Part shown: piece after piece, positions 1-64,000 of the stretch | Layout: each line of letters opens with the position of its first letter | How positions within the stretch are numbered: the first letter of the stretch is position 1 | Virus record (IMG/VR): IMGVR_UViG_3300028394_002659 | DNA from: a virus | Direction: 5' to 3' (one strand) | DNA: 64,000 nucleotides | Notes under the pieces: model-generated | Databases searched by the model: none | What the model saw: the letters and a program-made list of their open reading frames with translations, nothing else | What the model was told of the DNA's origin: nothing | Program-made: the position numbers and the translations under genes

Positions 1-600
1 GTCTAAATATGCAGACATAAGTTCGGGAGTGGTTTCAAAAAAACTAGGGTAATGATGATTACCAGTCGCTTGATTCCACTCATGGCTCATAATATGCCCA
101 AGGTCATAACGTATTGCTGGACGTTTTTTGTAACGACTGATTGCTTCCTCACGGCCGCCCATGACCAGACTATATCCTTGTTGCCCTGCCTGTTCCATTA
201 ACCAAAGTTGAAGATATCTAAAAACTTCGTGACTTTTATACCCTTGATCAATATAAGATCTTGTGCCTTGTGACATAAAACCTAATATGTCAACGTCTAG
301 CACAATAGGGGTAATCTTATTTTCAGTACAAAACTTAAACGCCCAAGATATATCCTGGGTGTTAAAATCATCGTTGAATTTCATGATGAATACCCTAAAG
401 TCTATATCTTGTTCTAGCAAACTGCGACAAATAACTTCACTATCAATCCCACCACTAAACGCAACTGCCATTGGTCGTTTGATTGTTCCAGCAATCAATT
501 GTAGTGCGGCATCAACTTCTTCTCGCAAAGATGCTACTGGTCTCTGTATTGATCTAAAGGTAATTTCAAAAGGATCTAGAGTATATTCAAAAGCAAGCAT
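1..600 (-). CDS. PP-loop (adenine nucleotide alpha-hydrolase / N-type ATP pyrophosphatase) family protein, runs off the left window edge
   Basis: Not in the ORF track; manual translation from ATG at 600: MLAFEYTLDPFEITFRSIQRPVASLREEVDAALQLIAGTIKRPMAVAFSGGIDSEVICRSL..., SGGxDS motif. Confidence 0.75.
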   Translation of the reverse strand, partial: MLAFEYTLDPFEITFRSIQRPVASLREEVDAALQLIAGTIKRPMAVAFSGGIDSEVICRSLLEQDIDFRVFIMKFNDDFNTQDISWAFKFCTENKITPIVLDVDILGFMSQGTRSYIDQGYKSHEVFRYLQLWLMEQAGQQGYSLVMGGREEAISRYKKRPAIRYDLGHIMSHEWNQATGNHHYPSFFETTPELMSAYLD

Positions 601-602
601 CT

Positions 603-812
603 TTAACTGTGTAAGAATTCGTTCAGGCGGTCAACTGCCTCGTTGAAGTCCACTGCCCAAACCCGTGCCTCTAATATGTTGCCTGTGATCTGCATGTCAA
701 ACGGTATGACACCGCGAAAGCCAAAATCATCTGGAAGTTCGGTAGTGACTGTAAATTCCTGTAAATTCTTTGCCCTAAAGATCAAGTTAGTGGCCATGTC
801 GACTGAGTTCAT
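603..812 (-). CDS. hypothetical protein
   Basis: ORF packed in a minus-strand operon, AAGGAG RBS upstream. Confidence 0.65.
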   Translation of the reverse strand: MNSVDMATNLIFRAKNLQEFTVTTELPDDFGFRGVIPFDMQITGNILEARVWAVDFNEAVDRLNEFLHS

Positions 813-1048
813 TTATACTCCTTAATATCCTTGTGCTTGACAATGATAAAGTTATATATCTGATTATCGAACCGGATAGGTAAATCTAGGTGTATAGTAA
901 TCTCAGGACCATCACGATGGTTGAGCAAACGATCGTTACCAACCGTGCCCACAAACGGTATCTTGTTCCACTTACCAAACACACGATCGCCTATATCCCA
1001 TACGGCTTGGTAGCCTATACGGTCAAAGTAATCAGTTTGATTGCCCAT
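809..1048 (-). CDS. hypothetical protein
   Basis: Likely start MGNQTDYF; 4-nt overlap with the next gene. Confidence 0.6.
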   Translation of the reverse strand: MGNQTDYFDRIGYQAVWDIGDRVFGKWNKIPFVGTVGNDRLLNHRDGPEITIHLDLPIRFDNQIYNFIIVKHKDIKEYK

Positions 1049-1217
1049 GACTACCCATTTTTTTGCCAGACAGCAACAAGTTTGCCACTGAAACAAACAG
1101 GCTCAAACTGCCATATGCCATGTCGCCACGAGCAAAGTAATCTGCGGCAACCATCAAACTAACACCTGACACAAAGCCAGAAATAACATCTTGATGTTTT
1201 ATTATCCATGCGTACAT
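1032..1217 (-). CDS. small membrane protein
   Basis: Two hydrophobic segments; TAATG coupling to the upstream gene. Confidence 0.6.
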   Translation of the reverse strand: MYAWIIKHQDVISGFVSGVSLMVAADYFARGDMAYGSLSLFVSVANLLLSGKKMGSHGQSN

Positions 1218-1399
1218 TATATAAAATCCTTAAACATTTTTTTACGTCCTTCTTCACCAATGTGATAGTCGAACAATTCCCTTGTGCGTTGCAACATAGC
1301 ACAAGCCATCATCAATTGATCTTCACGGTCATCGCACATGAGTATCTGTTGCTCTATTGGACGCATGAGGTCAGTCATGCGTTTTTGAATCTCGCTCAC
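1217..1399 (-). CDS. hypothetical protein
   Basis: Translationally coupled ORF. Confidence 0.65.
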   Translation of the reverse strand: MSEIQKRMTDLMRPIEQQILMCDDREDQLMMACAMLQRTRELFDYHIGEEGRKKMFKDFI

Positions 1400-1605
1400 A
1401 TCTTTCTTTCGTGAATCATGGATTCAAATGTGTTCCACAAGAGATTGAACTTGCGCTCGTAGTATTCGGCCAATACCTTGAAATCTTCTGTTGCGGAATC
1501 TTGATCAATGTACATTTGAATGTCAGCAGTGACTTTCCAGCACTCCAAGATCTCTTGCTCTAGATCAAACCGATCTTTTGTTTTCTCAATCATTTCAACT
1601 TCCAT
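1396..1605 (-). CDS. hypothetical protein
   Basis: Start MEVEMIEK after GGAGG. Confidence 0.6.
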   Translation of the reverse strand: MEVEMIEKTKDRFDLEQEILECWKVTADIQMYIDQDSATEDFKVLAEYYERKFNLLWNTFESMIHERKM

Positions 1606-1741
1606 CGTGGTTCCTCCATTCCTTCCTGGCCAGTTTAGCCTCTTCAACAACCCTCTTGCACAAAGTCCATACAGGATGCCAAAAGTATCCTAGTACAAAG
1701 CCCCAGACAAACGGTCCTAACGCTTGTAAAAAGTCATTCAC
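1595..1741 (-). CDS. small membrane protein (48 aa)
   Basis: Manual translation from GTG: MNDFLQALGPFVWGFVLGYFWHPVWTLCKRVVEEAKLARKEWRNHDGS; fills the operon gap. Confidence 0.55.
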   Translation of the reverse strand: MNDFLQALGPFVWGFVLGYFWHPVWTLCKRVVEEAKLARKEWRNHDGS

Positions 1742-1962
1742 GTTTCGACTCCAAAATGTTCTTTGATTCTCATACCGTTAGTTTTAGTAATATATCCACA
1801 ACCAAGTGAATTGGATCTCTCTGTATCAGCGATCATAGCACATTCTCCAACAATCAACTGGGCCAATTTTTCTAATTTGTGCTGTTGGCGATAACAAGTC
1901 ATTCCGTTAACAAACTGTAATAATTCAGCCTGTTCAGCAAGTTGTTTAGTTAGTTCGTGCAT
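1738..1962 (-). CDS. hypothetical protein, paralog of 2131-2361
   Basis: Shares C-terminus ...ECAxIxDTERSNSxGCGYITKTNGMRIKEHFG. Confidence 0.65.
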   Translation of the reverse strand: MHELTKQLAEQAELLQFVNGMTCYRQQHKLEKLAQLIVGECAMIADTERSNSLGCGYITKTNGMRIKEHFGVET

Positions 1963-2220
1963 GTTGACTCCATTTGATATATCCACCATTGGTCTCACTC
2001 CACGGACAATATTGTTCCCATAGTGCTTGGCCTGTGTCAGGATTTTCTTTCATCAATCGGTCTATGCCGGGTCGAGTCGTATATCCGTCCAAACTCCAGT
2101 TGTGATTTTTCAGTGCAGTTTCAAGTTCGGTCATGGTTCAAGTCCAAAATGTTCTTTAATTCTCATGCCGTTTGTTTTGGTAATATATCCACAACCAACT
2201 GAATTGGATCTCTCCGTATC
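1751..2220. repeat. Direct repeat of about 77 bp (1751-1827 and 2144-2220) encoding the shared C-terminus of two paralogs
   Basis: Near-identical copies with about 6 mostly synonymous differences. Confidence 0.85.
1946..2134 (-). CDS. hypothetical protein
   Basis: Coupled ORF (ATGA overlap). Confidence 0.6.
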   Translation of the reverse strand: MTELETALKNHNWSLDGYTTRPGIDRLMKENPDTGQALWEQYCPWSETNGGYIKWSQHARTN

Positions 2221-2361
2221 GGAAATCTCAGCACATTCTTGCACAATCAATCGGGCGAATTTCTCAATATCAAAGTGCTCGTCAATCATGAATGTTCTGT
2301 TGCCATACACTTGATTCCAGGCACCGCACTCACGTGCAAATTTTTCTATGCGTTGGTTCAT
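2131..2361 (-). CDS. hypothetical protein, paralog of 1738-1962
   Basis: MNQRIEKFARECG...EKFARLIVQECAEI...IKEHFG, typical small phage gene family. Confidence 0.7.
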   Translation of the reverse strand: MNQRIEKFARECGAWNQVYGNRTFMIDEHFDIEKFARLIVQECAEISDTERSNSVGCGYITKTNGMRIKEHFGLEP

Positions 2362-3635
2362 TACTCAGCCTCGTCATAGTAAGCATATTGACCCCAAGGT
2401 GGTTCAATGGTTGTGGTACCATGCAAGATCCAAACAGTATCTGCATAGTTCTCATCGCCCCATGAACCAAAAGGGTAGCCGTCTGTGAACACAACCAGTC
2501 GCTTGGGTTCAATTTCATTGTCCTTCAAATACTTGAAGATACAATCAAAGTCAGTGCCACCGCCACCTGTTACTTCGTAGTCGCAGATGTCCTCCAGGTT
2601 GTCTGAGTCGTATTGTGCAGGGTTGTATGCATCAGTATCAAACGTGATAACATGAATACGATATGCAGGGAACGAGTCCATAATACCTTGGATCTCACCC
2701 AAGAAGTCCTTCAACATCTTTTCTGAGATTGAGCCCGAAGCGTCCAGTGCAATAGCAATATCAATCATGGGATCCAGTTTCATACCGGGCATGACCGCAT
2801 CCATGTGCCAACCTTTACGGCTGGCTCGCATCCAGGTGTAGTCACTCTTGATGGTGGATTCCAATTGCATACGCAACAATTCACGCCAGTTCATCTTGGG
2901 CTCGGTCATGTCTTGTATAAGACGCTTGACACCTGCTGGGATATTGCCTGCACCATCCACTGTAGCGGCTGCCGCCAACATGGCTTCTTTGATCTCGTCG
3001 CGGATTTGTTGGCGCTCTTCAGGTGTTAGTTTAGGACGACCTTTGCCTTCTTGGTCGCCATCGCCACCATCAGCAGGATCGCCCTCACCATCCATGTGCT
3101 CGTCAATCATCTTGTCCAACAAGTCACTGATGTTGATCTTTTCTGCTTTCTCGTACAACTGGTCGTAGATTTCTTCTGAACTCATGCCGTCATACTTGCG
3201 ATCAAACAGGCAAGGCACTGTGGTAATCATCTCACCTACCTTGTGTTTGACCAAATCTTGGTTGACAGCAAAGTCATTGGCAATATTAAACAACTGTGGG
3301 TCGCGATTGCCGCGACGTCCAAAGTGATCATAAACACAATGCAGGACCTCGTGTCCAAACAAGAATTCAATCTCTTTGGGCTTGAGCATTTTAATAAAGC
3401 GGCTATTGTAATAGAAGTTTCTGCCGTCTGTTGCGGCAGTGGCACACCACTCGTCTGCGTTTACCAGTTTCAAACGAGTAGCAAGATTGCCAAAGAATGA
3501 AGCCTTGAGCAACAGGCCCACACGGGCAGTGATCAACATTTCACGCACAATTTTGTCGAGTTTTGGGTCCATGGGTCCAATAAGATCTTTGAACTTATCA
3601 GACTCTTTTTTGTTAGTAGTAGTAGCGGTAGTCAC
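2361..3635 (-). CDS. DUF2201-type metallopeptidase + VWA-like domain protein (MoxR partner)
   Basis: TAATDG, HEVLH zincin motif, MIDAS DASGS, GGGGTDF, VFTDG. Confidence 0.9.
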   Translation of the reverse strand: MTTATTTNKKESDKFKDLIGPMDPKLDKIVREMLITARVGLLLKASFFGNLATRLKLVNADEWCATAATDGRNFYYNSRFIKMLKPKEIEFLFGHEVLHCVYDHFGRRGNRDPQLFNIANDFAVNQDLVKHKVGEMITTVPCLFDRKYDGMSSEEIYDQLYEKAEKINISDLLDKMIDEHMDGEGDPADGGDGDQEGKGRPKLTPEERQQIRDEIKEAMLAAAATVDGAGNIPAGVKRLIQDMTEPKMNWRELLRMQLESTIKSDYTWMRASRKGWHMDAVMPGMKLDPMIDIAIALDASGSISEKMLKDFLGEIQGIMDSFPAYRIHVITFDTDAYNPAQYDSDNLEDICDYEVTGGGGTDFDCIFKYLKDNEIEPKRLVVFTDGYPFGSWGDENYADTVWILHGTTTIEPPWGQYAYYDEAE

Positions 3636-3664
3636 GGGCTGTTCCTTTTGTTGTTTATGTGTAT

Positions 3665-3693
3665 ATTATAACAGATCACGATTTATTGGTCAA
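3665..3693 (-). promoter_or_regulatory. sigma70-type early promoter TTGACC-N17-TATAAT
   Basis: Near-consensus hexamers with 17-bp spacer upstream of the VWA gene. Confidence 0.8.
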
Positions 3694-3711
3694 GTAGTAC
3701 TTGGGTACTAT
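3694..3711. promoter_or_regulatory. Palindromic operator GTAGTAC-N4-GTACTAT abutting the -35
   Basis: Recurs at 6039-6056, 6720-6737, 16344-16361 and 27559-27611. Confidence 0.6.
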
Positions 3712-4037
3712 GACACAGGGTGACTCAACAAGAACCAACTGAGTTCTTTGTCTGTTGCAACATAGATTCGGTAGTCATTGTATTTGGCACTGAAGGACCA
3801 AGTGGAGTTGATGTCATCCGGCTCAAATTCTTCCTCATGATGTTGTCGGGTACGAAGCAGTTCACTTCGAACTTCCACGTCTTGACCCCATCCATAGGTT
3901 GTGGTGAACCAACGTCGGGCACGATCAAAACTCAACACTCCTGTGCCAATCCAGTGTCCTTTTGAAAACTCAATCATGTACTGGTAGGCGGTATGATGAC
4001 TGTACCTTGCATCTAATTTTATAACTTTGTATTTCAT
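3708..4037 (-). CDS. hypothetical protein
   Basis: 109-aa ORF between MoxR and VWA genes. Confidence 0.7.
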   Translation of the reverse strand: MKYKVIKLDARYSHHTAYQYMIEFSKGHWIGTGVLSFDRARRWFTTTYGWGQDVEVRSELLRTRQHHEEEFEPDDINSTWSFSAKYNDYRIYVATDKELSWFLLSHPVS

Positions 4038-4102
4038 ACCTGGAGAAGAAAAGGGGCCATGTGTCCACAGCCCGTGTATTTAATCCACACGACCCCTTAA
4101 AC

Positions 4103-5185
4103 TTAGGCCGACGCCTGCAAGATGTACTTGCCAAAGCGTTGGTGAAACTCGTCAAAGTTCTTCAACTTGGTTGGGAGGAAGGGCAAGTCGTATGTGGTCA
4201 ATGCAATACGAGCACCCATCACAGTCAACTCTGTCTCAAAGTTCTTCATCATGTAGCCCAGGAAGTTATCGGCCATCTCATGGAACTTTTTGTCTTCCAC
4301 TTTGTTCTCCACTGCACCCTTCAACTCATAGCACATGGAGATTACCAGGCTGTACATGGCTGACACTTCTTTGACATTCAAGTCTTTGACTTTGCCGTTC
4401 AAGATGTCTGTAGGGTTAGGCATGCGGCCGGCAACCTTTTTATGGGCCATAAACTTCACTGCCAACCCTTCACCCACAGTACCTGCAATCAAGTTCATTA
4501 TGGTGTCGTCGTCATCGCCTTCGTCAAGTAACTGGCTCACAAAGGTCCACGAACGTGGTGTAGCAAATGCACGGCTGGCACTCTTGGCATCAAAGTCGTA
4601 CAAGTCTTGCTTGGCAAAACTCAAGTAACCGACCACGTCCTTGTGGATACGGTTGTTCACCGCCCACTCTTGCCATGATGCAAAGTCCACTTTCATCTCT
4701 TGGTGGATGAAACGGTTTGCCAGCGGAGTCGGCATTCTATAAGTAACGCCTTTGTCGCTTTCACGGTTACCTGCGGCAACCATCACAACATTGTCGGGTA
4801 ATTTATACTTGCCAATGCGTCGATTCAAAATAAGTTGATAAGCGGCACTCTGGACAGACGGTGCGGCACTGTTAAGTTCATCCAAGAACAAAATTACAAT
4901 AGGGTAGTCCTTGGACATTTCTTCATCGGGCAGTTCCACAGGAGGAGCCCAATCCATCTTGCCAATGTCCTTGTTGTAGAACGGAATACCACGGATGTCT
5001 GTGGGTTCCATCTGACCCAGGCGCAGGTCAATCATCAAGCCACCAAGTTCCCGGGCAATGCCTTCAACCAGTTCACTCTTGCCAATGCCGGGAGGACCCC
5101 ACAAGAACAAAGGACGTTTTACTTTGAATGCTTTGAGCAAAGATTTTTTTGCTTGAAGCGCGGTAACGGTGCGGGATTCTGACAT
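4103..5185 (-). CDS. MoxR-like AAA+ ATPase
   Basis: Walker A GPPGIGKS, Walker B LFLDE, AAGN, PLANRF arginine finger. Confidence 0.92.
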   Translation of the reverse strand: MSESRTVTALQAKKSLLKAFKVKRPLFLWGPPGIGKSELVEGIARELGGLMIDLRLGQMEPTDIRGIPFYNKDIGKMDWAPPVELPDEEMSKDYPIVILFLDELNSAAPSVQSAAYQLILNRRIGKYKLPDNVVMVAAGNRESDKGVTYRMPTPLANRFIHQEMKVDFASWQEWAVNNRIHKDVVGYLSFAKQDLYDFDAKSASRAFATPRSWTFVSQLLDEGDDDDTIMNLIAGTVGEGLAVKFMAHKKVAGRMPNPTDILNGKVKDLNVKEVSAMYSLVISMCYELKGAVENKVEDKKFHEMADNFLGYMMKNFETELTVMGARIALTTYDLPFLPTKLKNFDEFHQRFGKYILQASA

Positions 5186-5215
5186 GGGCTGTGCCTTTCA
5201 AGTTAATAAGTCTAT

Positions 5216-5244
5216 ATTGTAGCAGATGTTGATTTTGTGGTCAA
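5216..5244 (-). promoter_or_regulatory. sigma70-type promoter TTGACC-N17-TACAAT
   Basis: Upstream of MoxR. Confidence 0.75.
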
Positions 5245-5411
5245 CTGTTTATTGTTGTAAAAGGGCTGAGAACTTCTTCAGGTTCTTGTGCCTCTGGCTT
5301 CTCGTAAACCCAAGATACTGGGATTTCAAGTTCACGGGCAATGTCCATTGCAGTCCGGCCCTTCTCCAGCAAGTACCGGATATCCAAATCAAGTTCGCTC
5401 ATTCTGCTCAT
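5241..5411 (-). CDS. small helix-turn-helix protein (56 aa)
   Basis: Not in the ORF track; MSRMSELDLDIRYLLEKGRTAMDIARELEIPVSWVYEKPEAQEPEEVLSPFTTINS; GxTxxDIARELxIxxSWVY is HTH-like. Confidence 0.65.
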   Translation of the reverse strand: MSRMSELDLDIRYLLEKGRTAMDIARELEIPVSWVYEKPEAQEPEEVLSPFTTINS

Positions 5412-5680
5412 GCTGTCTCCCTGTCCATGATGTAAGTGAATAAAATAAATTTTGCACGGTTCAGAGTCAAACGCTGGTCTTCCAAGATGTTAGCAAGGTT
5501 GTCGCTGTTGTGAGGACCATAAGCCACCATCTCTTGGCTATCGCTCATTAGCCCGGCTACCATCATGGCAGGTCCTGACGTACGAAATGTGATGCTACGT
5601 TCCACACTCTCGCGAAGTTCGACTTCGGTAACACCATACATGCGAACTTCACGTTTTTGGCTTTCAGTCAGTTGTTTCAA
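5408..5680 (-). CDS. hypothetical protein
   Basis: AAAGGAG RBS, TTG start, own promoter. Confidence 0.7.
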   Translation of the reverse strand: MKQLTESQKREVRMYGVTEVELRESVERSITFRTSGPAMMVAGLMSDSQEMVAYGPHNSDNLANILEDQRLTLNRAKFILFTYIMDRETA

Positions 5681-5710
5681 TTTAGGCTCCTTTTGTGTCT
5701 GTATGTGTAT

Positions 5711-5739
5711 ATTATAGCAAATCGGTAATTATCGGTCAA
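5711..5739 (-). promoter_or_regulatory. sigma70-type promoter TTGACC-N17-TATAAT, near-identical to 27148-27176
   Basis: Consensus hexamers; 31-bp near-duplicate elsewhere in the window. Confidence 0.8.
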
Positions 5740-5969
5740 CCAATTGCTTTGACTAGTCCTGTGAGCCCGATTGCCAGTGCAACAATGTTTACCAGTAACT
5801 GTGGGCGATTTGCAACACGGATTGACCATGCCATGAACAGTATAGTTCCCAGGAAAAATGCAAGAATGTTCCAAGGGTAGGCCGCAGGGCCCACGGCGTT
5901 GAGACTGTGGCCTGCAATGATAAACACTGCCCCGGTCCACTGTAGTATTTCGTTAATTTCTAATTTCAT
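5736..5969 (-). CDS. small membrane protein (PnuC-like half), probably leaderless
   Basis: Three hydrophobic segments; ATG 6 nt after TATAAT. Confidence 0.65.
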   Translation of the reverse strand: MKLEINEILQWTGAVFIIAGHSLNAVGPAAYPWNILAFFLGTILFMAWSIRVANRPQLLVNIVALAIGLTGLVKAIG

Positions 5970-5975
5970 GTTATG

Positions 5976-6004
5976 ATTATAACCGATCTTGAATATTTGG
6001 TCAA
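5976..6004 (-). promoter_or_regulatory. sigma70-type promoter TTGACC-N17-TATAAT
   Basis: Consensus hexamers. Confidence 0.8.
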
Positions 6005-6007
6005 GTC

Positions 6008-6037
6008 AAAAAAAAGCCCTACACGCAGTAGGGCTTT
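6008..6037 (-). terminator. Intrinsic terminator
   Basis: AAAGCCCTAC-loop-GTAGGGCT followed by U-tract. Confidence 0.85.
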
Positions 6038-6059
6038 GGTAGTACTAAAGTATTACTTT

Positions 6060-6665
6060 TTACATAGTGGGTCCGTTACCGCTCTTAAACCCTAATACAC
6101 CACCTTCTGCTTCGATGCGTTTATATACATCTTCCAACAAGATTGGTGCAAAGTCTGTCTGCTCCACGCATACACAATGATAGCGAGAGTCAATCTCATT
6201 GCCGTATAATACAGTTCCGGCCTTGGCATCAACACCACGTGCCTTCTTCACACGACTGGCATGCAAGTGTCCGTGTATGTTTACACCAAAGCGGCCCAAT
6301 GAAGCCTCATGCACAGGGATATGACTCAAGATCATTCCGTTCATCACATGGTATGCACGTAACTCACGAAAGTATTCGCGGTACTCGTCATCACGGAAGA
6401 TGTCGTGATTGCCACGGATCAATACTTTGTCCCCGTTCAACCTGGCCAATGTCTTCAAGGCCTTGCGGTTGATAACAACATCACCCAAGTGATACACCTT
6501 GTCGTTTGGACGAACACGATCGTTCCAGTTTTTGATCATGGCCTCGTCCATCTCGGCAGGATCAGTCCATGGCCGTAATTTCACTTCAGGATCGTCAGGG
6601 TGTGTGAAGTGACAGACGCCGGCGTGTCCGAAGTGTGTGTCACTGACTAAAAATACTGCTGGCAT
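6060..6665 (-). CDS. calcineurin-like metallophosphoesterase
   Basis: SDTHFGH, LGDV, GNHD, HGHLH motifs. Confidence 0.92.
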   Translation of the reverse strand: MPAVFLVSDTHFGHAGVCHFTHPDDPEVKLRPWTDPAEMDEAMIKNWNDRVRPNDKVYHLGDVVINRKALKTLARLNGDKVLIRGNHDIFRDDEYREYFRELRAYHVMNGMILSHIPVHEASLGRFGVNIHGHLHASRVKKARGVDAKAGTVLYGNEIDSRYHCVCVEQTDFAPILLEDVYKRIEAEGGVLGFKSGNGPTM

Positions 6666-6690
6666 CTTGTGCTCCTTTCTGTAATTGTTA

Positions 6691-6719
6691 ATTATAGCAT
6701 TTTGGGAATATCTGGTCAA
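6691..6719 (-). promoter_or_regulatory. sigma70-type promoter TTGACC-N17-TATAAT with adjacent operator 6720-6737
   Basis: Consensus hexamers. Confidence 0.8.
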
Positions 6720-6725
6720 GTAGTA

Positions 6726-7202
6726 CTAAGTTATTACTTCTTGCCAGGTATGATCACCCATGTACTTGACCTGCATTAGGTACTGGTAATCTTCTGGCAC
6801 GCCAGTGTTCCAATCGTCGGGTCCAGTAAGTACCAGTAGATTTTTGTTATGCCTCTTGTGCCATACCAACCAATAGCAATGACCCATCACGATCTGAAAA
6901 CTGTATTCTGCGGCATATACTGCATCAGTAACATCCAGTCTACGTCGAATGTCATCCGCTTGGCGTTGCAGTACTGTGACCAATTCCATTATGCGATCGT
7001 ATTCCTGCTGGGCATACATCCTGGCATGGTTGATCATCAAGTCCTTTTGCTTCTCAACAGGCACAAGATCAAATGTAGGACCTAGTGTGCTGGTAGCGTA
7101 AGGTGTTACATTTCTGTTGAAAAAATGTACTAGAGTATTGCCAGTGGTGACATCAAAACTTTCACGGCCCTTGGCTGAGTTTGGCTGATCAGAATCCGCC
7201 AT
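6726..7202 (-). CDS. DUF2452-like protein
   Basis: YAQQEYDRIMEL...VYAAEYSFQIVMGHCYWL...GDHTW pattern. Confidence 0.6.
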   Translation of the reverse strand: MADSDQPNSAKGRESFDVTTGNTLVHFFNRNVTPYATSTLGPTFDLVPVEKQKDLMINHARMYAQQEYDRIMELVTVLQRQADDIRRRLDVTDAVYAAEYSFQIVMGHCYWLVWHKRHNKNLLVLTGPDDWNTGVPEDYQYLMQVKYMGDHTWQEVIT

Positions 7203-7479
7203 ATTCCTTGAAGCGACGACGTGGTTCGATGTCCAACTGCTTGTACAGATACTCACGACCGATCAACCGGTGTTCGATCTCTTTGAGAGCCGTGACTACT
7301 GCACTGTGTTTAGGACCATCAATCTTTGGCTTGTCGCCGCGGCCTAGTTCTCTAGCACGACGAGCACCAATCAGCACTAGGTCGTAACGGTTTTCTACTG
7401 CCTCAACTGCGGCTTCATTGCTGAGCCCCAGTGTTGATTCATATCTGATTGCGTCTTGAATGTTTTGTACGTTATTCAT
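7189..7479 (-). CDS. rpoZ: RNA polymerase omega subunit
   Basis: VENRYDLVLIGARRAREL and VTALKEI match the conserved omega regions. Confidence 0.88.
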   Translation of the reverse strand: MNNVQNIQDAIRYESTLGLSNEAAVEAVENRYDLVLIGARRARELGRGDKPKIDGPKHSAVVTALKEIEHRLIGREYLYKQLDIEPRRRFKEYGGF

Positions 7480-7492
7480 CTTGGTCCTTTGG

Positions 7493-8143
7493 TTAAATGT
7501 TAATGTAAAGATGCGGATAATCAACTTGAAAGTCAGATAGTGTATAATCAAAATCACAAAGATTACCCCTGCTATCTTGATCAGGATCTAGATCTAATCT
7601 AACCAATTTTATGGCTATGAATAATCTAGTAGATTCTATATTTTCTACACTATGACAACGATTCACGTTGTAACAATACCAATCTTGCTTGAATACATAT
7701 TGTTCAACAGAATTTATTTCAGTGTAAGGAATATTTGTAGACACCCCAACAATAGGTTCAACACGATCGTAAAATACAGTTTTTACATCATTGCCACCTA
7801 AAGTTATAAAATAGTTCAAACCAATTGCTCTAGAACGATCACAATGTGGCGGCAAGCATGCCGGCGTATCTTGTGTGTTTTTCATAATTCCTATCATACC
7901 ACTAATTTCATGGCGAGGAAAAAACGATTGGAACTCATCTTTGATCAGTTGTGTTAAAAAATCTGGATTACCAAAATAATGATGCACAGAATTAATTTTA
8001 TTACCATGAAACTCATCCAACCATCGCTTGTGATCTGGATCACACGCATAGGAATCAGCATAACTTTGTACTGCATTGATCAAATCGATTGACGGTGCAG
8101 GCAAATTAATTTTGATCACATTACCAGTCTGTATGTTATTCAT
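7493..8143 (-). CDS. putative 2OG-Fe(II)/cupin oxygenase
   Basis: PPHCD...HSVEN...R facial-triad pattern; AT-rich insert. Confidence 0.5.
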   Translation of the reverse strand: MNNIQTGNVIKINLPAPSIDLINAVQSYADSYACDPDHKRWLDEFHGNKINSVHHYFGNPDFLTQLIKDEFQSFFPRHEISGMIGIMKNTQDTPACLPPHCDRSRAIGLNYFITLGGNDVKTVFYDRVEPIVGVSTNIPYTEINSVEQYVFKQDWYCYNVNRCHSVENIESTRLFIAIKLVRLDLDPDQDSRGNLCDFDYTLSDFQVDYPHLYINI

Positions 8144-8438
8144 CTTGGTGCTTTGATAATCCGTTTAAGTGTCTATCTTTGATCTCTTCCAGATCTTGGA
8201 ACAGTCGCTTTTCTTGTGTTGTAAGTCGATCCTTGTGTGTCTTGCGTGGGTTACCGCATAAAAAACAACCGGGGTTGCCACAATCCATGGCATGGTGTTT
8301 GGCCAGTCTATGTGGTTGTTTAAGATTTGCCTGATTGTATGTATTGTGTGATCGGGCAATCTTTACTTGCCTGGAAATTGCCACATCTGTTTTGTGGCGA
8401 CGTTTGGAGTTTAAGTATCGGGCTAGATCGTTGCTCAT
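8136..8438 (-). CDS. hypothetical basic protein with CxxxxCxxC motif
   Basis: HHAMDCGNPGCFLCGNPR; promoter at 8465-8493. Confidence 0.7.
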   Translation of the reverse strand: MSNDLARYLNSKRRHKTDVAISRQVKIARSHNTYNQANLKQPHRLAKHHAMDCGNPGCFLCGNPRKTHKDRLTTQEKRLFQDLEEIKDRHLNGLSKHQDE

Positions 8439-8494
8439 ATACACCTGTGTAATAATGTAGAACTATTGTAACATAGTCCTACATCATTGTCAAG

Positions 8495-8623
8495 TTACAA
8501 TGGCTGATATTCTTCTTTACCGCAACCACACTCTGGACAGTTGTAGTATTTTGGCAAATCTTCAAACTTGCCATCTGTCTCTTCATTATGGACATGTCCA
8601 CATACAGTGCATACGTATTCCAT
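8495..8623 (-). CDS. rubredoxin
   Basis: Manual translation MEYVCTVCGHVHNEETDGKFEDLPKYYNCPECGCGKEEYQPL; two CxxCG knuckles; directly after rubrerythrin. Confidence 0.9.
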   Translation of the reverse strand: MEYVCTVCGHVHNEETDGKFEDLPKYYNCPECGCGKEEYQPL

Positions 8624-8632
8624 GGTAATTCC

Positions 8633-9070
8633 TTATTGTGCTTCTTTGTGAGCAGTCAATGCTTTGGTAAAGCGATTGGCATGTGAACGTTCGGCCTTGG
8701 CCAGGGTTTCAAACCAGTCAGCAATTTCGTCCAAGCCTTCGTCTCTAGCAGTTTTTGCCATGCCAGGATACATGTCGGTGTACTCATGTGTTTCGCCGTG
8801 TATGGCTGATTCCAGTGCTTCAGCAGTGGTCTTGGCTGTCATTCCTGTGGCAGGATCTCCAGAACCACCATCAATCAAGTATTCCATGTGACCATGTGCG
8901 TGTCCTGTTTCACCTTCGGCTGTGCTACGGAACAGGGCTGAAATGTCATTGTCGCCGGCCACGTCGGCCATGTTTGCAAAATATAGATAGCGGCGATTGG
9001 CTTGGCTTTCACCGGCAAATGCCGCTTTCAAGTTTTGTTCGGTAAGTGTACCTTTTACAGATTGTGTCAT
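8633..9070 (-). CDS. rubrerythrin (short, erythrin-type)
   Basis: [34 protein letters not shown] di-iron ligands. Confidence 0.93.
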
Positions 9071-9134
9071 ATTTCCTCCTTGTAGACAACACTATTATAT
9101 AGTATAGTTGTAGCCTAAGTCAAGAGGTTTTGCC

Positions 9135-9171
9135 ATTGAATTTTTCTATGTCAGCAATAGTATCATGCCAC
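9135..9171. promoter_or_regulatory. Putative OxyR box upstream of the rubrerythrin promoter
   Basis: ATTG-N7-CTAT-N7-ATAG-N7-CCAC versus consensus ATAG-N7-CTAT-N7-ATAG-N7-CTAT; 11 bp upstream of the TTGACT -35 (9118-9123). Confidence 0.55.
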
Positions 9172-10014
9172 TCTGGAAGTGCTAACAAGACAAGTTCTAT
9201 GCATAACACGTGGACAGTCATCTGGGGTACCGGTGGCCAAATGCATCAATGAACGATTGTCCCAAAACACAATATCAAATGGTTTCCATTTGTGTCGATA
9301 AACATATTGTGGCTTGGTGGTATGCTCGAATAAAAATTGCAAAAGTTCTTGACCTTGTTGTTCGGGCAAGCCATCAATCCTGGAAGTAAAATGTGGGTTT
9401 ACTAACAAAGTCTTAAACCCACCTACTGGATGTTGTTGTACAATAGATTGCAGGCGAGGGGGATTTTTAGCCCGCTGTTCTGTAGATAGATCTGGACGAT
9501 AGGGATTTTGAGATTGTAATTCGTCGTACTTATGATAATACACATGCTCGGCTCGCAGGCCTTGCAGTTGTTGTTTCATGTCTGTACTGAGACCATCATA
9601 TGCGGCTTGTTGATCAGCAAACAGGGTATCTCCACCTTGAGCAGGTAACACCTGAGCATGCAAAAATGCTCCTGCATACGGGTATTCTTTCCAACTGCTG
9701 TCAGAGTGCCAGTATAGTCCTGCATCTCGAATACCAATGGGCCGAGAATCTTTGATTACATTGCTCACCACCAGCACTTCAGGATGCCCCGGCAAAGGAT
9801 AATCTAGTACAGGATGATTATATGTTGATAGATTACCAAAATTGCTAGAAAGAGCAATAAGTTGGTCAGGGGTGATTGGTTGATCACGAAATATCAACAA
9901 ATGCTCTTGAAGATGAATTGATTTTAATTCAGCAACTACGTTGTCTTCAAGCGGTTGAGAACAATCAAGACCTATGACTTCTGCGCCAAATGGTCGTAGT
10001 TTAGTAATCTGCAT
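9163..10014 (-). CDS. TauD/TfdA family 2OG-dependent dioxygenase
   Basis: WHSD, GGDTLFAD, WDNRSLMH, RVMHR motifs. Confidence 0.92.
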   Translation of the reverse strand: MQITKLRPFGAEVIGLDCSQPLEDNVVAELKSIHLQEHLLIFRDQPITPDQLIALSSNFGNLSTYNHPVLDYPLPGHPEVLVVSNVIKDSRPIGIRDAGLYWHSDSSWKEYPYAGAFLHAQVLPAQGGDTLFADQQAAYDGLSTDMKQQLQGLRAEHVYYHKYDELQSQNPYRPDLSTEQRAKNPPRLQSIVQQHPVGGFKTLLVNPHFTSRIDGLPEQQGQELLQFLFEHTTKPQYVYRHKWKPFDIVFWDNRSLMHLATGTPDDCPRVMHRTCLVSTSRVA

Positions 10015-10049
10015 GATGCAATTATTTATCTACACTGATATTGTTATAA

Positions 10050-10373
10050 TTATTCAGGATCGACTTGGGCACTGATGATCATTGCCGGAAATTCAAGTCC
10101 TTGGCCTAAATTTCCTGCTGAAACAAGATCAGCCCAGGCTTGTGCTGTGGCTAGATCTGGCCAGGACCGAACCACAGATCTTGGTGAGCTTTCAGACACG
10201 CTTTCAACAACTGATTCACTAACAACATTATTACTTGAAACTCCGTGCGTTGTTGCAAATGTTTCTAAAACTGATTGTGCTTGTGCTTGGAAGACAGATA
10301 TTGCTGTTGTAAAATCGCTTCCAGATAAGTTATGATGGGCAAATCCCCCGTTGACTACAGTAGTTGTACGCAT
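10050..10373 (-). CDS. hypothetical protein
   Basis: AGGAG RBS, TATAAATA late-promoter-like motif upstream. Confidence 0.6.
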   Translation of the reverse strand: MRTTTVVNGGFAHHNLSGSDFTTAISVFQAQAQSVLETFATTHGVSSNNVVSESVVESVSESSPRSVVRSWPDLATAQAWADLVSAGNLGQGLEFPAMIISAQVDPE

Positions 10374-10454
10374 GATAATCTCCTATATGCTTTGAAGTAT
10401 TTATACTAGACAACCCAATAAGGTCCAAGAGTTATGTATTATCAATTACCAATT

Positions 10455-10528
10455 TGGAGCGGGATACGAGAATCGAACTCGTCACTAAACCTTGGCAAGG
10501 TTTCGAGATACCACTTCACCAATCCCGC
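10455..10528 (-). tRNA. tRNA-Gly(GCC)
   Basis: Cloverleaf, anticodon loop TTGCCAA, encoded CCA. Confidence 0.93.
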
Positions 10529-10609
10529 ATTTGAGAAAAACCCTGTCGTATGTGCCAACTTCCGGGAGTGGCCAGCACACAGAGGACAGAGCCGTGTTGC
10601 TTTCGCTTG

Positions 10610-11083
10610 TTAGGCTGCACGTAGACCTTTGAATCGATCTGCGGCATATGAAGCCGCAAACGCATCAGGTTTGACAAAAGGTATAACATTACACACACCC
10701 TTGATGTAACCAATGGCCTGTGAAATCACACAACTTGATCCATGCATTTCGTTGGGATTGATGTCCAGGTGAACTTCAACTTCACGCCCTTCTAGTACTT
10801 CGGCCAGTTTTAGGTACAATTCGCTTACTTTGTACACTTCGGTCATGAGCCGCAAACTGGGGCGACTGGCTCGTTGATCCCAGTCACGCTCACGTTGCAC
10901 TTCACCAAACAATTTGCAACCGTTGTTGCCGTTGATATGAACCACGATAGCCAGCACATAGTCAGCATGCCAAGCACCGTCAACTTTGATACGTTCACTA
11001 TCACAACCAAGATAGATTCGAGTTTCGGGTGTTTGAGTCCGAATGAATTCTGCCACTTGGTCAATGTCTAGTTTTTTCATCAT
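10610..11083 (-). CDS. RNase H-like YkuK family protein
   Basis: IYLGCDS, RLMTEV, EVHLDIN, AASYAAD. Confidence 0.85.
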   Translation of the reverse strand: MMKKLDIDQVAEFIRTQTPETRIYLGCDSERIKVDGAWHADYVLAIVVHINGNNGCKLFGEVQRERDWDQRASRPSLRLMTEVYKVSELYLKLAEVLEGREVEVHLDINPNEMHGSSCVISQAIGYIKGVCNVIPFVKPDAFAASYAADRFKGLRAA

Positions 11084-11123
11084 TTGCCTTCTATTTAACC
11101 TGATAAACATTACAGTTTTATTA

Positions 11124-11200
11124 TGGTGCCCCAAGAGAGACTCGAACTCTCAAAATTTGGCTTCTAAGACCAACACGTATACCAATTCCGTCATCGGGGC
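11124..11200 (-). tRNA. tRNA-Leu(TAG), short variable loop
   Basis: Cloverleaf, loop CTTAGAA, 5-nt variable region, CCA. Confidence 0.88.
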
Positions 11201-11207
11201 TGAATAC

Positions 11208-11281
11208 TGGCACGGGAACTAGGGCTCGAACCTAGAATGACAGAGTCAAAGTCTGTAGTGTTACCATTACACTATTCCCGA
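11208..11281 (-). tRNA. tRNA-Gln(TTG)
   Basis: Cloverleaf, loop CTTTGAC, CCA. Confidence 0.92.
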
Positions 11282-11291
11282 ACAAAAAACT

Positions 11292-11366
11292 TGGTGGATG
11301 AGAGTAGAGTCGAACTACCACTTAACTCCGTATGAAGGAGGCGCACTACCATTATGCTACTCATCC
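11292..11366 (-). tRNA. tRNA with CAT anticodon (Met or lysidine-Ile2)
   Basis: Cloverleaf, loop TTCATAC, CCA. Confidence 0.85.
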
Positions 11367-11368
11367 AT

Positions 11369-11444
11369 TGGGGTGTCTGATGGGGATCGAACCCACGCAT
11401 ATCGGGATCACAACCCGAGGCCTTACCACTTGGCGACAGACACC
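11369..11444 (-). tRNA. tRNA-His(GTG)
   Basis: G-1:C73, loop TTGTGAT, CCA. Confidence 0.93.
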
Positions 11445-11450
11445 GTTGAT

Positions 11451-11527
11451 TGGCCGGTCCTGAGAGATTTGAACTCCCAACTTCCAGTTTCGAAGACTGG
11501 CACTCTATCCAATTGAGTTAAGGACCG
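11451..11527 (-). tRNA. tRNA-Arg(TCG)
   Basis: Loop CTTCGAA, CCA. Confidence 0.92.
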
Positions 11528-11532
11528 CTTAA

Positions 11533-11640
11533 CATAAGCAAACACACTACATCCAGCGAACCCATCTGCTGGCTTAGTTATTAATCGCTACAGGGTAACC
11601 GGAACCCTTCGCTGAGGCGTTAGTAATGTGTTTGCTTATG
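11533..11640 (-). ncRNA. Structured RNA A (18-bp closing stem), unknown function
   Basis: CATAAGCAAACACATTAC pairs with GTAGTGTGTTTGCTTATG; internal hairpins; lies between tRNA-Lys and tRNA-Arg. Confidence 0.6.
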
Positions 11641-11712
11641 GTAGGGGTGCTCGGGAACGATCCGAGTTTTACTGGTTAAAAGCCAGTTACTTCACCTTAA
11701 AGTTTCACCCCC
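11639..11712 (-). tRNA. tRNA-Lys(TTT), non-canonical (A8:U14, A54:U58)
   Basis: All four stems pair; loop CTTTTAA; T-loop ATCGTTC; CCA. Confidence 0.85.
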
Positions 11713-11763
11713 GCTATCTTATCACTCTTGTCACTTGTCATGACAGATCTCCTTTTAAAAAAT

Positions 11764-11837
11764 TGGTAGCCAGAACAAGAATTGAACTTGTAATAATCGC
11801 TTATCAAGCGACCGTTATACCATTTAACTATCCGGCT
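11764..11837 (-). tRNA. tRNA-Ile(GAT)
   Basis: Loop TTGATAA, CCA. Confidence 0.9.
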
Positions 11838-12000
11838 ATAAATATGCGTATGATTACCGCTGACGACGCTATGATATTCCTGTCCCAAGAGGCACAAGGT
11901 GTTTATCAACAACGATTTTATTCCACCACAACTCGCAAGTTCACTCTCAATACCATGCTGATCAACCCACCTAAAGAGTTCAAACTTGATACTACGTTTG

Positions 12001-12076
12001 TGGTGCCTCCTCCAGGTTCCGACCCTGGTTCCCTGGATTTTCAGTCCAGTGCTATGACCACATCAGCTAAAGAGGC
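12001..12076 (-). tRNA. tRNA-Phe(GAA), atypical T-loop
   Basis: Loop CTGAAAA; T-loop GTCGGAA; CCA. Confidence 0.88.
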
Positions 12077-12080
12077 GTAA

Positions 12081-12156
12081 TGGTACATCCTGACGGGCTC
12101 GAACCGCCGACAGCCTCGGTGTAAACGAGGAACTCTACCAACTGAGTTAAGGATGC
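12081..12156 (-). tRNA. tRNA-Val(TAC)
   Basis: Loop TTTACAC, CCA. Confidence 0.93.
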
Positions 12157-12161
12157 ATGTT

Positions 12162-12249
12162 TGGCGGAAGCGGTGAGATTCGAACTCACGGTACCTTTCG
12201 ATACGCTGGTTTTCAAGACCAGAGCCATAGACCACTCGACCACACTTCC
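12162..12249 (-). tRNA. tRNA-Ser(TGA)
   Basis: Long variable arm, loop CTTGAAA, CCA. Confidence 0.94.
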
Positions 12250-12255
12250 TAATTT

Positions 12256-12333
12256 TGGAATAGCGGGTGAGATTCGAACTCACGATTTTAGGGATTTGCA
12301 ATCCCTTGCATTTGACCACTCTGCCACCGCTAT
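12256..12333 (-). tRNA. tRNA-Cys(GCA)
   Basis: Loop TTGCAAA, U73, CCA. Confidence 0.92.
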
Positions 12334-12337
12334 ATAT

Positions 12338-12414
12338 TGGTCCGAGTAGTAGGATTCAAACCTACGACCCTCTGGTCCCAAACCAGATGCGCTATCAGGC
12401 TGCGCTATACTCGG
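12338..12414 (-). tRNA. tRNA-Pro(TGG)
   Basis: Loop TTTGGGA, CCA. Confidence 0.93.
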
Positions 12415-12653
12415 TTAATTTTTTTCTTGATCCACATGCCGAACAATGTACCACAGTAGGCACCTGCCAGGGCTGGAATTAATGCCCAGTGATCTTCGGT
12501 GTAGTTGATCACTGCCACACTGGCTGTGAATGTCACAGCCACAGACCACCATGCGGCCATCATGGCACGATCATCCTGAATTGACTTTACAAAGTAAACA
12601 TAAATCAAATCAGTGGCAAACACTGCCGCAAAAGTTATGAAGTAGGTCCACAT
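12405..12653 (-). CDS. small membrane protein within the tRNA array
   Basis: Three hydrophobic segments. Confidence 0.65.
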   Translation of the reverse strand: MWTYFITFAAVFATDLIYVYFVKSIQDDRAMMAAWWSVAVTFTASVAVINYTEDHWALIPALAGAYCGTLFGMWIKKKINRV

Positions 12654-12654
12654 G

Positions 12655-12882
12655 TTATTTCTTGGTTAATGGAGATTCTTGTGTTTTTTCTATCTCCGGC
12701 GGTTCTTCAAATCTTGCATTGCCACCAAGTCCTTTCCAACTGTCTTCTGTGAAGATTCTAATGGGTCGCCAGTGTCGAGCAATGATGTTGTTGATTACAA
12801 CAAGACCAATTACCACAACAACAAAGCCTAGTGCTGTCAAAACACTACCGGCTAGAAACACTGCCGCTTGATCCATGTCCAT
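12655..12882 (-). CDS. small membrane protein within the tRNA array
   Basis: AAGGA RBS, single TM helix. Confidence 0.65.
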   Translation of the reverse strand: MDMDQAAVFLAGSVLTALGFVVVVIGLVVINNIIARHWRPIRIFTEDSWKGLGGNARFEEPPEIEKTQESPLTKK

Positions 12883-12899
12883 AAGTTTTTCCTTAATTT

Positions 12900-12973
12900 T
12901 GGAGCGGGATAGCGGAATCGAACCGCTGACTCTAACTTGGAAGGATAGGGTAATACCATTTTACGAATCCCGC
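12900..12973 (-). tRNA. tRNA-Gly(TCC)
   Basis: Loop CTTCCAA, CCA. Confidence 0.9.
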
Positions 12974-12982
12974 TTGTTGTAT

Positions 12983-13011
12983 ATTATACTGTGTATAGAC
13001 AGTTTAGTCAA
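12983..13011 (-). promoter_or_regulatory. Internal tRNA-array promoter TTGACT-N17-TATAAT
   Basis: Consensus hexamers. Confidence 0.75.
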
Positions 13012-13024
13012 TGACTTTGAATAC

Positions 13025-13098
13025 TGGAGCGGAATACCAGAATCGAACTGGTGACATGACCTTGGCAAGGTCGCGTTTTACCCCTAAACTAATTCCGC
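13025..13098 (-). tRNA. tRNA-Gly(GCC), second copy
   Basis: Loop TTGCCAA, CCA. Confidence 0.92.
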
Positions 13099-13103
13099 AT
13101 AAG

Positions 13104-13179
13104 TGGTGCCCCCACCATGATTCGAACACGGCACCTACTGATTACAAATCAGTTGCTCTACCGAATGAGCTATAGGGGC
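13104..13179 (-). tRNA. tRNA-Thr(TGT)
   Basis: Loop TTTGTAA, CCA. Confidence 0.94.
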
Positions 13180-13185
13180 AAATTT

Positions 13186-13261
13186 TGGCTCCTCAGGGTG
13201 GGATCGAACCACCGACACCTTGATTAACAGTCAAGTGCAACTACCGCTGTGCTACTGAGGA
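13186..13261 (-). tRNA. tRNA-Asn(GTT)
   Basis: Loop CTGTTAA, CCA. Confidence 0.94.
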
Positions 13262-13269
13262 ATAAACTT

Positions 13270-13359
13270 TGGCGGAACGTTAGGGAGTCGAACCCTATCA
13301 ACAGCGTTAACCATTGTACAGATTAGCAATCTGCTGCCTTACCATCCGGCCCACGTTCC
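13270..13359 (-). tRNA. tRNA-Ser(GCT)
   Basis: Long variable arm, loop TTGCTAA, CCA. Confidence 0.9.
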
Positions 13360-13367
13360 TCTATACT

Positions 13368-13396
13368 ATTATATAGTTAACACCTCATGGTGTCAA
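13368..13396 (-). promoter_or_regulatory. Internal tRNA-array promoter TTGACA-N17-TATAAT
   Basis: Perfect consensus, between tRNA-Tyr and tRNA-Ser. Confidence 0.85.
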
Positions 13397-13404
13397 CAGT
13401 TATT

Positions 13405-13490
13405 TGGTGGAGAGTCAGGGATTCGAACCCCGTATACCGTAAGGTGGAAGATTTACAGTCTCCTGAAGTCGCCAATGCTTCTCACTCTCC
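13405..13490 (-). tRNA. tRNA-Tyr(GTA)
   Basis: Variable arm, loop CTGTAAA, CCA; G8. Confidence 0.9.
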
Positions 13491-13494
13491 AATT

Positions 13495-13569
13495 TGGTGG
13501 ACCGTCCCGGGTTCGAACCGGGGACTGAGGCTTGCAAAGCCACTGTGTTCCCAACTATACCAACAGCCC
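13495..13569 (-). tRNA. tRNA-Ala(TGC)
   Basis: G3:U70, loop TTTGCAA, CCA. Confidence 0.92.
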
Positions 13570-13576
13570 AATTATT

Positions 13577-13653
13577 TGGCGACTCCGAAAGGATTTGAAC
13601 CTCTGACATTTGGTTTTGGAGACCAACGTTCTGCCGGACTGAACTACGGAGCC
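13577..13653 (-). tRNA. tRNA-Trp(CCA)
   Basis: Loop CTCCAAA, CCA. Confidence 0.93.
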
Positions 13654-13675
13654 ATCAACACACTGTTGCCAATGT

Positions 13676-13740
13676 GCGTATCGAAACACTCTACATGGAT
13701 GAACCCACTTGCCTTGAGGCCTGAGAATGCTTCGATACGC
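13676..13740 (-). ncRNA. Structured RNA B (17-bp closing stem), related to RNA A
   Basis: GCGTATCGAAGCATTCT pairs with AGAGTGTTTCGATACGC; shares GCCTCA and TGGGTTC..ATGTAG with RNA A. Confidence 0.55.
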
Positions 13741-13839
13741 TCGGTTTTTTTTGTGTACAAAAACACAAGCCATCCCCGAGGCCGCCCATTTGCAGTTTTG
13801 AGTGATACCGGCTCGCGTTGCCTTGCACTTTGATAACGA

Positions 13840-13887
13840 TCATTGAACGTTATTGTGAATCCATTGCCAATACTCTTCTGTTGTCAT
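13840..13887 (-). CDS. 15-aa mini-ORF MTTEEYWQWIHNNVQ
   Basis: Strong AAGGAG RBS 7 nt upstream of the ATG; just downstream of attenuator 1. Confidence 0.45.
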   Translation of the reverse strand: MTTEEYWQWIHNNVQ

Positions 13888-13906
13888 TCTAGTTCTCCTT
13901 AAAAAC

Positions 13907-13976
13907 AAAAAACCCTGGAGTTTTTAGTTCCAGGGTCTTTGAATTAGATACGATTGCGTACTACGTTAAGACCCTG
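13907..13976 (-). terminator. Attenuator 1: terminator (13907-13936) with competing antiterminator arm (13968-13976)
   Basis: ACCCTGGA/TCCAGGGT stem + U-tract; CAGGGTCTT in the last leader codons pairs 9/9 with AAGACCCTG of the terminator 5' arm. Confidence 0.8.
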
Positions 13977-14076
13977 TGTCTCCTAGAATGATTGCTGTTG
14001 CGCGACCATAGGCATGTGACCAGGCAGATGTCTGACTGAACATATTCTTGGGCGACAAACAGAGTTTCGTTTTCAT
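13966..14076 (-). CDS. Leader peptide 1 (36 aa, leaderless): MKTKLCLSPKNMFSQTSAWSHAYGRATAIILGDTGS
   Basis: ATG 7 nt after TATAAT, no SD; last codons and stop overlap the antiterminator arm. Confidence 0.7.
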   Translation of the reverse strand: MKTKLCLSPKNMFSQTSAWSHAYGRATAIILGDTGS

Positions 14077-14083
14077 AGTATCA

Positions 14084-14112
14084 ATTATAGTTTATTTACC
14101 TTTGTGCGTCAA
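14084..14112 (-). promoter_or_regulatory. sigma70-type promoter TTGACG-N17-TATAAT for leader 1
   Basis: Consensus hexamers. Confidence 0.8.
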
Positions 14113-14153
14113 TCATTTTGGCAAACTTTCTTGTTGTATTTACACAACAGATT

Positions 14154-15284
14154 TTATTCACCTATACAGAAGGGTTTGCTGTAGATTGGTGCCCCGGTAT
14201 CTTTTCCAATCATACTGTTGATTGGGTTGATACTGGTTTCTACCAGATGGTTGCAGAAGTCTTTTTCTAATAATAAATTTTTAATGCCTTTTACATAAAG
14301 ATTAGCCACGTCATTGTGCTTCTTTAGCAAAACATCTAATCCAAGATCAAATCCACAAGAAAGTTCGCCATCAATGCCATCAACATTCACGGGGGCCAAT
14401 TCAAATTTGGATTCGGCGCCTTTTTGTGCAAAACTTGCGCCAGCAAATACTTCATTTTGTCTCGATAAGTTTTTTTGCCATATGCTATACGTAGCACTTG
14501 CGATGTTTTTAAATTTGGAACCATCGGGATCTAACCTGGCCTTGCCTGTATTTGCACTCATACGAAGTTTGAGTATTTTTTTAATCATATGACTTTGTTT
14601 GAGTGCCAACATAGGGTCAGTAAAAAAACATTCAATGTTTTCAAAATTCATTGTGCTCAACAAGGTTCTTGCATCATGGCATGAATAATATTTGTTATCT
14701 TTTTGGAATACTCTAGGTTGTTCGTGTCCAGTAATCAAACACCAGGTTGAACCACCGAACTGGTCAGCACAATAGTCCCACATTACAGAGTCCGTGGTTC
14801 CCATGGCAAATTTAGGGATCATTGAAATATTTTGAAAGATCCAATCTTCTCCTGTTACAATTTGTTGTTTGGCCGCAGGATTAAAACGTTCTTTTACAGT
14901 AATTTTGGTCAGTGGGTCATGATGGTTGTTTTTTAGCCAATCCACATATTGTGAATTATTCCAGGGCTCGTACTTGTCGTTGACCCAAATTACAATTTCA
15001 TCAATGTGTAAATTATTGCGTTTGAACACATTGTAGATTGTGTTACTATCTGTACCGCCACTCCACGACAGCATCACATGTTCATATTTGTTTCTTAAAT
15101 TACACGCATGCTGATCCATCAGTTGATCCAAGGACTCAGCAGGGTCTTGTAACCAATTTAGTTGGTCATTCTGTTGGTCGTGACAAACAAACTCAATAGG
15201 AGTTTTGCTTATAAATGCCTCGTATTTTGCAAGTATATGATTGAAAATTATTTTGCCATTAACACGGAAATAGATAGAGGGCAT
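14154..15284 (-). CDS. PP-loop ATP pyrophosphatase family protein, paralog of 18832-19947
   Basis: WSGGTDS; start moved to MPSIYF so it does not overlap the tRNA. Confidence 0.75.
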   Translation of the reverse strand: MPSIYFRVNGKIIFNHILAKYEAFISKTPIEFVCHDQQNDQLNWLQDPAESLDQLMDQHACNLRNKYEHVMLSWSGGTDSNTIYNVFKRNNLHIDEIVIWVNDKYEPWNNSQYVDWLKNNHHDPLTKITVKERFNPAAKQQIVTGEDWIFQNISMIPKFAMGTTDSVMWDYCADQFGGSTWCLITGHEQPRVFQKDNKYYSCHDARTLLSTMNFENIECFFTDPMLALKQSHMIKKILKLRMSANTGKARLDPDGSKFKNIASATYSIWQKNLSRQNEVFAGASFAQKGAESKFELAPVNVDGIDGELSCGFDLGLDVLLKKHNDVANLYVKGIKNLLLEKDFCNHLVETSINPINSMIGKDTGAPIYSKPFCIGE

Positions 15285-15300
15285 TTGTGTAGCGTATGAT

Positions 15301-15374
15301 TGGATGCGGGGGACAGATTCGAACTGCCGATGCACCTGGCTTATGAGACCGGTGTGGTGACCGCCCTCCCCGCG
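15301..15374 (-). tRNA. Atypical initiator-like tRNA(CAT) with reduced D-arm
   Basis: C1:A72 mismatch, CGCGGGG acceptor, loop CTCATAA, TTCGAAT, CCA. Confidence 0.7.
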
Positions 15375-15383
15375 GTATATTTA

Positions 15384-15623
15384 ATGCTCTGCGTCCCCCG
15401 GCGGTAATTATAGTGTATCAGAAATTTCGTCAAGTTGCCCCAACTAGTCTATTCATCACTTACACCCTCCACCCGCTTCCCGACAGGGACCGTTCTCGTA
15501 TTGCTAACGCCGGTTAGGTTGGACCGCTGATTGCTCAGTGAAACTTTGCTGTTTCAGAACCACCCGTGTGTGTCATCACACTTCTCATCGTCTGGGTCAG
15601 ACTATCCAGTGACGCTGGAACGT
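15384..15623 (-). ncRNA. Large multi-stem structured RNA E (about 240 nt), unknown function
   Basis: GC-rich non-coding interval with several hairpins (GTGTG/CACAC, TGAAAC/GTTTCA, CTGA-GCAA-TCAG, CTAAC/GTTAG). Confidence 0.6.
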
Positions 15624-15629
15624 AGGGGA

Positions 15630-15688
15630 GAGGCCACGGTTGCAGGATCTAGTGCTCCGAAGAGGAAGTGTCCAGGCGGTGTGGCCTC
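15630..15688 (-). ncRNA. Small structured RNA G
   Basis: GAGGCCAC/GTGGCCTC closing stem with internal cUUCGg hairpin, just 3' of tRNA-Asp. Confidence 0.45.
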
Positions 15689-15693
15689 AAACT

Positions 15694-15769
15694 TGGCGGT
15701 CTTAGGGGGTAACGATCCCCACTCTTACGGCGTGACAAGCCGTCGTGCGTCCATGAACACTTTAAGACC
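15694..15769 (-). tRNA. tRNA-Asp(GTC), non-canonical (A8:U14, A54:U58)
   Basis: Loop TTGTCAC; T-loop ATCGTTA; CCA. Confidence 0.87.
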
Positions 15770-15772
15770 AAA

Positions 15773-15925
15773 TTTTTATAGTCAAGCACCGAGAATGCCA
15801 ATTTAGGAGTCCGGTGCTTCCGTTCCAAAGCCGATGCAGTTATATCAGGATCAGTCGCCGGCCGCTGTGACCCGAATAGTGTATGCGTCCATACACGATA
15901 CCTTATCGATGCTTGACTATAAAAA
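15773..15925 (-). ncRNA. Structured RNA C (20-bp closing stem), unknown function
   Basis: TTTTTATAGTCAAGCATCGA pairs with TCGGTGCTTGACTATAAAAA; internal GTGTATG-GACG-CATACAC hairpin. Confidence 0.65.
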
Positions 15926-15928
15926 CAA

Positions 15929-16004
15929 TGGTACTCCGTGGGGGAATCGAACCCCTCCTTACCCGCGTGAAAGGCGAGTGTCCTAACCGATAGACGAACG
16001 GAGC
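15929..16004 (-). tRNA. tRNA-Glu(TTC)
   Basis: Loop CTTTCAC, CCA. Confidence 0.92.
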
Positions 16005-16013
16005 ATGTAGTTT

Positions 16014-16216
16014 TACATTGAGGAACCATTGTGGATCTCGTTCTGCTTGGTTTGCGAGGCCAAGTCACCACGGTCATTACTGCCAGACGATCCGCCGCTT
16101 TTCTGGATCTACTTTTTACAGTAGAGAGCCGACTTCATGACTGATAGCAAGTGGACACCCGCCGGTGTCAATTCACTTCTACCAATGCCTCTAACGGGTC
16201 TGGTAACCTCTTTGTA
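16014..16216 (-). ncRNA. Structured RNA D (about 200 nt) with possible pseudoknot
   Basis: Ends pair (TACAAAGAGGTTACCA / TGGTTCCTCAATGTA); nested stems; CTTGG-CCTCGCAAA-CCAAG loop can pair with a downstream CGAG. Confidence 0.6.
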
Positions 16217-16306
16217 TATTTTAATGATCTGTTGCAAGTAGTCTCGATCGACTTTGTTGCTTTGTTAAGTTCTATTGTAGCAGAGTTTCAATTTATGGTC
16301 TAGCAC

Positions 16307-16374
16307 AAAAAAGAAAACCCTCCGAAGCGGAGGGTCTTTGTTAGTAGTACTTTTGTATTACAGACAAAGCCCCC
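16307..16374 (-). terminator. Attenuator 2: terminator (16307-16339) with competing antiterminator arm (16364-16374)
   Basis: ACCCTCCG-CTT-CGGAGGGT + U-rich tail; GGGGGCTTTGT in the last leader codons pairs with ACAAAGACCCTC (11 bp, one bulge). Confidence 0.75.
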
Positions 16375-16435
16375 AATGGCAATCCCACTCATGTTCTGAG
16401 CGAAGGGTTGTGATGATTGCAGTTGTTTGTTTCAT
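16358..16435 (-). CDS. Leader peptide 2 (25 aa, leaderless): MKQTTAIITTLRSEHEWDCHWGLCL
   Basis: ATG 6 nt after TATAAT, no SD; last codons form the antiterminator arm. Confidence 0.65.
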   Translation of the reverse strand: MKQTTAIITTLRSEHEWDCHWGLCL

Positions 16436-16441
16436 AAGTGT

Positions 16442-16470
16442 ATTATATATGACAAGTGAATAAAAGTCAA
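16442..16470 (-). promoter_or_regulatory. sigma70-type promoter TTGACT-N17-TATAAT for leader 2
   Basis: Consensus hexamers. Confidence 0.8.
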
Positions 16471-16631
16471 GGCTTTTTGGCTCGGTTGCAAGCAGGATCT
16501 CGACAAGCCGTAATTCGTTTGCGATCACAGTCTGGGCAGTCTTTGATTCTGATCCACATGGTGGGCATGAATCTTACAACCTCATTTTTGCCTGGTTTAT
16601 CCCAACTGTCACATTTGATAGCATGTTGCAT
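16467..16631 (-). CDS. small Cys-rich protein
   Basis: AAGGAG RBS; CPDC and CRDPAC motifs. Confidence 0.55.
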   Translation of the reverse strand: MQHAIKCDSWDKPGKNEVVRFMPTMWIRIKDCPDCDRKRITACRDPACNRAKKP

Positions 16632-16701
16632 AATGTCTCCTTGACATACATATACAACGCCGTAGCCCGTCAAAGGGTTTACACAAACTGTGTTACTTTG
16701 C

Positions 16702-17595
16702 TCATTTCTTAGTCAATAGTTTTACTACCTGTTGATACTCACGCTCAATATCACGTGCAAACTCATCGGGTGTTTGTTTTCGGGGAACTCCAGCATGTAC
16801 CACAGTGAGAATTTGTTTTTGCACTTCTTCGTTGGCTCTAGCACTTTCTAGCATGTTGTACAAGCGATCACGTGTGTCTTTGGGGGTTCCCGGTGGCGCC
16901 CAGAACCCAGTCCAGCCTTCTTGGCTGATATTGTACCCAAGTTCCACAAGACTTTTTATACCATTACGTCCCTTTGGGGTTAGCACTGCCAGGCCGTTTA
17001 GTTCTCCAGTGGCAACTCGATCCTCCAACAAGAAAGTAACAGTGGTAACTTCGATACTCTTGTTCATCAATGCCAACATGGCCGCATTGTCACCGTTGTA
17101 GTTCACCATGATGAGATTGGGATTGTTGCCCAGCAATTCTTCAAGTGCAATTCTGGTAATAGCGCCATTGTTGCCCACAGCCACAGTGCGTGTTTTCAAT
17201 GCAGACTTCAGTTGCTCGACTGTGCGGATGTCGGAGTCTTTGCGACTGACTAGCATCTGGCCGTTTGTGGCACCACGCATGAGTGGCACAATCTTTGTCA
17301 TGATTTCGTGGGCCGCGGGGTTACTGGCAGAATTGTAAACCACTGCACTGCTACCGGTATACATCACAGTGTTGCCGTCGGGCTTGGCAGCCATCAACTC
17401 CTGCATGCCAACTAGGCCTTCGGCGCCAGGTTTGTTGACTACTATAGCCTCAACGCCCTGGCGTGCCAATTCCTTGGCATACACACGTGCCGCAAGGTCA
17501 GTGTTGCCCCCGGCCGCATAGGTAACAATAATTTTCAATGGTTCTGCCGCATGAGCAGAAGCCACAAGTAATAATGAGAGTAAAAGTTTTTTCAT
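16702..17595 (-). CDS. Bug/TctC tripartite tricarboxylate transporter substrate-binding protein
   Basis: Signal peptide; IIVTYAAGGNTDLAAR, NKPGAEG, PDGNT, WTGFWAPPGTP. Confidence 0.9.
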   Translation of the reverse strand: MKKLLLSLLLVASAHAAEPLKIIVTYAAGGNTDLAARVYAKELARQGVEAIVVNKPGAEGLVGMQELMAAKPDGNTVMYTGSSAVVYNSASNPAAHEIMTKIVPLMRGATNGQMLVSRKDSDIRTVEQLKSALKTRTVAVGNNGAITRIALEELLGNNPNLIMVNYNGDNAAMLALMNKSIEVTTVTFLLEDRVATGELNGLAVLTPKGRNGIKSLVELGYNISQEGWTGFWAPPGTPKDTRDRLYNMLESARANEEVQKQILTVVHAGVPRKQTPDEFARDIEREYQQVVKLLTKK

Positions 17596-18290
17596 AATTG
17601 ATTGTAATCCAATTCAAAAGGTACGCTGGATTCAGCCAGTTCTTTGAACCGATCTGTGACTAAACCACTCAATCGCAACAGAGCCCTGTGCCAGTATCCA
17701 GCGTTGAAAGTGCTGTGAGCACCTGTGGGCCAATCCCAATGCACAACATCTCCGGTCCGCCAGTGAGTGTAAATTTCGTCTCCAAAAATAATACCTTGTC
17801 CCCAGCGCCAGTCAGTGAGCAATATTAACACACGACTGGCAGTGCGTCTATCATTTTGAAAAGCCGCAAGTTCCTCCTCACTGAATTGAATCTTGTGTAT
17901 ACTAGATTCTTCAGGAGCAATGTAACCGTATCCCAGTTCATCTATATGCAATGGTTGCAACGCACCTGGTACAAGTGTTTGTACTCGACCACTGGGCTTG
18001 CGATAGCCGATCAAATCACCGATACGTTCTATCACGGCAGTATCGGTGACCAACCATCTATCAAAGTCTTTGGGATCTGCTGACTCACCCACAATAGTAC
18101 CAATATCAGTGTCTTTGTACCCTAGTTCTCGAGTCAACTGATCTGCCACTGCCAGACGGCTGATGTGTTTTGCTTCCTGTAAACTGGGAATACTTTGTGC
18201 AATAGTTTGACCGTGACTTAAAAATTCGTTCCACTCCGAATGTGGAGGAATATTGCGGATATTACCTAGGTATTTGTAATGCGTTGCCAT
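17592..18290 (-). CDS. putative 2OG-Fe(II) oxygenase-like protein
   Basis: PLHID...HSTFNAG...R pattern. Confidence 0.5.
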   Translation of the reverse strand: MATHYKYLGNIRNIPPHSEWNEFLSHGQTIAQSIPSLQEAKHISRLAVADQLTRELGYKDTDIGTIVGESADPKDFDRWLVTDTAVIERIGDLIGYRKPSGRVQTLVPGALQPLHIDELGYGYIAPEESSIHKIQFSEEELAAFQNDRRTASRVLILLTDWRWGQGIIFGDEIYTHWRTGDVVHWDWPTGAHSTFNAGYWHRALLRLSGLVTDRFKELAESSVPFELDYNQL

Positions 18291-18307
18291 GAGAAGTTGA
18301 AAATAGG

Positions 18308-18565
18308 AGATAGGTTTATTCTGTTACGAGGAAAACCTATCAAAACCCTAGGCTACAATCAAGCGGCCAATGCGAACTGTGAGTCGTTAGCGGTTACTTT
18401 TGTTTAGTTTTTACGACTATCGCTGTCGTGCTGTCCACTTCAATACTCCTGACCCAATCGATCCTGTGTCATCCCCACCTAAATATACCTCATACACTTA
18501 GGTGGAGATGCCGGGCACTGCCCCCGGGTCTTGAATCCATTTTTATCGGCTTCATACAGCAATAA
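18308..18565 (-). ncRNA. ssrA: Two-piece (circularly permuted) tmRNA, tag ANDSQFALAA
   Basis: Acceptor piece first (T-arm CCGGG-GGCAGTG-CCCGG, CATCTCC-A-CC), hairpin spacer, then GGGGATG 5' end at 18476 (G3:U70); tag frame 18391-18359; promoter 18571-18599. Confidence 0.9.
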
Positions 18566-18600
18566 CTTACAGTATATATTTATACAGGTTGTTTGTCAAC

Positions 18601-18780
18601 CTATTTGGTACTCACATGACATGCGGCCACAATCTGTTTGTTTTGTGCCCGGAATTCTTCACGTTTTTGAACTCGGGCTTGCTCGCATTCTGCCTGAGTT
18701 TTGAACTTGGCCTGTTCGCCATACTCAGGCACCGGTCCTAAGACACTAAAACTCAACACCCAGATCAGAGTCCGGCTCAT
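18601..18780 (-). CDS. small secreted/membrane-anchored protein (59 aa)
   Basis: Manual translation MSRTLIWVLSFSVLGPVPEYGEQAKFKTQAECEQAR...VAACHVSTK. Confidence 0.55.
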   Translation of the reverse strand: MSRTLIWVLSFSVLGPVPEYGEQAKFKTQAECEQARVQKREEFRAQNKQIVAACHVSTK

Positions 18781-18831
18781 GGCAAAATCCTAACTACTGT
18801 ATTTATAGCCCAGTAGTTAAAAATCCACTGG

Positions 18832-19947
18832 TCATGGACCGATACAGTACTCCTTTGACCATGTAAATTTCAAACTGCTAAAACGCATGTCGCCAGATCT
18901 AAACCAGCCGTTGTCCCGTAACCAATTGGTAAATCCAAACTCACTGGTCAAATTATGAAATCCTTTGAGATAGTTTACCGCTGCCGGATTGTTGTCGGAC
19001 AAGTCATGAAGCAGATGTCGATCAGAACTGTGTACATTGCGCCAGTCACCGTGTACCTGTAGTTGCAGTTGATCAAAAGATTCGTTGCCAATTTTTTGTG
19101 TGTGGCTGACTCCGATATAAACTTCGTCGTGTCTTCCGCAAGCAGTGGCCCAGGCACGGTATCCTGCAGGATCTTTGTCCCATTTGGACTCAGCCCAGTC
19201 ATTACTGTACAACGGTTGTGCAGTTTGTTTAATGATGTTTTTAACCGCACGTTTGACCATGTGTGCTTGTTTGATTGCAATCAATGGCTCAAAGAAAAAA
19301 TGTTCAATATAATCATGGCCCATTGTAGGTTGTAGCACCATGCTGAGTTGTCTATGATACCAAGCACCGTCACGATAGATCAGTCTGGGTTTTTCGTAGC
19401 CACCTATGGCTTTCCATGTGTGCCCGGCGTGATTTTTTTCGCACAGAAATTTCACAGCATCTGCAGAACTTGTGTTGCCGTATTTGAGTAGGTCGCCTTT
19501 GTTCTTCCATACCCAGTCTTCGTCGGGCAAATCAATCAGTCGCAGGTCAGTGTCGTGATCATCGTAGCGTGTGATGATTGTGGTTGGATCCCAGTGATTA
19601 TTTTGGATCCAGTATACATTGCGCTCGGGAAACATTTCTGAATCTTCTCCGGCCTTGATGATCAGTTCGTCAATGTGAATATTGTTACGTTTAAAAATGT
19701 TGTAGATAGTATGACTGTCAGTGCCGCCACTCCATAACAGAATCAGTCGCTCATATTTCTCACGCAAGGCAAGAGCATGTTGCGTCATCAAGAAGTCTAG
19801 CGATGCTTCGGGTTCCAGAGTCCAATCAAATTGATCAAACTCATAGTCATAACAGTAAAATTTAAGTTCGTGATTGTTTTTCCAGCAATCTCGCAGGGCT
19901 AGAAACACATTGTTGTAATGTTGCCCGTTTACTTGATATGATACCAT
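18832..19947 (-). CDS. PP-loop ATP pyrophosphatase family protein, paralog of 14154-15284
   Basis: LWSGGTDSHTIYNIFKRNNIHIDE nearly matches the paralog; GYEKPR, EHFF. Confidence 0.75.
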   Translation of the reverse strand: MVSYQVNGQHYNNVFLALRDCWKNNHELKFYCYDYEFDQFDWTLEPEASLDFLMTQHALALREKYERLILLWSGGTDSHTIYNIFKRNNIHIDELIIKAGEDSEMFPERNVYWIQNNHWDPTTIITRYDDHDTDLRLIDLPDEDWVWKNKGDLLKYGNTSSADAVKFLCEKNHAGHTWKAIGGYEKPRLIYRDGAWYHRQLSMVLQPTMGHDYIEHFFFEPLIAIKQAHMVKRAVKNIIKQTAQPLYSNDWAESKWDKDPAGYRAWATACGRHDEVYIGVSHTQKIGNESFDQLQLQVHGDWRNVHSSDRHLLHDLSDNNPAAVNYLKGFHNLTSEFGFTNWLRDNGWFRSGDMRFSSLKFTWSKEYCIGP

Positions 19948-19948
19948 G

Positions 19949-20833
19949 TTATTTTTTAAGTTGATCTCTGTAGTATTCAGTTTCTTTGACGGCCCTGGCA
20001 TTCAAGTCAGCATCTGCTTTGACCACTACAAAACTTCTTTCTGTAAGAGGTTTGGTCAGTTCTGCATCCTGGTTCCATGTTTTGATAATGCTGATCAATT
20101 CTGCATTCTTCAACAAATTGCTGTTGTTGGGAATTGCTGTGGCATACCAAGTCTCAAATTGATATTTTGGCAACACAGTACTCATGGCAGGAATGTCACT
20201 ACGCACAGCCTTGCTGGATGCAAGGAATTTTACTTTGCCTTCTAATCCAGTGTACGCCGCAATCTGATCGTAGCCACAGGGAGTATGACCACCCACAATG
20301 TCCGGAATCATCTGGCCTGTTCCTTTGTAGGGCACTGGTACAAATTTAGTGCCGTAGGTGGAGTTGATTTGTTTGAGTTCGATTTCACCGTGGCTGTTGC
20401 TGACACCACACACAGTTTCTTTTTTCTTTGCTGATTCAATCAGTTCTCGGAACGTTTTGACTTCACCAGATTCGGGAGTGATAAAAACCATTGGGTTGGT
20501 AACAGATGGTCCTAGCAGTTGTGTTTTTGTGGCATAGATGTTTTCTCTATTGAGCAACACATTGGAAAATACAAAGTTTGCAGAACTTGCAACAAATATA
20601 ATATTGTCTCGTTTTTCCACAGCAATGTTCAGAGCAATGTCTCCGTTGGCACCGGGGTGATATACCACCACGTTGTCATGTCCCTTGTTCATCAATGCCT
20701 TTGATAAACTACGTGCAGTGATATCAATTGCACCACCTGGCGGTGTTGGAACAACAATAGTGATTGGGTCTCCGGCAAATACTGTGGCCGAAAATGCCAA
20801 AGCAAAAATGAATTGTGTGAATTTTTTGATCAT
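19949..20833 (-). CDS. Bug/TctC family substrate-binding protein
   Basis: Signal peptide; IVVPTPPGGAIDITAR, PGANG, VPYKGTG. Confidence 0.88.
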   Translation of the reverse strand: MIKKFTQFIFALAFSATVFAGDPITIVVPTPPGGAIDITARSLSKALMNKGHDNVVVYHPGANGDIALNIAVEKRDNIIFVASSANFVFSNVLLNRENIYATKTQLLGPSVTNPMVFITPESGEVKTFRELIESAKKKETVCGVSNSHGEIELKQINSTYGTKFVPVPYKGTGQMIPDIVGGHTPCGYDQIAAYTGLEGKVKFLASSKAVRSDIPAMSTVLPKYQFETWYATAIPNNSNLLKNAELISIIKTWNQDAELTKPLTERSFVVVKADADLNARAVKETEYYRDQLKK

Positions 20834-20864
20834 GGTTTCTCCTAAAAGTCTATTATACACAATT

Positions 20865-20980
20865 GCTAGTAGGAGGTCTACATACGGTGCGGCGTTCTGA
20901 GCATAGTTATGTCAGTAAAAGGGTTACTACCCCAGGCGTCACTGGAAATACCGACGTCAGCCTGTTGCTGGCGTTACAGA
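20865..20980 (-). promoter_or_regulatory. Structured 5' leader (riboswitch-like) after a TATAAATA motif
   Basis: GC-rich hairpins (CAGC/GCTG, CGTC/GACG, GGGT/ACCC) in an otherwise AT-rich intergenic context. Confidence 0.4.
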
Positions 20981-20991
20981 AATATTTATAA

Positions 20992-21015
20992 GAAAGCGGC
21001 CGAAGCCGCTTTTTT
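20992..21015. terminator. Intrinsic terminator
   Basis: AAAGCGGC-CGAA-GCCGCTTT hairpin (UUCG loop on the minus strand) with flanking A/T tracts. Confidence 0.8.
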
Positions 21016-21989
21016 TAGTGTCGAGTTTGTCTAATGCGTTTTACTAAATCAGGTGTGAAGAAATATTTGGTTTTGACATAAGTCATTTGAGACTTGTGCT
21101 TTAATGCCTCAGTGTCTTGCTTAGAGATTTCAGTAATGGTAATACCATTCTTAACGGCATTGGCTTCGAATGTTTCACCATCTTGAATGCTCCATTCACG
21201 CTCTTTGCGTGATGCCACCAGTGCAGCCTGACTAAATGCTTGCTGTTGTTGGTCAGTCAATGAATCCCAAAACTTGTTGCTGACCACAATAGTGGTCATG
21301 AACATGGAATGATTGGTTTTGAGCACATGTTTGCCGTTGAATCGTAGATAGGTCGTTTCCACAGCATCGGCTTCACCTTTGCCTATCAAGTCGTATTTGT
21401 TCCAAAGGCATGGTTTTATCGGAATTGCTTTTCCGCCCATGCTTTCAATAGTGGTGCCTAGTGTGATTGGGTTTTGAACAACAATGCGTTTGTTTTTCAA
21501 CTCATCCAAAGTTAGGATAGGTTCGTCACTGCCAATCACACGATAGCCGCCGGAATAGGTAAATGCCAATCCAGTCACACCTGACTTCTGTCCCAGGTTG
21601 TAGCACAGTTCTTGACCTATTGGGCCTTCTAATGTTTCGCTCACATGATCGTGATTGTCAAATATAAATGGCATGTCCAGAGCATGGAAATCAGAGTATA
21701 ATTCTCCAACTTGTCCAACTTGGATTTGGCTCATTTCTATTTCACTATCGAACAGTGCTTGCCAAAAACTCTTGATAGCGGCGTCAATGTCAACATCGGC
21801 TTGATCAAGGATTTCTAGGTTGGGAATAGAACGATATTTTTCGCGATATTCTGGATAGGTTAAAATTTCAACTTCTAGTTCACCGGCACAAGTTTTATTG
21901 AGTTCTTCGCTGAATGCTCGAGCGGTACGCACAAATAACTCTTGTGGCTGATGTGCAATAAGCCATCTGATTTTACGGGGTTTTGACAT
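21015..21989 (-). CDS. TRAP transporter DctP-family substrate-binding protein lacking a signal peptide
   Basis: ALDMPFIFDNHDH, GYRVI, DAVE, NKFWDSLTDQQQ motifs. Confidence 0.8.
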   Translation of the reverse strand: MSKPRKIRWLIAHQPQELFVRTARAFSEELNKTCAGELEVEILTYPEYREKYRSIPNLEILDQADVDIDAAIKSFWQALFDSEIEMSQIQVGQVGELYSDFHALDMPFIFDNHDHVSETLEGPIGQELCYNLGQKSGVTGLAFTYSGGYRVIGSDEPILTLDELKNKRIVVQNPITLGTTIESMGGKAIPIKPCLWNKYDLIGKGEADAVETTYLRFNGKHVLKTNHSMFMTTIVVSNKFWDSLTDQQQQAFSQAALVASRKEREWSIQDGETFEANAVKNGITITEISKQDTEALKHKSQMTYVKTKYFFTPDLVKRIRQTRH

Positions 21990-22023
21990 GTATATCTCCT
22001 AGGGGGTTTTGTACAATTATTTA

Positions 22024-22545
22024 TCAAACATCATTCGAATCTTTTGGAATCCATCCCAATCGGAACAAATCCTCGCGTATTTGATCCGTTACAGTGCCTT
22101 CGGGCACATGCCCTAGATCTACCCAGTCCTCATCAGGCTCACCCTGTATGCCCGAGCAGTACCACTCAATGTAGTCGCCCGATTCGCGCATGTCAGCCAC
22201 AATGCCGCCTGCATAGCGCCAACTGGCACTCCAGCGTTGATCCTTGAGCAAAGGCCAGACCTCGTTTTTCACAAACTCCATGTTACACATGGCCGCATAC
22301 AAGTTCTGAGCGTAAGTTTTATTGCTCTTGACTTTGTCACAGATCCACGGGGTACTGCGCAAGTCGTATTCCATGTTGTTTTTTTGCCAGGCAGGATCGG
22401 CCATGCGTTCTTGATCCTGCTCACGCCGAGACTTGAACATATTCAAGTAATCCTCGCTGGGATTGTTACCTTCTTCCCGGCATCGGTCGATGTAACTTTG
22501 TTCTTGAAAGGTATGACGTTCGGGACTGGAATTTATTTTGGTCAT
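22024..22545 (-). CDS. conserved phage hypothetical protein
   Basis: YAQNLYAAMCN, SWRYAGGIVA, DYIEWYCSG. Confidence 0.75.
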   Translation of the reverse strand: MTKINSSPERHTFQEQSYIDRCREEGNNPSEDYLNMFKSRREQDQERMADPAWQKNNMEYDLRSTPWICDKVKSNKTYAQNLYAAMCNMEFVKNEVWPLLKDQRWSASWRYAGGIVADMRESGDYIEWYCSGIQGEPDEDWVDLGHVPEGTVTDQIREDLFRLGWIPKDSNDV

Positions 22546-22551
22546 AGTATT

Positions 22552-22626
22552 TGGTCCGGCGTAGTGGAATCGAACCACTATTATCTCTTTAGAAGAAAGA
22601 TGTCCTATCCGTTGAACGAACGCCAG
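22552..22626 (-). tRNA. tRNA-Arg(TCT)
   Basis: Loop CTTCTAA, CCA. Confidence 0.9.
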
Positions 22627-22647
22627 CGAATGGTGCAAGTTGCTTTG

Positions 22648-22719
22648 TGGGACCTACTGGATTCGAACCAGTCCCTTAAGAATTATGAGTTCTCGGCACT
22701 ACCTCTATGCTAAAGTCCC
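22648..22719 (-). tRNA. tRNA with CAT anticodon (Ile2 or Met), CCA not encoded
   Basis: Cloverleaf, loop CTCATAA. Confidence 0.85.
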
Positions 22720-23267
22720 ACAAAACAACCTTCACGGATTTGCTTTATTTCTTTTTCTTTGATTATACACAACTTTTCAGAAAATTGCGACCACTTTGAT
22801 CGATCTCTATCCGTTTCATATCCTTTGACTTCAACATATAAGTCCTTAGACTCAATGTAAAAATCTGGATGATACCACCTATCACCATTCCAAACATATC
22901 TGAATGCCTTTGACGGTCTTTGTGGATTCAGTCCGGCTTCTTTTGCCCACATATAAAAATCAACTTCCCACTGCCCTTGTAGTGTTATTCCGTCAACTAT
23001 TATTTGTTTGGTCCTGCCTCTATTTGATGAACTATACGATTCTGGGTTCTCCTGCACAGCACGTTTCATTGATTCTTGATGCTTGATTCTAAACTCAGGG
23101 TCGTTCCATTGTTTTTTGTTTTGAGCAATAGTAGACTGACGAATACGTTCTCTGCCTGCGTCCGTTAATCCTTCATGTATCCTATCTGGATTTTTCGGGC
23201 ATCTGCGGACATGGTTAGAATAACCAATTTTACTTGTAAACTCTTTCGAGCAATGTAGGCATATCAT
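22710..23267 (-). CDS. Putative free-standing homing endonuclease (Zn finger + PD-(D/E)XK)
   Basis: CxxC...HxxxC N-terminus; YHPDF..YVEVKG; stop codon lies inside the tRNA 5' end. Confidence 0.75.
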   Translation of the reverse strand: MICLHCSKEFTSKIGYSNHVRRCPKNPDRIHEGLTDAGRERIRQSTIAQNKKQWNDPEFRIKHQESMKRAVQENPESYSSSNRGRTKQIIVDGITLQGQWEVDFYMWAKEAGLNPQRPSKAFRYVWNGDRWYHPDFYIESKDLYVEVKGYETDRDRSKWSQFSEKLCIIKEKEIKQIREGCFVGL

Positions 23268-23313
23268 AAAGCACTGGACTCCAATGCTTTTATTTATCAA
23301 AGTCCAGTGCTTT
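23268..23313 (-). promoter_or_regulatory. 13-bp hairpin occluding the SD, with late-promoter-like ATAAATA in the loop
   Basis: AAAGCACTGGACT / AGTCCAGTGCTTT directly before the ATG. Confidence 0.7.
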
Positions 23314-23316
23314 TAC

Positions 23317-23697
23317 CTATTTAGTGTCAACAGTGCCATCTGCCAAGTGGTCCTGTTTGATTTCCCGCACAGGATGCCCCAAGATAGTGGCAATGGAGTT
23401 TTTGTAAGCGATCCGCTTGTTGTTGAAATCGCGAATGGCAATTGCTCTACGACCAATCTCTTGTAGGCTCAACATCTGCTCCACTCCAGATTTCAGTTGC
23501 CACTCCAGATCCCAGATGGCATGGTGGATGTCAGTCATTGCTTGAATATCTGCATCCAGTTCTACACTTTGGGGGAGTTGGCGGAACTTGTCCTCGTACC
23601 AATCAAGTTCAACTTGATTTGCACCTTGAGTACGAGCATGTTTTACTCTGGCAATGCAGAGTCGATCGATCAGTTCTAATACCGGTAAGAATTCCAT
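23317..23697 (-). CDS. hypothetical protein (DUF6165-like)
   Basis: ELIDRLCI..K, IWDLE, N.KRIAYK pattern. Confidence 0.6.
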   Translation of the reverse strand: MEFLPVLELIDRLCIARVKHARTQGANQVELDWYEDKFRQLPQSVELDADIQAMTDIHHAIWDLEWQLKSGVEQMLSLQEIGRRAIAIRDFNNKRIAYKNSIATILGHPVREIKQDHLADGTVDTK

Positions 23698-23751
23698 ATA
23701 CGGCCTTTCATGTTTTATGGATTCTTATTATATAATATTGCTAAGTTTTTG

Positions 23752-25698
23752 TCAAGCCCGGGGACGGTCCCATTGGCCACTTTGTTTCCATTCTAAGTGA
23801 AAATCAGTTGGTACCCCTTGCCATGGTTCACCTTGCATTCTTATATCAAAATCTGCTGACCATACGCCAGAGGCATTGATTTCAAAATCATACCTTGCCC
23901 ATAATTTATGATCACCGCCGCGTGGATAACGAAGATAACCAAATTCTTCTAGGTCTAGTTCGGGATCAAATTCTAGATGAAATTGATAAGCACCCATGGC
24001 CAGCCAAGTCACACGCAAGAATGGCCATATCTCATTCACCAGGTGATTGGCAATGGGATTGATGTCGTCCTTGATTACGTAATAATCAAAGTCTTTTTCC
24101 CAGGGTATAGGATCAAGCCAGTTGGCAGGATCATATTCTATACTATAGTGATTTTCTAACGTAGGATATTGTTTGACAGGTTTTAACCACGGTGGTGTGT
24201 TGTGTAATCTAAATTGTTCTATCAAGATATTGGTCGTTTTCCAACGAATAAATCTAGTGAATCCGGTATTTTTGCCGTCGGTAGTAGCCCAGCCATAACA
24301 CCAGTCTTGACCTTCGGGTCGGACCCCAAACCGTTCGCGTTCTAGTTCCAAAGGTGTGTTGTGCCCAAGGCCGCATGTGCCGGAACTCAGTCCGCCCATG
24401 CCTGATATACGTAATCGCCATATCATGGTCATGGTTTGTGCTACATCGGTTAATTCTTCCCCAGGAAAACCAGTGAACCATGTGGCAAAATTATTTCTCA
24501 ATTTGTTGTCATTTAGATCTTGAAAGTTTTGTTCAATCCACTCAACCTTGCAATTCTTTTTCATAAGATCCAACACTCGTTGTGACCCAGATTCAACACC
24601 AAATGCAAACCCACTAGCACCTGCTTTTTGTAGCAGTCCCCAAAAGTCTCGATCCATTCTACCATCAATGCGAGCATATCCTTGCCATTTGATTTTAATT
24701 TCTCTATCAATTAACCCTAGTGCAAATGATTCCAATTCACGCAAATTGCCATTTAGTAAACTGTCAATAAACCATACTGATTTTGCATTTTGCTGTCGGT
24801 ACACAATTTCAATTTCCTCTAACACTCGACTGGCCTGTCTTGAACGGTATTTCCAAAACACTGTTTCATTGCAGTACACACAATTGCTAGTGCAGCCACG
24901 ACTGAATTCACAACTGATTCCTTGGCCATCGTATAAACTGATATCCATGTCAGAATAGTCAGCAGGCGGCATTGAATCAAGATCTATTTTTTGATCTTTA
25001 CTTTGCACACAAAGTTGTGGAATTTCCTCTGTGGGATTTTCTAAGTTTTCAAGTATACGTACAAACCACAATTCGCCCTCGCCGCTGACCACATAGTCAA
25101 TCGAGGTTGAATGAGTCATTTTTAATTGAGTGGCATTGGCACCACCGATAATGATAATCACACCCGGGATAAGTCTTTTAAATTCTTGTGCCATCCACAT
25201 GGTACATGTGTCATTGGTATACCATGTGCTAAAACCAATTACTGTGGGTGCCCATTCTATAACCTGTGCCATGTATTTTCGTAGGGTTGGCTCAATAATA
25301 GGATGTACATTCTGACTGTAGTTTGGCTCAATCCACTTCCAATCTTCGTATGCTGTCCATAATTCTGGCACTCCAGCCTCATGTTTGGTCAAGATGTTGA
25401 TATCCCAAACTCGTGTGGGCCATCCCCCGTGCTTGGACAATGCGCTCATTCTAGCAATACCGTAAGGTGGTGCTAGTTGTGTCCACTCGGGCGCAACAAC
25501 AAGAGCCACACGATTTTGGCGTGTGGCATCTGTGTGCTGTACAACCTCAGTCAAGTTCTTTTGCTTGCGGCTTTCTAATCTAGGACGATTTTCTGCCATG
25601 TACATTTCAGTAAGAATCACATGGGGGTCTTGTCCTAGATTTTGTGGCCGGGGATCAGGCGCTTGAACAGTCTGGATTGGAATTATTCTTTTTTCCAT
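23752..25698 (-). CDS. B12-binding radical SAM protein
   Basis: IIGGANA, GEGE, SRGCTSNCVYC, GVESGS, GFPGE. Confidence 0.9.
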   Translation of the reverse strand: MEKRIIPIQTVQAPDPRPQNLGQDPHVILTEMYMAENRPRLESRKQKNLTEVVQHTDATRQNRVALVVAPEWTQLAPPYGIARMSALSKHGGWPTRVWDINILTKHEAGVPELWTAYEDWKWIEPNYSQNVHPIIEPTLRKYMAQVIEWAPTVIGFSTWYTNDTCTMWMAQEFKRLIPGVIIIIGGANATQLKMTHSTSIDYVVSGEGELWFVRILENLENPTEEIPQLCVQSKDQKIDLDSMPPADYSDMDISLYDGQGISCEFSRGCTSNCVYCNETVFWKYRSRQASRVLEEIEIVYRQQNAKSVWFIDSLLNGNLRELESFALGLIDREIKIKWQGYARIDGRMDRDFWGLLQKAGASGFAFGVESGSQRVLDLMKKNCKVEWIEQNFQDLNDNKLRNNFATWFTGFPGEELTDVAQTMTMIWRLRISGMGGLSSGTCGLGHNTPLELERERFGVRPEGQDWCYGWATTDGKNTGFTRFIRWKTTNILIEQFRLHNTPPWLKPVKQYPTLENHYSIEYDPANWLDPIPWEKDFDYYVIKDDINPIANHLVNEIWPFLRVTWLAMGAYQFHLEFDPELDLEEFGYLRYPRGGDHKLWARYDFEINASGVWSADFDIRMQGEPWQGVPTDFHLEWKQSGQWDRPRA

Positions 25699-25724
25699 AC
25701 CAGTTACTTATGCTTACGTATATG

Positions 25725-26033
25725 TCAAGCCCGGTACCAAATTATGTCTGATTTTATTTCAATAGTCTCTGCACCGTCGTGTTCTTTTATGATGAATTCC
25801 GTGCCCACAGGAAGCCACTCTATTTCTAAATCTCTCATGCCACCATCATAGATACCTGGGTATTTGAGTTTGACATATACGTCTAGTTCTTCCCATTTAT
25901 TATGTTCGACCAATTCTACTATAGCAGAGTCAAACAATAATTCTTCGGTGTCAGGATTCCACGAACTCCAGCCTGCACCATAGCCTGGCGATACTAGTAC
26001 AGCCACCCGACCATCGCGGATTAGTTTGTTCAT
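25725..26033 (-). CDS. conserved phage hypothetical protein
   Basis: VAVLVSPGYGAGWSSWN...EHDGAE. Confidence 0.75.
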   Translation of the reverse strand: MNKLIRDGRVAVLVSPGYGAGWSSWNPDTEELLFDSAIVELVEHNKWEELDVYVKLKYPGIYDGGMRDLEIEWLPVGTEFIIKEHDGAETIEIKSDIIWYRA

Positions 26034-26299
26034 TTCAAGTCGCCTCGGAGGGTATGCCATACCACAGGGTCACATCCAAGATAGATACGGTATTTTACAT
26101 TGTTGCGCCAGCGTGTGAATTCGTTGATCCGGCGTTCTACAAAATTAAACATTGAGTCACGAAACCAAAACGGATTTAGTATGGCCGCAATCATGGCTGT
26201 GGCCAGGGGTGGCATTAGCACAGCCACGGTGAACCAATGAAACGCCATGGCACGATAGAATCGGCCACCCGCAGGTGTTAGTGTAATTTCTTTGTTCAT
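26030..26299 (-). CDS. hypothetical membrane protein
   Basis: Coupled ORF with a hydrophobic segment. Confidence 0.6.
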   Translation of the reverse strand: MNKEITLTPAGGRFYRAMAFHWFTVAVLMPPLATAMIAAILNPFWFRDSMFNFVERRINEFTRWRNNVKYRIYLGCDPVVWHTLRGDLK

Positions 26300-26493
26300 T
26301 GCTGTACCTTTCTGCATTCAAACACGCCTGGGAACATTTTTTGTTCACGTACCAATTGATCCATGTATGTGACCATGGAAGTCCGGGTCTTTTCGCAGTC
26401 CGCTACGTCACGAAACTGACTCATGCGCTCTATGTGAAAGCCCGGAAGCCCGGACTTGGCCACAACCAAAAATGTAAAGATTAGTTCGTACAT
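26296..26493 (-). CDS. hypothetical protein
   Basis: Coupled ORF. Confidence 0.55.
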   Translation of the reverse strand: MYELIFTFLVVAKSGLPGFHIERMSQFRDVADCEKTRTSMVTYMDQLVREQKMFPGVFECRKVQQ

Positions 26494-26495
26494 GG

Positions 26496-26678
26496 TTAGT
26501 CCATCAAACTGTGAAGTCTATCTTCCCAGTAAAATTCATAACTTTGGCACTGCTCGGCTACTCGGCCCACAAGGCTGGCACGTTGTAGATAGGTGCGTGA
26601 AGCCTTTGCCGCTTCTAATTTGGCAATCAATGCGTCAATGTCTGCGTTCATACGCTCGTCAAGTGGTGATAGTCTCAT
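26496..26678 (-). CDS. hypothetical protein
   Basis: ORF in operon. Confidence 0.55.
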   Translation of the reverse strand: MRLSPLDERMNADIDALIAKLEAAKASRTYLQRASLVGRVAEQCQSYEFYWEDRLHSLMD

Positions 26679-26769
26679 ATGTTTCTCTTTACATGTATCG
26701 GTTGATGAACCAAACTTTGATCACAAAGGTAATGGCCAGGAATAAGAACATTTCAATCATGACGTTTCC

Positions 26770-27117
26770 TTAATCTAAACGGCTACCAGCGTAGGCTGTG
26801 AATCCGTATCGCTTGAACACATCAGCCGCCGCTTGGGCACCTGCCTCCAGGGTGTCTACGTTTTGCACGTACATGTCTGCTGGGTTCCAAATTTGGAAGG
26901 CACCGGTGTGACTCTTGCTTACGCCTGCTTCTTTCAGTGCCTTACCAAGTTTGGTATTGCCTCGAACACCAAAGATGTCAACCCAGGCAAAGCCACAGGC
27001 AAACTGATCTCGTCCGCCAAGTTTTTCTTGGAAGAAACGTTCAGCGGCTTCGCGAGCGGCTGACTTGGCTTCGGCCACAATTGTGTCTACTTTGACACCG
27101 TTTACTGTTACTGTCAT
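26770..27117 (-). CDS. conserved phage hypothetical protein
   Basis: CGFAWV...GAQAAA..AYAGSRLD; own promoter and AAAGGAG RBS. Confidence 0.75.
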   Translation of the reverse strand: MTVTVNGVKVDTIVAEAKSAAREAAERFFQEKLGGRDQFACGFAWVDIFGVRGNTKLGKALKEAGVSKSHTGAFQIWNPADMYVQNVDTLEAGAQAAADVFKRYGFTAYAGSRLD

Positions 27118-27147
27118 GGAGGGCTCCTTTTTAGTTTCTATACAAGT

Positions 27148-27176
27148 ATTATAACAAATCGGTAATTATTGGTCAA
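27148..27176 (-). promoter_or_regulatory. sigma70-type promoter TTGACC-N17-TATAAT
   Basis: Consensus; near-duplicate of 5711-5739. Confidence 0.8.
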
Positions 27177-27513
27177 CCGCTTTTGTACGCACATCTGTGT
27201 TGAGAGCAGGTGTATACTTTCGTATTAGTTCACGCTCTAGTGTGTGTGCCTGGGTCTTGCCACGTACAATGTCAACAATCGCAAAGTTCACAGCCGACTC
27301 ACCAGCGGCACGAATTGCTTCGTACAGGCGCCAAGATTTGTCTTCTGTGCGTGAGCGATAAATGTGCTTGTTGATGCGTGAGCGCAGGCTCATGGTGATT
27401 GTGCGTTGAGTTTTTGCTGTAACACCAATGTAGTACTCCAAACCAATTTGGATGAAGTAAACAATGTGTGTACGGTCCACTCGTTTTTTGCGTGATTGCT
27501 TTTTAAGTTCCAT
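27166..27513 (-). CDS. GIY-YIG nuclease family protein (leaderless)
   Basis: IVY...YYIGVT...R..H...E..LI...LN; ATG 6 nt after TATAAT (promoter 27520-27548). Confidence 0.8.
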
Positions 27514-27558
27514 ACATGTATTATAACCGAAATTGCTTTTTTGGTCAACCGAAATCAA

Positions 27559-27611
27559 CTACTACAAAAGTATTACTTTTTCAGGGTTACAAAAGTAATA
27601 CTTTGGGTTAC
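27559..27611. promoter_or_regulatory. Cluster of GTA(A/G)TAC-N4-GTA(T/C)TAC-like operator sites
   Basis: CTACTAC-AAAA-GTATTAC and GGGTTAC-AAAA-GTAATAC-TTTG-GGTTAC. Confidence 0.55.
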
Positions 27612-27614
27612 ATT

Positions 27615-27974
27615 TTATGTACGATCAAGATAGCGTAAAAACTTTTCCAAGTCGCCATACATGGCGTACATGATGGCCTGCTGACTGCCGAATATGATTA
27701 GTTTGGGAGTTTTACCCGCCTTGAGATAGTAGGGACAATCCAGTTTTCGATTCAAGGTCATAAGCAAACTAGGACTCAACACTTTTGTAAAATCAAATTC
27801 ATATTGTTCGATGGACAAAAATCTAAAAGCATCATAGCCAGAGATGCTCAATCTCAATCCACCATCGTCACGTGGATCTTGCCACCATGCTTTGAGTGCT
27901 AGTTCAACGCCAAGCCGGTCATCTACTGGCAGTTGATTTAGCAGTTGTTGAGTGAGTTGTTTTTTATTTGACAT
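27615..27974 (-). CDS. hypothetical protein
   Basis: WW.DPR..GGLRL..G, CPYY. Confidence 0.75.
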   Translation of the reverse strand: MSNKKQLTQQLLNQLPVDDRLGVELALKAWWQDPRDDGGLRLSISGYDAFRFLSIEQYEFDFTKVLSPSLLMTLNRKLDCPYYLKAGKTPKLIIFGSQQAIMYAMYGDLEKFLRYLDRT

Positions 27975-28260
27975 CGGGGTATACTTGCGCCCCCTGCGTC
28001 AAGAGCACGACTGTGAACTTGTCGGTCTTGAATTGTGTGTTGAGTTTACGTGCTAGGTTCTTGGCATGACCGGGATTGGAGAATGAAACCTTCTTGTACT
28101 TGGGGCCGGGGTACTGTGTGAGCATGTTGGAGGTCTTCAAGTTGATTGGTTTGGTATCAAAAAACACCGCCCACACTCCTTCGGAAGCCAACACTTGTTC
28201 GGTCTTGTAAGTTGCTTTGTCAGTGTGTTCAATCAACACATTTGGTTTGGGTCTCGACAT
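27964..28260 (-). CDS. conserved phage hypothetical protein
   Basis: MSRPKP...GPKYKKVSFSNPGHA. Confidence 0.8.
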   Translation of the reverse strand: MSRPKPNVLIEHTDKATYKTEQVLASEGVWAVFFDTKPINLKTSNMLTQYPGPKYKKVSFSNPGHAKNLARKLNTQFKTDKFTVVLLTQGAQVYPDVK

Positions 28261-28291
28261 GATTATCTCCGTAGTTTATTTATCCCAATAA

Positions 28292-28507
28292 CTACGTGGT
28301 TTTGAAACTGCCACCGCTCAATTCTACCGTAACAGTTTCTTCTTTTGGCTGTGTATTTCGGGTATGCAAGGACTCCAGTGTCAGTAATAGTTTTGTAATA
28401 TCACTATGTAAATCTTTGGCTTCTCGCATGGTCATAGCAAAATCACGCTGACCGCGTGATTCATGTGCTTTGATGCTGTCTACAAATCTATTGATGTGTA
28501 TACTCAT
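28292..28507 (-). CDS. hypothetical protein
   Basis: Coupled ORF. Confidence 0.7.
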   Translation of the reverse strand: MSIHINRFVDSIKAHESRGQRDFAMTMREAKDLHSDITKLLLTLESLHTRNTQPKEETVTVELSGGSFKTT

Positions 28508-28860
28508 GACACAAAAGGTTCTAGGTTGGGTGGAGTCCAACCAGCGGGCTTGAGTACCTTGCCATCTTCACGTTTGCGTACTCGACCTGTTTGTTTATCA
28601 ATTTTGGCAAAGTTAGTGCTCATGACTTCTTTCCAGGCACCTTCGGCATCTACACCAAGACTGTGTATGGCACCAACGGTCACAACCAGGATGTCAATCA
28701 ATGCGTCGAGATCGTCTACTTTGGTCGTACTGGCTATTAGTTCATTGAATTCTTCACTGATGAGATTACAATACAGTTGATATTGTTGTTCGTTAAAGTC
28801 GCCCACGGTTTGTTCGCAGGCTCGCATGAATTTTTCTTGATCACGAAACGGATTTGTCAC
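28504..28860 (-). CDS. MazG-like NTP pyrophosphohydrolase
   Basis: LISEEFNEL, DALIDILVV, EV..TNFAK, REDGKVLKP. Confidence 0.85.
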   Translation of the reverse strand: MTNPFRDQEKFMRACEQTVGDFNEQQYQLYCNLISEEFNELIASTTKVDDLDALIDILVVTVGAIHSLGVDAEGAWKEVMSTNFAKIDKQTGRVRKREDGKVLKPAGWTPPNLEPFVS

Positions 28861-29293
28861 TTGCTTGTTCCTTGGTTTGAAAGGGACCTTGATATGCATA
28901 ACGCTCCAAGGTAATAAGTTTAGGGTGCTGTACTGCTTTCCACTTGCGATGTTGTTTGACCCGGTACCAACCAGCGGCAAACCACGACTTAGATTTGTCT
29001 TCTCTAGTGAACAGTGGCAATCGGTGTTTCACGTCCCACAACGGATTAAACACATCTCCCGCGACTTCATGTCCATAAACCATGTTTGGTGGCAATGGGG
29101 TTGCTGTTTCTGCCGGCTCAAATTGGATGTTAACCGCCTCTCGAGCCATCTTGATTGTTTTGTAACTGATTACACTGTCAAGAATTTTTATTGTACAGTT
29201 ACCGTTCTCTTTTACTTCAAGTTGGCCAATCTTGCGATCATCCTTCTTGAGTATGTAATACTGATTGTCCACCACTGGTTTGGCTAATATCAT
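28841..29293 (-). CDS. hypothetical protein
   Basis: Intact ORF in operon. Confidence 0.75.
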   Translation of the reverse strand: MILAKPVVDNQYYILKKDDRKIGQLEVKENGNCTIKILDSVISYKTIKMAREAVNIQFEPAETATPLPPNMVYGHEVAGDVFNPLWDVKHRLPLFTREDKSKSWFAAGWYRVKQHRKWKAVQHPKLITLERYAYQGPFQTKEQASDKSVS

Positions 29294-30287
29294 CTAGCAC
29301 TCCTTTATATGTTTCGTTGAGCCAGCGACCAAATTGTTCGGCCGCATCGCTACATTTGTTCAATTCGTACTTGCCGCAGAATTGCATAAATCTCACACCC
29401 ACTTGCCCCACGTCTCGGTGACTTATCTGCTCACGGATGGCTGTGTCTATAGTGTTCTTGATGTTGTCTGGTTGTGCTGTGAGATCAATGAGTGTGCGAT
29501 TGCGTTCATAGTCATCTAGCACACGATGTTCGACCCCATCCGGGTCGGTCCAACGTTGCAACATCATGTTGTTCCAATTGTATCCGCGCTTGTCTCGGTC
29601 TCCAAAGGCCTCACGGAGACCAACTTTATTCTTTGTGCCTTTCTCACGTACTCCAGGATACGCACTGAATACGTTGTCTGAGGAGTCACCACGCATGCAC
29701 TTCTCAAATAACAACCAGGCTGGATCCGGGATGGTTTTTGGCTGTTTAGTTTTCTTATCATTGACGTGCTTACCTTTAGCATCAAATATGCCCTCCAGTG
29801 TTAACAGTTCATCAGCAATGCCATTGTATTGCGTGACATTGGGTGCGAGTAATTGCACAAAGTCAGAATCTGAACTGATAACAACGTGTTGGTCTTGGGG
29901 GTGTAAAGAGATCCAACGTGCTATGATATCATCTGCTTCAGCAGTGGCACATCGGATAACGCTACAATTAGTTTTCGTAGCCAAGTATTTAGTCAGTTCG
30001 TCATACGTCTCCCAGAAAAGTTTATCTTCTTCTGCTTCTGCTTCGGTCATTTTGCCCCGGGCCACAGCACGATTTGCTTTGTAGGGTTTGTAATAATCCT
30101 TGCGCCACGAGCGCCCTTCCAGTGCGAATACCACATGATCTGCTTCAAATCTCTTGACCATTTTGTTCACTGCCATCAAGGTCACGTGCAGGGCAAAGCC
30201 CAATTTGGTCCAAGAGTCTGCGGCCCTAAATGCTCCGTGCCTGGCACGAAAAAACATGTTGGCAGTGTCAATCAGTACGTATTTCAT
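29238..30287 (-). CDS. T4-like RNase H / 5'-3' flap exonuclease
   Basis: LIDTAN, SWRK.YY..YKANR, EADDIIA, SSDSDF.QL, GDSSDNV. Confidence 0.92.
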   Translation of the reverse strand: MKYVLIDTANMFFRARHGAFRAADSWTKLGFALHVTLMAVNKMVKRFEADHVVFALEGRSWRKDYYKPYKANRAVARGKMTEAEAEEDKLFWETYDELTKYLATKTNCSVIRCATAEADDIIARWISLHPQDQHVVISSDSDFVQLLAPNVTQYNGIADELLTLEGIFDAKGKHVNDKKTKQPKTIPDPAWLLFEKCMRGDSSDNVFSAYPGVREKGTKNKVGLREAFGDRDKRGYNWNNMMLQRWTDPDGVEHRVLDDYERNRTLIDLTAQPDNIKNTIDTAIREQISHRDVGQVGVRFMQFCGKYELNKCSDAAEQFGRWLNETYKGVLDDISQTSGGQSVLHTQEG

Positions 30288-30996
30288 TGTGTTCAATTAA
30301 GTTGTTATCGTTGATGTATTGTAACACATGTTCGGCCCAAAGTCTATGACTTTTGGCATCAAAATGGTAACTTGCCGCATTTGCATAGGTTCCACCGTTG
30401 TTTTTTAGCCAATTATGATAGGATTCTTCCCGAATATACGGGTGCATATAATTTTTGCCCCAATCGTGGTGATTGTAGATATCACTAAAGGTGCTGTGTC
30501 CGCTAAAGAACAAATGACGTACACCCAAGCCTTTGAGGTACTGGTGCATGGTCCAAATTTTGTCATGTGCTTCGGGAGTTTTAACCGACCAATTTATGTT
30601 TACAACATAATTTTTATAGCGGTCTTGTAAATCATCTGGAACGCTGTCTATTCCACTGGCATTAACTTGATACCAAGTACCTTTATGAAGCCACTCTTCT
30701 CTCTCCCAAGTAGTCCACTGTAGAATCATAAACGTATTGGCTAACATGTCACGATTGTTTTCAATCCACTCCATTGTGGTGCGAATAGTACGATCGTTAC
30801 TGCCGCCAGAACTTGCTTGACAGATTAGTGTTGCATCCAATGCATCAGCAATGTGTTTACCATAACTAACTGCCAAATTTGCAGGGTGTGCTTCTGTGCC
30901 TTTGTCCCAGTATTGCCTATCATCCACAGCCCATGCATGTGGCACAGCGGCCTCGGCGGCCGCGGTATGACTACAGCCGTTTACATACAAGATCAT
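30268..30996 (-). CDS. SGNH/GDSL-like hypothetical protein
   Basis: NGCSHT, GGSN, late His (YHF...H). Confidence 0.6.
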   Translation of the reverse strand: MILYVNGCSHTAAAEAAVPHAWAVDDRQYWDKGTEAHPANLAVSYGKHIADALDATLICQASSGGSNDRTIRTTMEWIENNRDMLANTFMILQWTTWEREEWLHKGTWYQVNASGIDSVPDDLQDRYKNYVVNINWSVKTPEAHDKIWTMHQYLKGLGVRHLFFSGHSTFSDIYNHHDWGKNYMHPYIREESYHNWLKNNGGTYANAASYHFDAKSHRLWAEHVLQYINDNNLIEHNEIRTD

Positions 30997-31469
30997 TTTC
31001 GTAGCAGGACTTTTTCAGTTTCGGCGGCAACCACACGTTTGCGTAGACTTGAACTGGAGAACGAATGATCTCTGCTGTTGAATACATGTTCAATTTGCAT
31101 GGCCTGCCCTTCACTGCGTCCGGTGAAGTTGGTGTCTTCGTATTCGCTTCCTAGTATACGCACGTCAATTGGTAATGTAAGAATTAAATCTACTAGATCT
31201 TGTTCTGTGGTGTATACAACAATCTCGTCTACAAAACGGCAAGCACCTAATTGTATTTGACGTTCTACAATACTTTGAACAGGAGGATTTTTAATGCCCG
31301 GGCGATCAATACTTGCATCAGTTTGTAATCCTGCAATCAAGTAGTCGCAATGATTTTTGGCTTCGGCTAACATAGCGATATGCCCTGCGTGTAGCATGTC
31401 AAATTGACTGAATGTGATACCGATTTTTTTGCCCTCGGCTTTGAGTTCTTTAATGTGATTGAATATCAT
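30993..31469 (-). CDS. cytidylyltransferase (TagD-like)
   Basis: FDMLHAGH, R.HSFSSS.LR. Confidence 0.88.
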   Translation of the reverse strand: MIFNHIKELKAEGKKIGITFSQFDMLHAGHIAMLAEAKNHCDYLIAGLQTDASIDRPGIKNPPVQSIVERQIQLGACRFVDEIVVYTTEQDLVDLILTLPIDVRILGSEYEDTNFTGRSEGQAMQIEHVFNSRDHSFSSSSLRKRVVAAETEKVLLRK

Positions 31470-31861
31470 GATACCTCTGTTCTTCCGCCACCTATGTCTC
31501 TAGAGTTTACATATTGACTGCTGTACTTGTTCATGGCCTGCTCTTGTTCCCAGGTTTCCATGACCACGTGTCGGCAAATATTTTGGAACCAACGATCCAC
31601 TATATCTGCATCCGCATCATCGGGTTTCATCATGTAACCGGCCTTGACCAGTCGTGCCACAAAGATTTCGTTCCAGTCTAGTTCAAATGCACCTTGATGC
31701 AAGTTGTTGGGATCAATATCCATGCGAACAATACCCACATAAGGTTCGTTTTTTTCTGTGGCTAGTTCTTTTTCAGTCTTCTCTGGCGCACGAGGTTTGG
31801 GTTCAGCTCGGACTTTTGGAACCGGCTCAGGCTTTTTGCGAAAGCGATCAAATATTCCCAT
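31466..31861 (-). CDS. conserved phage hypothetical protein
   Basis: GAFELDWN..F...L..AGY, IVDRWF. Confidence 0.75.
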   Translation of the reverse strand: MGIFDRFRKKPEPVPKVRAEPKPRAPEKTEKELATEKNEPYVGIVRMDIDPNNLHQGAFELDWNEIFVARLVKAGYMMKPDDADADIVDRWFQNICRHVVMETWEQEQAMNKYSSQYVNSRDIGGGRTEVS

Positions 31862-32709
31862 CAGGTTCCCCATTCGTTCTTGAAGAGTGGCACTTGTAGT
31901 CTATCACTGTAGCGCCAGCCTTTTCGCATGGCCATTTCTGCCACTGCACGATTGTTAAGAGTATACACCCGCTCAACACCACCAACAGGCATGACATACA
32001 CAGGACCAGTAAACCCTGCTGTGCGATATTCCAACACTGCTTGTTCTGCATCTGCTAGATCCTGTTCTGTCGCTACCACCAGTTTCAAGTAAGTATACCC
32101 AACTTGCTCGTATTCGCATACCACTTCTGGAACAATGGCCTCTTCCCACCGCTCGCCTGAACCGGGAAGTTTGGCACTGACACTGAATGTGATTTCACGT
32201 TGTGCCCGCCAACGCTGTAGATATTCTTTGAACTCTGGCGTAAGTTTTTGAGTACCATTTGTTTCGAACGTAATTTCTTTAAGACCATGCATACTGTCAT
32301 GATCCAACAAGTCTGGATAAGCACGTTGCCAACCCAGCAATGGTTCACCACCTGTGATCACAAGATGCTCATCTTCCCAACGCCGATGTGGCAGTATCTC
32401 CATGATGTGATCCACAATTCCATTACTATCCATCATGGGACTTAGATCTTTAAAGTCTGGATGCCATGACGCATAACTATCGCAACCGGTACTCACAAGC
32501 GGAAGTTCTTGATACTTCTCAAAAGCCTTGACCATTGTATGTGTAGCCGCAAGATCAGTTGCTTCGTGGCTTACTTCACCACGTGGCATACCAAATCCTG
32601 CACATTTAAAATTGCAACCAAATGTTCTCAAGAACACACTTGGTACACCCATGTATCGACCTTCACCTTGGATCGAATAAAATAATTCTGCTATTTTAAT
32701 TCTAGACAT
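31861..32709 (-). CDS. queE: 7-carboxy-7-deazaguanine synthase (radical SAM)
   Basis: ELFYSIQGEG, FLRTFGCNFKC...CDS, VITGGEP, ETNGT. Confidence 0.88.
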   Translation of the reverse strand: MSRIKIAELFYSIQGEGRYMGVPSVFLRTFGCNFKCAGFGMPRGEVSHEATDLAATHTMVKAFEKYQELPLVSTGCDSYASWHPDFKDLSPMMDSNGIVDHIMEILPHRRWEDEHLVITGGEPLLGWQRAYPDLLDHDSMHGLKEITFETNGTQKLTPEFKEYLQRWRAQREITFSVSAKLPGSGERWEEAIVPEVVCEYEQVGYTYLKLVVATEQDLADAEQAVLEYRTAGFTGPVYVMPVGGVERVYTLNNRAVAEMAMRKGWRYSDRLQVPLFKNEWGT

Positions 32710-32781
32710 CTACATCCTTTGTTACTCATTGTACATTATACATGAAACTGCGGGTGTTTTGCAAGTGGTGAATTTGCCAGT

Positions 32782-33672
32782 TTATCCAATTGATTTTTGC
32801 ACACCCGACTCAAAACTCATGGGCACATAATCTGGCATGATGCTTCGTAGTTTGCTGATATCGGGTCTGCGACTGGCAGTGCTTCCGGGCTTGCCTGGTG
32901 TGGTGGTCCAAGAGGGATTATCATGTCCCATAGCCGATGCAATAATTTGAGCCGCATCCATGATGGTGATTTCTCTATCGTTACCAATGTTGATCAGTTC
33001 ACGAGTCTGTGTTTCAGCGCAGTAGATACTTGCCCTAATAGCATCTTCCACATGACAGAAACTTCTGGTCTCATTGGCACCAAAACACTCAAAACGGCCT
33101 TCTTTGATCTTGGCTATTTGATCAGCCAAGAAGTGTCCGGCCTTGCTGTTCTCACCGTACACGTTGAAGTAACGCAACATAACATACGGCAGTTTGCTGT
33201 TGGCCAAATAGTTTTCACTGCACACTTTGGCCAGTCTATAACTCCAACGAGCGTTGTGAATGTCTCGGATAGCAATGTCTAAGTGTTCAGGCACTGGACT
33301 CACAGGATCATCACTAACAATCTCGCTACTGCTGGCATATACAATTTTTTTAAGATTTGCAATTTCGCTAGCATACTCAAACATATTTAGGTCACAAACA
33401 AAATTGTTTGTTAACACCTGATTGGGTCGTTCGTAAAAATTCTTGGTACCATTGATAGCACCATAGTGATAGATGTAATCAAAGTCTCGGGGCAGTTGAG
33501 CAATCGCGGTTTGGTCATTTAGATCAATTGTTAAAAACTGATCACAAGGTGGGATAGTTGAACTGCGGCTGTGATTGTCAATTGCCCAAACTTCATTGCC
33601 CGCAACTGTTTTTAGTTGTCTGCAGATTTCTGTACCCAATAGCCCACTGGCACCTGTTACTAATATTTTCAT
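32782..33672 (-). CDS. NAD-dependent nucleotide-sugar epimerase/dehydratase
   Basis: TGASGLLG, YRLAK, RYFNVYG. Confidence 0.9.
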   Translation of the reverse strand: MKILVTGASGLLGTEICRQLKTVAGNEVWAIDNHSRSSTIPPCDQFLTIDLNDQTAIAQLPRDFDYIYHYGAINGTKNFYERPNQVLTNNFVCDLNMFEYASEIANLKKIVYASSSEIVSDDPVSPVPEHLDIAIRDIHNARWSYRLAKVCSENYLANSKLPYVMLRYFNVYGENSKAGHFLADQIAKIKEGRFECFGANETRSFCHVEDAIRASIYCAETQTRELINIGNDREITIMDAAQIIASAMGHDNPSWTTTPGKPGSTASRRPDISKLRSIMPDYVPMSFESGVQKSIG

Positions 33673-34442
33673 TTGCTTACTTTCTGATTGTCGTCAATTA
33701 CACTTTGAATCAAAGTGTAAGGTAGATCAAGATTCTTGATCAAGTTGTTCCATGCACTGGTATCTTTGGGCAAACAGTGTCCGCCATATCCACGCATGTT
33801 ATCATTGGCCATTAGATAGTTTGGATTGATACATTCTCTACGAGTGATTGCATCATACACATTCTTATAATCGGCACCTAATTTTTTACACACATCATAT
33901 GTGATATTGGCAAAGGTCACGCTCATGGCATGATGTACATTGTTAAAGTACTTGACTACTTCTGCTTCAGTAGGACTCACACAAGCCACTGTCTTTGGGA
34001 AGTGTCCATGGATTTTCTTGATCAATTCAAAGTCTTGTTCACGATCACTACCGATAATCAACAAGTCATGATTGTACACAAAGTCTGCTAGAGCAGTCTT
34101 AGCCCGTAAAAATTCAGGCACACTACAGATTTTTAAATTAGGGTAAGAGTCACTTAGACGTCGGCTAGTACCGGGTACCACTGTGCTTTTGATTGCTACT
34201 AGTCCTGAATATTGATGTTGGTTCAACTCTTCGATTACTCGTTCAACAATGCTGGTATCACAATCACCGTTGGCTGCTTGGTTGGTTGGTACACTGAGAA
34301 ATACACACTCGGCATCTAGTACATCTGCCAACTGGCTACCTTCGTAAGCCGGATCAAAGAAACACATGTTGTGTCCAAGATATTCCAAGCCTTCATACAC
34401 GGCTTTGCCTACTGTACCTTTTCCAATAATTCCTATTTTCAT
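33669..34442 (-). CDS. UDP-glucose/GDP-mannose dehydrogenase family protein
   Basis: GKGTVG, KSTVVPG, PEFL, GYGGHCLPKD. Confidence 0.9.
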   Translation of the reverse strand: MKIGIIGKGTVGKAVYEGLEYLGHNMCFFDPAYEGSQLADVLDAECVFLSVPTNQAANGDCDTSIVERVIEELNQHQYSGLVAIKSTVVPGTSRRLSDSYPNLKICSVPEFLRAKTALADFVYNHDLLIIGSDREQDFELIKKIHGHFPKTVACVSPTEAEVVKYFNNVHHAMSVTFANITYDVCKKLGADYKNVYDAITRRECINPNYLMANDNMRGYGGHCLPKDTSAWNNLIKNLDLPYTLIQSVIDDNQKVSK

Positions 34443-35053
34443 ATCTCATCCTTAAAAGTCATATCTACACATGTACTGGGCAAATCAGATTCAACCAGTT
34501 TAAAAATTTCATCAGCCACTTGATCTGGTTCCAGGTAATCCAACGTGGGATCAAATGATTTGCCTACGCTGGCCATCTTGGTACGTGTTCGTACTGGATT
34601 GATCAAATCAACCACAATCTCTGAACCACCAAAGTAATCTCTTGCTGATTCCCACAAGTTGTACAAGGCCGCCTTGCTGGCGCTGTACAACGGATACAAC
34701 TGTCGACCACTAGTATAACTGCTACTGCCAACCATGATGATTCTTGTGGTCTTACTTAGGCCTTTGAGTGCCATGAAATAACTTATGATTGACCAGTTGC
34801 TACCAAAGTTCACGTTCATAGTGGCATGATGGGTATTGACATATCCATTGACAAACACTCCAGCACTATTAACCACAACATCGGCTTGTGCTTGATTCAG
34901 TAATTTAGCAACATCATAATGACTGTTGGCGCTTTCAAAATCCAATTGATCACTGCCCACTGGAATAACACGGTACCCTTGATCTGCAAACAATTTTGCA
35001 GTGGCACTACCGATGCCACCGTACGCTCCAAAGATCACCACAGTTTTCGTCAT
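34439..35053 (-). CDS. short-chain dehydrogenase/reductase
   Basis: GAYGGIG, YSASK. Confidence 0.88.
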   Translation of the reverse strand: MTKTVVIFGAYGGIGSATAKLFADQGYRVIPVGSDQLDFESANSHYDVAKLLNQAQADVVVNSAGVFVNGYVNTHHATMNVNFGSNWSIISYFMALKGLSKTTRIIMVGSSSYTSGRQLYPLYSASKAALYNLWESARDYFGGSEIVVDLINPVRTRTKMASVGKSFDPTLDYLEPDQVADEIFKLVESDLPSTCVDMTFKDEI

Positions 35054-35457
35054 TGAGTAATATCATCTACTCGATAGGTATCAGACTCATAGTCTGCTCC
35101 GCCCCTTGGACCTTCTGCAAATGCAATAAAGACACACCCATCACTACCGGATCGCATGGCATGGATCTCAAGTGGCGCACTGATGATCATGTCACCGGCC
35201 ACAGCATTGAAAACATCTGCGGGTTCATCGCCGCCTATACTTCGACTGTAGTAGGTCAACGTGCCGGACAATATGTAAGTGTATTGTGTGGTAAACTTGT
35301 GATAATGATTGCCACGCACAGCACCTGGTTGATTGGTAATAATGCAACCGTGATTCATGTTGGACATATAAAATATGTCCGTGATACTGCCTCGATCATC
35401 AGTAAAAGATTCAAGACCTTTTACTCCGTGGTCAGCATAGATGTTGTATGTTTTCAT
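35050..35457 (-). CDS. cupin sugar isomerase/epimerase (WxcM/FdtA-like)
   Basis: DDRG, VRGNHYH, PLEIHAM. Confidence 0.8.
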   Translation of the reverse strand: MKTYNIYADHGVKGLESFTDDRGSITDIFYMSNMNHGCIITNQPGAVRGNHYHKFTTQYTYILSGTLTYYSRSIGGDEPADVFNAVAGDMIISAPLEIHAMRSGSDGCVFIAFAEGPRGGADYESDTYRVDDITQ

Positions 35458-36728
35458 TGTGAAATAAACCTTGTGTTAGGATTGATATTCGATATGGCTC
35501 TGCGAAGACCTTCGCCAATGTTCCAACTCAATATCAATGCATATGGCCGCTTATGGCGAGCAAATTCTTCGTCTGCCTGAATTGGAATTCTAGTGAATGG
35601 TGTGTACTTGCCTTGCTTGTGTTCGCTGGCATCAGTGATACAATGAATAACGGTACTGTCAAGCCCGTGCCATTTTAACCATGTGTTGGCCTTGGCTGCC
35701 GCACCCACTCCTATGACTACTGCTTCGGAATCTTCGCTGAGTAATTGATAAAAAGAGGCTAACCAATCAACCTTGACTTGCTCAAATTTCAGTTGTAAGT
35801 TTTGATAAAATGCAGGATCAAACAAACCTGTTTGGGTTTCTTTGACTATGGCGTCTTGAATTTTAACAGGCATATCAGCACCAGTGTCAAGACGAGCAAA
35901 CATTCGTAGGCTTCCGCCATGATAATCAACCACATCAAAGTCAGTGATCTCTAGTCCCGCGGCTTTCAACAAGTTCCATGCCATCTTCACAGTGAAGTAT
36001 GTAGGATGCTCGTGATATACCATGTCTGTGAATCTTCCTGATTCAATCATGCTGAGCCAATACGGTACTTCAAACACAAATTCTCCTGTGTTGGACAGTA
36101 GTCGGGCCACGCTTTGTGCAAATGTCACAGGATCGTTGGCATGGTTAAACACATTGTTGGCAATGATCACACTTGCTGTGCCGTGTTTGTGTTTTATTGC
36201 ATCAGCAGTGGCATCGTCGAACAAAGTGTTTATTGTTTCAACACCCTTTGCTTGGGACAATGCACACATTTCTGCACTGGAGTCTACACCTACTGCATGA
36301 TCAAATTGACTCACAAGATAACCATCATTGCTGCCAATTTCTACTACCAGTCCGGTGTGTCTACGGCTTTTGATTGTTTGAGCATACCTGTCCCAGTGAT
36401 TTCTGGCTGTTTGACTATTGCTGGAAGTGTAACTGTAACTGTAGAGATTGTAACGATCCGTGGCCGAACTCACATAGCCCAGTTGTATACTACCTGAGTT
36501 GGCATTGAGATATACCTGCAAAGGAAAAACAGGCTCACTGAGATTCAATTGATCTGGTCGGATAAATGTATCAGCGTAAGCATGCTGTCCAAAGTCAAGT
36601 ATTTTTGTAACTGGATTTTTTGAAATCACACACTCAGTGACCAGTTTGCTGACGGTTATATTATTTTGCAAGGGATATCCTGAAATCTTCGCTTTTTTGG
36701 TCTTTGTCATAGGACAATACTTGCCCAT
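35454..36728 (-). CDS. SAM-dependent NDP-hexose C-methyltransferase-like protein (start uncertain)
   Basis: EIGSNDG, ANNVFNH, YHEH, HGGSLR, GAAAKANT, KQGKYTP, ILSWN. Confidence 0.85.
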   Translation of the reverse strand: MGKYCPMTKTKKAKISGYPLQNNITVSKLVTECVISKNPVTKILDFGQHAYADTFIRPDQLNLSEPVFPLQVYLNANSGSIQLGYVSSATDRYNLYSYSYTSSNSQTARNHWDRYAQTIKSRRHTGLVVEIGSNDGYLVSQFDHAVGVDSSAEMCALSQAKGVETINTLFDDATADAIKHKHGTASVIIANNVFNHANDPVTFAQSVARLLSNTGEFVFEVPYWLSMIESGRFTDMVYHEHPTYFTVKMAWNLLKAAGLEITDFDVVDYHGGSLRMFARLDTGADMPVKIQDAIVKETQTGLFDPAFYQNLQLKFEQVKVDWLASFYQLLSEDSEAVVIGVGAAAKANTWLKWHGLDSTVIHCITDASEHKQGKYTPFTRIPIQADEEFARHKRPYALILSWNIGEGLRRAISNINPNTRFISQ

Positions 36729-37554
36729 GCTCGTCGAGTTGCATTACAAATTGACTCATCTGTTTGTTGACATCTAGAGCAATTAATTTTTCCCAGGGGT
36801 AATTTTTACCACTCTTGACACTTTCCCACCAAGTGGCATCTAACCCAATTGTACGCATGTATTCAGCAATGGTATCACAATCTTGATAGCGTTGCGCACT
36901 AGTTTGAGGATTATGGAAATCATGCGGATTGGCAGGGTTACCTTCAAAACGTACCTTGGGTTTGAGAGGGTCAGTTGCATCTTTGGTTAACTCAACTTGA
37001 TTGTGTGTGACATCAATCTCAATCACTTGCATAATATCCAGCAAGAAAGCCAGTTGACTTAGTTCAGCATCGATCATTTGATGACGGCTGAGATGATTCA
37101 TTAGGTCATACCATGCTCGTGGCATTATAGGAAAAATGCTGTAGGGATGGTCATTGTGCGTGTGAACTTTTAACAGTTTGAATTCGCCTGTGTATTGTTC
37201 AATTACCGAGTCCCATCCCTGAGTTTCCATCACAGCATCATCATTCCATACAAACAGCCAGTCTGCCGACGTTGATTTTGCCAAATGATTGTAGTATCGA
37301 TTGAGTCCAGCATAGCCCATACTTTTAAAAGACTGTGCTTCGTAAGATACTCCATGCTTGTCTAACATGGGTTGTATCACCTTGGTAAAATGTGCTAGTC
37401 CTATTTTGTCATCATCGTCAAATCCAAACACCAATTGTATACGGGAAATGTCATTGGCTAGATCTACAATGCTGGTCACACTGGCAGTGAGTGCATCGGT
37501 CCGGCTACGAGTGGGCAGTAAAACTGCTATGCTGTATTCGTGTGTGTTATTCAT
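36661..37554 (-). CDS. GT-A (family 2-like) glycosyltransferase
   Basis: LLPTRSR, FDDDD, WNDD. Confidence 0.78.
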   Translation of the reverse strand: MNNTHEYSIAVLLPTRSRTDALTASVTSIVDLANDISRIQLVFGFDDDDKIGLAHFTKVIQPMLDKHGVSYEAQSFKSMGYAGLNRYYNHLAKSTSADWLFVWNDDAVMETQGWDSVIEQYTGEFKLLKVHTHNDHPYSIFPIMPRAWYDLMNHLSRHQMIDAELSQLAFLLDIMQVIEIDVTHNQVELTKDATDPLKPKVRFEGNPANPHDFHNPQTSAQRYQDCDTIAEYMRTIGLDATWWESVKSGKNYPWEKLIALDVNKQMSQFVMQLDEHGQVLSYDKDQKSEDFRISLAK

Positions 37555-39472
37555 AACTTCGAGTGATGTTTGTTTTTCCAAAATTTCTTTTCCTGGCAAA
37601 ATACATATTTTCAAGAAAATGTTCTAGGCTCATATTATGATCCTCTGTGCTTTCAAAAACACACATACATGGTTTTTCAAGTTGAGTGTTGTCTTGAATA
37701 TAGCCAAGAAAATCATAATCAAAATTTTGCTGTATAGGCAGGTATTTAAGATTGCGATAGTCAACCACGTAATTTCTTTGAAACTGCATGAGTTGATCTA
37801 ATATGTCTTTGTTGATATTATAATGATTTTTTACAAAGGTGTCAACCAAATCAAACACATAATTTAGGCGATCTTGTTGTTGTATGTATAGAGTAGTGCG
37901 ATGCACTAAATTCCATCCAAATACCTGGACGTTGCCAATTGGCGGATGACTAATAGAGCCGTGGCTTGCCCAGTTTGCAAAGTAATTTCGTGTGTCATTG
38001 AACTGTGTTTGAAACCAAGGATCGTGCTGAACCCAGACATATAAATTATCATAGAATTCGCTATAATCAATTTGATGTGCTTTTTCCAAATATCTGGCAA
38101 TGTACGTGGTCAGACCATTGATGTGAAATGTCTGGATAAAACTGTTCCAAACCAGTGTGTCTAGCATCTGTTGTTTAGAAATGTCCTTGGTACTGATAAC
38201 CACATCCACACACTCGCTCAACTCCGCATCATTGTAACTGCCGCTCATGTAATCGTGTACTGGCACAGCCTCTAACTGCCACAAGCGTTTTTGTAATAGA
38301 TTCATTTCGGCATTTTCCAACAACTGTGCCTGCAAGATATTGATGCCAGTGTGATTGCCAGCGCGGAAAATTTTCCAAAATGCTCCCTTCCATGATTCAA
38401 CAGTTTCGCCAGGCAGTCCCAGTATCAGTTCTGTATACACAGGAATGTTGTTGCGATCGCACAGATCAAAAATTTCATCAATTTTGTGTTGGTCAAGATT
38501 TCTACGTTTGACATTTTCCAACACATCATGATCCATGCTCTGTACACTCACCGTGAGCCCTTGACCAAAGTTTGGACTTTCGTGTATGAGTTTCTTGACA
38601 ATGTCCACTACTTCGTTCTTTTGATTCTTGGCCCAGGTCATTGAGAACGATGTTAGTTTTTCATATTTCTTTTGTACTTCAATCAACTTGTCCACAATCA
38701 TATTGTCGCGTTCTATAAACATGCCAAAGTTAGCGTCAGTGATGGTAACAAACCCACAGTTGGCACCAATCCATTCTAGTTCGTGATATACTCTAGTAAG
38801 ATCAAATTTTTTCACTTTACTGTAGGTAAGACTGCCCCAGTCGCAAAAGGTACACTGATAAGGACAACCACGATTGGTTTCTAGTGTAGCATTCCAAATC
38901 ACTTCGGGGTTGTCCTTGATGATTTGATCAAACATGCCTGAAAGATATGGACTAGGTATTTGGTCCAGATTATCAATTCTGGCACAGTCACCGGTGTTGA
39001 TCAATCCGGTGGGCGTGTTGATCAACAGTCCCGGTATGTGTGTGTAGTCTGTGTCAAAGTCTTCGAGTATGCGTTTAAAAGTAATCTCACCTTCCATCTT
39101 GATCACTAGATCTATGAAAGGTTCCTTTTCAAACAAGCCTGGATCTTCAATGGCTGGCTCAGGCCCGCCGACTATTATTGTTACCCGAGGATTGATTTCT
39201 TTTATGCGACGAGCCAATGCATAATTGTACCTATGATTCCATACATAGGTACTAAATGCCACAATATTATTTTTGGCCAGTTTTGTGGCCAGATCCTCAA
39301 TAGGATCTCTCCGCCAGATCAACTGATCAATTTCCCACTTTGAATTTATGTGTTCAAAACCCAAAGCATAGCCTAAAACTACTCCTGCCGAGTAAGGCAG
39401 ATAGTAAGCATTAAATTCTTTGGGACCTTGTTGAAAGTTGGGTTGTACGAAACTTATGGTTTGTTTAATCAC
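37547..39472 (-). CDS. B12-binding radical SAM protein
   Basis: STYVWN, VGGPE, EGE, ETNRGCPYQCTFCDW, ILGLPGET. Confidence 0.9.
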   Translation of the reverse strand: MIKQTISFVQPNFQQGPKEFNAYYLPYSAGVVLGYALGFEHINSKWEIDQLIWRRDPIEDLATKLAKNNIVAFSTYVWNHRYNYALARRIKEINPRVTIIVGGPEPAIEDPGLFEKEPFIDLVIKMEGEITFKRILEDFDTDYTHIPGLLINTPTGLINTGDCARIDNLDQIPSPYLSGMFDQIIKDNPEVIWNATLETNRGCPYQCTFCDWGSLTYSKVKKFDLTRVYHELEWIGANCGFVTITDANFGMFIERDNMIVDKLIEVQKKYEKLTSFSMTWAKNQKNEVVDIVKKLIHESPNFGQGLTVSVQSMDHDVLENVKRRNLDQHKIDEIFDLCDRNNIPVYTELILGLPGETVESWKGAFWKIFRAGNHTGINILQAQLLENAEMNLLQKRLWQLEAVPVHDYMSGSYNDAELSECVDVVISTKDISKQQMLDTLVWNSFIQTFHINGLTTYIARYLEKAHQIDYSEFYDNLYVWVQHDPWFQTQFNDTRNYFANWASHGSISHPPIGNVQVFGWNLVHRTTLYIQQQDRLNYVFDLVDTFVKNHYNINKDILDQLMQFQRNYVVDYRNLKYLPIQQNFDYDFLGYIQDNTQLEKPCMCVFESTEDHNMSLEHFLENMYFARKRNFGKTNITRSYE

Positions 39473-39483
39473 TCAATATTTAA

Positions 39484-39990
39484 TCAAACAAACAAGTCCT
39501 CATTCCATTCACGATGTCCTTCACGGAACGCCATGTTGGCCTGTGTCTCACGTACTTCCACACGATAACACCATAAACGAGCCGCTTCGCCTGGCCCCCA
39601 CATCTCTGGAATGTAAACACCATTAACATACTTGTATAGCATGTCGCTGAGTCCTTCGCAACCTAGACGGGGTAGTACTACAACCTTGGCCATATTCCGC
39701 TCTTGTAGTAACTTGAATGTTTCCATCTCTGGATCATCCTGTGCCACAATAAGTGTATGGTCAAATTGGTCTTCTAAGGTCTTCTTTAGTTCTTTGAGTC
39801 CACCGTAGTCGGCGGCCCAGTTACGCACATCCAGTTCGTTAGTTCCGAAATAGAACTTCATGCTAAATGAATATCCATGTATCAAATTACAATGGCTATC
39901 GCTCCTCCACTGTCTGTACGCACATGGAAATGCGTCGTGGTACTCTTTGGTACTGGTGTACTTGTAAACTACGGGATTTGATGTTGTCAT
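39484..39990 (-). CDS. queD: 6-carboxytetrahydropterin synthase
   Basis: HCNLIHGY, FDHT, VEVRET. Confidence 0.88.
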   Translation of the reverse strand: MTTSNPVVYKYTSTKEYHDAFPCAYRQWRSDSHCNLIHGYSFSMKFYFGTNELDVRNWAADYGGLKELKKTLEDQFDHTLIVAQDDPEMETFKLLQERNMAKVVVLPRLGCEGLSDMLYKYVNGVYIPEMWGPGEAARLWCYRVEVRETQANMAFREGHREWNEDLFV

Positions 39991-40020
39991 GCTGTTTCTC
40001 CTATGTTAAATTATAGCATA

Positions 40021-40062
40021 GACAGCAGAGTTTGTAAAGCGGGAATGATGTCCAAGACCGCT
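40021..40062 (-). promoter_or_regulatory. Compact hairpin/pseudoknot directly upstream of queD
   Basis: AGCGG/CCGCT stem; loop GACA can pair with a downstream TGTC. Confidence 0.4.
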
Positions 40063-40075
40063 GAATATTTATTAT

Positions 40076-40480
40076 CTATTCAGGTTGTTGATAGGTGTCA
40101 GTTTTGTAGTTGGCCTGTCCGGGTATGACACCTCGTACACCACCAACAGGATCAGCAGTGTCTCCGTGCATTCTTGGTATCAAGTGTACGTGTGGGTACA
40201 TCACTGTCTGTCCTGCGGCTACTCCTGCATTCAAACCAATGTTGAACGCATCGCATTGATTGTTCTGCACCATTTGACGACCAGTCAGCAAAGCCATGCC
40301 CATGGCCACCACAATAGATTCGTCAGTGTTGGCACGTGGCACAAACAACAGGTGACCTTCTGCCACAGGATAAGCATCACGAAACACAGCGATATGAGTG
40401 TTGCTCATTTCAGGTACCGTATTAGTCCAAGGTGCTACTTTGCCATCCTGGGCGGCTTTTAAGGTTGCATAACTAATCAT
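40076..40480 (-). CDS. HIT family hydrolase
   Basis: PVAEGHLLFVP, AGQTV..PHVHLIPR. Confidence 0.9.
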   Translation of the reverse strand: MISYATLKAAQDGKVAPWTNTVPEMSNTHIAVFRDAYPVAEGHLLFVPRANTDESIVVAMGMALLTGRQMVQNNQCDAFNIGLNAGVAAGQTVMYPHVHLIPRMHGDTADPVGGVRGVIPGQANYKTDTYQQPE

Positions 40481-41214
40481 CGTGGTGCAAAGTCCTGTTG
40501 TAGTTTGATATTGTCAAAGAATTCCTTCTTCACACTTTGGTCTGTTTTAAATGCTCCATGGAGTACGGTAGTTTGGGTAAGACTACTGTGAGCCATAATA
40601 CCACGATTCTCGCAACATCCGTGGGTAGCCTGAATATAAACGGCAACATCTCGGGATCCAGTTGCGAACTCGATCTCACGAGCGATGTCCATGCAGAGCT
40701 CTTCTTGAAGAGTTCCGCGTCGGGCACACCATTGTGCGATCCTGGTGTACTTCGAAAGACCAATGAGTTTGGCGCCAGCAATGATTCCAATATAAGCAAC
40801 ACCCGTAACAGGTTGATGATGGTGGCTACACATGCTCTTAAGCTCGCTACGCACCACCAACATACCTTCGTATGCTCCTGCTGTGTCATTTGGGAAAGCC
40901 GTTGCATTAGGCGATTCCTCATACCTACCAGCCATAATTTCGTTGAAGTACATCTTTGCCAACCGGCGAGCCGTACCTTGTGAGTTTGGGTCATTTTCTC
41001 TATCAATCAATAATGTGTCTAACACTCGTTCAAATGCCACAGTGGCTTCGTTGATCAGTTGCACTTTGGTTTGTTCATCCACGTAGTCACTGATGTTGTC
41101 CCCGGCCCAGAAACGTTTGTTGTCACGTTTCATCTTGAAACGAATAGCATCTGCTAGATATGCTTCTTGGTAGCCTTTGTCATCAATGTTATTTACTGAT
41201 ACTGGTTCTGTCAT
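40477..41214 (-). CDS. folE: GTP cyclohydrolase I
   Basis: SMCSHH, GLSK, LQEEL, HGCCENRG. Confidence 0.93.
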   Translation of the reverse strand: MTEPVSVNNIDDKGYQEAYLADAIRFKMKRDNKRFWAGDNISDYVDEQTKVQLINEATVAFERVLDTLLIDRENDPNSQGTARRLAKMYFNEIMAGRYEESPNATAFPNDTAGAYEGMLVVRSELKSMCSHHHQPVTGVAYIGIIAGAKLIGLSKYTRIAQWCARRGTLQEELCMDIAREIEFATGSRDVAVYIQATHGCCENRGIMAHSSLTQTTVLHGAFKTDQSVKKEFFDNIKLQQDFAPR

Positions 41215-41215
41215 G

Positions 41216-41812
41216 TTATTCCTTGATAGTGATAGTTCTTAAATCTGCATAATCAACATGTCGAGGTTCAGGACAATGTTCTTTAATACCTTCCAGCAAC
41301 ACCAAACCACGCATGGCTTCTTCTGGTGTGGGTTTATAGTGATATCCGACTCGAAATTCTTGTTGTGCGATCCAGGGTGAGATATTTAGATCGCGACCAT
41401 CATACCTCATGCGAATTATTGCATCATATGCTGTCTTGTCATCTAGTATTATAGCACCACCACGACCTACATGTAAAGGCTTGTCATGCCCAAAACTCAA
41501 ACATTGCATGATTCCAGCACGATACATGTTACGTTCTAACCGTCTTGCACTGTCCCAAATTCTTGTGTTTACAAAAGGATACTCACCCACCCAACGTTGC
41601 CAAGCATGATCCGAATACTGATATTGGATGCCTAACTTGTGCATGAGCATGGGAATACTTAGGTAAGTGTAAGGAGTAAACTCACATTCCTGAACCTGAT
41701 CGTACCGCAAGCACAATTCGATTGCGTGTGTACAACAATCGGTCATGACAGCATATGGTGCTCCTGTAAACTCTGCTAGTTCTTGTTCGAACTTTAAAAT
41801 CTTATCGAACAT
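41216..41812 (-). CDS. short DegT/DnrJ-like PLP aminotransferase
   Basis: FEQELAEFTGAPYAV..CTHA, DSA, SFGHDKPL..GRGGAI. Confidence 0.78.
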   Translation of the reverse strand: MFDKILKFEQELAEFTGAPYAVMTDCCTHAIELCLRYDQVQECEFTPYTYLSIPMLMHKLGIQYQYSDHAWQRWVGEYPFVNTRIWDSARRLERNMYRAGIMQCLSFGHDKPLHVGRGGAIILDDKTAYDAIIRMRYDGRDLNISPWIAQQEFRVGYHYKPTPEEAMRGLVLLEGIKEHCPEPRHVDYADLRTITIKE

Positions 41813-42749
41813 ACCAAGACCATGTGTGACGAAGCACATCGGTTAGATTGTAACTGCGCCATGGCATACCAATTGCACGGTCAAACTTTTCCGAACTGGC
41901 AGTGAGCATGGCAGGGTCTCCAGCACGGTTAGGACCTACACTAACATAAGGCATCTTGCCAACAATAGTTCTGGCTTGTTCCATTATTTGTTTGACACTG
42001 GTTCCTTCGCCGCCCGCAAGATTATACACACCAGATTTGATTGTGGGGTTCAACGCCAAAATATGTGCATTAGCAATGTCATCCACGTGTACATAGTCAC
42101 GCACACATGTACCATCGTCTGTGGGATAATTGTCGCCGTATACGTTAAAGTTGCCGTCATCTCGTGTGGCTTCTAAATATCGAGCAATCAGGTGTGTGGC
42201 ACCTGCCTCTTGTCCATGTCTACCTTTTGGATCAGCACCACAGGCATTGAAGTAACGGAATGCCACATAGTCTAATCCGTAAGCCTTGTGATAACTCTCT
42301 AGGATTTGTTCCACCATGCGTTTACTTTCCCCATACGGAGAGATTGGCTCACATGGATCTACTTCGTGACACGGATTCATAATAGGTTCACCGTACACAG
42401 CCGCCGAAGAACTGAATATAAATCTAGTTCGAGGTAAAGCATGACGCACAATATCCAACAAGGCCATGGTCTTGGCCACATTATTTTTGTAGTAATCAGA
42501 TGGATGCATTACGCTAGGGCCCACTAAACTTGTGCCAGCACAATGAATGATAGCGCCAGGTTGTGCTTCGATTATCTTGCTCAATGCTGTTTCGTCGGCA
42601 AAGTCGCCTTGCACAAAGTCTGCGAATGCCGAAGTTAGTCCACTATGCGGAAGTCTAAGATCAATGCCAAGTACCTGTTGACCTGCATCGGCTAGTTTCA
42701 ATGCGATTTGTCCGCCAATGTATCCTGCGGCACCGGTTACTACAATCAT
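41802..42749 (-). CDS. galE: UDP-glucose 4-epimerase
   Basis: TGAAGYIG, FSSSAAVYG, YGESK, RYFNACGA, DGTCVRDYVHV. Confidence 0.88.
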   Translation of the reverse strand: MIVVTGAAGYIGGQIALKLADAGQQVLGIDLRLPHSGLTSAFADFVQGDFADETALSKIIEAQPGAIIHCAGTSLVGPSVMHPSDYYKNNVAKTMALLDIVRHALPRTRFIFSSSAAVYGEPIMNPCHEVDPCEPISPYGESKRMVEQILESYHKAYGLDYVAFRYFNACGADPKGRHGQEAGATHLIARYLEATRDDGNFNVYGDNYPTDDGTCVRDYVHVDDIANAHILALNPTIKSGVYNLAGGEGTSVKQIMEQARTIVGKMPYVSVGPNRAGDPAMLTASSEKFDRAIGMPWRSYNLTDVLRHTWSWYVR

Positions 42750-43948
42750 TTTTCAATCTTTACAACTTGGTATTTTTCATGCGGTACATGATCCCGGTAG
42801 CGAGTGCCCGAACGATCCCACTGAGTACCCTGACCGGTAATAATATCAATAACCCGATCAACAGTCCCATTATTCCAATCACTAATAAGGCCCATGTTGT
42901 GATGAGGAGTCTGCAAAAGATTACGCATTTTGTGATAGGCATCGTCTATGCTCCAGGGTACATAAAGCCGGTTAGGGTCATTAGCAAAGGTTTCGGGGAA
43001 ACTGCGATAAGCAGGGTAAAGCACATTACAACCCAGAGTATCAGCCTCACTGACAGTGTTGCTGACCCAATCTTGCAAAGCACAATTAAAGAGAACACGA
43101 GTATCATTAAGATGGGCGTAGTATTCATTCTTGCTTATGTTATCGTAGATTTTGAGCTTGCCTTCTGCCTCCATACGACGTGCTCTTTCCACAAACTCAG
43201 GATTGTTGGATCGCAAAGGTCCGCCACTGTATATTGCAAACTCACATGGCTCGCTGGTGAGTTCGCCATACATTTCAATAAGATCCATAAAGAAGCCAGG
43301 TTGCTTCTCTTGATCGAATCGAGCTGCAAAACCCACCCTCCGGGGACGGCTATCAAACGATTTGATGTTCTCTGTGCCGCCAATGCGTTCAAGAACTTCT
43401 GCTTTTCCAAATGCAAGGCCGGAAATGTTGTAGATCGGAGCAGTCCACCCAGCAATGCGCATGTGTGCGACCATCTCTTCATTGGTAGCAAGAACCCCTG
43501 TAACAAAGTGATTGACCATTTTTTCATATGTGCTCATCCATCCTGCCATGCCCCAGACATGCACAAAGTCATCAGGATCAATGGCCTGTGCCAAACAGCG
43601 TACCCATACCTGCGGGCGTTGTTCTGCAGGAATCTGATCCATGATATAAGGCAACGACTCAATGCCAGGTTGGAACATGTCTTCAAAGTAGATTACATCT
43701 GCCGCAGTTACATCACCGTTCTTCATCAACTGAACCAAGTTCATCATCTGGCTCATGGCAAAATAACTGCGACCGTGTGCGTCTAGTACTTGTCCTACTG
43801 AGATTGCTTGTGTGTTGTCGATTGTAGTGCCGGGAACATACACGACGTCAAGACCTCGGCGGTCAAACACACGCCGGTTCCACTCTGTTAATTGTAGTGT
43901 GTAACGGGCTTCGTAGCTTTCCAAGCCCATGTAGTACAGTTTCCTCAT
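42746..43948 (-). CDS. GT-B glycosyltransferase
   Basis: ARFDQEKQP, VSEADTLG, SFPE; two-Rossmann length. Confidence 0.78.
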   Translation of the reverse strand: MRKLYYMGLESYEARYTLQLTEWNRRVFDRRGLDVVYVPGTTIDNTQAISVGQVLDAHGRSYFAMSQMMNLVQLMKNGDVTAADVIYFEDMFQPGIESLPYIMDQIPAEQRPQVWVRCLAQAIDPDDFVHVWGMAGWMSTYEKMVNHFVTGVLATNEEMVAHMRIAGWTAPIYNISGLAFGKAEVLERIGGTENIKSFDSRPRRVGFAARFDQEKQPGFFMDLIEMYGELTSEPCEFAIYSGGPLRSNNPEFVERARRMEAEGKLKIYDNISKNEYYAHLNDTRVLFNCALQDWVSNTVSEADTLGCNVLYPAYRSFPETFANDPNRLYVPWSIDDAYHKMRNLLQTPHHNMGLISDWNNGTVDRVIDIITGQGTQWDRSGTRYRDHVPHEKYQVVKIEK

Positions 43949-44169
43949 AGGCGAAATCCTGCAAAGCGACGTGAGTCTTCGTTCCACATGTTCTTGGCGT
44001 TTTTGCCCGCATGCCACTTGTTGAACTGTTGCCATGCATAACTCTTGAAGTTATACAGGTCCGACTCGTTGTAACGATACCCATAGTCCTGACAGAACTC
44101 CAGGAACACTTCTAGATCATTAAAGATCTCAGCGACACGTGGGTTGGATTTGAGTGATGGCTTGGCCAT
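43945..44169 (-). CDS. hypothetical protein
   Basis: Coupled ORF with AAGGA RBS. Confidence 0.75.
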   Translation of the reverse strand: MAKPSLKSNPRVAEIFNDLEVFLEFCQDYGYRYNESDLYNFKSYAWQQFNKWHAGKNAKNMWNEDSRRFAGFRL

Positions 44170-44178
44170 TTGATTTCC

Positions 44179-44631
44179 TTAAATTTTAATTGACAGACTA
44201 GGGCGAGAAAGTTCATACTTGATCAAGGCACCGTTCTCACCGTCTTCGGCTACCTCAATCCACACTGCACGGTCAGGATATCGACCAGCAATTTCTGCGT
44301 ACAAGTCATCGGCCATCATTTCACAACTCTTGTGATCAAGTTGTAGGATGCCGTCCTTGTACAAATTTTCTAACCAGCGTTTGAACTGGATAAACTCAAT
44401 GTCTCTATCGTTGTGTAACACATCAATCCATACTCTAAAGTGGAATATGTGACGATGTGGTGAGCCAAGGAAACTCACATCATACTCGTCACCGGTGGCC
44501 AGAGCAGGATCAGTGGCAGCCGCAGGATAGCAATGTATTCCTTCTTTGCGGAATGTGACCCAGATTTTACGTTCTGCTTGGCCCATGATTCTAGAACGTT
44601 GTTCCGTTAGTGCTTGATCTCGTTGGTTCAT
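44179..44631 (-). CDS. QueD-like T-fold protein, probable DpdL (CDG decarboxylase)
   Basis: FLGSPHRHIF (LxxxHRHxF instead of CxxxHGH), DRDIEF, SCE..A, V.EDGENGA. Confidence 0.7.
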   Translation of the reverse strand: MNQRDQALTEQRSRIMGQAERKIWVTFRKEGIHCYPAAATDPALATGDEYDVSFLGSPHRHIFHFRVWIDVLHNDRDIEFIQFKRWLENLYKDGILQLDHKSCEMMADDLYAEIAGRYPDRAVWIEVAEDGENGALIKYELSRPSLSIKI

Positions 44632-45131
44632 AATTTTTGATCCTGCTTGTAGTCATCCCACGAAGTAAATGTTTCGCGGCTCATTAGGCCATGCAGACTG
44701 TGACACCAAACACCAGGGTTGGTAGCGGCAAAGTCCTTGTCATCTATTTTTAACATTGTATTATAATTCCACAACTTTGTATAGGGTAGGCTTACTCGAA
44801 TTTGCGGCACAAAGTTTCTATAGTCACATAACGGACCATCATGGAACTCATCCACATGAGTGATTGGAATGTCCAGGCTACACAAGTATCCGTCTTGAAG
44901 GAATGGTTCAATCATACTTTCCCAGCGTTGCCACGCTAGCCTGTTGTCAGGATGGAAACTGTGATTGGCACCAAAAAAGATATGCTCGCATTCGTTGCCA
45001 AGGAATCTGCTGAGTATTTCCACTGTTGGTTGGACGCCAACCACAAACAAAGTGCGTCGGCCAAAGGCTGGAGTGCGTTCTACTTCTGTACCTACAAAGA
45101 AGTCGACGTTTTCATGTTCAGGTCTGTTCAT
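44628..45131 (-). CDS. conserved hypothetical protein in the deazaguanine cluster
   Basis: Coupled to both neighbours; KIDD.DF..TNPGVWCH. Confidence 0.75.
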   Translation of the reverse strand: MNRPEHENVDFFVGTEVERTPAFGRRTLFVVGVQPTVEILSRFLGNECEHIFFGANHSFHPDNRLAWQRWESMIEPFLQDGYLCSLDIPITHVDEFHDGPLCDYRNFVPQIRVSLPYTKLWNYNTMLKIDDKDFAATNPGVWCHSLHGLMSRETFTSWDDYKQDQKL

Positions 45132-46683
45132 GTTCTAATTGATCTAATGCTGATGTGTCTAATTGTACACTATCATCGGTTGGTTGTATAGTCTCAGTTT
45201 CTTCGAATTCAAACAATGCATTAAATTGAGTGCGGGCATTCTTGGTCTTCTTGCCTTTGAACCCTCGTGTGCCCACAATCTCCATCCAATATGTGTCATA
45301 CTCTTCGACGATAGCGTCGGCAGTCTCTCGATCTGGTGCCGCAAAGATTGCTTCCACAATGTCTTCAAACCGGGCATAGTCTCCGGTGCTACGACGCATC
45401 ATAGCAGGATACTCTCCTGCATCAAAACGTCTGTTGGCTTCTTGTACTGCGGTCAAGTGCATCCAAACATTATGCCCCATGAGCAAAGCATATGAGAAAC
45501 TGTCCCAGGATGTCTTGCCTTCTTTGCCAATCTTATTTAGATCGCCGGGCTTGTAGATACAAATATCTTTCATCTTCAACAAGTCACTTAGTGGGCTATC
45601 TTCCCAGCGTGGATAGATGCCATCTGCTACTACGCCTGTTCCCCACTTGCGTGTGTCTGTGGAATACTTTTTGTCGTCGGCTGAAGGAGCCATGCGATAC
45701 GACCATTTGCTATCGTGTTCAAAGACATTTTCAAAGTAGACCTGTCCGTTTGCTGTTGCAAGGAACGGACTGGCGCAGTCAAACGAGATGGTGAATTGCG
45801 GATTGACATATTTTCTTACGGCCCTTTGGATTACAGTTAATAAAACAGCCCACTCCAGTTTGGAGGTTCCCAAGAAGTGCATCCAATCGTGTTTGCCCTC
45901 TTGAAGTAAATTGTCATAGCGTAGTGCTACCAGTCTGCGAAGCACCAGGTGTACATCACACATGTTCTGTCCACCCATGGACCAACCGTCAAAGTGTGTG
46001 TCTGGATACTTGGCAGGATCGCAGTATTCCTTCATAGTCTCATACCATTGATCCGCTGAAGTATGATTGTCACCTTGTAGCACGTTCAAGAACTTGGCAC
46101 CACCATTTGCCACACCTTTGCGGTGTTTCATGAAGTAGTCATTGTTGAACTTGGTGGCGTCCACTGCTTCTTGTAGTGTGGTGATCTGGCATGCCGCGGA
46201 TGCTTTCTTGTCGTGAATAACCCAAGTTGGGATATCCAAGATCATGCCATAGTCGGCCACATTGTCCAGCCAGTTCAAGATTAGACTTCGTTTCTTTTGG
46301 GCTTTAGGACAACCTGAGTTGGCTTTCCAATCACCTTCCCAAAGACCCTTGGCAATCTGGAAACCTCCTGAGTCACCAAGTATGAAAGATCCGGCCTCAC
46401 GATTACGGACCATGTCTTCAGACCAGTCTTGTTTTGCAAGATCGAGGTTAGCATGGCCTCCTGAGTACAGTGACCACCGATAAGGAAACAAGGCCTTATT
46501 AGAGTTGAGCCAGTTAAGTTGCTCCATATCCGTAATGCCCTGAGGCAGTCGTGCTGGATCCACATATGGTTCATTCCTTTGTTTGCCTACGAATGTAGCA
46601 TAGAATCCGCTGATGGCCGGAAGGAACACAGCGTAGTCATTTTGCTTGGCAGTTAAGTTGTCTTGAACAACAGGGTCAGTCAT
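45118..46683 (-). CDS. TGT-superfamily DNA 7-deazaguanine transglycosylase (DpdA-like)
   Basis: GDSGGFQ, LDIP, NVLQG, HFLG, SFDCASP; next to replication and Que genes. Confidence 0.75.
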   Translation of the reverse strand: MTDPVVQDNLTAKQNDYAVFLPAISGFYATFVGKQRNEPYVDPARLPQGITDMEQLNWLNSNKALFPYRWSLYSGGHANLDLAKQDWSEDMVRNREAGSFILGDSGGFQIAKGLWEGDWKANSGCPKAQKKRSLILNWLDNVADYGMILDIPTWVIHDKKASAACQITTLQEAVDATKFNNDYFMKHRKGVANGGAKFLNVLQGDNHTSADQWYETMKEYCDPAKYPDTHFDGWSMGGQNMCDVHLVLRRLVALRYDNLLQEGKHDWMHFLGTSKLEWAVLLTVIQRAVRKYVNPQFTISFDCASPFLATANGQVYFENVFEHDSKWSYRMAPSADDKKYSTDTRKWGTGVVADGIYPRWEDSPLSDLLKMKDICIYKPGDLNKIGKEGKTSWDSFSYALLMGHNVWMHLTAVQEANRRFDAGEYPAMMRRSTGDYARFEDIVEAIFAAPDRETADAIVEEYDTYWMEIVGTRGFKGKKTKNARTQFNALFEFEETETIQPTDDSVQLDTSALDQLEHEQT

Positions 46684-47405
46684 TATTTGCTTTGTGCTGG
46701 TAATAGATATTGATAAACTGCTAGGCCGGAATCAACTGTGATTTCTGCGGCACCATCATCGCTGATGCGTACTTTCTTGTCACCAGTCAAGTCCATGATG
46801 CTCACAAACTGTTTGGCAGGCCATGACCATGCACGTTTCAATTGACCACTAACACCTGGATGGAACACAAAGTTACCTGAGTGTGTTGAGTGATCGCCAA
46901 AGAAAAACTTAAGATCACCGTTTTCAGTTTTGGCCTGGAAGTTTGCCTCCTCGGCATTGGCGCTCATTTGCCACTTCATTCGTTGAATAGCCGCATTGGT
47001 TGGTTCAAACTCAATGTGCCATGTCACAGGGCGAATCTTGGCAGTCTTTAACTTCTCACTTACTACACCCGATGTCATAAAACGATAGTTGTTTTTAAAG
47101 TCGCCAATTTTGTTTTCAAAATTAATGCCATCTGGCTCACCTGTTGAGCCTTTGGTAATGGCAAGTTTGGCATCTTCCTTGTACTCTTGCAAGTTCAACA
47201 AAGTCTTTAGTTTGCCCAGGTTAGGCATGCCAAATGTGCCCACAAAGTCTGCTGTGGGGTTGTGAAAGTTGCCGCGAATGACCACACTCAGATCTTCTGC
47301 CAAGCCAACAATTTCAGTCTTGCTGGTGTCACCAACAATTTTAACCAAATCAATACAACCAAGGTCGTAAGTGTGTTCTACCAAGTCTAACAAGTAATCT
47401 CTCAT
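46683..47405 (-). CDS. putative sliding clamp (gp45-like)
   Basis: About 240 aa, near PolB; FGMPNL and C-terminal YQYLLPAQ pattern. Confidence 0.6.
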   Translation of the reverse strand: MRDYLLDLVEHTYDLGCIDLVKIVGDTSKTEIVGLAEDLSVVIRGNFHNPTADFVGTFGMPNLGKLKTLLNLQEYKEDAKLAITKGSTGEPDGINFENKIGDFKNNYRFMTSGVVSEKLKTAKIRPVTWHIEFEPTNAAIQRMKWQMSANAEEANFQAKTENGDLKFFFGDHSTHSGNFVFHPGVSGQLKRAWSWPAKQFVSIMDLTGDKKVRISDDGAAEITVDSGLAVYQYLLPAQSK

Positions 47406-47436
47406 AAGTTTCTCCTAAGTTTAAAGTATACAGGGT

Positions 47437-48381
47437 TTATTGCGAATTTGCAACTATTTTGGCTAGAGTCTGCCCGCCTCGTAGGCTGGTCAAATCGCCG
47501 GGCTTTTTAAATTCTAACCAACTGACCTCGCCTTTGCCGTCATAAGCATCGATCAACTCAAATCCAATATTGATAGCGTGTTGTTCAATCAGTTTACGTG
47601 GAGTGTACAACATCCAGACTCGTTCAGAACGTTCTACGCCATTGGCAAGATCACAATTGTTGTAGGTCATAATAACTCCACCGCCGGGACGTAATTTTTT
47701 ATAGAATTCTTCTAAAAATTTGTGTATGATTGGAATCGGTTTGTGATTGAAATAGTGATAGGCAAATATTGCACCAAACTGATTATCAGGGAATTTATTT
47801 AAAATAGGTCCATCTGCCCAGTCGTCAATCACATACTCACGCAATCTGCGTTGATATTCTGGTGTGAACTTGCTGATTGCTGGTCTCATCAGTTCCGGAT
47901 CGTGATCAACTACATACAGCGGATCCAACGGCACCATATCTTCAATATATGTTTCCACTCCTGGTCTTATGATCATACCAGGTATTCGCCAATCAGTTAA
48001 ATTTTTAAGACGTGTTCTTAATACAATATCATCCTCGTTGTCAATTCTCATACGTCTATTTAGAATAACATCTACGGTATCGTAAATCATTTCTTCTTGG
48101 TACACACGTAAACTATTAACCAAATATTCTTGTTCATGCTGTTTGATTTCTGATCTTAATTCTTTTTTTAGAGATTCAACTTGTGCAGAAAATTTTGCAA
48201 TGTTGTTGATCAATTCATTGTGTGTTTTTACTATGTTATCTTTGGCAGTTTGATATGGATCAGCATGTTCAGTCACCACGTGTGCAATGTGGCTTAACGT
48301 ACCCGTGGCAATATCACATTCAGTCGCAACATCAAGCGAATCAAGTAAATTTAAACGTGCAACAATATCGCTGAGTTTCAT
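47437..48381 (-). CDS. coiled-coil + class I methyltransferase-like protein
   Basis: FPDNQFG, LRPGG motifs. Confidence 0.55.
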   Translation of the reverse strand: MKLSDIVARLNLLDSLDVATECDIATGTLSHIAHVVTEHADPYQTAKDNIVKTHNELINNIAKFSAQVESLKKELRSEIKQHEQEYLVNSLRVYQEEMIYDTVDVILNRRMRIDNEDDIVLRTRLKNLTDWRIPGMIIRPGVETYIEDMVPLDPLYVVDHDPELMRPAISKFTPEYQRRLREYVIDDWADGPILNKFPDNQFGAIFAYHYFNHKPIPIIHKFLEEFYKKLRPGGGVIMTYNNCDLANGVERSERVWMLYTPRKLIEQHAINIGFELIDAYDGKGEVSWLEFKKPGDLTSLRGGQTLAKIVANSQ

Positions 48382-51038
48382 TCGAAATCAAATAAACTAG
48401 TAAATGTATTTTCTGTGTTGGTTGCTGATGCTAGATCCCAGTCCAGCACACCCAACAAGTTATCAACCTTGCCGTCCACCACAGTGGCTTCCATCTCCGA
48501 ATCATCAAACGGCAACTCAGTAAACCATGTGGGCAGTCGTTGTTCATCTGTAGGATAGCCAATGCTGGTCCACCCCAGAGCATTTGACTTGAGTTTACAC
48601 ACAATGGTTTTCATACCATCAACAATGGCCATTGAGTAGTTGTCGCTGTTCATCTTGCGCATGTTGTTCCAGTTAATTGCGGCCCGCACATGACCTGGCA
48701 TGTTTGCTTTGCCCAATCGAGTTTCTTCTGCTTGGTACTTGGTCAAGTTGTTCACACGCTTGGGCGATCCTTTTTCCCAGCCCGAACGTTCTTTGAACTC
48801 ATACTTGAATTCACGAATACGTTCCACAATCTCATCTCGACCTGCACCAGCAAGTAGTTTATTTAGAATTTCTAACAAGAAGTCTTGAATTACTTTGGGG
48901 GTGTCTGATCGTTTTAGATCAAGTCCTGTGGCCTTGGTCTTGCCAACTGCGCCGTTGACATCCAGTCGTTTGCCTTCGATATCAATGGCGTTGACAGCAT
49001 AACGCTTCTTGGTAATAAACAAGCCACGATCTGCCACAGTTTCACGACCACACTTGATCAGTTCACCCATGTCCCGTGGACAATGGAAAGCCTGTTCCAT
49101 GAAGCCAGGGAAACTTTGGTTGACCTGTTCAGCAAGGCTGTCATACAGTTGAATACAAGTTTCTTTCGACCATGCCATCCGGCCTTCTTCAACTTCTTTC
49201 TTGAGGACCGGCCATGCGGAGAAATAACACGAGTCTGTGTCACCATATATAACTGCTTTTCCCACATGGTCGTATTCGCCTGTGATGAGCTCATTAAGAT
49301 GAGCGTCCATGTGCCGGGCAATTGAACGACCAGTAAGTGTTGTTGACTGTCCAATACGTTTGTCAAAGAACCTACAACCCGGGTTAAGAATAGCCCCGTA
49401 GAGACTGTTGAGGTTAATCTTTTTAACCAGTTGTCGTTTGTCCCAGAATGCAATTTCTTTGGCATCTTTTGTTTCTTTCTTCCGAGCCTGTAGTTCTTGT
49501 CGTTCACGGTACCAACGCTCCAGTAAACCAGGGATAATACCCTTCTTCTCAAATGTAAGAATAGTGCCATTGGCAGTGAGGATCCAAGGTTGATTTGAAT
49601 CAAAGATAATGGTCCAGATCTCAGCGGCCGAGTGTACAGACTCTTCACCCGACTCCCAGTCAATTGTGATCTCAGTGCCACGCTCTTGATTCATCACGGC
49701 TGTGTATTCTAAACTGGCAAAGATACCTTCCCAGGCCGCCGCAAAACTCTGTCCCTTGGCCATGTTGGCTTTGATCAGTCTATCAGTCATGGTCTGACGC
49801 AGTTGACCAACCACAGTCTCTGGACCCATGTTCATGGCACGAATTGCCGATGGATAAAGTGAGTTGATGTCAACTGATCCGATCCACTCATGCACACCTT
49901 TCTTGGGATACGCAACATACGCACCTGCGGCCTGTGTGTCTTCATCTGTAAGGCGTTGCTTGCGATTGGGCACAACCATGCCACGTTCATGTGCTTCGTT
50001 GATGATGGCCTGCTCAGTCACAGCCACAGCGCCCATGGTGGTCTGCAATAGTACAGTATTGGCATGTGCCAGTTCATTGGCAAGATCCAAGAAGCGCAGT
50101 TTCTTGTCTAGTTTACCAATCAACAATGTATCTTGGCGGTTGTACTCAATAAATGTCCGGAAGTGTTGGTTGTATAAACTATCCAGGGTTCCTTCAAACT
50201 GTGTCTTGCGCTCACCCAGTTCATACTCACAAATGGCATCCAGGCTATAACTGTGACGTTCTTCGTATGTGTACTTGCGATACAGTTGCATATAGTCCAT
50301 ATGCACACGCCCAATCAAGTCATAGGTTTCGTTTTCAGCACCAAAGCGTTCAAACATACGCTTCTTGGGCAGTTGCCCCCACAAACAGAATTTGCGTGTG
50401 TCATCCTTGCTCAACACACGAATACAGCGGTTCACGGTATAGGGAATGTCATAGCCTTCTGAGTTCCAACCACTCAGCACATCTGCATCATCAATCAAGT
50501 CAAGAAATGTTTTGATCATGTCTGCTTCGTCAGCAAACAAGATGGTGTTCTCAAAGTCTCGGACCAGTTCGTGGGCAGTGTCCCAACTGAGATGTTTGGG
50601 AGGCACAGCAAGTGTGACCAATTGATCCAGCCAGTCTAGGTAGACTGAAATCGCAGTAATGGGATTAAAAGGGTCTGATACAGGTGAGAAGCCGCGGTCT
50701 TTATCAAAGGCCACCTCAATGTCAAAAAACGCTGTGTGAAGTTCAGGCGCATCTTGGTCTTTGTAGTTTTCTTCAAGGCATCTAAAGATTGGATTGATGT
50801 CGCTTTCATAAATCGGCTTATGGCTGTGAGCGCGGACTTCCTTGCGGAACTCTTTGTTGTTTCTTGTACTAAATCTTGATACGGGTGTGCCGTATATGCT
50901 TTGGAATTTACCTCGGGCATCATCATAATAGAAAATGTAATTTGCTGGATATTCCCGGTAGACTCTTGCGCCATTGCGGCGTTCTACAGTATGAATACGA
51001 TCGTGCTCACGATCAAATAGTGCATCAATATAACTCAT
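48378..51038 (-). CDS. family B DNA polymerase
   Basis: Exo FFDIEV, GWNSEGYD, YNRQD; Pol DINSLYPS, KINLNSLYG, YGDTDS, KKRY. Confidence 0.97.
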   Translation of the reverse strand: MSYIDALFDREHDRIHTVERRNGARVYREYPANYIFYYDDARGKFQSIYGTPVSRFSTRNNKEFRKEVRAHSHKPIYESDINPIFRCLEENYKDQDAPELHTAFFDIEVAFDKDRGFSPVSDPFNPITAISVYLDWLDQLVTLAVPPKHLSWDTAHELVRDFENTILFADEADMIKTFLDLIDDADVLSGWNSEGYDIPYTVNRCIRVLSKDDTRKFCLWGQLPKKRMFERFGAENETYDLIGRVHMDYMQLYRKYTYEERHSYSLDAICEYELGERKTQFEGTLDSLYNQHFRTFIEYNRQDTLLIGKLDKKLRFLDLANELAHANTVLLQTTMGAVAVTEQAIINEAHERGMVVPNRKQRLTDEDTQAAGAYVAYPKKGVHEWIGSVDINSLYPSAIRAMNMGPETVVGQLRQTMTDRLIKANMAKGQSFAAAWEGIFASLEYTAVMNQERGTEITIDWESGEESVHSAAEIWTIIFDSNQPWILTANGTILTFEKKGIIPGLLERWYRERQELQARKKETKDAKEIAFWDKRQLVKKINLNSLYGAILNPGCRFFDKRIGQSTTLTGRSIARHMDAHLNELITGEYDHVGKAVIYGDTDSCYFSAWPVLKKEVEEGRMAWSKETCIQLYDSLAEQVNQSFPGFMEQAFHCPRDMGELIKCGRETVADRGLFITKKRYAVNAIDIEGKRLDVNGAVGKTKATGLDLKRSDTPKVIQDFLLEILNKLLAGAGRDEIVERIREFKYEFKERSGWEKGSPKRVNNLTKYQAEETRLGKANMPGHVRAAINWNNMRKMNSDNYSMAIVDGMKTIVCKLKSNALGWTSIGYPTDEQRLPTWFTELPFDDSEMEATVVDGKVDNLLGVLDWDLASATNTENTFTSLFDFE

Positions 51039-51110
51039 TGTTCTCCGTTTGTGGCCGGTTAGCCGTGATACATGCTCGTAACGTGAGCGACTCGTCTGCT
51101 GAACAGATAT

Positions 51111-51371
51111 TTATAGGGTTTTACCAACGGTTTCTAAAATAGTTTCAAGAGTTTCATGATCTTGTTTTTCTTGACCAAAACTGGCCTTGTGTGCCAATTT
51201 GATAGCCTTTTTCAGGATAGCAGGTTTGACTTCCAGTTCTTCTGCCACTGCTTTGATAGTGTCAGTCAAGCCACCTTGTAGCGTATCAATTTCATGCATA
51301 ACCTGCATGCCTTCATTGATGATTTGGGTGAGTTTGATCTTTTGATCGCCGTTGAATGTTTTTGCTGACAT
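51111..51371 (-). CDS. small dsDNA-binding protein (T4 DsbA/GapR-like)
   Basis: Helical 86-aa protein, IKAVAEELEVKPAILKKAIKLAHK, upstream of the polymerase. Confidence 0.55.
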   Translation of the reverse strand: MSAKTFNGDQKIKLTQIINEGMQVMHEIDTLQGGLTDTIKAVAEELEVKPAILKKAIKLAHKASFGQEKQDHETLETILETVGKTL

Positions 51372-51427
51372 AGAAATCTCCTAAAATACTATTATAACAG
51401 ATATTTAGGAGATGTCAATGTGTATAT

Positions 51428-51500
51428 GCTCGTTTTGGGCCGCCAGGTAGCGAATCTATTGGCCCAGGCAGAAGCCGCCCACTCGGTCCTAAGGCTGAGT
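51428..51500 (-). ncRNA. GC-rich structured intergenic RNA
   Basis: ACTC..GAGT and GGGCC..GGCCC hairpins after the large virion gene. Confidence 0.45.
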
Positions 51501-54463
51501 TAGTGGGCCACTCGCTGGCTATATTCTCTACGACGTTGAGCACCCGCTTGTGTCACGTGTTCAAGTATCCGGTTACGCAAAGCAAATGCTGATTCATTCA
51601 CAGCACCGTATCGGGTAAACGTTTGATCAACAAACTGTTTGATACGGTATACGTCTTCTTTGGTCTCGACCATTTGTAACATTTCGGCTACTGGTCGTTT
51701 CAGTGCGGCGGCAATACGAGATTCTGACGCAGGTGCCATATATCCCGACTTAGCAAAATCTTGTTTGGCGGCTCGATCTTTCTTGAACTTATCTAAATCT
51801 AATACTGTACCTTGTGGCTCTGGTTGGTTAGAATTTTTAAATCCTGGTCCGTATGTGCTAGTGACATTATTAATATTAGTAGCAGTTGGTGCGATTGGTA
51901 CTGTTGGTTTCTTCACATTGGTACGACGTGCGCCCATGGTCTTTGGTCCGGCTGCTGGTTTTGGAATTGATGCAGGTTTGCCTGCCTTGAGAGATGCATT
52001 ATACGCCGCTGCCACGTCGGGATTAGTTGCGGTGCCAGTCGCCGCGCCTGGCGCGGTGCCAGCCTGTGACTTGGCCAACAACTCATCATAAGTCCGGGCT
52101 TGACCTGTAGCAGGATTGGTACCGTAGAACGGCATAGACTTTTGTGCGCCGCCTGTTTTAGCAGGAGTGGCTGTTTGTGCGGCAGGTACCGCGGCAGGTG
52201 CTGTGTAAGGAATACTCATCTTACTGAATACACTATCAACAACTTGTTTTGGAACACCCCATTCGGTGGTCAACAACTGATACAATCGGTCACTGTCGTA
52301 TGGCTCACCGGCACGATTCCACATGTTGTTGAGTTTGTCAGCTGTGACTTTGGTAATAACATTATGTCCAACATTGCTGACATAGCCGCCAACTTTGTCA
52401 ACACCTCTGCCAATGGTATCTAAAGTTTTTCCAAACCAACCTTGTGGTTTGCCTTGCCCGGCAGTGGCACTGGCTGGTGCGCCGGCTGCTGTGGGATGAC
52501 CGTAGTCGGTAGTGGGTGCGCCAATATATTCTTTCAAGTATGCACGGCGACAACGACCAATGTTTTCAAATACAGTACGCACACCCTTGGTTGTTAAATG
52601 TACGCTTTGGTGACCCTTGCGATTAACACTTTCATTCAATGCCCAGTTTAATACTGTTAGTTTCTGGTCAATCAATTGTTCAGCCGGAATAATTTTGAAC
52701 TTGATGGATTCTTGAACTGCAGGCAACGTTGGCTTGGCCATGATTTGCAGTTGGTTGCCGTCGGCATCTATATAGATATTGGGATTACGCTTCATGAAGT
52801 CTGCTTTCCAACTATTATATGCGGCTGTTTGTTTGGCAAGTTCGTCGGCAGGTAAATTAGGATTCGGCGGCACAAAATTTCCAGTATCAGTGACAGGAAT
52901 ACCGAATTCTAGTTTTTGCCCCTGACTGTCGGTGCTCATCGGACCTGTTAGGCTGTAATCAATTGGTGCACCATCTGGAGTTGTCAATGTTGGCACAGTG
53001 TCACCAGGACCTGGTTCAACTGCTGGTGCAGTGGGTTTAGTGGGGCCGTCCCAATCTTGCCACACATTCTTCACTGGTTCACCGCTGGCTGCAGGCATGT
53101 TAATTTCTTGACCAACAAAAATTTTGTCTGGATCTGTGATCTGAGGATTGGCATTCCATAATTGTTTTGCAGTGAGTCCATTATCCTGTGCAATTTTTCC
53201 AAGTCCTTTGACGTCATCAGCAGTCACAGTATATGTGCTACCGCCTGTGTCTGCGCCTGCAGCCAGTTGACTGTAATCAGCTGGCACAGTACCTGGCTCG
53301 GCTGTTTGCATGATGGCCTGGTTGAGTTGATCCAATGTGACATCACCATCAAATCCATATGCTTTGGCCTGAGCGGCCGCTTTTGCAGCTTCTTCTGGAC
53401 TTAGTGCTTCGACACCAGGTCCCACAATATTAGGGTCACCATCGGCTGTAAGACCGCTAACTTGGTCCGGCGGCAGATCCAATCCGTTGATGTTGTTGGC
53501 CGGACCACCGGGGAGATCTGTATCGTTCCAATCGCCCAAGGCTGCATTGTTGGCAGCAATCTCACTGGCACTTGGCATTCCGTAATATGCGTCTGACGCC
53601 ATGTTGGCCAATTGGCCAGCACCTTGTATTCCACCACTGACCAAGGCAGCTGTCGCGGCATCGCCTACAATATCAACAATTTCTTTATCTTTGAGTGCAG
53701 AGTCTATTGCAGCCAGGCCAGCGGCCACGCCTGCTCCGCCTAGGCCGCCAGTTAAGAAGCCTGCGGCGGAGATTATTGCCCATTTGGCAAGTCCAGTGGC
53801 TCTTGGATATTTTTTAGCCGCATCACGATATTTGTAAATGGCTCGGGTAATGGCATTTGCTTCACCTGAATCGCCACCCACTTTGCCCAGTGCTGTCATG
53901 GCTCTGTTGTATTCTGCGTCAACCGCCTGATATGTGGGACGTTCTTTGACCCATTTTCTTGCACCGGCCAACATGTTTTGTACACTGCCAATTGCTTGAG
54001 TTGTGGCATCTTTGGCTTTGCCTAGACCTGTGCGGTTGCCGCCTGCGGCAGTGGCACCTTGTTCTACATCTTTGAATAGTTGTAGAACTTGATCTTTGGT
54101 TAGATTTTTTTCAACCAATAAACGGGCAAATGCATAACCATTTCTAAAGGTTGTTTCTTCCATTAACCTAAGTTGGTTATTGCGATTGCCTTCTGATATA
54201 GGCTTCGAGTTTTTTCCAAAGTATAATTCTAGTGCTTCACTTAGGCTCTTATGCCCTGAGGCTTTTGCAGCCGCTTCACGCTTCTTACGGAAGATTTCAC
54301 GGAAGTGATCGTCATCCTCTTCTGGACTATAAGGATAAGGATTGTGTTCACCGCTGGGTCGTTTGCGTGGTGAGTCACCTGGACGGTCATAGTCCTTGCC
54401 TGGCAAGTCGTAAGGGCCACCTTCTTTGAGGGGCTTGGGTGTGAATAATTGGTCTATTATCAT
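51500..54463 (-). CDS. large LysM-domain putative virion protein
   Basis: LysM (YTVTADD..LGKIAQDNGLTAKQLWNANPQITDPDKIFVGQEINMP), Gly/Ala-rich hydrophobic segment, Ala/Pro linkers. Confidence 0.75.
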   Translation of the reverse strand: MIIDQLFTPKPLKEGGPYDLPGKDYDRPGDSPRKRPSGEHNPYPYSPEEDDDHFREIFRKKREAAAKASGHKSLSEALELYFGKNSKPISEGNRNNQLRLMEETTFRNGYAFARLLVEKNLTKDQVLQLFKDVEQGATAAGGNRTGLGKAKDATTQAIGSVQNMLAGARKWVKERPTYQAVDAEYNRAMTALGKVGGDSGEANAITRAIYKYRDAAKKYPRATGLAKWAIISAAGFLTGGLGGAGVAAGLAAIDSALKDKEIVDIVGDAATAALVSGGIQGAGQLANMASDAYYGMPSASEIAANNAALGDWNDTDLPGGPANNINGLDLPPDQVSGLTADGDPNIVGPGVEALSPEEAAKAAAQAKAYGFDGDVTLDQLNQAIMQTAEPGTVPADYSQLAAGADTGGSTYTVTADDVKGLGKIAQDNGLTAKQLWNANPQITDPDKIFVGQEINMPAASGEPVKNVWQDWDGPTKPTAPAVEPGPGDTVPTLTTPDGAPIDYSLTGPMSTDSQGQKLEFGIPVTDTGNFVPPNPNLPADELAKQTAAYNSWKADFMKRNPNIYIDADGNQLQIMAKPTLPAVQESIKFKIIPAEQLIDQKLTVLNWALNESVNRKGHQSVHLTTKGVRTVFENIGRCRRAYLKEYIGAPTTDYGHPTAAGAPASATAGQGKPQGWFGKTLDTIGRGVDKVGGYVSNVGHNVITKVTADKLNNMWNRAGEPYDSDRLYQLLTTEWGVPKQVVDSVFSKMSIPYTAPAAVPAAQTATPAKTGGAQKSMPFYGTNPATGQARTYDELLAKSQAGTAPGAATGTATNPDVAAAYNASLKAGKPASIPKPAAGPKTMGARRTNVKKPTVPIAPTATNINNVTSTYGPGFKNSNQPEPQGTVLDLDKFKKDRAAKQDFAKSGYMAPASESRIAAALKRPVAEMLQMVETKEDVYRIKQFVDQTFTRYGAVNESAFALRNRILEHVTQAGAQRRREYSQRVAH

Positions 54464-54464
54464 A

Positions 54465-55259
54465 TTATCGTTCTTCTATGTAATCTTGAGACAAGTCCTG
54501 TTTCTGTCTGCGCTTTTGAAACAGTTTCACTGCCATGTCAGCATGGTCAATGCGGGGAAATCTTGTGGGCAACTTACGCTCACCGTTGCGTACTTCATAA
54601 CCGTTGTTATCATCACCCCAGCACTCTAGGCATGTGCCGTCTTCTAGGGTGTATGTTCTTGCTGGTGATTCACTCACCGCTGACATTGGAGCAGCCGGTG
54701 CTGCCACTGAGGCCGCTATATGATCTTCAACGCCGTGTGCTACTTCTGTGTCAGCAGGATCGCCAATGGGTTGTACATCCTGATCCCAGGTGGCATTTTC
54801 ATCAACTTCTTCGTCATCATAGTTATTAAATTCTTCTTCACTGTCAGCGGCATCTTCTTCGTCTTGCTCGTCCACTTCCTTATCATCACCTATGTCAAGA
54901 TCATGTTTGGCTTTGTTTACTAGATGAGTATCAAGTTTGTTTTCTTTTTCTAATTTTTCAAGGTAATCACGAAACTGTCCCTTCACACGACTGACCATGT
55001 CTTCTTCAACTTCTTGCATGGCTTCTTCAAGACTGGGCTTGCGAGGTTCTACTGAGTCACCAACCATGTAACCATCCATAGGATGTTTCTGATAGGGCTT
55101 CTTTGTGAGTGTGGTTGAGATATTGTTTGGTTTGAACAAGGCCGGCAATTGCGGCACACCTTGCTGTTGTTTGTTCAAGCCGTGCCGGACTGAGACTGGG
55201 GTAGTTTTACCCTCAATCAAGGCCAGGCGTTGGATTATACCATAGATTGGGTCTGTCAT
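54465..55259 (-). CDS. acidic putative head/scaffold-associated protein
   Basis: Asp/Glu-rich, contains LxE sites. Confidence 0.65.
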   Translation of the reverse strand: MTDPIYGIIQRLALIEGKTTPVSVRHGLNKQQQGVPQLPALFKPNNISTTLTKKPYQKHPMDGYMVGDSVEPRKPSLEEAMQEVEEDMVSRVKGQFRDYLEKLEKENKLDTHLVNKAKHDLDIGDDKEVDEQDEEDAADSEEEFNNYDDEEVDENATWDQDVQPIGDPADTEVAHGVEDHIAASVAAPAAPMSAVSESPARTYTLEDGTCLECWGDDNNGYEVRNGERKLPTRFPRIDHADMAVKLFQKRRQKQDLSQDYIEER

Positions 55260-55699
55260 GCTCGATCGTCTTTCAAGAAACTTCTCAGCATCCAGCCATG
55301 CTTTTGTTGAGCATCAATGCGTTCTGCTATAAAATTTGCAATGCCTTGCTGATTTTCTTGTTCGGCCGTGGCAAATGTTTCGTTCAGTAGATCCAACAGT
55401 TGGCTGTTGTTGGCCAACAATTCTTCGATCATGAGACGGGCACGTGGGATCTTTGTTTGTCCTTTGATGATGGTAAGTTCACTAAAGCGTTCGTAACTGC
55501 CAGGTGCATAATCACCTAGTGCTCTAATGTATTCTGCTGTTTTGTCTATACTGTTGTTATAGACTTCTTCGTATAGGTTACCAAAAAACTCGTGCAGTTG
55601 TGCAAAGTCAGGGCCTTCCACATTCCAATGAAACAACTGGGCCTTGAGACTGAAAGCATACTCAGTTGCTAATAGAATTTTTAAACTGTCCGCGAGCAT
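55256..55699 (-). CDS. dps: Dps / DNA-protecting ferritin-like protein
   Basis: FHWNVEGPDFAQLHEFF, D..AEYIRALG, HGWMLRS. Confidence 0.9.
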   Translation of the reverse strand: MLADSLKILLATEYAFSLKAQLFHWNVEGPDFAQLHEFFGNLYEEVYNNSIDKTAEYIRALGDYAPGSYERFSELTIIKGQTKIPRARLMIEELLANNSQLLDLLNETFATAEQENQQGIANFIAERIDAQQKHGWMLRSFLKDDRA

Positions 55700-55880
55700 T
55701 TTTATTCCTTTTGTATTCCTTGGGCGTGTTTGGTGTGGGATCCGAACTCGTTACATATTTACCTGTCAGCATGCTTCCGCCATTTCTTGCAATCATGCCC
55801 AAGGGAGCGGCACTAGGAGCCATTCCGCCTGCGCAACTGGCGCCTGCAGACGCGGTTTCCATTATTTCATGCATTTTCAT
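55662..55880 (-). CDS. hypothetical small virion-type protein
   Basis: MKMHEIMETASAGA N-terminus. Confidence 0.6.
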   Translation of the reverse strand: MKMHEIMETASAGASCAGGMAPSAAPLGMIARNGGSMLTGKYVTSSDPTPNTPKEYKRNKNARGQFKNSISN

Positions 55881-56172
55881 GACAGGATTCCTGGATAGTT
55901 ATACAGCCGGTTGAATCCACACTAGCAGGACCCAGTGTGATTCTATAGTTGTTTACTGTTAGTTTGGCATTTTCAGCATCAACCAACTCATAGCGTATTT
56001 GATATTGACCGGGCTCGGCTAGTATCTGTAGTTGTTCTTCTAGATAGTTTTCAGTCCAGATCCATGTGCGTTCAGCAAACAATTCGTCGTTGACATAGCA
56101 TCTATATCGTGGGGGGTTGTCAGACCAGTTGCAGTTGACATCAGTCTGGGCTAATACAAATTCAGTTCGCAT
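55867..56172 (-). CDS. hypothetical protein
   Basis: PRYRCYVNDELFAERTW. Confidence 0.7.
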   Translation of the reverse strand: MRTEFVLAQTDVNCNWSDNPPRYRCYVNDELFAERTWIWTENYLEEQLQILAEPGQYQIRYELVDAENAKLTVNNYRITLGPASVDSTGCITIQESCHENA

Positions 56173-56209
56173 TTAATATTTATCAAAATAGACTACTATA
56201 AATATTTGT

Positions 56210-57205
56210 ATGCTTAAACTGTCAGAAATACGCTGTGTACATGTGGAATTAACCACACGGTGCAATGCACGTTGTCCCATGTGTATGCGAAACTACAGGG
56301 GAATGGATTATAACTCAGGGTATCCTGACACTGAATTGACCCTGACTCAGTTTCAACACATTGTCGGTCCAGTGATCCATCAGTTGACCCATGCCAATTT
56401 CAATGGCAATTTAGGAGATTTTGCATCAGCACAAGACGCACTAGAGATAGTTGAGTATCTTGTGGCCCACAATATTATAATAAACATCAACACCAATGGC
56501 AGTTTACGCAACAATGATTGGTGGCGGAGGTTGGCCAGGCCCGGAGTCACAATAGGGTTTGCACTAGACGGACTGGCAGATACTCATGCGTTGTACAGGC
56601 AAGACACTGACTGGAATAGAATCATTGCCCATGCACAGGCATTTATTGCCGCCGGCGGCCGTGCCAAATGGCGTTTTGTTCCGTTTGATCATAACCGGCA
56701 TCAAGAAGCACAATGCCGGCAACTGGCAAAAGACATGGGATTTGCTGAGTTTGAAAACATTTACGATGGACGGGATTCAGGACCGGTATTCTCAAGAACA
56801 GGAGAATACAGTCATAGGATTGGCACAGACTCCGGACCTGCTGACCATATACCGCAGATCAAAGATTTAGTACAGAGCCATATCACATGGTTTGATCAAC
56901 GTACTGTGCAGTCTCACAAAGATGTTGCTGATTTAAAATTGCGGTGCCAACACAAGATCAAACAAGAAATCTACATAGCCGCAGATGGCAGTGTGTATCC
57001 TTGTTGTTATCTGGGATTCTATCCCGAGACCATGCATCATCCAGGTAATTCACAAACAAAACAATTGGTTAGAGAAAACAACGCACTTGAATATGATTTG
57101 GCACATTGTTTAGACTGGTTTGACTCTGTAGAACAAACCTGGGCCCGCAACAGTATTGCTGATGGCAGACTGTATCAATGTGTCAACAGTTGTTCGATCA
57201 ATTAA
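56210..57205 (+). CDS. radical SAM / SPASM-twitch domain protein
   Basis: CNARCPMC, NTNGS, DG.VYPCC, C-terminal CxxxC. Confidence 0.88.
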   Translation: MLKLSEIRCVHVELTTRCNARCPMCMRNYRGMDYNSGYPDTELTLTQFQHIVGPVIHQLTHANFNGNLGDFASAQDALEIVEYLVAHNIIININTNGSLRNNDWWRRLARPGVTIGFALDGLADTHALYRQDTDWNRIIAHAQAFIAAGGRAKWRFVPFDHNRHQEAQCRQLAKDMGFAEFENIYDGRDSGPVFSRTGEYSHRIGTDSGPADHIPQIKDLVQSHITWFDQRTVQSHKDVADLKLRCQHKIKQEIYIAADGSVYPCCYLGFYPETMHHPGNSQTKQLVRENNALEYDLAHCLDWFDSVEQTWARNSIADGRLYQCVNSCSIN

Positions 57206-57227
57206 AAATATACTAAAAAAGGAAAAT

Positions 57228-58172
57228 ATGACCAGCGCAAAAATTTTATATCTAGCAAGATATCGTGTGCCGCATGCTATCATGAGCCTGCAACCAGAAT
57301 TTACCCGACATCTCATTGGCGTGGATAGAACCTGCATTGCCAGCCCTGTGCCACAAGAAGAACTTTGGCCCATATTTGAAAAATACGGCATTGACACTAC
57401 AAAATTTGACTATGCCCCAGATTCCGAAATCTACAGACTGTATCCAGAAGTCAACAACTGGGTGTTTGACGGGGACTACAGAACATACTGGTTGCGTCAA
57501 CAGGCCATCAAGTTTGCATTCTTAGATTATCTTGATTACGATCTCATGATCATGCACGACTGCGATTGTTTGTTGATCAAGGATTATGAACCTTTCAAGG
57601 ACGGCAAGTTAAACTTCATGGTATTAGAAAATGAACGTCACAGTTGGGGTTACTATGAGAGTATTAAAAATGCTCTGGGATTTGAACGCATGACTCCGCA
57701 TTGTTTTATTTCAGAATTTGTGCCTGTACTGAAAAAAGACTTCAACGACCTGGTGAAATTTCTTGAAGACAAACACAAGAAAAAATGGTTAGATGCCATG
57801 ATTGACTCATGCCCACCTGAGCCCACGGTACCACCTTGGGGCAACGGAGAACTCATACGCTGGTTCAGTGAATATGAATTTATCGGCAACTGGGCCATGA
57901 GTCGTCAAGACATCACAATGGAATTTCAACGCAGATATCATTATGATGATATGGAAAAGATAGGTAACTTTAACACCAATTACCATACTGCGGTATGTGA
58001 TGCGGTACCGGATCTAAGCAGAAGTTTGCAATTTGACTGGGATAAGAAAGAAATTGTCAACTTTGATTATTACATGAACAAGATTCGAGAAAGACTAGCA
58101 ACACCTTGCACAGAAGAATTTGTGCCTCTTAACCGCAACGACCAATCTTGGCTTAGCAGAACCAGCGACTAA
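57228..58172 (+). CDS. DUF6492-like GT-A fold protein
   Basis: WLRQQAIK, DCD, FSEYE. Confidence 0.7.
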   Translation: MTSAKILYLARYRVPHAIMSLQPEFTRHLIGVDRTCIASPVPQEELWPIFEKYGIDTTKFDYAPDSEIYRLYPEVNNWVFDGDYRTYWLRQQAIKFAFLDYLDYDLMIMHDCDCLLIKDYEPFKDGKLNFMVLENERHSWGYYESIKNALGFERMTPHCFISEFVPVLKKDFNDLVKFLEDKHKKKWLDAMIDSCPPEPTVPPWGNGELIRWFSEYEFIGNWAMSRQDITMEFQRRYHYDDMEKIGNFNTNYHTAVCDAVPDLSRSLQFDWDKKEIVNFDYYMNKIRERLATPCTEEFVPLNRNDQSWLSRTSD

Positions 58173-58180
58173 CTTAATCT

Positions 58181-59236
58181 ATGTTGGAAGAACTTAAGAT
58201 TTATTCACCTGGATACCAAGCAATCAACTGGGGGTTTGATTATCCCCAGGTGGTCGATCTAGACACAGCATTGACACAACCCACAAGCATTGCAGTTCTT
58301 CCTGTTTACTATGACAACCCAAAAGACTTTGCCTACAAACCTGAATTTGACGGATTGGACTTGACACAGTTTGATTTGGTGTTGTTTACTGATATTGAAT
58401 TTCGTAGGCAAACAGATTTGATCAACTGGATAGAAACCACTGGTGCAAAAAATTGGTTGCTGACTGTGGGAGGATTGTACTCGGATGAAACACTGGATTC
58501 CAGAGTCATTTATAGGCCAGCCTGGATGTTTACATTTTTACAATGGAATCCACCACGTGACGAATTTCCGATGGAGAGACCGTTTCTGTGGGAATGCCTA
58601 CTGGGAGCAAGGCGAGATCATAGAGATTTTACAATGTTGAGTTTTCAGCAATCTGGGCTGCTGAATAAGAGTATTGTGAACTATAGAAATATTTTTATGG
58701 GATCTATGGATCATAAAGTTTGTGTAGATGTACAACAAAAATTTCCCGGCGTCGAATTACAATATCCTTATGTGAGTCCAAACTTGGATTCTGCATGGGA
58801 AGTACGCGGGGGCAAACTTGACAACACCATATCATCAGATGTGCCTTGGGAAATCTGGAACCGCTGTTATTACAGCATCATTATCGAAACGCTGGGCGAC
58901 GGCAATTGTTTTTTGGCAGCAGAAAAAATAGGCAAGTGTGTGCTGGCTCGCAGACTGTTTGTGCATTTTGGTGTGAGCGGGTGGTTGGCCAATCTGCGCA
59001 CACTGGGATTTGAAACTTTTGGCAGTGTGCTAGATGAAAGTTATGATTCAATTCCCTATAGAGTTCAACGCTGGTCGCAGGCATTTGAACAAGTAAAAGC
59101 ATTGAGCAAACAAAATCCGCAACACGTATTGCAAAAAATTCGCCCGATCCTAGATCACAATCACAATCGATTGTTTGAATTACGGCAAGAAAAGTTTGAT
59201 GCCATGCGGGTCATGATCGAATCTCAGTTGAAATGA
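58181..59236 (+). CDS. putative glycosyltransferase-like protein
   Basis: YYSIIIET, EKIGK, LRTLGFETF..VLDESYD. Confidence 0.6.
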   Translation: MLEELKIYSPGYQAINWGFDYPQVVDLDTALTQPTSIAVLPVYYDNPKDFAYKPEFDGLDLTQFDLVLFTDIEFRRQTDLINWIETTGAKNWLLTVGGLYSDETLDSRVIYRPAWMFTFLQWNPPRDEFPMERPFLWECLLGARRDHRDFTMLSFQQSGLLNKSIVNYRNIFMGSMDHKVCVDVQQKFPGVELQYPYVSPNLDSAWEVRGGKLDNTISSDVPWEIWNRCYYSIIIETLGDGNCFLAAEKIGKCVLARRLFVHFGVSGWLANLRTLGFETFGSVLDESYDSIPYRVQRWSQAFEQVKALSKQNPQHVLQKIRPILDHNHNRLFELRQEKFDAMRVMIESQLK

Positions 59237-60033
59237 GCAAGCCAGTGCTGATAGAAGTTTTCAGCAATAATTTCTTGTCCGGTAGGACTTGAATGATATC
59301 CTGGATCATCGCCTCGAAAAGGATTGTTTCCACAGATGGCCTGCGGTGATTGAGCAGAGTCTAGATTGATATAGTGATCAGGAATCAAGGCAGGAAATGC
59401 TTGACGCCATTGTGTTTGATCGTTGGGATCAAAAGGCCACAACAAGTTGGGTAACACCAAGAACTTGATATCGTCCAGGAACATGGTTATTATACCTTCA
59501 CGTATGATCCATTCATCACATTGTTTTTTCCATGCATTGTCGTAAATCGAATCAATCCAGTACCGCACACCTGTCTGTGCTTGTCGAGTAATCTTGCCCA
59601 TGCGATAAGGATGCTCAAAATTTTCTGCTAGAGTAAAGATAGTTTCGCAGATCATGTTTGACTGTTCTTGACCGTAGTTCACATTGCGTATGCCATCGTC
59701 TCTGCAATAGCCATTGCCTAATTTTCTATTTTGTAAATGTCGTTCTAGTGGAGGGTTCTCTCCTGAACTGGGTGCTTGACTCCAATCGTAGGGAACAGAG
59801 TCGGCGGGAATTTCCATTCGATCCCAGAAGGTGGGACCTATCACAGCAAAGTCTGGACGTTGTCTACGTATCTCGTCCATTTGAATTCGAATACCACCGT
59901 TCGAACAACCTTGTCTAGCAAGATTAACCAATTCCCACCCACCAAGTTTTTGTGCTAAACACTCACTCCAACTGGTTCCTGGAAGAGTTTGTGATACTGC
60001 GCTAAAACTACAGCCTGCTACCATTAATTTCAT
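59224..60033 (-). CDS. SGNH/GDSL-like hypothetical protein
   Basis: AGCSFS, NLARQGCSN, YHSS..GQ. Confidence 0.6.
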   Translation of the reverse strand: MKLMVAGCSFSAVSQTLPGTSWSECLAQKLGGWELVNLARQGCSNGGIRIQMDEIRRQRPDFAVIGPTFWDRMEIPADSVPYDWSQAPSSGENPPLERHLQNRKLGNGYCRDDGIRNVNYGQEQSNMICETIFTLAENFEHPYRMGKITRQAQTGVRYWIDSIYDNAWKKQCDEWIIREGIITMFLDDIKFLVLPNLLWPFDPNDQTQWRQAFPALIPDHYINLDSAQSPQAICGNNPFRGDDPGYHSSPTGQEIIAENFYQHWLAHFN

Positions 60034-60548
60034 TTGTTCACCTCTGTGTAATTATTCCTGTGCATGCCATCAGGAAAGAAAGTTTTTATCACGTCTCTGT
60101 GTTGCGGCAACTCTCCGAGATCATACGTGCCCGGGGGTATGGTATAAGTTACGGTGCCACTATTTGTATCCGCAAACGTAACCAAGTTGGGATGGTCACA
60201 AGCACAATCATGCACAAACACATGATGCAAATGACCATATTCGCCATTTTGATTGTGTGTTAGCACTAGATCATAAGGCGTGATTATGTTGCCAATTTCT
60301 CTACATGCTTGTTCTTGGTTGAAACTAATTTGTTTATTTTCAATATCTCGATAGTCATCTGTGTAGCCCAAGAATACACAAGCAATACCTCGCTTGCGCC
60401 AAAAATCTTGAAGTTCACGGCCACGTGGATCCCACTCACAATAAGTTAGATAACAAATGGTCCAGTCCATTTCCGGATGGTTGTGTATATAACTATATCC
60501 AAATATCACACAGTCGTCGGGGTGTGCCACAAGACATAACGCTTTCAT
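60030..60548 (-). CDS. PIG-L/LmbE-family deacetylase-like protein
   Basis: VAHPDD, THN..GEYGH.HH. Confidence 0.8.
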   Translation of the reverse strand: MKALCLVAHPDDCVIFGYSYIHNHPEMDWTICYLTYCEWDPRGRELQDFWRKRGIACVFLGYTDDYRDIENKQISFNQEQACREIGNIITPYDLVLTHNQNGEYGHLHHVFVHDCACDHPNLVTFADTNSGTVTYTIPPGTYDLGELPQHRDVIKTFFPDGMHRNNYTEVNK

Positions 60549-61336
60549 AGTAAATCCTTTGACTTTAAAAAATCCCAATACTGTTGCTGTTGTTGGTCGG
60601 TCAGTTGACTCCAGGCTTTTCTATGCACCCCTACCGCTGTGGCATTTCTCATGTGACTGTGTTTTCTATCCCATGCTGCCACTTCACTGTGACACACGTT
60701 GCAAGAGAAAATTACGGAGATGTCAGTATCATACAAACTGTGTGTTAGATTTTTGTATTGTAGATAGCCTGAATATAACATAAACTCGGTAAGCATTCCT
60801 TGTGCTTGAAACCACTCAGCAAAATCTTCATTGGTCATGCGTTGCACATCTTGAATCAAAGCACGGGCTTGAGCATTGTTTATAACAAATGGCACACCAC
60901 CGGGCCCAAGTTGCTGTTGCATGTCAATATCGAACAGTTGATTTATAATTTGTCGACTGGGTTCAAACACCGGATAGATACCTAACTCACCCACTTGCGG
61001 ACGGCCTTGGGAATCAAAAATATCAATTTGTTTTGTCAGCAAAGTTTTTGCATCCAGCACCATGGTCCAGGTATTAGATCCTTGAGCACTGCCCAAAATC
61101 TTCAATACCTGTTGGCTGACCCAACCGTTGTCACACCATGTGGATCCAAACTGACTTCTGGGTATGATTTCAACTTGATCGGCTAATTTGCCCCACCAAG
61201 AAGGATCCACAACGGAGTCGTCATTTAATATAACACGTATGACACCAACATCATATCCGTATCGTTCTATGCTACGTGCTTGTACTTTTAGTATATCAAG
61301 TTCATCACGAAATACCACTGTGCAGATATCTATCAT
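60545..61336 (-). CDS. DUF6492-like GT-A fold protein
   Basis: GWVSQQVLK, LDAK, TEF.LY. Confidence 0.7.
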   Translation of the reverse strand: MIDICTVVFRDELDILKVQARSIERYGYDVGVIRVILNDDSVVDPSWWGKLADQVEIIPRSQFGSTWCDNGWVSQQVLKILGSAQGSNTWTMVLDAKTLLTKQIDIFDSQGRPQVGELGIYPVFEPSRQIINQLFDIDMQQQLGPGGVPFVINNAQARALIQDVQRMTNEDFAEWFQAQGMLTEFMLYSGYLQYKNLTHSLYDTDISVIFSCNVCHSEVAAWDRKHSHMRNATAVGVHRKAWSQLTDQQQQQYWDFLKSKDLL

Positions 61337-61347
61337 GCACTTATATA

Positions 61348-61572
61348 TCAGGCGATTTGTACCACGTTGGTAATTACTGAGTCTTTGCCGTACTGTGTCA
61401 TCAACAGTTGACGAGCCATTTGTGGATTTTTGGCAAAGATGGCCACGTCCATTGAGTTGGTGTATAACTCGTTTTTGACTTTGACTCGGGCTTGGTAAAC
61501 ATGAAATCCAGGTATGACTGCTTCCTGTAGATTGTATTGTGAGCCCTGTGGCTTGTTTCCGTATGGTATCAT
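61348..61572 (-). CDS. hypothetical protein
   Basis: Start MIPYG; intact ORF. Confidence 0.6.
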   Translation of the reverse strand: MIPYGNKPQGSQYNLQEAVIPGFHVYQARVKVKNELYTNSMDVAIFAKNPQMARQLLMTQYGKDSVITNVVQIA

Positions 61573-61576
61573 AAAT

Positions 61577-62005
61577 TTAGTCAGCAGATTTGTTTTTGTC
61601 TTTTTCGGTAATTGGCCCGCCAGTGACCCAGGCCTTGCATGACCGTGAGCCTGCACATTTGAAGTGCAGGAAATTACAATAGCCAAGATCGGCCAAGTTA
61701 ATACTGGCATTGGCATCTACGCCAGTCTCGTCTCCTTGGATACCATTGCTCATGCATTCTCGCATGCTGTCACTCACATCAAATGCCGCACAGTTGCCAC
61801 ACTGCATGGTACGAGCAGTGGCCACGCTGACCCGGAATATCTTTGCACTCGTGCTCCAGTAATCTTCAGCACGTTCAGGATTGGCAGGACCGTAGTGATA
61901 GTCATCTATGGCCTTTTGCCGATTCTTTAGATTGAGGTCTATGTCGTGTGTTGCTGTGGGACAACCTTTCGAAATAGCTTCCAGTAAGTTTATGTAGTTT
62001 CTCAT
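61577..62005 (-). CDS. Cys-rich putative virion-associated protein
   Basis: MRNYINLLEA, CGNCAAF, GYC..LHFKCA..RSC. Confidence 0.75.
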   Translation of the reverse strand: MRNYINLLEAISKGCPTATHDIDLNLKNRQKAIDDYHYGPANPERAEDYWSTSAKIFRVSVATARTMQCGNCAAFDVSDSMRECMSNGIQGDETGVDANASINLADLGYCNFLHFKCAGSRSCKAWVTGGPITEKDKNKSAD

Positions 62006-63438
62006 TTTTTCTTTCCTGATTTCATGTTGGCACACCAGTGGTACATTTTGGCACGTTCGCCTGATGCCTTATTGGCCCGAGCACGTAGATCAGTTACACT
62101 TCCGTCGCAACTGGCACCTGAACGTTTCACACGCCCAGGGCGACTTTTGCCTTTGACTCGGCCATCTGCAAAGTTTTCTGCCACATCTTGTTTTAATGAT
62201 TGTTTTAGGTATTGTTCACCTTCACCGGTTACATACCAATATCCATCGTCATCTACAATATAACCGTTACTACTCAAACTATCTAATACATTATCATACT
62301 CTGAGGTTCTTGATTCATCTTCTTGGAAATCTAATCCCAATTGTGTTGCGGTATAGATAGCATGTAAAACTAATAATTTACCTAATCCTTTGCCTTTGAA
62401 TTCTGGATAAACCTCGGCTATGCTACGACCTGTAGTAGCATTATATTGGTATACTCCAACTGGGTTGTTACCCATACTTAAAGTAGTTGCAAATTTGTTT
62501 TTACCTTTTTGTACCTTAAAACTAACTCTATTATCATCCAAGCCTTCCGCTACACCTTGCTGACCTGGCACTGTATCAGAAATGGTTATCATATTGTCAG
62601 GAACTATTTGTACAGGCACACGGCCACGGTATCCAGCCTCTTGATATGCTAAGAATCTATGATTCCCATCTATTACAAAAAGTTGTCCATTATTATTCCA
62701 CACAAGCAAAGGCTTTAATACACCATTTTGTTTTAGTTCTGGTAAAAGTTTATTTGTGACCCAGTCAGCAATTTTAGGGTCTTTCATTGATTTGTGCTTT
62801 TCCCACATCTGTAATTTATTAAACGGTTCTTGTGTTGTTCTTAAACTTTTCTTTATGCCATCATCTATTGTGGCACCTTTATTATTTGTGTAAATGACCA
62901 CTGGTTTTTGTTCTGTGCCTTCTGTCATGTCTTGCTTGACAGGCACAAGAGCAGGTACACTGGTTAGACCTGCTTCAGACGCGGCCATGGCACGATGGTT
63001 GCCATCAATGATCCAACCCGCAGGATCAACCACAATGGGACTAGACTTTAACACTGATGCAATACGTGGTATCAATTCTTGAACTTTGTCATTGTCCACC
63101 CAGTTCACACGATTGTAAGGATCCGGTTCTTCGCCATCAGGGTCTAAGTTCAGTTGTGACAAGGGAATGTTCTTCAATTCCCACTCGGGATGATCAGTTA
63201 TGCTGTATTCAATGTCAAATGCTTCTGGAGCATGAGCACGTTTGACATAGTCAAGCACTTGGTCAGCCGCCATGGCTTCCAACATACTTTGCTTTGACTC
63301 TCCGCCACCGCCACCATCACCGCCGCCTTCACCGGCATCGCCGCCATAGAAACCATATCCAGGAAAAAAGTATCCCCCATAGCCGCGGGTTTTCTTACTG
63401 CGTTTTTTGCGTTCAGTAATAAATTCTTGTGCTCTCAT
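62002..63438 (-). CDS. modular protein: two ParB/Srx-like domains + GNAT-like domain + basic C-terminal module
   Basis: IDGNHR twice; VYPEFKGKGLGK; MRAQEFITE N-terminus. Confidence 0.75.
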   Translation of the reverse strand: MRAQEFITERKKRSKKTRGYGGYFFPGYGFYGGDAGEGGGDGGGGGESKQSMLEAMAADQVLDYVKRAHAPEAFDIEYSITDHPEWELKNIPLSQLNLDPDGEEPDPYNRVNWVDNDKVQELIPRIASVLKSSPIVVDPAGWIIDGNHRAMAASEAGLTSVPALVPVKQDMTEGTEQKPVVIYTNNKGATIDDGIKKSLRTTQEPFNKLQMWEKHKSMKDPKIADWVTNKLLPELKQNGVLKPLLVWNNNGQLFVIDGNHRFLAYQEAGYRGRVPVQIVPDNMITISDTVPGQQGVAEGLDDNRVSFKVQKGKNKFATTLSMGNNPVGVYQYNATTGRSIAEVYPEFKGKGLGKLLVLHAIYTATQLGLDFQEDESRTSEYDNVLDSLSSNGYIVDDDGYWYVTGEGEQYLKQSLKQDVAENFADGRVKGKSRPGRVKRSGASCDGSVTDLRARANKASGERAKMYHWCANMKSGKKK

Positions 63439-63439
63439 G

Positions 63440-64000
63440 TTAGGCTCCAGTCCAGGTTGCCATTATGGGCGCGATTTCGGTCAAGTCATTGTCTTCCGCC
63501 ACACCCGGCTTGGGAATCAACAACTCAGGCATGCGATATTCACTAACATCTACTGGATATGGCTGTAATGATGCTTTGTATGCCTCAGCATATTGTTCTT
63601 GTTCTTCAGGTGTCTTTGCTCTGTAAAACTTGTTGGCAATGGCCATATCGCCTACTAGAGTTCCTGGTGGAATTGAAATCTTTTTTGGACCATAGTATTT
63701 TAATTTGTCAGAATCTTTGTTGGTCAAACTGTAGAAGGTTGATTCCCATTTGTCTGGGTGCAAGGCATATTGTGCAGTTGCTCGTTCTGGAACAAACTGT
63801 GCCAGTGTATCTGCACCGGGATGAAATTTACCCAACTTGGATAAACTTATAGCAGTATCATTGCTTTTGTCTTCCGCCATGCCCGGTGTATGTGTGGGTT
63901 GTGTCAATTGAGAGAACTCACGCCTGGCATGTTGTAGGGCATCAACTGCATGAGTTGATGACATTGCCTTCTTTCTTTTGTCGGTCTTTTTCCATGTGAC
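63440..64000 (-). CDS. modular putative head protein, start beyond the right window edge
   Basis: Frame stays open to the edge; PGMAED / PGVAED linkers. Confidence 0.6.
   Translation of the reverse strand, partial: VTWKKTDKRKKAMSSTHAVDALQHARREFSQLTQPTHTPGMAEDKSNDTAISLSKLGKFHPGADTLAQFVPERATAQYALHPDKWESTFYSLTNKDSDKLKYYGPKKISIPPGTLVGDMAIANKFYRAKTPEEQEQYAEAYKASLQPYPVDVSEYRMPELLIPKPGVAEDNDLTEIAPIMATWTGA

What the first reader, a model, noticed from the sequence alone, without database searches (positions are those of the whole stretch)
11533..15925. Family of cassette RNAs closed by 17-20-bp duplexes, interleaved with tRNAs (RNAs A, B, C)
Three spacers (11533-11640, 13676-13740, 15773-15925) each have a near-perfect terminal helix with an AA(A/G)CA / UG(U/C)UU core and G-U pairs, enclosing a different structured interior. 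A and B also share GCCUCA just after the 5' arm and UGGGUUC...AUGUAG before the 3' arm, so they look homologous. The G-U pairs work only on the minus strand, which supports an RNA-level function. The duplex length fits RNase III substrates. They may be stable small RNAs released by tRNA processing (decoys, antitoxins or RNA anti-defence factors); I cannot match them to a named family.
Basis: partly seen in the sequence, partly recalled or inferred. Interest (0 to 1): 0.72.

Follow-up and report, generated by a model that had tools for sequence, protein, structure and literature searches.

The report
Stem-clamped small RNAs between phage tRNAs
Three gaps in the tRNA operon of an uncultured T4-like giant phage hold real structured RNAs, each closed by a long helix; two use a conserved "clamp" helix that recurs with swappable inner parts in at least 120 related phage contigs, an arrangement I found neither in Rfam nor in the papers searched and whose function is unknown.

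Summary
A, B and C each end in a 17-21 bp helix on the tRNA strand (fold z -4.6 to -6.8), and none matches Rfam even at E<=10.

A and B belong to a widespread clamp-cassette family. It is an ~18 bp sequence-conserved helix with core AARCA/UGYUU. In type I (A) the helix starts at the CCA of one tRNA and usually ends at base +1 of the next. In type II (B) it lies before the first tRNA of a sub-cluster. One scan found the type-I clamp in at least 120 IMG/VR contigs. Its unconstrained positions covary. The 66 distinct copies carry 55 unrelated inner parts ("cargo"). In one relative, A's and B's sites are plain hairpins.

C is a separate, strongly conserved 153-nt RNA with a related closing helix; 11 of its pairs have compensatory changes (0/500 shuffles).

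Most likely these are hairpin-closed, exonuclease-resistant small RNAs released by ordinary tRNA end-processing. A role for RNase III is possible but untested. Cargo function is unknown.

The nearest analogues are T4 RNAC/RNAD and the intervening segment of permuted tmRNA genes.

Earlier follow-ups of this scan reported the same phenomenon on other phage DNA; I re-derived it independently here.

The parts
11533..11640 (-). RNA A: type-I clamp cassette between tRNA-Lys(ttt) and tRNA-Arg(tcg)
   Evidence: MFE -41.8 kcal/mol, z -4.63. Orthologue at L245:8240-8350. Plain-hairpin orthologue at L002:12356-12390.
11623..11640 (-). A, 5' clamp arm (CAUAAGCAAACACAUUAC). Its first two bases are the CA of the tRNA-Lys CCA end.
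   Evidence: 18-bp uninterrupted helix. tRNA-Lys ends at 11639. The family rule, clamp CCA = tRNA CCA, held in 88 of 88 cases.
11551..11622 (-). A cargo, 72 nt. Three hairpins: 11610-11619, 11592-11608 and 11553-11572. Two copies of GGGUUC..UGUAG.
   Evidence: Fold. Hairpin 3 keeps pairing through two double changes in L245 (CCAGC/GCUGG against GUAGC/GCUAC). Motif census.
11533..11550 (-). A, 3' clamp arm (GUAGUGUGUUUGCUUAUG), followed by a 5-nt linker to tRNA-Arg
13676..13740 (-). RNA B: type-II (leader) clamp cassette, 22 nt before tRNA-Trp, the first tRNA of a sub-cluster
   Evidence: MFE -30.1 kcal/mol, z -6.77. Orthologues in L048, L102, L133, L035 and L002.
13724..13740 (-). B, 5' clamp arm (GCGUAUCGAAGCAUUCU)
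   Evidence: Arm pairs covary among orthologues (UAUCG../..CGAUA, UAUUA../..UAAUA), and L002 has a 2-bp insertion in both arms.
13693..13723 (-). B cargo, 31 nt: a variable first hairpin plus the conserved hairpin GUGGGUUCAUCCAUG
   Evidence: The first hairpin is replaced or absent in relatives, while the second is invariant.
13691..13710 (-). Invariant 20-nt motif AAGUGGGUUCAUCCAUGUAG, running into the 3' arm
   Evidence: Identical in the window, L048, L102 and L133. L035 keeps the hairpin but lacks the leading AA and has one change, AUGAAG.
13676..13692 (-). B, 3' clamp arm (AGAGUGUUUCGAUACGC)
15772..15926 (-). RNA C: conserved 153-155-nt structured RNA filling the gap between tRNA-Glu and tRNA-Asp
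   Evidence: MFE -56.9 kcal/mol, z -5.26. Ten distinct homologues, 99.8% of cells paired, 11 pairs with changes on both sides, 0/500 shuffles reach this.
15906..15926 (-). C, 5' arm of the 21-bp closing helix (GUUUUUAUAGUCAAGCAUCGA)
   Evidence: Four pairs of this helix show compensatory change.
15772..15792 (-). C, 3' arm of the closing helix
15793..15905 (-). C interior. Hairpin P2 (GUGUAUG-GACG-CAUACAC) and helix P3 (GGGUCA../..UGAUCC) covary. Conserved single-stranded runs include GGACUCCUAAAUUGGCAU.
11639..11712 (-). tRNA-Lys(ttt), whose CCA starts clamp A
   Evidence: tRNA-Lys is the upstream neighbour of 40 of 61 type-I clamps.
11451..11527 (-). tRNA-Arg(tcg), downstream of A
13577..13653 (-). 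tRNA-Trp, downstream of B
15929..16004 (-). tRNA-Glu, upstream of C
15694..15769 (-). tRNA-Asp, which follows C in every homologue whose downstream flank I read (13 of 13)

Best explanation
A, B and C are transcribed-strand RNA modules of the tRNA operons of a ~345-kb-class, T4-type freshwater phage.

A and B are members of a clamp-cassette family. It is an ~18 bp helix of conserved sequence (consensus CCAUAUAAAAACACAUU ... AGUGUGUUUCUAUAUGG, core AARCA/UGYUU). It has one conserved A.C mismatch and one frequent U.G wobble, and it carries an exchangeable small structured cargo at its apex.

In type I (A) the helix begins with the CCA of the upstream tRNA. It usually ends at bases +1/+2 of the next tRNA, so the whole spacer is one hairpin. 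In type II (B) a sister clamp lies in the leader before the first tRNA of a sub-cluster. C is a distinct, strongly conserved RNA closed by a related 21-bp helix.

Inferred mechanism: the polycistronic transcript is cut by RNase P at the 5' end of the downstream tRNA and by the 3'-end maturation nucleases at the CCA of the upstream tRNA. This frees each spacer as a nearly blunt hairpin-closed RNA. Such an RNA offers no single-stranded end to exonucleases or to 5'-end-dependent RNase E, so it should accumulate as a stable small RNA. The clamp also keeps the cargo from misfolding with the tRNAs. Where cassettes lie in tandem without a tRNA between them, a double-strand-specific cut (host RNase III) would be needed to separate them.

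Shown: the helices, their strand, conservation and covariation, the exact junctions with tRNA ends, cargo turnover, and the absence of a known family. Inferred: transcription as part of the tRNA precursor, the nucleases involved, stability, and any trans-acting role of the cargo.
For: - Helices and strand asymmetry.
- No Rfam match at E<=10; none in relatives either.
- Relative L002 keeps C (93.6% identity, compensatory changes), but has plain hairpins at A's and B's sites, with a compensatory G-C to A-U change and a 2-bp insertion in both arms.
- In the 120 loci, the clamp CCA is the tRNA 3' CCA in 88 of 88 cases. The next tRNA starts at -2/-1 of the clamp end in 44 of 65.
- Positions the pattern did not constrain covary. 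Position 7 is paired in 64/66 with 3 pair types; position 18 is paired in 53/66 with 7 types; 0/1000 shuffles reach either.
- 66 distinct elements fall into 55 cargo clusters. The same cargo occurs after different tRNAs.
- Cargo orientation is never inverted (0 reverse matches against 26 direct).
- MFE is lower on the tRNA strand in 45 of 68 elements, p=0.0014.
- The same clamp closes the intervening segment of the permuted tmRNA gene in L002 and L025/L026. That segment is known to be removed by tRNA-processing enzymes (PMC11915505).
- A's cargo hairpin 3 shows two compensatory pairs in L245.
- B's 20-nt motif is invariant in four phages.
- C: 99.8% paired, 11 pairs changed on both sides, covariation 0.251 against 0.082, 0/500 shuffles; slid controls <=0.058.
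- Sigma-70-like promoters head each sub-cluster, and no terminator-like site lies at A, B or C on this strand.
Against: - There are no expression or end-mapping data, so release and stability are inferred.
- Most tRNA-tRNA junctions in the same arrays have 2-10 nt spacers without clamps, so the clamp is not needed for processing as such.
- Cargo is only slightly more structured than shuffled sequence (mean z -0.44) and turns over fast. Much of it could therefore be neutral filler.
- At consensus level each strand has one wobble and one mismatch, so strand asymmetry is modest.
- Tandem cassettes such as L037/G001 and L039 cannot be separated by tRNA-end processing alone.
- The strong conservation of the clamp's primary sequence is not explained by a purely structural role.
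Confidence: 0.6

Rival explanations
1. The clamps are RNase III processing sites, punctuation of the tRNA precursor like the stems that flank 16S and 23S rRNA. They are cleaved by host RNase III, and the cargo is tolerated filler at the hairpin apex with no function of its own.
For: - Helix length of 17-22 bp.
- Cargo-less versions exist at the same sites.
- Cargo turns over fast and has only a weak structure signal.
- Tandem cassettes need a cut in double-stranded RNA.
- From my own memory, not checked here: T4 species 1 RNA of the tRNA cluster is an in-vitro RNase III substrate (1970s literature).
Against: - The relatives encode no RNase III, and nothing in the sequence is diagnostic of host RNase III.
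- The helix ends coincide exactly with the tRNA ends. That fit is unnecessary for a staggered RNase III cut inside the helix.
- Some cargo is clearly under selection: C, B's invariant motif, A's hairpin 3, and cargo clusters shared between phages.
- A conserved A.C mismatch and conserved primary sequence go beyond the needs of a generic double-stranded RNA site.
Confidence: 0.2
2. The clamps are DNA-level elements: inverted-repeat recombination sites or MITE-like mobile inserts, comparable to integron attC sites or to the promoter/stem-loop cassettes of T4-type phages. On this view they shuffle tRNA genes and inserts between phages, and RNA folding is incidental.
For: - tRNA order and cassette neighbours are reshuffled between close relatives.
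- The same cargo occurs after different tRNAs.
- Conserved terminal repeats with a variable centre and a conserved mismatch resemble attC architecture.
- At consensus level the two strands are equivalent.
Against: - The boundaries are exact at CCA and at +1, with no target-site duplication or leftover spacer.
- Cargo is never inverted.
- Folding is better on the tRNA strand (p=0.0014).
- The clamp also lies in the tmRNA intervening segment, which is an RNA-processing context.
- I did not search for an integrase or transposase.
Confidence: 0.1
3. The cassettes are decayed or truncated tRNA or tRNA-like genes: pseudogenes, or Y-RNA-like tRNA mimics with a long closing stem.
For: - GUUC is enriched in cargo (17 of 55 against 8.2 +/- 2.6; 1 of 500 shuffles reaches it). 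Some cargo ends in a T-arm-like hairpin such as GGUUCGAAUCC.
- T4 RNAC carries a T-arm.
- A tRNA-Met at 22647-22719 sits inside a 19-bp extended stem.
Against: - ARAGORN and the Rfam tRNA and YrlA models do not hit A, B or C. The only YrlA hit is 28 bits against a cut-off of 69 and lies on true tRNAs.
- The GGGUUC hairpins of A and B do not have the U54/A58 arrangement of a T-loop (read from the sequence).
- No Ro/TROVE protein in the window's contig or in two ~99% complete relatives.
- Most cargo has no tRNA-like feature.
Confidence: 0.06
4. The hairpins are transcription terminators or attenuators inside the tRNA array.
For: In bacterial genomes the same pattern mostly picks up A-tract/GC-stem/U-tract hairpins, some directly after tRNA genes (19 of 72 hits lie within 30 nt of a tRNA end), above all in CPR bacteria.
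Against: - The stems of A, B and C are AU/GU-rich, and no U-run follows them. A tRNA follows within 2-22 nt.
- The terminator scan finds nothing at A, B or C on the transcribed strand.
Confidence: 0.03

Closest known systems
Bacteriophage T4 RNAC and RNAD (species 1 and 2 stable RNAs of the tRNA gene cluster)
   Same: They are small stable non-coding RNAs encoded among the tRNA genes of a T4-type phage and made from the tRNA region. Their function is still unknown (T4 annotation; PMC3014915; PMC9697503). The window's phage has a T4-type Gp23 capsid gene.
   Different: There is no sequence similarity (best BLAST E 0.07 on an 11-mer). The architecture also differs. RNAC folds with a short terminal helix, a true T-arm and long internal hairpins. 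RNAD is barely structured (z -0.83). T4 has no conserved clamp and no cargo exchange.
Intervening segment of circularly permuted (two-piece) tmRNA genes
   Same: It is a segment lying between a CCA 3' end and a tRNA-like 5' end, and it is removed by tRNA-processing enzymes (PMC11915505). In relatives L002 and L025/L026 this segment is itself a clamp cassette of the same family.
   Different: A and C lie between two separate tRNAs, not inside one RNA gene. The window's own tmRNA segment is only a short hairpin without the clamp consensus. I found no description of a conserved clamp with exchangeable cargo for tmRNA genes.
RNase III processing stems of rRNA operons and intervening sequences of 23S rRNA
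   Same: Long helices formed by sequences flanking, or inserted into, a stable RNA. They are excised from a polycistronic precursor, and the inserted material is variable (my own knowledge).
   Different: Here the helix encloses the discarded or released part rather than the functional RNA. The boundaries coincide with tRNA ends. RNase III cleavage was not tested.
GOLLD and ROOL RNAs (large ornate RNAs next to tRNA genes in phages)
   Same: Phage-encoded structured RNAs of unknown function adjacent to, or enclosing, tRNA genes. GOLLD (RF02032) occurs in three of the clamp-bearing contigs scanned: L057, L059 and L069.
   Different: They are much larger (400-800 nt) and have a single conserved architecture. 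A, B and C do not match them.
YrlA / bacterial Y RNAs
   Same: A long stem formed by the 5' and 3' ends closes a structured module that can mimic tRNA. They are also found in phages (my own knowledge).
   Different: The RF02553 model does not hit A, B or C, and there is no Ro/TROVE gene.
tRNA-linked release of other RNAs: the MHV68 tRNA-miRNA units and the synthetic polycistronic tRNA-gRNA design
   Same: These work the same way: tRNA end-processing liberates the RNA placed next to a tRNA (my own knowledge; not tested here).
   Different: One is a eukaryotic virus and the other an engineered system. Neither has a shared closing helix.

Membership tests
Any Rfam 15 family | Covariance-model score at or above the family's gathering threshold | tested here: not met
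   No match on A, B or C at gathering threshold or at E<=10. Only tRNA and tmRNA matches were listed in relatives L002, L024 and L029-L031.
Phage tRNA-operon clamp cassettes, type I (informal family defined in this scan) | Closing helix with paired core AARCA / UGYUU and flanking AU-rich arms | tested here: met
   A has ..UAAGCAAACACAUUAC / GUAGUGUGUUUGCUUA... The family consensus comes from 66 distinct elements.
Phage tRNA-operon clamp cassettes, type I (informal family defined in this scan) | The helix starts with the CCA of the upstream tRNA | tested here: met
   A's helix starts with the CA of the tRNA-Lys CCA. The rule held in 88 of 88 family members.
Phage tRNA-operon clamp cassettes, type I (informal family defined in this scan) | The helix ends at or within a few nt of the next tRNA's 5' end | tested here: met
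   A has a 5-nt linker to tRNA-Arg. In the family, 44 of 65 abut directly and 21 have 3-20 nt between.
Phage tRNA-operon clamp cassettes, type I (informal family defined in this scan) | Exact match to the scan pattern CCATATNNAARCA...TGYTTNNATATGG | tested here: not met
   A reads CCATAAGCAAACA... It is a diverged copy and was not retrieved by the pattern. It shares this form with its orthologue L245.
Phage tRNA-operon clamp cassettes, type II (leader clamp; informal) | GAGCGUAUYR-AARCA-UUCU ... AGAG-UGYUU-YRAUAC helix about 20 nt before the first tRNA of a sub-cluster, with variable cargo | tested here: met
   B and its counterparts in L002, L035, L038, L040, L042, L048, L102, L133, G001 and G003, with cargo of 3 to 47 nt.
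C RNA (unnamed conserved family) | 21-bp closing helix, hairpin P2 with GACG loop, helix P3, conserved GGACUCCUAAAUNGGCAU, next to tRNA-Asp | tested here: met
   13 further contigs carry it. Alignment and covariation.
T4 RNAC/RNAD | Sequence or secondary-structure similarity to T4 rnaC or rnaD | tested here: not met
   BLAST; folds.
T4 RNAC/RNAD | Encoded inside the tRNA gene cluster of a T4-type phage | tested here: met
RNase III substrates | Roughly two turns of near-perfect double-stranded RNA | tested here: inconclusive
   17-21 bp in A, B and C. The family helix is 18 bp with one conserved mismatch. The length is compatible but not diagnostic.
RNase III substrates | Cleavage by RNase III | not testable with these tools
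   This needs an enzyme assay or an rnc mutant. The phage encodes no RNase III.
YrlA / Y RNA | Match to RF02553 and a linked Ro (TROVE) protein | tested here: not met
Intrinsic terminators | GC-rich stem directly followed by a U-run | tested here: not met
   sequence.

The most novel reading that the evidence does not exclude
The clamp is a general expression socket. A clade of giant freshwater phages would use one conserved helix, processed by the host's tRNA machinery, to produce a fast-evolving repertoire of stable small RNAs. The hypervariable cargo, most often lodged right after tRNA-Lys(UUU), would act in an arms race with the host, for example as decoys or inhibitors of tRNA-targeting or RNA-sensing defence nucleases. 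New RNAs would be acquired by recombination within the clamp, as an RNA counterpart of integron cassettes.
Probability: 0.2. Interest if true: 0.9.

Novelty: new variant of a known kind. Interest (0 to 1): 0.7.

Why it matters
Small RNAs made from phage tRNA operons have been known since T4 RNAC and RNAD, and their role is still unexplained after fifty years.

This case has features that make the question testable. There is a sequence-conserved helix present in at least 120 phage contigs. Its junctions with tRNA ends are exact. Its inner parts are exchanged freely between phages. And there is at least one strongly conserved companion RNA, C.

If the model holds, it describes a natural and portable way to release stable RNAs of any sequence from tRNA transcripts. 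It would also supply a large untapped set of phage small RNAs whose turnover hints at conflict with the host.

It also links the intervening segment of split tmRNA genes to tRNA spacers as one kind of processed element.

Tried and rejected
1. Rfam, at gathering threshold and at E<=10, on the window and on relatives: nothing on A, B or C.
2. The first motif scan (GCCTCA..TGGGTTC..ATGTAG) of IMG/VR gave 21 hits, about the number I estimate by chance. None had clamp arms or similarity to A or B. I dropped it.
3. The INPHARED megablast found only tRNA-sized matches. There is no cultured close relative.
4. Phage-encoded RNase III: absent from the window's contig and from four relatives, two of them ~99% complete.
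5. Y RNA/Ro idea: no TROVE gene and no YrlA hit.
6. Terminator idea: no match on the transcribed strand.
7. T-loop mimicry. GUUC is enriched in cargo (17 of 55 against 8.2 expected), but the hairpins of A and B lack the U54/A58 arrangement and most cargo has no such motif. I kept this only as a minor rival.
8. The DUF458 RNase H-like gene inside the array as a clamp-specific nuclease. It lies in the tRNA arrays of all relatives. It lies equally in the array of the cultured Stenotrophomonas phage DLP_6, where I found no clamp. So it goes with tRNA arrays, not with clamps.
9. Bacterial genomes: 72 pattern hits in 596 Gb, scattered across phyla. Most are terminator-like A-tract/GC-stem/U-tract hairpins without cargo. 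These are not the same element.
10. Literature searches found no description of the clamp. The 1970s T4 papers on species 1 RNA and RNase III are not in the library, so I cite them from memory only.
11. A strict clamp pattern on whole relatives was too narrow to be useful.

Full report
**Context.** The window is the minus strand of an IMG/VR virus contig of 148.9 kb, estimated 43% complete. It carries 25 tRNA genes and a beta-proteobacterial-type permuted tmRNA, all on the window's minus strand. It also has a T4-type Gp23 capsid gene. Two nearly complete relatives are about 345 kb. No cultured phage is close; only tRNA-sized matches were found.

**Checking the observation.** On the minus strand:
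- A (11533-11640) has an 18-bp uninterrupted closing helix with one G-U and a 72-nt interior.
- B (13676-13740) has 17 bp with two G-U and a 31-nt interior.
- C (15772-15926) has 21 bp with two G-U and a 113-nt interior.

Fold z-scores are -4.63, -6.77 and -5.26, and no shuffle folds as well. The plus-strand versions of A and B fold worse.

In the whole 149-kb contig, only eight uninterrupted helices of at least 17 bp with at most three G-U exist on this strand. Six lie in the tRNA zone. Four of those (A, B, C and a hairpin at 23268-23313) carry AAGCA in the 5' arm paired to UGCUU or UGUUU. AAGCA occurs about once per 590 nt, so this is far more than chance by my own estimate. The motif GGGUUC-N-[AC]UGUAG occurs three times in the contig: twice in A and once in B. 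No Rfam family matches A, B or C even at E<=10.

**Relatives: what is conserved.** A PP-loop protein gene lies between C and B. I used it, and then a motif from C, to fetch related loci.

In the closest relative, L002, C is 93.6% identical with compensatory changes. B's site holds a plain 16-18 bp hairpin with no interior. Relative to the window, its arms carry a G-C to A-U compensatory change and a 2-bp insertion in both arms. A's site, after tRNA-Lys, holds a plain 35-nt hairpin.

A metagenome contig, L035, has B with only the second inner hairpin. L048, L102 and L133 have B with a different or altered first hairpin. They keep an invariant 20-nt stretch, AAGUGGGUUCAUCCAUGUAG.

After tRNA-Lys, the two complete relatives G001 and G003 have the same clamp as A but entirely different interiors of 76 and 84 nt. 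A's own interior has one orthologue, L245. There the third hairpin keeps pairing through two double substitutions, CCAGC/GCUGG to GUAGC/GCUAC.

**The clamp family.** From these cases I derived a consensus, CCAUAU-NN-AARCA ... UGYUU-NN-AUAUGG. I scanned IMG/VR for it with 40-70 nt between the cores. Of the 120 loci, 114 hold three or more tRNAs, with a median of 14.5.

- Wherever an upstream tRNA is called, the clamp's CCA is that tRNA's own 3' CCA (88 of 88).
- In 44 of 65 cases the final GG of the clamp are bases +1 and +2 of the next tRNA. The helix therefore spans the whole spacer.
- The upstream tRNA is tRNA-Lys(UUU) in 40 of 61 cases.
- Positions that the pattern left free covary. Position 7 is paired in 64 of 66 distinct elements with three pair types. 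Position 18 is paired in 53 of 66 with seven types. No shuffle in 1000 reaches either value.
- Position 8 is a conserved A.C (or C.A) mismatch in 43 of 66. Position 16 is a U.G wobble in 40 of 66.
- The 66 distinct elements fall into 55 cargo clusters.
- The same cargo can follow different tRNAs, and the same site can hold many different cargoes.
- Cargo is never found inverted: 0 reverse matches against 26 direct.
- Folding energy is lower on the tRNA strand in 45 of 68 elements (p=0.0014).
- Cargo GC is about 50%, against 44.5% for the contig.
- Cargo is only slightly more structured than shuffles, with mean z -0.44.

A sister clamp (type II, B-like: GAGCGUAUYR-AARCA-UUCU ... AGAG-UGYUU-YRAUAC) always lies about 20 nt before the first tRNA of a sub-cluster. 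Its arm pairs covary, and its cargo ranges from 3 to 47 nt.

The type-I clamp also closes the intervening segment of the permuted tmRNA gene in L002 and L025/L026, starting at the CCA of the acceptor piece. The window's own tmRNA has only a short hairpin there.

**C.** Thirteen further contigs carry C. Ten distinct sequences align well.
- On the consensus structure, 99.8% of cells pair.
- 11 of 44 pairs have changes on both sides.
- The covariation score is 0.251, against 0.082 in shuffles (0 of 500 reach it) and at most 0.058 in slid controls.
- Compensatory changes occur in the closing helix (4 pairs), in hairpin P2 (4) and in helix P3 with its inner helix (3).

tRNA-Asp follows C in all 13 homologues whose downstream flank I read. 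Its 5' neighbour varies: it can be tRNA-Glu, a type-I cassette, or the end of a larger structured RNA. So modules are shuffled as units, and cassettes can lie in tandem. By my own by-eye alignment, C's closing helix resembles the type-I clamp at 9 of 16 arm positions, including AAGCA/UGCUU. It is otherwise distinct.

**How it most likely works.**

Shown:
- the helices and their strand preference;
- selection for pairing;
- the exact junctions with tRNA ends;
- conservation of the clamp together with cargo turnover;
- conservation of C.

Also relevant: sigma-70-like promoters head each sub-cluster, and no terminator-like site lies at A, B or C on the transcribed strand.

Inferred:
- The elements are part of the polycistronic tRNA precursors.
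- RNase P cutting at +1 of the downstream tRNA, together with 3'-end maturation at the upstream CCA, frees the spacer as a hairpin with at most a 1-nt overhang.
- Such an RNA has no single-stranded end for exonucleases or RNase E, so it should be stable.

This is the route known for the intervening segment of permuted tmRNA genes (PMC11915505), which in these phages is the same kind of cassette.

Tandem cassettes, and B, which has no tRNA on its 5' side, would need another cut. Host RNase III is the obvious candidate, since the phages encode none.

The conserved primary sequence, the fixed A.C mismatch and the U.G wobble suggest a specific reader (a protein or a nuclease) or frequent recombination within the clamp. 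I cannot tell which. The function of the cargo is unknown. C, the B motif and several shared cargo clusters are under selection. Much other cargo may be neutral.

**Rivals.**
- Pure RNase III punctuation with junk cargo (0.2).
- DNA-level recombination or mobile elements (0.1). Against this: the exact boundaries, the cargo that is never inverted, and the strand asymmetry.
- Degenerate tRNA or Y-RNA-like mimics (0.06). Against this: no model hit and no Ro gene.
- Terminators (0.03).

**Comparison with what is known.** T4 RNAC and RNAD are the nearest biological analogue. They are small stable RNAs of the tRNA cluster with unknown function. They share neither sequence nor architecture with A, B or C. 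GOLLD occurs in some clamp-bearing contigs but is a different RNA. I found no paper describing the clamp.

Earlier follow-up reports of this scan, on other phage genomes, describe the same clamp-cassette arrangement and the tmRNA link. I treated them as leads. I re-derived the consensus, the prevalence, the junction rule, the covariation and the tmRNA case from my own searches.

**Verdict.** These are real RNA elements of a widespread family absent from Rfam and from the papers I searched. The mechanism of release is plausible but untested, and the function is open.

Noticed in passing
window 22637-22731 (-): The tRNA-Met(cat) at 22647-22719 has its acceptor stem extended to a 19-bp uninterrupted helix by pairing of leader and trailer (GGUUGUUUUGUGGGACUU / AGGUCCCACAAAGCAACU). 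The 3' side has no CCA. It directly follows an endonuclease-like ORF (22740-23210, phrog_15137). It may be a tRNA lodged as cargo in a clamp-like helix, or a tRNA-like element.
   Followed up: partly
window 23268-23313 (-): An 18-bp hairpin with a 10-nt loop. Its 5' arm starts AAAGCA and it pairs to UGCUUU. It shares the core of the clamps but lies after a protein gene, not next to a tRNA.
   Followed up: no
window 10613-11083 (-): A DUF458 / RNase H-like gene (PF04308, E 2.6e-16; phrog_11311, function unknown) lies inside the tRNA array. It keeps that position in five related contigs. In the cultured Stenotrophomonas phage DLP_6 it lies directly after tRNA-Lys(TTT). Homologues occur in other cultured phages, including Vibrio nt-1-like, Ruegeria DSS3P8-like and Xanthomonas phages. 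It is a candidate tRNA-array-associated nuclease, but it is not specific to clamps.
   Followed up: partly
window 14157-15284 (-) and 18835-20001 (-): Two paralogous PP-loop (SGGxDS) proteins, 34% identical, flank the tRNA/tmRNA region. They have no Pfam hit and only a weak PAPS-reductase-like PHROG hit. They may be tRNA-modifying enzymes.
   Followed up: partly
window 15380-15690 (-) and 16010-16260 (-): Two further gene-free stretches of about 310 and 250 nt, next to tRNA-Asp and tRNA-Glu, look like structured RNAs. They have no Rfam match. The 3' end of the first (..GGGGGAYGCAGAGCAU) recurs directly before C or before a clamp in other phages, so it behaves as another shuffled module.
   Followed up: partly
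window 15300-15375 (-): A tRNA-like sequence with a CAU anticodon loop, a T-arm (GCAGUUCGAAUCUGU) and a GCGGGG/CCCCGC acceptor stem. ARAGORN did not call it. Its orthologue is called as tRNA-Met in L035 and L036.
   Followed up: partly
L002:11893-11971 (+): An uncalled tRNA-Asn-like gene (anticodon loop CUGUUAA, acceptor UCCGCAG/..GCGGAGCCA) with an unusual D region lies in the Tyr-Ser spacer of the relative. L031:12336-12431 likewise hides an uncalled tRNA-Tyr.
   Followed up: no
L184, L192, L196, L197, L210, L214 and others (bacterial genome contigs): In CPR bacteria (Saccharibacteria and Paceibacterota among others), hairpins of the form CCAUAUAAAAACAC-[GC stem-loop]-GUGUUUUUAUAUGG start at the CCA of tRNA genes. 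They look like bidirectional terminators that pair with the CCA. The likeness to the outer part of the phage clamp was largely forced by my pattern.
   Followed up: partly
L057:70-535, L059:503-965, L069:1864-2326: GOLLD RNA (RF02032, 202-212 bits) with an embedded tRNA occurs in three clamp-bearing phage contigs. L061:6941-7138 holds a group I intron.
   Followed up: no
L024:19081-19284, L024:19689-19820, L029:14252-14526: More distant relatives have other inter-tRNA RNAs, each closed by its own 13-20 bp terminal helix without the AARCA core (for example UACUAAUAAGUUUGGGCAUA/UAUGCCCAAACUUAUUAGUA around 235 nt). Stem-closed spacers are therefore more general than the clamp consensus.
   Followed up: partly

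Follow-up and report, generated by a model that had tools for sequence, protein, structure and literature searches.

The window analysed here, a stretch of 64,000 nucleotides from the virus record IMGVR_UViG_3300028394_002659 of IMG/VR, belongs to a 148,928 bp contig of a giant freshwater phage and carries, on its minus strand, two tRNA blocks that are each preceded by a promoter, a short open reading frame and an intrinsic terminator. An earlier note, made from the sequence alone, had proposed that both short ORFs are leaderless-peptide attenuators that switch on the tRNA genes behind them, and we confirmed that the two units exist as described, with the corrections given below.

Organisation of the two units

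The first unit comprises the following features, all on the minus strand:

14112-14084 (-), promoter P1, TTGACG-17-TATAAT, with a TAAATA element in the spacer
14076-13966 (-), leader ORF 1, 36 codons, its ATG 7 nt after the -10 and so probably leaderless
14022-14020 (-), the single Trp codon of leader 1 (codon 19), proposed as the main sensor codon
13976-13968 (-), antiterminator 5' strand, formed by the last codons of leader 1 and the first base of its stop codon
13963-13945 (-), small spacer hairpin enclosed by the antiterminator
13940-13901 (-), intrinsic terminator 1, with a 5' arm (13940-13929) shared with the antiterminator, a 9-nt loop and a U-tract
13887-13840 (-), Shine-Dalgarno-led 15-codon mini-ORF containing E-E-Y-W-x-W, directly after terminator 1
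13839-13654 (-), conserved structured leader RNA before tRNA-Trp, including a hairpin at about 13676-13740
13653-13405 (-), tRNA block 1, proposed to be gated: tRNA-Trp(CCA), tRNA-Ala(UGC) and tRNA-Tyr(GUA)
13396-13368 (-), internal consensus promoter that starts the next tRNA block (Ser, Asn, Thr, Gly)

Promoter P1 matches the consensus at 11 of 12 positions and the internal promoter at 12 of 12. The tail of leader ORF 1, CAGGGTCTT, whose last T starts the stop codon, is the exact 9-nt complement of AAGACCCTG (13939-13931) in the 5' arm of terminator 1, and this pairing appears in the minimum-free-energy fold of the whole leader. Terminator 1 was missed on the minus strand by a simple scan because of its 9-nt loop, but folding shows it at -16.1 kcal/mol for the hairpin alone; the spacer hairpin was also recovered by folding, and a 4-bp stem can be drawn by eye in the aligned relatives. 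The earlier note did not mention the roughly 250 nt of conserved structured RNA and the mini-ORF that lie between terminator 1 and tRNA-Trp. The mini-ORF is present in five close relatives with synonymous changes, is cleanly absent in four others and is also seen in one further sequence of the comparison (L110), while the structured RNA shows a compensatory G-C to A-U change and a loop deletion in relatives, recurs as a motif after many family terminators and contains no promoter of 10/12 or better.

The second unit has the same order of elements:

16470-16442 (-), promoter P2, TTGACT-17-TATAAT
16435-16358 (-), leader ORF 2, 25 codons, its ATG 6 nt after the -10, with a central E-H-E-W-D
16374-16364 (-), antiterminator 5' strand of unit 2 (codons 21-24 of leader 2)
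16341-16304 (-), terminator 2 with its extended 5' arm and U-tract (hairpin called at 16338-16314)
16302-16274 (-), promoter-like site after terminator 2, TAGACC-17-TACAAT with a TG extended -10
16004-15694 (-), tRNA block 2, proposed to be gated: tRNA-Glu (16004-15929), a structured spacer and tRNA-Asp (15769-15694)
15381-15308 (-), initiator-like tRNA(CAU) with a C1-A72 mismatch and its own promoter-like element, TTGACG-15-TATAAT

Promoter P2 scores 11/12 and the hairpin of terminator 2 alone folds at -16.6 kcal/mol. In the nascent-RNA fold the tail of leader 2 pairs with the arm (16341-16329) as 5 + 6 bp around a 2-nt bulge; the pairing is therefore imperfect, although homologous modules have perfect 9-10 bp helices at this position. 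Leader ORF 2 is conserved in six relatives, and the spacers of block 2 are about 96% conserved with compensatory changes. The promoter-like site after terminator 2 scores only 9/12 but is conserved in relatives and could bypass the terminator, as the earlier note cautioned, and give basal expression. The initiator-like tRNA that the note counted among the tRNAs of this block was read from the sequence and is called by neither ARAGORN nor Rfam in this window; ARAGORN calls a tRNA-Met at the corresponding position in two of the sequences compared (L015 and L016), whose sequence differs there. As the note stated, leader 1 has no Glu codon and leader 2 has no Tyr codon.

We then scanned the whole contig for a promoter followed by an ATG within 4-11 nt, an ORF of 15-60 codons and a terminator, and found exactly these two modules in 148,928 bp and none in 20 shuffled genomes.

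A family of related modules in uncultivated phages

Leader 1 belongs to a large family in uncultivated phages, and in total about 75 related modules were available for comparison. The terminator hairpin pattern was found in 100 viral contigs, and 65 of 83 unique copies have the full module, with TTGACA-17-TAyAAT, an ATG 6-10 nt later, an ORF of 21-48 codons and a stop codon fixed 24-34 nt before the hairpin. The copies without a leader ORF follow long ORFs and have no tRNAs downstream, or are truncated. The TAAATA element is present in the spacer of 54 of 61 family promoters. Comparison of ORF pairs gave pN/pS values of about 0.1-0.8, mostly 0.25-0.6, and indels are in frame; 22 of 63 leaders start with two Met codons, and some relatives carry a Shine-Dalgarno site instead of a leaderless start but keep the ORF. 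The modules head tRNA arrays, and in 39 of 53 of them, including unit 1 here, no promoter of 10/12 or better lies between the terminator and the first tRNA.

Two competing RNA helices

The earlier note had suggested testing whether the arm pairing shows compensatory changes in related phages, and this is what we observed. The 3' end of the ORF pairs with the 5' arm of the terminator using different sequences in different lineages: in 50 modules with distinct arm extensions, the tail pairs with its own arm at a mean of -13.95 kcal/mol, against -9.78 +/- 0.34 for shuffled arms (z = -12). On a fixed alignment of 31 sequences, two-sided changes fill 40 cells against 21.6 +/- 4.6 in shuffles, a value reached by none of 500 shuffles, and slid registers score far lower. 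Several Watson-Crick pair types occur per helix position, and the stop codon lies inside the helix in 43 of 64 modules. The two alternative folds are nearly isoenergetic: the minimum-free-energy fold of the full transcript is the terminator in 30 modules and the antiterminator in 35, whereas ribosome-free nascent RNA forms the antiterminator in 60 of 65. In this window the two folds are at -50.2 against -50.0 kcal/mol for leader 1 and -39.8 against -38.2 for leader 2; the antiterminator of leader 2 is weaker than that of leader 1. We did not establish a conserved pause or anti-antiterminator hairpin.

Leader codons and downstream tRNAs

The second comparative test suggested by the note, whether the codon content of the leader follows the identity of the downstream tRNAs, was also positive. 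The central Trp codon encodes the only residue besides Met1 that is conserved across 32 subfamily representatives and always lies 17-25 codons from the start, and tRNA-Trp is the most enriched neighbour, being the commonest first, top-2 and top-3 tRNA (21 of 38 arrays in the top 3). Across 62 modules, a tRNA among the first five whose amino acid is absent from the leader occurs once in all, for Val (Met excluded). In no module is tRNA-Trp, Tyr or Glu among the first five while its amino acid is missing from the leader (W p = 7e-4, Y p = 6e-5, E p = 2.5e-4), and a permutation using one representative per subfamily gives 100.4 of 101.4 matches against 90.4 +/- 2.6 (p <= 0.0025). The effect size is modest (about 99% observed against about 90% expected), and since related modules share ancestry, the number of independent events is smaller than the counts suggest; when only codons at least 16 nt upstream of the helix are counted, the association weakens (z = 2.0, p about 0.03).

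Interestingly, where tRNA-Tyr sits in block 1, leader 1 has a Tyr codon and leader 2 usually has none, and where tRNA-Tyr sits in block 2 the pattern is reversed. The leader-2-type family has a central E/Y/D motif ahead of Glu-Tyr-Asp arrays, and a leader in which 15 of 34 residues are Ser, Leu or Arg precedes Ser-Arg-Leu-Leu-Leu tRNAs. By contrast, 17 of 55 Trp-containing leaders have no tRNA-Trp among the first five tRNAs, and leader 2 of the window has two Trp codons but no tRNA-Trp behind it. Leaders use 18.0 distinct amino acids against 16.3 expected, and their codons show no bias towards the isoacceptor encoded downstream.

Proposed mechanism

We consider, with moderate confidence and in the absence of expression, ribosome-profiling or transcript-end data, that both units are ribosome-mediated transcription attenuators that gate phage tRNA genes. 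In this model, host RNA polymerase starts at a near-consensus promoter, essentially on the A of the leader's AUG, and a 70S ribosome loads on the leaderless 5' end and follows the polymerase, although leaderless translation is usually inefficient in Gram-negative hosts. A ribosome that keeps pace would sit on the last codons and stop codon when the 5' arm of the terminator emerges and would mask the complementary tail, so that the terminator hairpin forms and transcription ends after about 170 nt. If the ribosome is absent, slow or stalled at an upstream codon, the tail would pair first with the 5' arm, and this antiterminator would let the polymerase read on into the tRNA block. The likely stall sites are the invariant Trp codon in the leader-1 family and the Glu/Tyr/Asp codons in the leader-2 family, although regulatory codons are mostly single. 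As the leaders use nearly all amino acids and in particular, with the one Val exception, those of the tRNAs just downstream, the switch most likely reports decoding capacity for those tRNAs and feeds back on their supply, the phage probably making more tRNA when decoding lags; translation itself, stalling, and the direction and size of the response are inferred. The further proposal of the earlier note, that the system is a counter-defence, is likewise inferred, and the idea that host anticodon nucleases are the trigger has no evidence here.

Alternative explanations

The alternative that survives best, although we consider it unlikely, is that the modules are attenuators but are not codon-specific and report only whether a ribosome is coupled to the polymerase, which reflects general translation capacity, the supply of 70S ribosomes or initiator tRNA, or the stage of infection, the match between leader codons and downstream tRNAs then being a by-product of very diverse leaders and shared ancestry. 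The antitermination expected by default without a ribosome, the use of nearly all amino acids (so that a stall at almost any codon would be enough), the lack of isoacceptor bias and the weaker association for upstream codons all favour this reading. However, the Trp codon is invariant while the rest of the peptide diverges, Trp-less leaders head arrays with no tRNA-Trp among the first five, Tyr codons and tRNA-Tyr switch reciprocally between the two leaders, and the leader enriched in Ser, Leu and Arg precedes Ser, Arg and Leu tRNAs.

It is more doubtful that each module is an independent small gene, with its own strong promoter and terminator, that produces a micropeptide, an abundant small RNA of about 170 nt, or both, the tRNAs being expressed by constant leaky read-through or from upstream transcription without switching. 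The pN/pS below 1 indicates some selection on the peptide sequence, and attenuator-derived RNA and peptide products can act in trans in Sinorhizobium (PMC6614838, PMC7298713). Nevertheless, this reading explains neither a covarying helix that competes with the terminator and includes the stop codon, nor the fixed distance from stop codon to hairpin, nor the codon-tRNA association; in addition, only one residue is conserved across the family, and the modules associate only with tRNA arrays, which mostly lack any other promoter.

The modules might also be mobile promoter/terminator cassettes that mainly promote recombination and shuffling of tRNA blocks, perhaps resembling the promoter-early stem-loop (PeSL) elements of T4-type phages, with an incidental ORF. 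The hairpin and promoter are indeed nearly identical across very divergent phages, the tRNA order behind them is highly shuffled and the same hairpin also ends ordinary long genes, but this appears improbable because the ORF is kept open and in frame with a coding signature, because neither the tail:arm covariation nor the codon-tRNA link is expected for a recombination element, and because the order here is promoter-ORF-terminator and not terminator-promoter. Least likely is a TnaC-like arrest peptide in which the conserved Trp residue of the nascent chain senses a small molecule such as free tryptophan, as suggested by a single invariant Trp at a nearly fixed distance from the N-terminus, since the distance from Trp to the stop codon varies from 11 to 26 codons with no other residue conserved, a stall at the stop codon would here favour termination, and the leader-2-type and Gly/Glu/Leu/Asp-type leaders lack Trp altogether.

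Comparison with known systems

Phage tRNA arrays are known to replace host tRNAs that are lost or cleaved during infection (eLife 2023, PMC10264068; T5 tRNA-Lys against PARIS, PMC11464382; phage tRNAs against retron effectors, PMC11555353). These studies concern the tRNAs themselves and, going by their titles and abstracts and by keyword searches, none of them describes a cis-regulatory sensor that controls expression of the phage tRNAs; we found no publication of the present system.

Leaderless leader peptides as such are not new, as 14 were predicted in Deinococcus deserti (PMC4007540) and polycysteine leaderless short ORFs were shown in mycobacteria (bioRxiv 10.1101/834739). There too, the transcription start coincides with the AUG of a short sensory ORF in which stalling controls downstream genes, but those leaders control aminoacyl-tRNA synthetase or amino-acid genes in cellular genomes, the mycobacterial case acts on translation by unmasking a ribosome-binding site and not on an intrinsic terminator, and neither gates tRNA genes or occurs in phages.

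T-box riboswitches are likewise cis-acting terminator/antiterminator switches that respond to the state of a specific tRNA, but they bind uncharged tRNA directly and are not translated, whereas the phage module, in the model proposed, needs a translated ORF; no T-box or other Rfam family matches here. The tnaC arrest peptide of the E. coli tryptophanase operon is also a short leader with one critical Trp that controls transcription termination downstream, but TnaC senses free tryptophan through the nascent chain, with fixed Trp-Pro-stop spacing, and blocks Rho, while here the spacing to the stop codon is variable and the terminator is intrinsic.

In the leader-peptide transcription attenuators of amino-acid operons (E. 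coli trpL, hisL, pheL, thrL and ilvL), a short translated ORF precedes an intrinsic terminator whose 5' arm can instead pair with an upstream segment, and ribosome position decides which helix forms; a Trp codon is the conserved element of the leader-1 family. The phage modules differ from them in that the regulated products are tRNA genes of a phage and not biosynthetic enzymes, the mRNA is probably leaderless, and the antiterminator strand is the ORF's own 3' end plus stop codon. Their sensor codons are mostly single, not the runs seen in classical attenuators, the leader samples about 18 of the 20 amino acids, no 1:2 pause hairpin was established and, without translation, the default state would be read-through.

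Two leader modules in front of tRNA genes

All genes of interest are on the minus strand. ARAGORN finds 25 tRNAs in the window, and we combined these predictions with a promoter consensus scan and with the positions of short ORFs, which gave the following elements for the two units:

14112-14084 (-), promoter TTGACG-17-TATAAT of unit 1
14076-13966 (-), leader ORF 1, 36 codons, with its ATG 7 nt after the -10 hexamer
13653-13405 (-), tRNA-Trp, tRNA-Ala(UGC) and tRNA-Tyr
13396-13368 (-), perfect internal promoter
16470-16442 (-), promoter TTGACT-17-TATAAT of unit 2
16435-16358 (-), leader ORF 2, 25 codons, with its ATG 6 nt after the -10 hexamer
16004-15694 (-), tRNA-Glu and tRNA-Asp

The last nine bases of leader 1, ending in the first base of its stop codon, are the exact complement of the 5' arm of the terminator, whereas the tail of leader 2 pairs with its arm as 5 + 6 bp around a 2-nt bulge. 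The two terminator hairpins, of -16.1 and -16.6 kcal/mol, are followed by U-tracts. Using a scan of the whole 148,928-bp phage contig for the combination of a promoter, an ATG within 4-11 nt, an ORF of 15-60 codons and then a terminator, we recovered exactly these two sites, and 20 shuffled genomes returned none. The arrangement described in the earlier note, in which a promoter, a short ORF and a terminator precede a tRNA block twice, is therefore real and is not a chance arrangement.

Other elements of the region were noted around these two units:

18298-18613 (-), a phage-encoded two-piece (permuted, betaproteobacterial-type) tmRNA, with a TTGACA-17-TATACT promoter at 18599-18571
14154-15290 (-) and 18832-20001 (-), two paralogous proteins (34% identical) with an SGGTDS PP-loop-like motif and no Pfam or PHROG family
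16702-17595 (-), a TctC/Bug-family periplasmic solute-binding protein with a signal-peptide-like N-terminus (Pfam PF03401, E = 2e-23)
15694-15769 (-), the tRNA-Asp called by ARAGORN, which has an unusual T-loop (ATCGTTA instead of TTCRANY) and is not matched by the Rfam tRNA model at E <= 1
15308-15381 (-), a tRNA-like gene with a CAU anticodon, a C1-A72 mismatch and an irregular D-arm, missed here by ARAGORN and Rfam
15450-15690, 15775-15925 and 16010-16270 (-), the spacers around tRNA-Glu and tRNA-Asp

Relatives carry tmRNAs with ANDSQFALAA or ANDEKFALAA tags next to the same PP-loop-like gene, and homologues of the PP-loop-like proteins, which could be tRNA-modifying enzymes, sit beside tmRNA and tRNA genes in many phage contigs. 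The solute-binding protein, together with the tmRNA type, hints at a betaproteobacterial host. At the position corresponding to the tRNA-like gene, ARAGORN calls tRNA-Met in two of the loci collected, L015 and L016, whose sequence differs there. The spacers around tRNA-Glu and tRNA-Asp are about 96% identical to a relative whose flanking protein is only 82% identical and show several compensatory stem changes, so they are structured RNAs. An Rfam search of 10000-23500 at E <= 1 gave only tRNA and tmRNA matches and weak chance hits, and nothing in either leader or in the structured spacers.

A family of related modules in viral contigs

No cultured phage matches this region, as megablast, blastn and tblastn searches against GenBank phages found only tRNA matches or nothing. 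A PP-loop-like protein encoded between the two units led, however, to related viral and metagenome contigs that share both leaders. The terminator-1 hairpin pattern alone hits 100 viral contigs, which yield 83 unique copies, and 65 of these carry the full module: a TTGACA-17-TAyAAT promoter, an ATG mostly 6-10 nt after the -10 (5-11 nt over the 65 modules, with three at 0), an ORF of 21-48 codons and a stop codon always 24-34 nt before the hairpin core. The remaining 18 copies fall into four groups: modules whose -10 hexamer was missed by the pattern used, variants in which the same ORF is preceded by a Shine-Dalgarno site instead of being apparently leaderless, truncated copies, and plain terminators after long genes, with no tRNAs downstream. 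The hairpin pattern in bacterial genomes hit only three contigs in two metagenome-assembled genomes (one Haliscomenobacter and one Flavobacteriales), which may be mis-binned phage DNA.

By contrast, the leader-2 terminator pattern matched only 2 viral contigs. A generic module scan of the loci already collected nevertheless found a second family, homologous to leader 2, that has other terminator sequences and perfect 9-10 bp tail:arm helices.

Leader-1-type promoters share a GG before the -35 and a TAAATA element inside the 17-nt spacer (54 of 61 family promoters; also 14084-14112 (-) here). By eye, the other promoters of the window lack the TAAATA element, which could be a regulator binding site.

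Coding signature of the leader ORFs

The ORF is kept open in 65 modules and looks translated, although on in silico signatures only and without direct proof. Pairs of leaders of equal length give pN/pS mostly between 0.25 and 0.6, length differences between aligned relatives are in frame, and the Shine-Dalgarno-led variants keep the ORF. In addition, 22 of 63 leaders begin with two Met codons, which suits an mRNA that must start with AUG even if the start site, here inferred from spacing alone, shifts slightly.

The alternative helix and the terminator

The ORF tail pairs with the extension of the 5' arm of the terminator, using different sequences in different lineages. With one representative for each of 50 distinct arms, own pairing averages -13.95 kcal/mol, against -9.78 +/- 0.34 for shuffled arms (z = -12, reached by none of 5000 shuffles). 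Most helix positions show two to four Watson-Crick pair types, and the helix includes the stop codon in 43 of 64 modules. On a fixed 31-sequence alignment, the named helix has 40 cells changed on both sides against 21.6 +/- 4.6 in shuffles, and its covariation score is 0.226 against 0.165; both values beat all 500 shuffles and every slid register. The U-tract can pair with A or G in the arm extension, so it does not need to covary, but the tail does covary, which shows that the tail:arm helix is itself selected.

The two folds are balanced. In full transcripts, the minimum-free-energy fold is the terminator in 30 modules and the antiterminator in 35, and in this window the two conformers differ by 0.2 kcal/mol for leader 1 and by 1.6 kcal/mol for leader 2. 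In ribosome-free nascent RNA that ends before the 3' arm, the arm pairs with the ORF tail in 60 of 65 modules, so that the default appears to be 'on', and we did not establish a conserved competing upstream hairpin of the pause or anti-antiterminator (1:2) kind that would enforce termination when the leader is not translated. Termination therefore needs something to cover the tail when the arm emerges, and a ribosome on the last codons or the stop codon would do exactly that.

Unit 2 of this window has the same design but is weaker. Six relatives keep the E-H-E-W-D core, and one T-A to C-G compensatory change occurs in the distal helix, with C-A intermediates. Several amino-acid changes preserve an internal hairpin, as read by eye. 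A conserved TAGACC-17-TACAAT site with a TG extended -10 follows the terminator and may give basal expression.

Genes downstream of the terminators

Almost every module with enough downstream sequence heads a tRNA array. In 39 of 53 modules, including unit 1 here, no promoter of 10/12 or better lies between the terminator and the first tRNA, and those tRNAs must therefore be made by read-through.

The interval between the terminator and the tRNAs contains further elements:

13840-13887 (-), a 15-codon mini-ORF with a strong Shine-Dalgarno site and an E-E-Y-W-x-W motif, directly after terminator 1
13740-13839 (-), and directly after the terminator at many loci, a conserved RNA motif with a GGC-AACGNGA-GCC hairpin inside an AGTGCA stem, followed by AAATGGGCGGCC

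The mini-ORF is a clean presence/absence polymorphism among relatives and its stop codon sits, by eye, in the loop of a conserved 6-bp hairpin; it could be a second sensor. The RNA motif lies between the terminator and the first tRNA in many family members. In many relatives (L004:18702-18875, L031:3338-3514 and other loci of the collection) a conserved protein of 52-59 aa (starting M..DYxKLNDRIV) with a Shine-Dalgarno site follows the terminator, before the tRNAs, for which no convincing Pfam or PHROG family was found.

Leader codons and downstream tRNAs

As clustering of the peptides at 50% identity lumped almost everything together, subfamilies were defined by eye, a choice that is subjective. 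An alignment of 32 subfamily representatives conserves only Met1 and one central Trp, which lies 17-25 codons from the start and 11-26 codons from the stop. tRNA-Trp is the commonest first, top-2 and top-3 tRNA behind Trp-containing leaders: 21 of 38 distinct arrays have it in the top three, against about 6 expected if all tRNAs were equally likely. However, 17 Trp-containing leaders have no tRNA-Trp among the first five tRNAs.

Across 62 modules of both families, a tRNA among the first five has its amino acid missing from the leader only once (a Val tRNA 2 kb downstream, Met excluded). Fisher tests give W 7e-4, Y 6e-5, E 2.5e-4, D 0.014 and C 0.023, and with one representative for each of 24 subfamilies, matches are 100.4 of 101.4 against 90.4 +/- 2.6 expected (p <= 0.0025). 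The expected match rate is already about 90%, and related modules inherit leader and array together, so independent events are far fewer than modules. When the count is restricted to codons far enough upstream to leave the tail free, the signal weakens, and splitting the leaders into sensor-competent and tail-proximal parts gave only a weak contrast (z = 2.0 against z = 1.3). Leader codons are not biased towards the isoacceptor encoded downstream, 47% of them being cognate to the downstream tRNA, about the same as the background in all leaders, which neither supports nor excludes tRNA-specific sensing. The leaders of the window itself contain no codon runs.

Interestingly, Tyr codons and tRNA-Tyr switch reciprocally in genomes that carry both modules. 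Where tRNA-Tyr sits in block 1 (this window and its close relatives), leader 1 has a Tyr codon and leader 2 has none, with one exception; where tRNA-Tyr sits in block 2, leader 2 has one to three Tyr codons and leader 1 has none, or a single one at its extreme C-terminus. Among other leader types, Trp-less leaders of the Gly/Glu/Leu/Asp type head Gly-Glu-Leu-Asp arrays, and one leader with 15 of 34 residues Ser, Leu or Arg precedes Ser(UGA), Arg(UCU) and three Leu tRNAs; six of its seven Ser codons are UCN, and it has one AGA codon. Leaders are unusually varied in composition, using 18.0 distinct amino acids against 16.3 expected, with Trp present in 97% (54% expected) and Cys in 81% (41% expected).

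Proposed mechanism and comparison with known systems

The mechanism that we consider most likely, in which translation, stalling and the direction of the response are inferred, is that transcription starts on the AUG and that a 70S ribosome follows the polymerase. A ribosome that reaches the last codons would mask the tail, and the terminator would form, whereas a ribosome that is missing, slow, or stalled at Trp (leader-1 type) or at Glu, Tyr or Asp (leader-2 type) would let the tail capture the arm, so that transcription continues into the tRNA block. This would be a negative feedback on tRNA supply. As a further inference, transcripts that enter from upstream genes would carry the leader AUG without a Shine-Dalgarno site and away from the 5' end, and would not be translated and would read through.

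A more specific reading, which we regard as doubtful although it is not excluded, is that each leader is a codon 'manifest' of the tRNA block it gates, a block being induced specifically when one of its own tRNA species is depleted, for example by a host anticodon nuclease. When a tRNA gene moves between blocks, its codon would be gained in one leader and lost in the other, as seen for Tyr. This would give the phage a demand-driven counter-defence, as the earlier note proposed, acting block by block, but the counter-defence idea is speculation.

Phage-encoded tRNAs have been known for more than 50 years and their purpose is still debated, between codon compensation, replacement of degraded host tRNAs and escape from tRNA-cleaving defences (PMC10264068, PMC11464382, PMC11555353), while almost nothing is known about how their expression is controlled. 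If the proposed reading holds, a widespread cis-acting sensor that couples ribosome progress on a sampler ORF to transcription of the tRNA genes would mean that these phages measure decoding capacity and adjust tRNA supply by feedback. It would be, to our knowledge, the first leader-peptide attenuator described that controls tRNA genes, full-text literature searches having found no description of attenuation in front of phage tRNA genes, and it would be a compact, portable part that reports the availability of a chosen aminoacyl-tRNA. The family offers about 75 natural variants.

T-box riboswitches are characterised by a stem I with a specifier loop and by the conserved T-box sequence, and the Rfam search of 10000-23500 did not recover this family. 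PeSL-type mobile regulatory cassettes of T4-type phages, in which a stem-loop would be followed by an early promoter, flanking ordinary Shine-Dalgarno-led genes, do not correspond to the order found here, which is promoter, probably leaderless ORF, terminator, with an ORF tail that covaries with the terminator arm. A TnaC-type arrest peptide has a fixed spacing between the critical Trp and the C-terminal Pro and stop codon, whereas here the Trp-to-stop distance varies from 11 to 26 codons and no conserved Pro is present. The mechanism class proposed is classical leader-peptide attenuation, and leaderless leader peptides have already been predicted in Deinococcus (PMC4007540) and shown in mycobacteria (bioRxiv 10.1101/834739).

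Follow-up and report, generated by a model that had tools for sequence, protein, structure and literature searches.

What kind of gene, if any, occupies the 240 nucleotides that separate two tRNA genes in the array of an uncultured giant lake phage? The window analysed here, a stretch of 64,000 nucleotides, comes from the IMG/VR record IMGVR_UViG_3300028394_002659, which spans 148.9 kb and is estimated to be only 43% complete, thus implying a giant phage. It holds an array of 25 tRNA genes on the minus strand (ARAGORN), and the genes near the interval in question all lie on that strand. An earlier note, made from the letters alone, had proposed a large multi-helix non-coding RNA in a GC-rich interval with no credible ORF, between tRNA-Asp and an initiator-like tRNA. 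The setting proved to be as described: the conserved RNA, which we call RNA-A (15384-15623, minus strand, ~240 nt; w12-w251, where w is 15635 minus the window coordinate), lies between the upstream tRNA-Asp(GUC), whose CCA is encoded (15694-15769, minus strand, ARAGORN), and the downstream initiator-like tRNA(CAU) (15304-15374, minus strand), which starts 9 nt past the tail of RNA-A. G+C content is 0.53 as against ~0.40 in the flanks, the only ORFs found mechanically encode 30-91 aa, and relatives carry swapped hairpins and indels whose lengths are not divisible by three. The minimum free energy is no better than that of shuffled sequences (z = +0.67 for the minus and -0.06 for the plus strand), so that the evidence for RNA-A is evolutionary, not thermodynamic.

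Both flanking tRNAs are unusual. The initiator-like tRNA(CAU), which is missed by ARAGORN and reaches only a sub-threshold 19 bits with the Rfam tRNA model, is conserved in several relatives, among them L002, the first that was found; it has a shortened D arm and a mismatch at 1:72 (C-A in the window, A-A in L002). The tRNA-Asp(GUC) falls under the Rfam tRNA threshold and has an unusual T arm (loop AUCGUUA); an unannotated copy, 82% identical, is present in Ralstonia phage RSP15 (L003, 1501-1578).

The search for relatives drew on protein, word and pattern similarity. L002 was reached through a neighbouring protein; here the stretch comprising tRNA-Glu, spacer, tRNA-Asp, spacer and tRNA(CAU) is 96% identical to the window while the adjacent protein is just 82% identical, and the differences cluster at hairpin tips, where they take the form of compensatory swaps. 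Scans for exact words from conserved segments added 17 viral contigs and 52 real metagenome contigs, and a scan with a pattern of the 5' domain gave at least 120 viral contigs. At least ~127 distinct members were recovered in all from viral and metagenome contigs. A covariance model, R1 (38 sequences, 266 positions, 54 pairs), matched 99 + 21 loci, each of them once over the full length, with scores of 85-300 bits, the window reaching 300 bits; beyond the window, full-length matches of 85-296 bits occur in ~113 loci, with incomplete copies down to 61 bits. In the family alignment conservation starts at 15623 and stops at 15384, to the base where the earlier note had set the ends. A single copy is present in every one of five genomes measuring 262-345 kb (completeness 92-99% for four of them), and the near-complete carriers are phage genomes of 320-345 kb with one copy apiece. 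The source is an uncultured giant lake phage, and the family is one of giant freshwater phages. Among cultured phages in GenBank, blastn matched the flanking tRNAs alone, from which it follows that no cultured GenBank phage carries RNA-A. The pattern scan of one genome per GTDB species returned ten matches, one of them real: L197, a 23-kb contig (NZ_JBBAKG010000090.1) binned with a Haliscomenobacter MAG. Its gene order (tRNA/tmRNA/tRNA-Glu/tRNA-Asp) is that of the window and its copy of RNA-A scores 296 bits, and on these grounds we read it as probably mis-binned phage DNA. The tmRNA of L197 (2244-2649) encodes the tag peptide ANDEQFALAA.

Whether these sequences share a fold was judged by covariation in 89 distinct sequences over the 54 model pairs, with 500 shuffles. 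Standard pairs fill 97.6% of cells as against 76.9% in shuffles, 46 of the 54 pairs show changes on both sides, and none of the 500 shuffles reaches the observed pairing values; sliding the partners by 1-3 columns lowers pairing to 33-51%. The earlier note had staked its proposal on structural conservation among related phages, which is very strong by these measures, and its large, multi-helix, pseudoknotted non-coding RNA is supported by the covariation. Many pairs in the model are G-U, and the RNA has the same orientation as the flanking tRNAs; for both reasons it is assigned to the minus strand. The comparative evidence indicates that RNA-A is a real single-copy gene of a structured-RNA family, read on the tRNA strand. 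No description of it was found in Rfam 15 or in the literature searched, and searches of the window and nine family loci against Rfam, at gathering and at permissive thresholds (E up to 10), gave tRNAs, tmRNA and chance-level matches only: the family belongs to no catalogued RNA family.

That there is no RNA gene here, the conserved letters being a DNA promoter (TTGACG...TATAAT) or a small ORF, is scarcely credible. The TATAAT hexamer is nearly invariant and in the window TTGACG stands 15 bp upstream of it, but most members lack the -35-like hexamer, the would-be spacer covaries as a helix, and a promoter scan calls no site at RNA-A; nor is any small ORF conserved. The TTGACG-15-TATAAT reading, which the compensatory changes contradict, was therefore rejected, and we read the TATAAT-like hexamer, located in an internal loop at 15405-15411, as RNA structure.

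If RNA-A is a structured RNA, what does it look like? The earlier note had counted at least six hairpins, one with a GCAA tetraloop; the family fold contains at least eight, two with GCAA loops, and nearly all of them covary. The 5' domain (w12-125; all coordinates of RNA-A refer to the minus strand) begins with short hairpins, H1, H2 and H3, whose stems all covary. H1 (15605-15619) has changes on both sides in five of five pairs. H2 (15590-15602) presents an invariant ACC(C) loop on a covarying stem (C-G 56, G-C 30; G-C 63, C-G 16, A-U 8). It is followed by a purine-rich linker, GAUGAGAA (15582-15589), which is nearly invariant in alignments A4 and A5 and for which no pairing partner was identified, and by H3 (15566-15581), with a loop of the UGAC/UGAU type and a hypervariable stem in which all five pairs covary, a single position showing as many as five pair types. 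In each of the 29 loop combinations seen, the H1 and H3 loops are complementary to one another, and at least five loop classes switch together (GUCA/UGAC, AUCA/UGAU, UAACG/CGUUA, UGAU/AUUA and ACA/UGU), so this covariation predicts with confidence that a kissing contact between H1 and H3 knots the 5' domain. A further leader-loop pair, G14-C21, is partly consistent with the alignment (G-C 53, G-U 46, others 28) and is tentatively proposed.

Contacts of this kind need not be made within one molecule, and the nearest precedents lie in phages. ROOL and GOLLD, both large and pseudoknotted, come from phages and prophages, where they often adjoin tRNA islands; neither has a known protein partner or function, and contacts in them that covariation had suggested to be "tertiary" proved to be intermolecular bridges (PMC12286853). 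RNA-A shares with them a pseudoknotted fold, a phage genome, the neighbourhood of tRNA genes (phage tRNA islands being the common niche) and the outcome of the search for a protein partner, which found none. It could then be the small protomer of an RNA-only homo-oligomer, held together by loop-loop and loop-strand contacts between copies, since covariation in RNA-A cannot separate cis from trans. We regard such a multimer, here a candidate only, as rather unlikely. At 240 nt, RNA-A is far below ROOL (~580 nt) and GOLLD (~800 nt or more), to whose Rfam models it gives no match; its loops do not switch between palindromic, self-complementary forms; and by a geometric estimate the 8-nt linker together with H2 could allow H1 and H3 to kiss within one molecule.

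The second contact of the 5' domain involves a G-rich strand between H3 and H5, tract 1 (GGGUGGUU, 15558-15565), which carries two GGU motifs. Both the H2 loop and the loop of the distal hairpin in the H5 arm contain an invariant ACC. Wherever w73 has C in place of U, GCC has replaced ACC in the H5 loop and the H2 loop is longer by a G (12 distinct sequences, which may stem from one event). Because these three sites change together, we propose that tract 1 pairs with at least one of the ACC loops, and probably with both, in a register that the data do not fix. The H5 arm itself (15510-15557) consists of a closing stem, two optional inserted hairpins that are absent in short members (15540-15555, and 15527-15538 with a GCAA loop) and the distal hairpin with the ACC loop (15512-15525); closing and distal pairs covary. 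The earlier note had paired both of its GGGUGG tracts with the 3' ACCGCC. The second of these regions does take part in such a pairing, by way of the preceding GCGG (helix P-b, below), whereas the first tract pairs instead with hairpin loops. Two other pairings were considered for this part of the RNA and set aside: a P2/P7-like helix of UAGUCU (15599-15604) with AGACUA (15445-15450), in which the first segment covaries within H2 and the second is constant, and a P4-like pairing of the purine-rich linker with the UUUCUGAU segment, for which the kink-turn described below is favoured by covariation and conserved columns.

Such a strand invites comparison with catalytic RNAs that act on tRNA. RNase P and T-box RNAs read the 3' ends of tRNAs through pairing strands, and the G-rich/ACC pairing of RNA-A recalls this recognition of CCA; like RNase P RNA, RNA-A is a structured RNA associated with tRNA genes, and we also take it to resemble conserved RNase P regions locally in sequence. 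The conserved purine-rich junctions in the knotted core, and a conservation that starts 1-5 nt past the upstream CCA with no conserved bases upstream, would likewise fit a new ribozyme, for instance one that cuts itself at its 5' edge and in this way completes the upstream tRNA at its 3' end, or one that processes pre-tRNAs in trans. Still, many copies follow no tRNA, and no Rfam ribozyme family was matched even at E up to 10, so that we hold a ribozyme to be quite unlikely; less likely again is its more specific form, in which the knotted 5' domain would be the core of a new class of large ribozymes, cutting at its own 5' edge or in pre-tRNAs in trans, with the G-rich strands reading ACC/CCA ends as part of the phage's own maturation of tRNA ends. 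Known classes are not represented. The Rfam models of RNase P (bacterial A and B, archaeal, type T) gave no match in the window or in nine other family loci, whether the gathering score or an E of up to 10 was applied, and R1 reached at most 5 bits on E. coli rnpB. A topology with P1 and P4 of the RNase P type is excluded, since the 3' end of RNA-A pairs with the middle of the molecule (helix P-a) and not with the 5' end, which is free, and there is no P4-type pseudoknot. A group I intron was rejected for want of any Rfam intron match, and RNA-A is not an intron, because the flanking tRNAs are whole and differ among phages. The absence of RNase P and group I/II intron signatures reported in the earlier note is thus upheld.

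The 3' domain starts with H6 (15497-15509), a hairpin whose 7-nt loop contains GCAA and whose stem covaries (C-G 76, U-A 49 at one pair). The last base of its loop (15500) forms a lone pair with 15493, four positions past the stem, and this pair (w135-w142) is U-A in 102 and C-G in 22 sequences with no exception. Two long-range helices follow. P-a joins 15486-15492 (w143-149) to 15392-15397 (w238-243), and all six modelled pairs covary; in some relatives its sequence is wholly different with complementarity kept. P-b joins 15473-15479, which includes a 2-nt bulge, to 15400-15404 (C-G 102, U-A 12, A-U 7). By covariation, the 3' domain is closed by P-a and P-b. This disposes of the idea that the two ends of the RNA pair with one another, which is no part of the conserved fold: the 5' segment proposed for it forms the covarying local hairpin H2, with its loop in the pseudoknot, and the 3' segment pairs internally with 15486-15492, to which it is complementary even in divergent relatives. 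Within P-b lies an asymmetric internal loop of nearly invariant columns, with AUAAUUA on the 3' side (15405-15411) facing GUGGAG (15467-15472).

Beyond this loop, an arm at 15412-15466 comprises a 6-bp stem, a 3-nt bulge, tandem G.A/A.G pairs, a U.U pair and then Watson-Crick pairs, with RUGAUGA as box C, CUGA as box D and a variable distal hairpin (15433-15445); the stem (helix 13) covaries heavily, and the bulge, G-A, U and G columns are conserved. These features identify the arm as a consensus box C/D-type kink-turn, like those of archaeal and eukaryotic C/D RNAs and of U4 snRNA, where L7Ae and 15.5K bind: as there, a Watson-Crick stem, a 3-nt bulge and tandem G.A pairs are combined with RUGAUGA and CUGA. 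Its presence accounts for the weak matches to C/D snoRNAs that Rfam places exactly on 15412-15466. The likeness to box C/D guide RNAs extends to the position of boxes C and D beside a terminal stem and ends there, as RNA-A has neither C'/D' boxes nor a guide segment of 10-21 nt; between its boxes is only the variable hairpin, which changes in sequence and length. The motif is kept in ~70 of the 89 distinct sequences, while other members have in its place a straight tandem G.A helix, a stem capped by a tetraloop or a mere loop on P-b. Since natural members thus exist that lack the kink-turn, in contrast to box C/D RNAs, we consider the arm an accessory and place the core in the 5' domain and the P-a/P-b junction. 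Genes for L7Ae, Nop5/Nop and fibrillarin were sought in the record of the window and in five large member genomes, and none was found; a weak Nop match turned out to be an unrelated acidic protein. The molecule ends in a conserved single-stranded tail, CAGAGCAU (15384-15391), present as GCAGAGCA in 76 of 117 sequences, and in one subfamily it is preceded by an optional 5' extension hairpin with an 8-bp closing stem (15628-15688), the tip of which has a UUCG loop in the window and a GCAA loop in L002.

A globular, pseudoknotted fold with a kink-turn is typical of riboswitch aptamers, and in some members a run of U follows the tail, which raises the question of whether RNA-A is a riboswitch or attenuator that governs read-through into downstream tRNAs or genes. 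We think this very unlikely. The U-run is not universal, and both a riboswitch leader and a T-box leader are argued against by the lack of a conserved terminator/anti-terminator alternative and of a constant downstream gene, the genes that follow being heterogeneous; the T-box leader, which has no Rfam T-box match either, was rejected. An independent gene fits better than a leader, given that the neighbours vary and that some copies adjoin ORFs.

The flanks also bear on how such a gene could be expressed. The conserved 5' end lies 1-5 nt past an upstream tRNA of the same strand in 65 of 126 distinct loci, and in 47 of 117 a downstream tRNA starts 2-17 nt past the tail. The identities of these tRNAs vary among phages. 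With about half of the copies directly adjoining tRNAs, RNA-A is probably a stable RNA in its own right that tRNA processing cuts out; with about half lacking a direct tRNA neighbour on a given side, other nucleases, a promoter or a terminator must set some of the ends. There is a precedent in phage T4, whose RNAC and RNAD are stable RNAs of the tRNA cluster, freed by tRNA maturation, with unknown roles (PMC3014915). In the T4 annotation, rnaC (species 1) and rnaD (species 2) measure 139 and 119 nt and adjoin tRNA genes on the same strand, as RNA-A does in its cluster. RNA-A, however, is about twice as long, is knotted and has a kink-turn, and there is no detectable homology: with filters off, R1 reached at most 7 bits in the tRNA region of T4 that includes both genes (70000-72500).

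The same flanks could be taken to mean that RNA-A has no independent life and serves in cis, as a spacer that aids the folding, insulation or processing of adjacent tRNAs or protects their precursor. This we regard as improbable, if less so than catalysis or gene control. Such a role would suit the roughly half of loci in which tRNAs lie within a few bases on either side, and other hairpin-closed structured spacers occur in the same arrays. A spacer, on the other hand, would hardly be expected in a single copy per genome amid whole arrays of tRNAs (25 genes in the window), beside tRNAs that differ from phage to phage and in places beside ORFs, and a knotted fold with many near-invariant positions exceeds what a spacer needs. 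The single copy, the varying neighbours and this excess of structure lead us to prefer a product that acts in trans over a processing aid in cis.

The reading that we favour, with a probability of roughly 0.45, is therefore that of a stand-alone structured RNA of ~240 nt, which would be released by tRNA processing and act in trans as a scaffold or decoy for a partner from translation or tRNA metabolism. On this model RNA-A would be transcribed as part of the precursor of the tRNA array and set free by the maturation enzymes of the neighbouring tRNAs, with RNase P making its cut where the downstream tRNA begins and the 3'-end maturation of the upstream tRNA freeing the 5' side of RNA-A. Once released, the RNA might bind a protein or RNA partner as a compact scaffold or decoy; the 5' domain, invariant and knotted, would form its working surface together with the internal loop of P-b, and the kink-turn arm would be a dispensable module for folding or protein docking. 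The role as scaffold or decoy is suggested by architecture and genomic context.

The surroundings of RNA-A contain several further elements. A second conserved structured RNA (15770-15928, minus strand) lies between tRNA-Glu and tRNA-Asp and shows compensatory changes relative to L002; its closing stem of 21 bp is a likely target of RNase III. In 27 of 126 family loci its CCUGAUAUAAC-type motif is met again on the same strand, on one side of RNA-A or the other. A third structured element, seen in many relatives, begins right past the AGAGCA tail, directly 3' of RNA-A, and has a closing stem of ~13 bp (L165, L173, L175, L190, L109, L142 and L143). Upstream of tRNA-Glu is a near-consensus sigma-70 promoter, TTGACT-17-TATAAT (16442-16470, minus strand), with a strong hairpin resembling an intrinsic terminator ~100 nt past it (16314-16338, minus strand). 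The phage also encodes a permuted tmRNA (18298-18613, minus strand). Directly past the tRNA(CAU), an ORF of 376 aa (14154-15284, minus strand), 82% identical in L002, contains an SGGxDS motif of PP-loop-like appearance and matches no Pfam family. By the tRNA array there is also a gene for a secreted solute-binding protein of the TctC/Bug family (16702-17595, minus strand; Pfam TctC, 84 bits), which may be an auxiliary metabolic gene and may hint at a betaproteobacterial host.

The present analysis contributes several observations on the family: the exact match of the window to its conserved span, the covariation of the kissing loops class by class, the exceptionless w135-w142 pair, the co-variation of tract 1 at three sites, the dispensability of the kink-turn arm in natural variants, the statistics of flanking distances and the negative tests against rnaC/rnaD and rnpB. 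RNA-A is also a convenient object of study, as a size of 200-300 nt suits chemical probing, crystallography and cryo-EM, natural minimal variants delimit the essential core, and the covarying tertiary contacts provide a useful test case for the prediction of RNA structure in three dimensions.

The large tRNA arrays, the tmRNA and the other translation genes of giant phages are generally seen as a means of rebuilding parts of the host's translation apparatus. RNA-A, which well over a hundred phage lineages have kept amid their tRNAs in a single, strongly constrained copy, is very likely part of this translation programme. A new functional class of RNA would be added if it turned out to be a catalyst, to assemble with itself or to act as a decoy against host defences that target tRNA; otherwise it joins RNAC and RNAD of T4, ROOL and GOLLD, and marks phage tRNA islands as a hot spot of unexplained structured RNAs.
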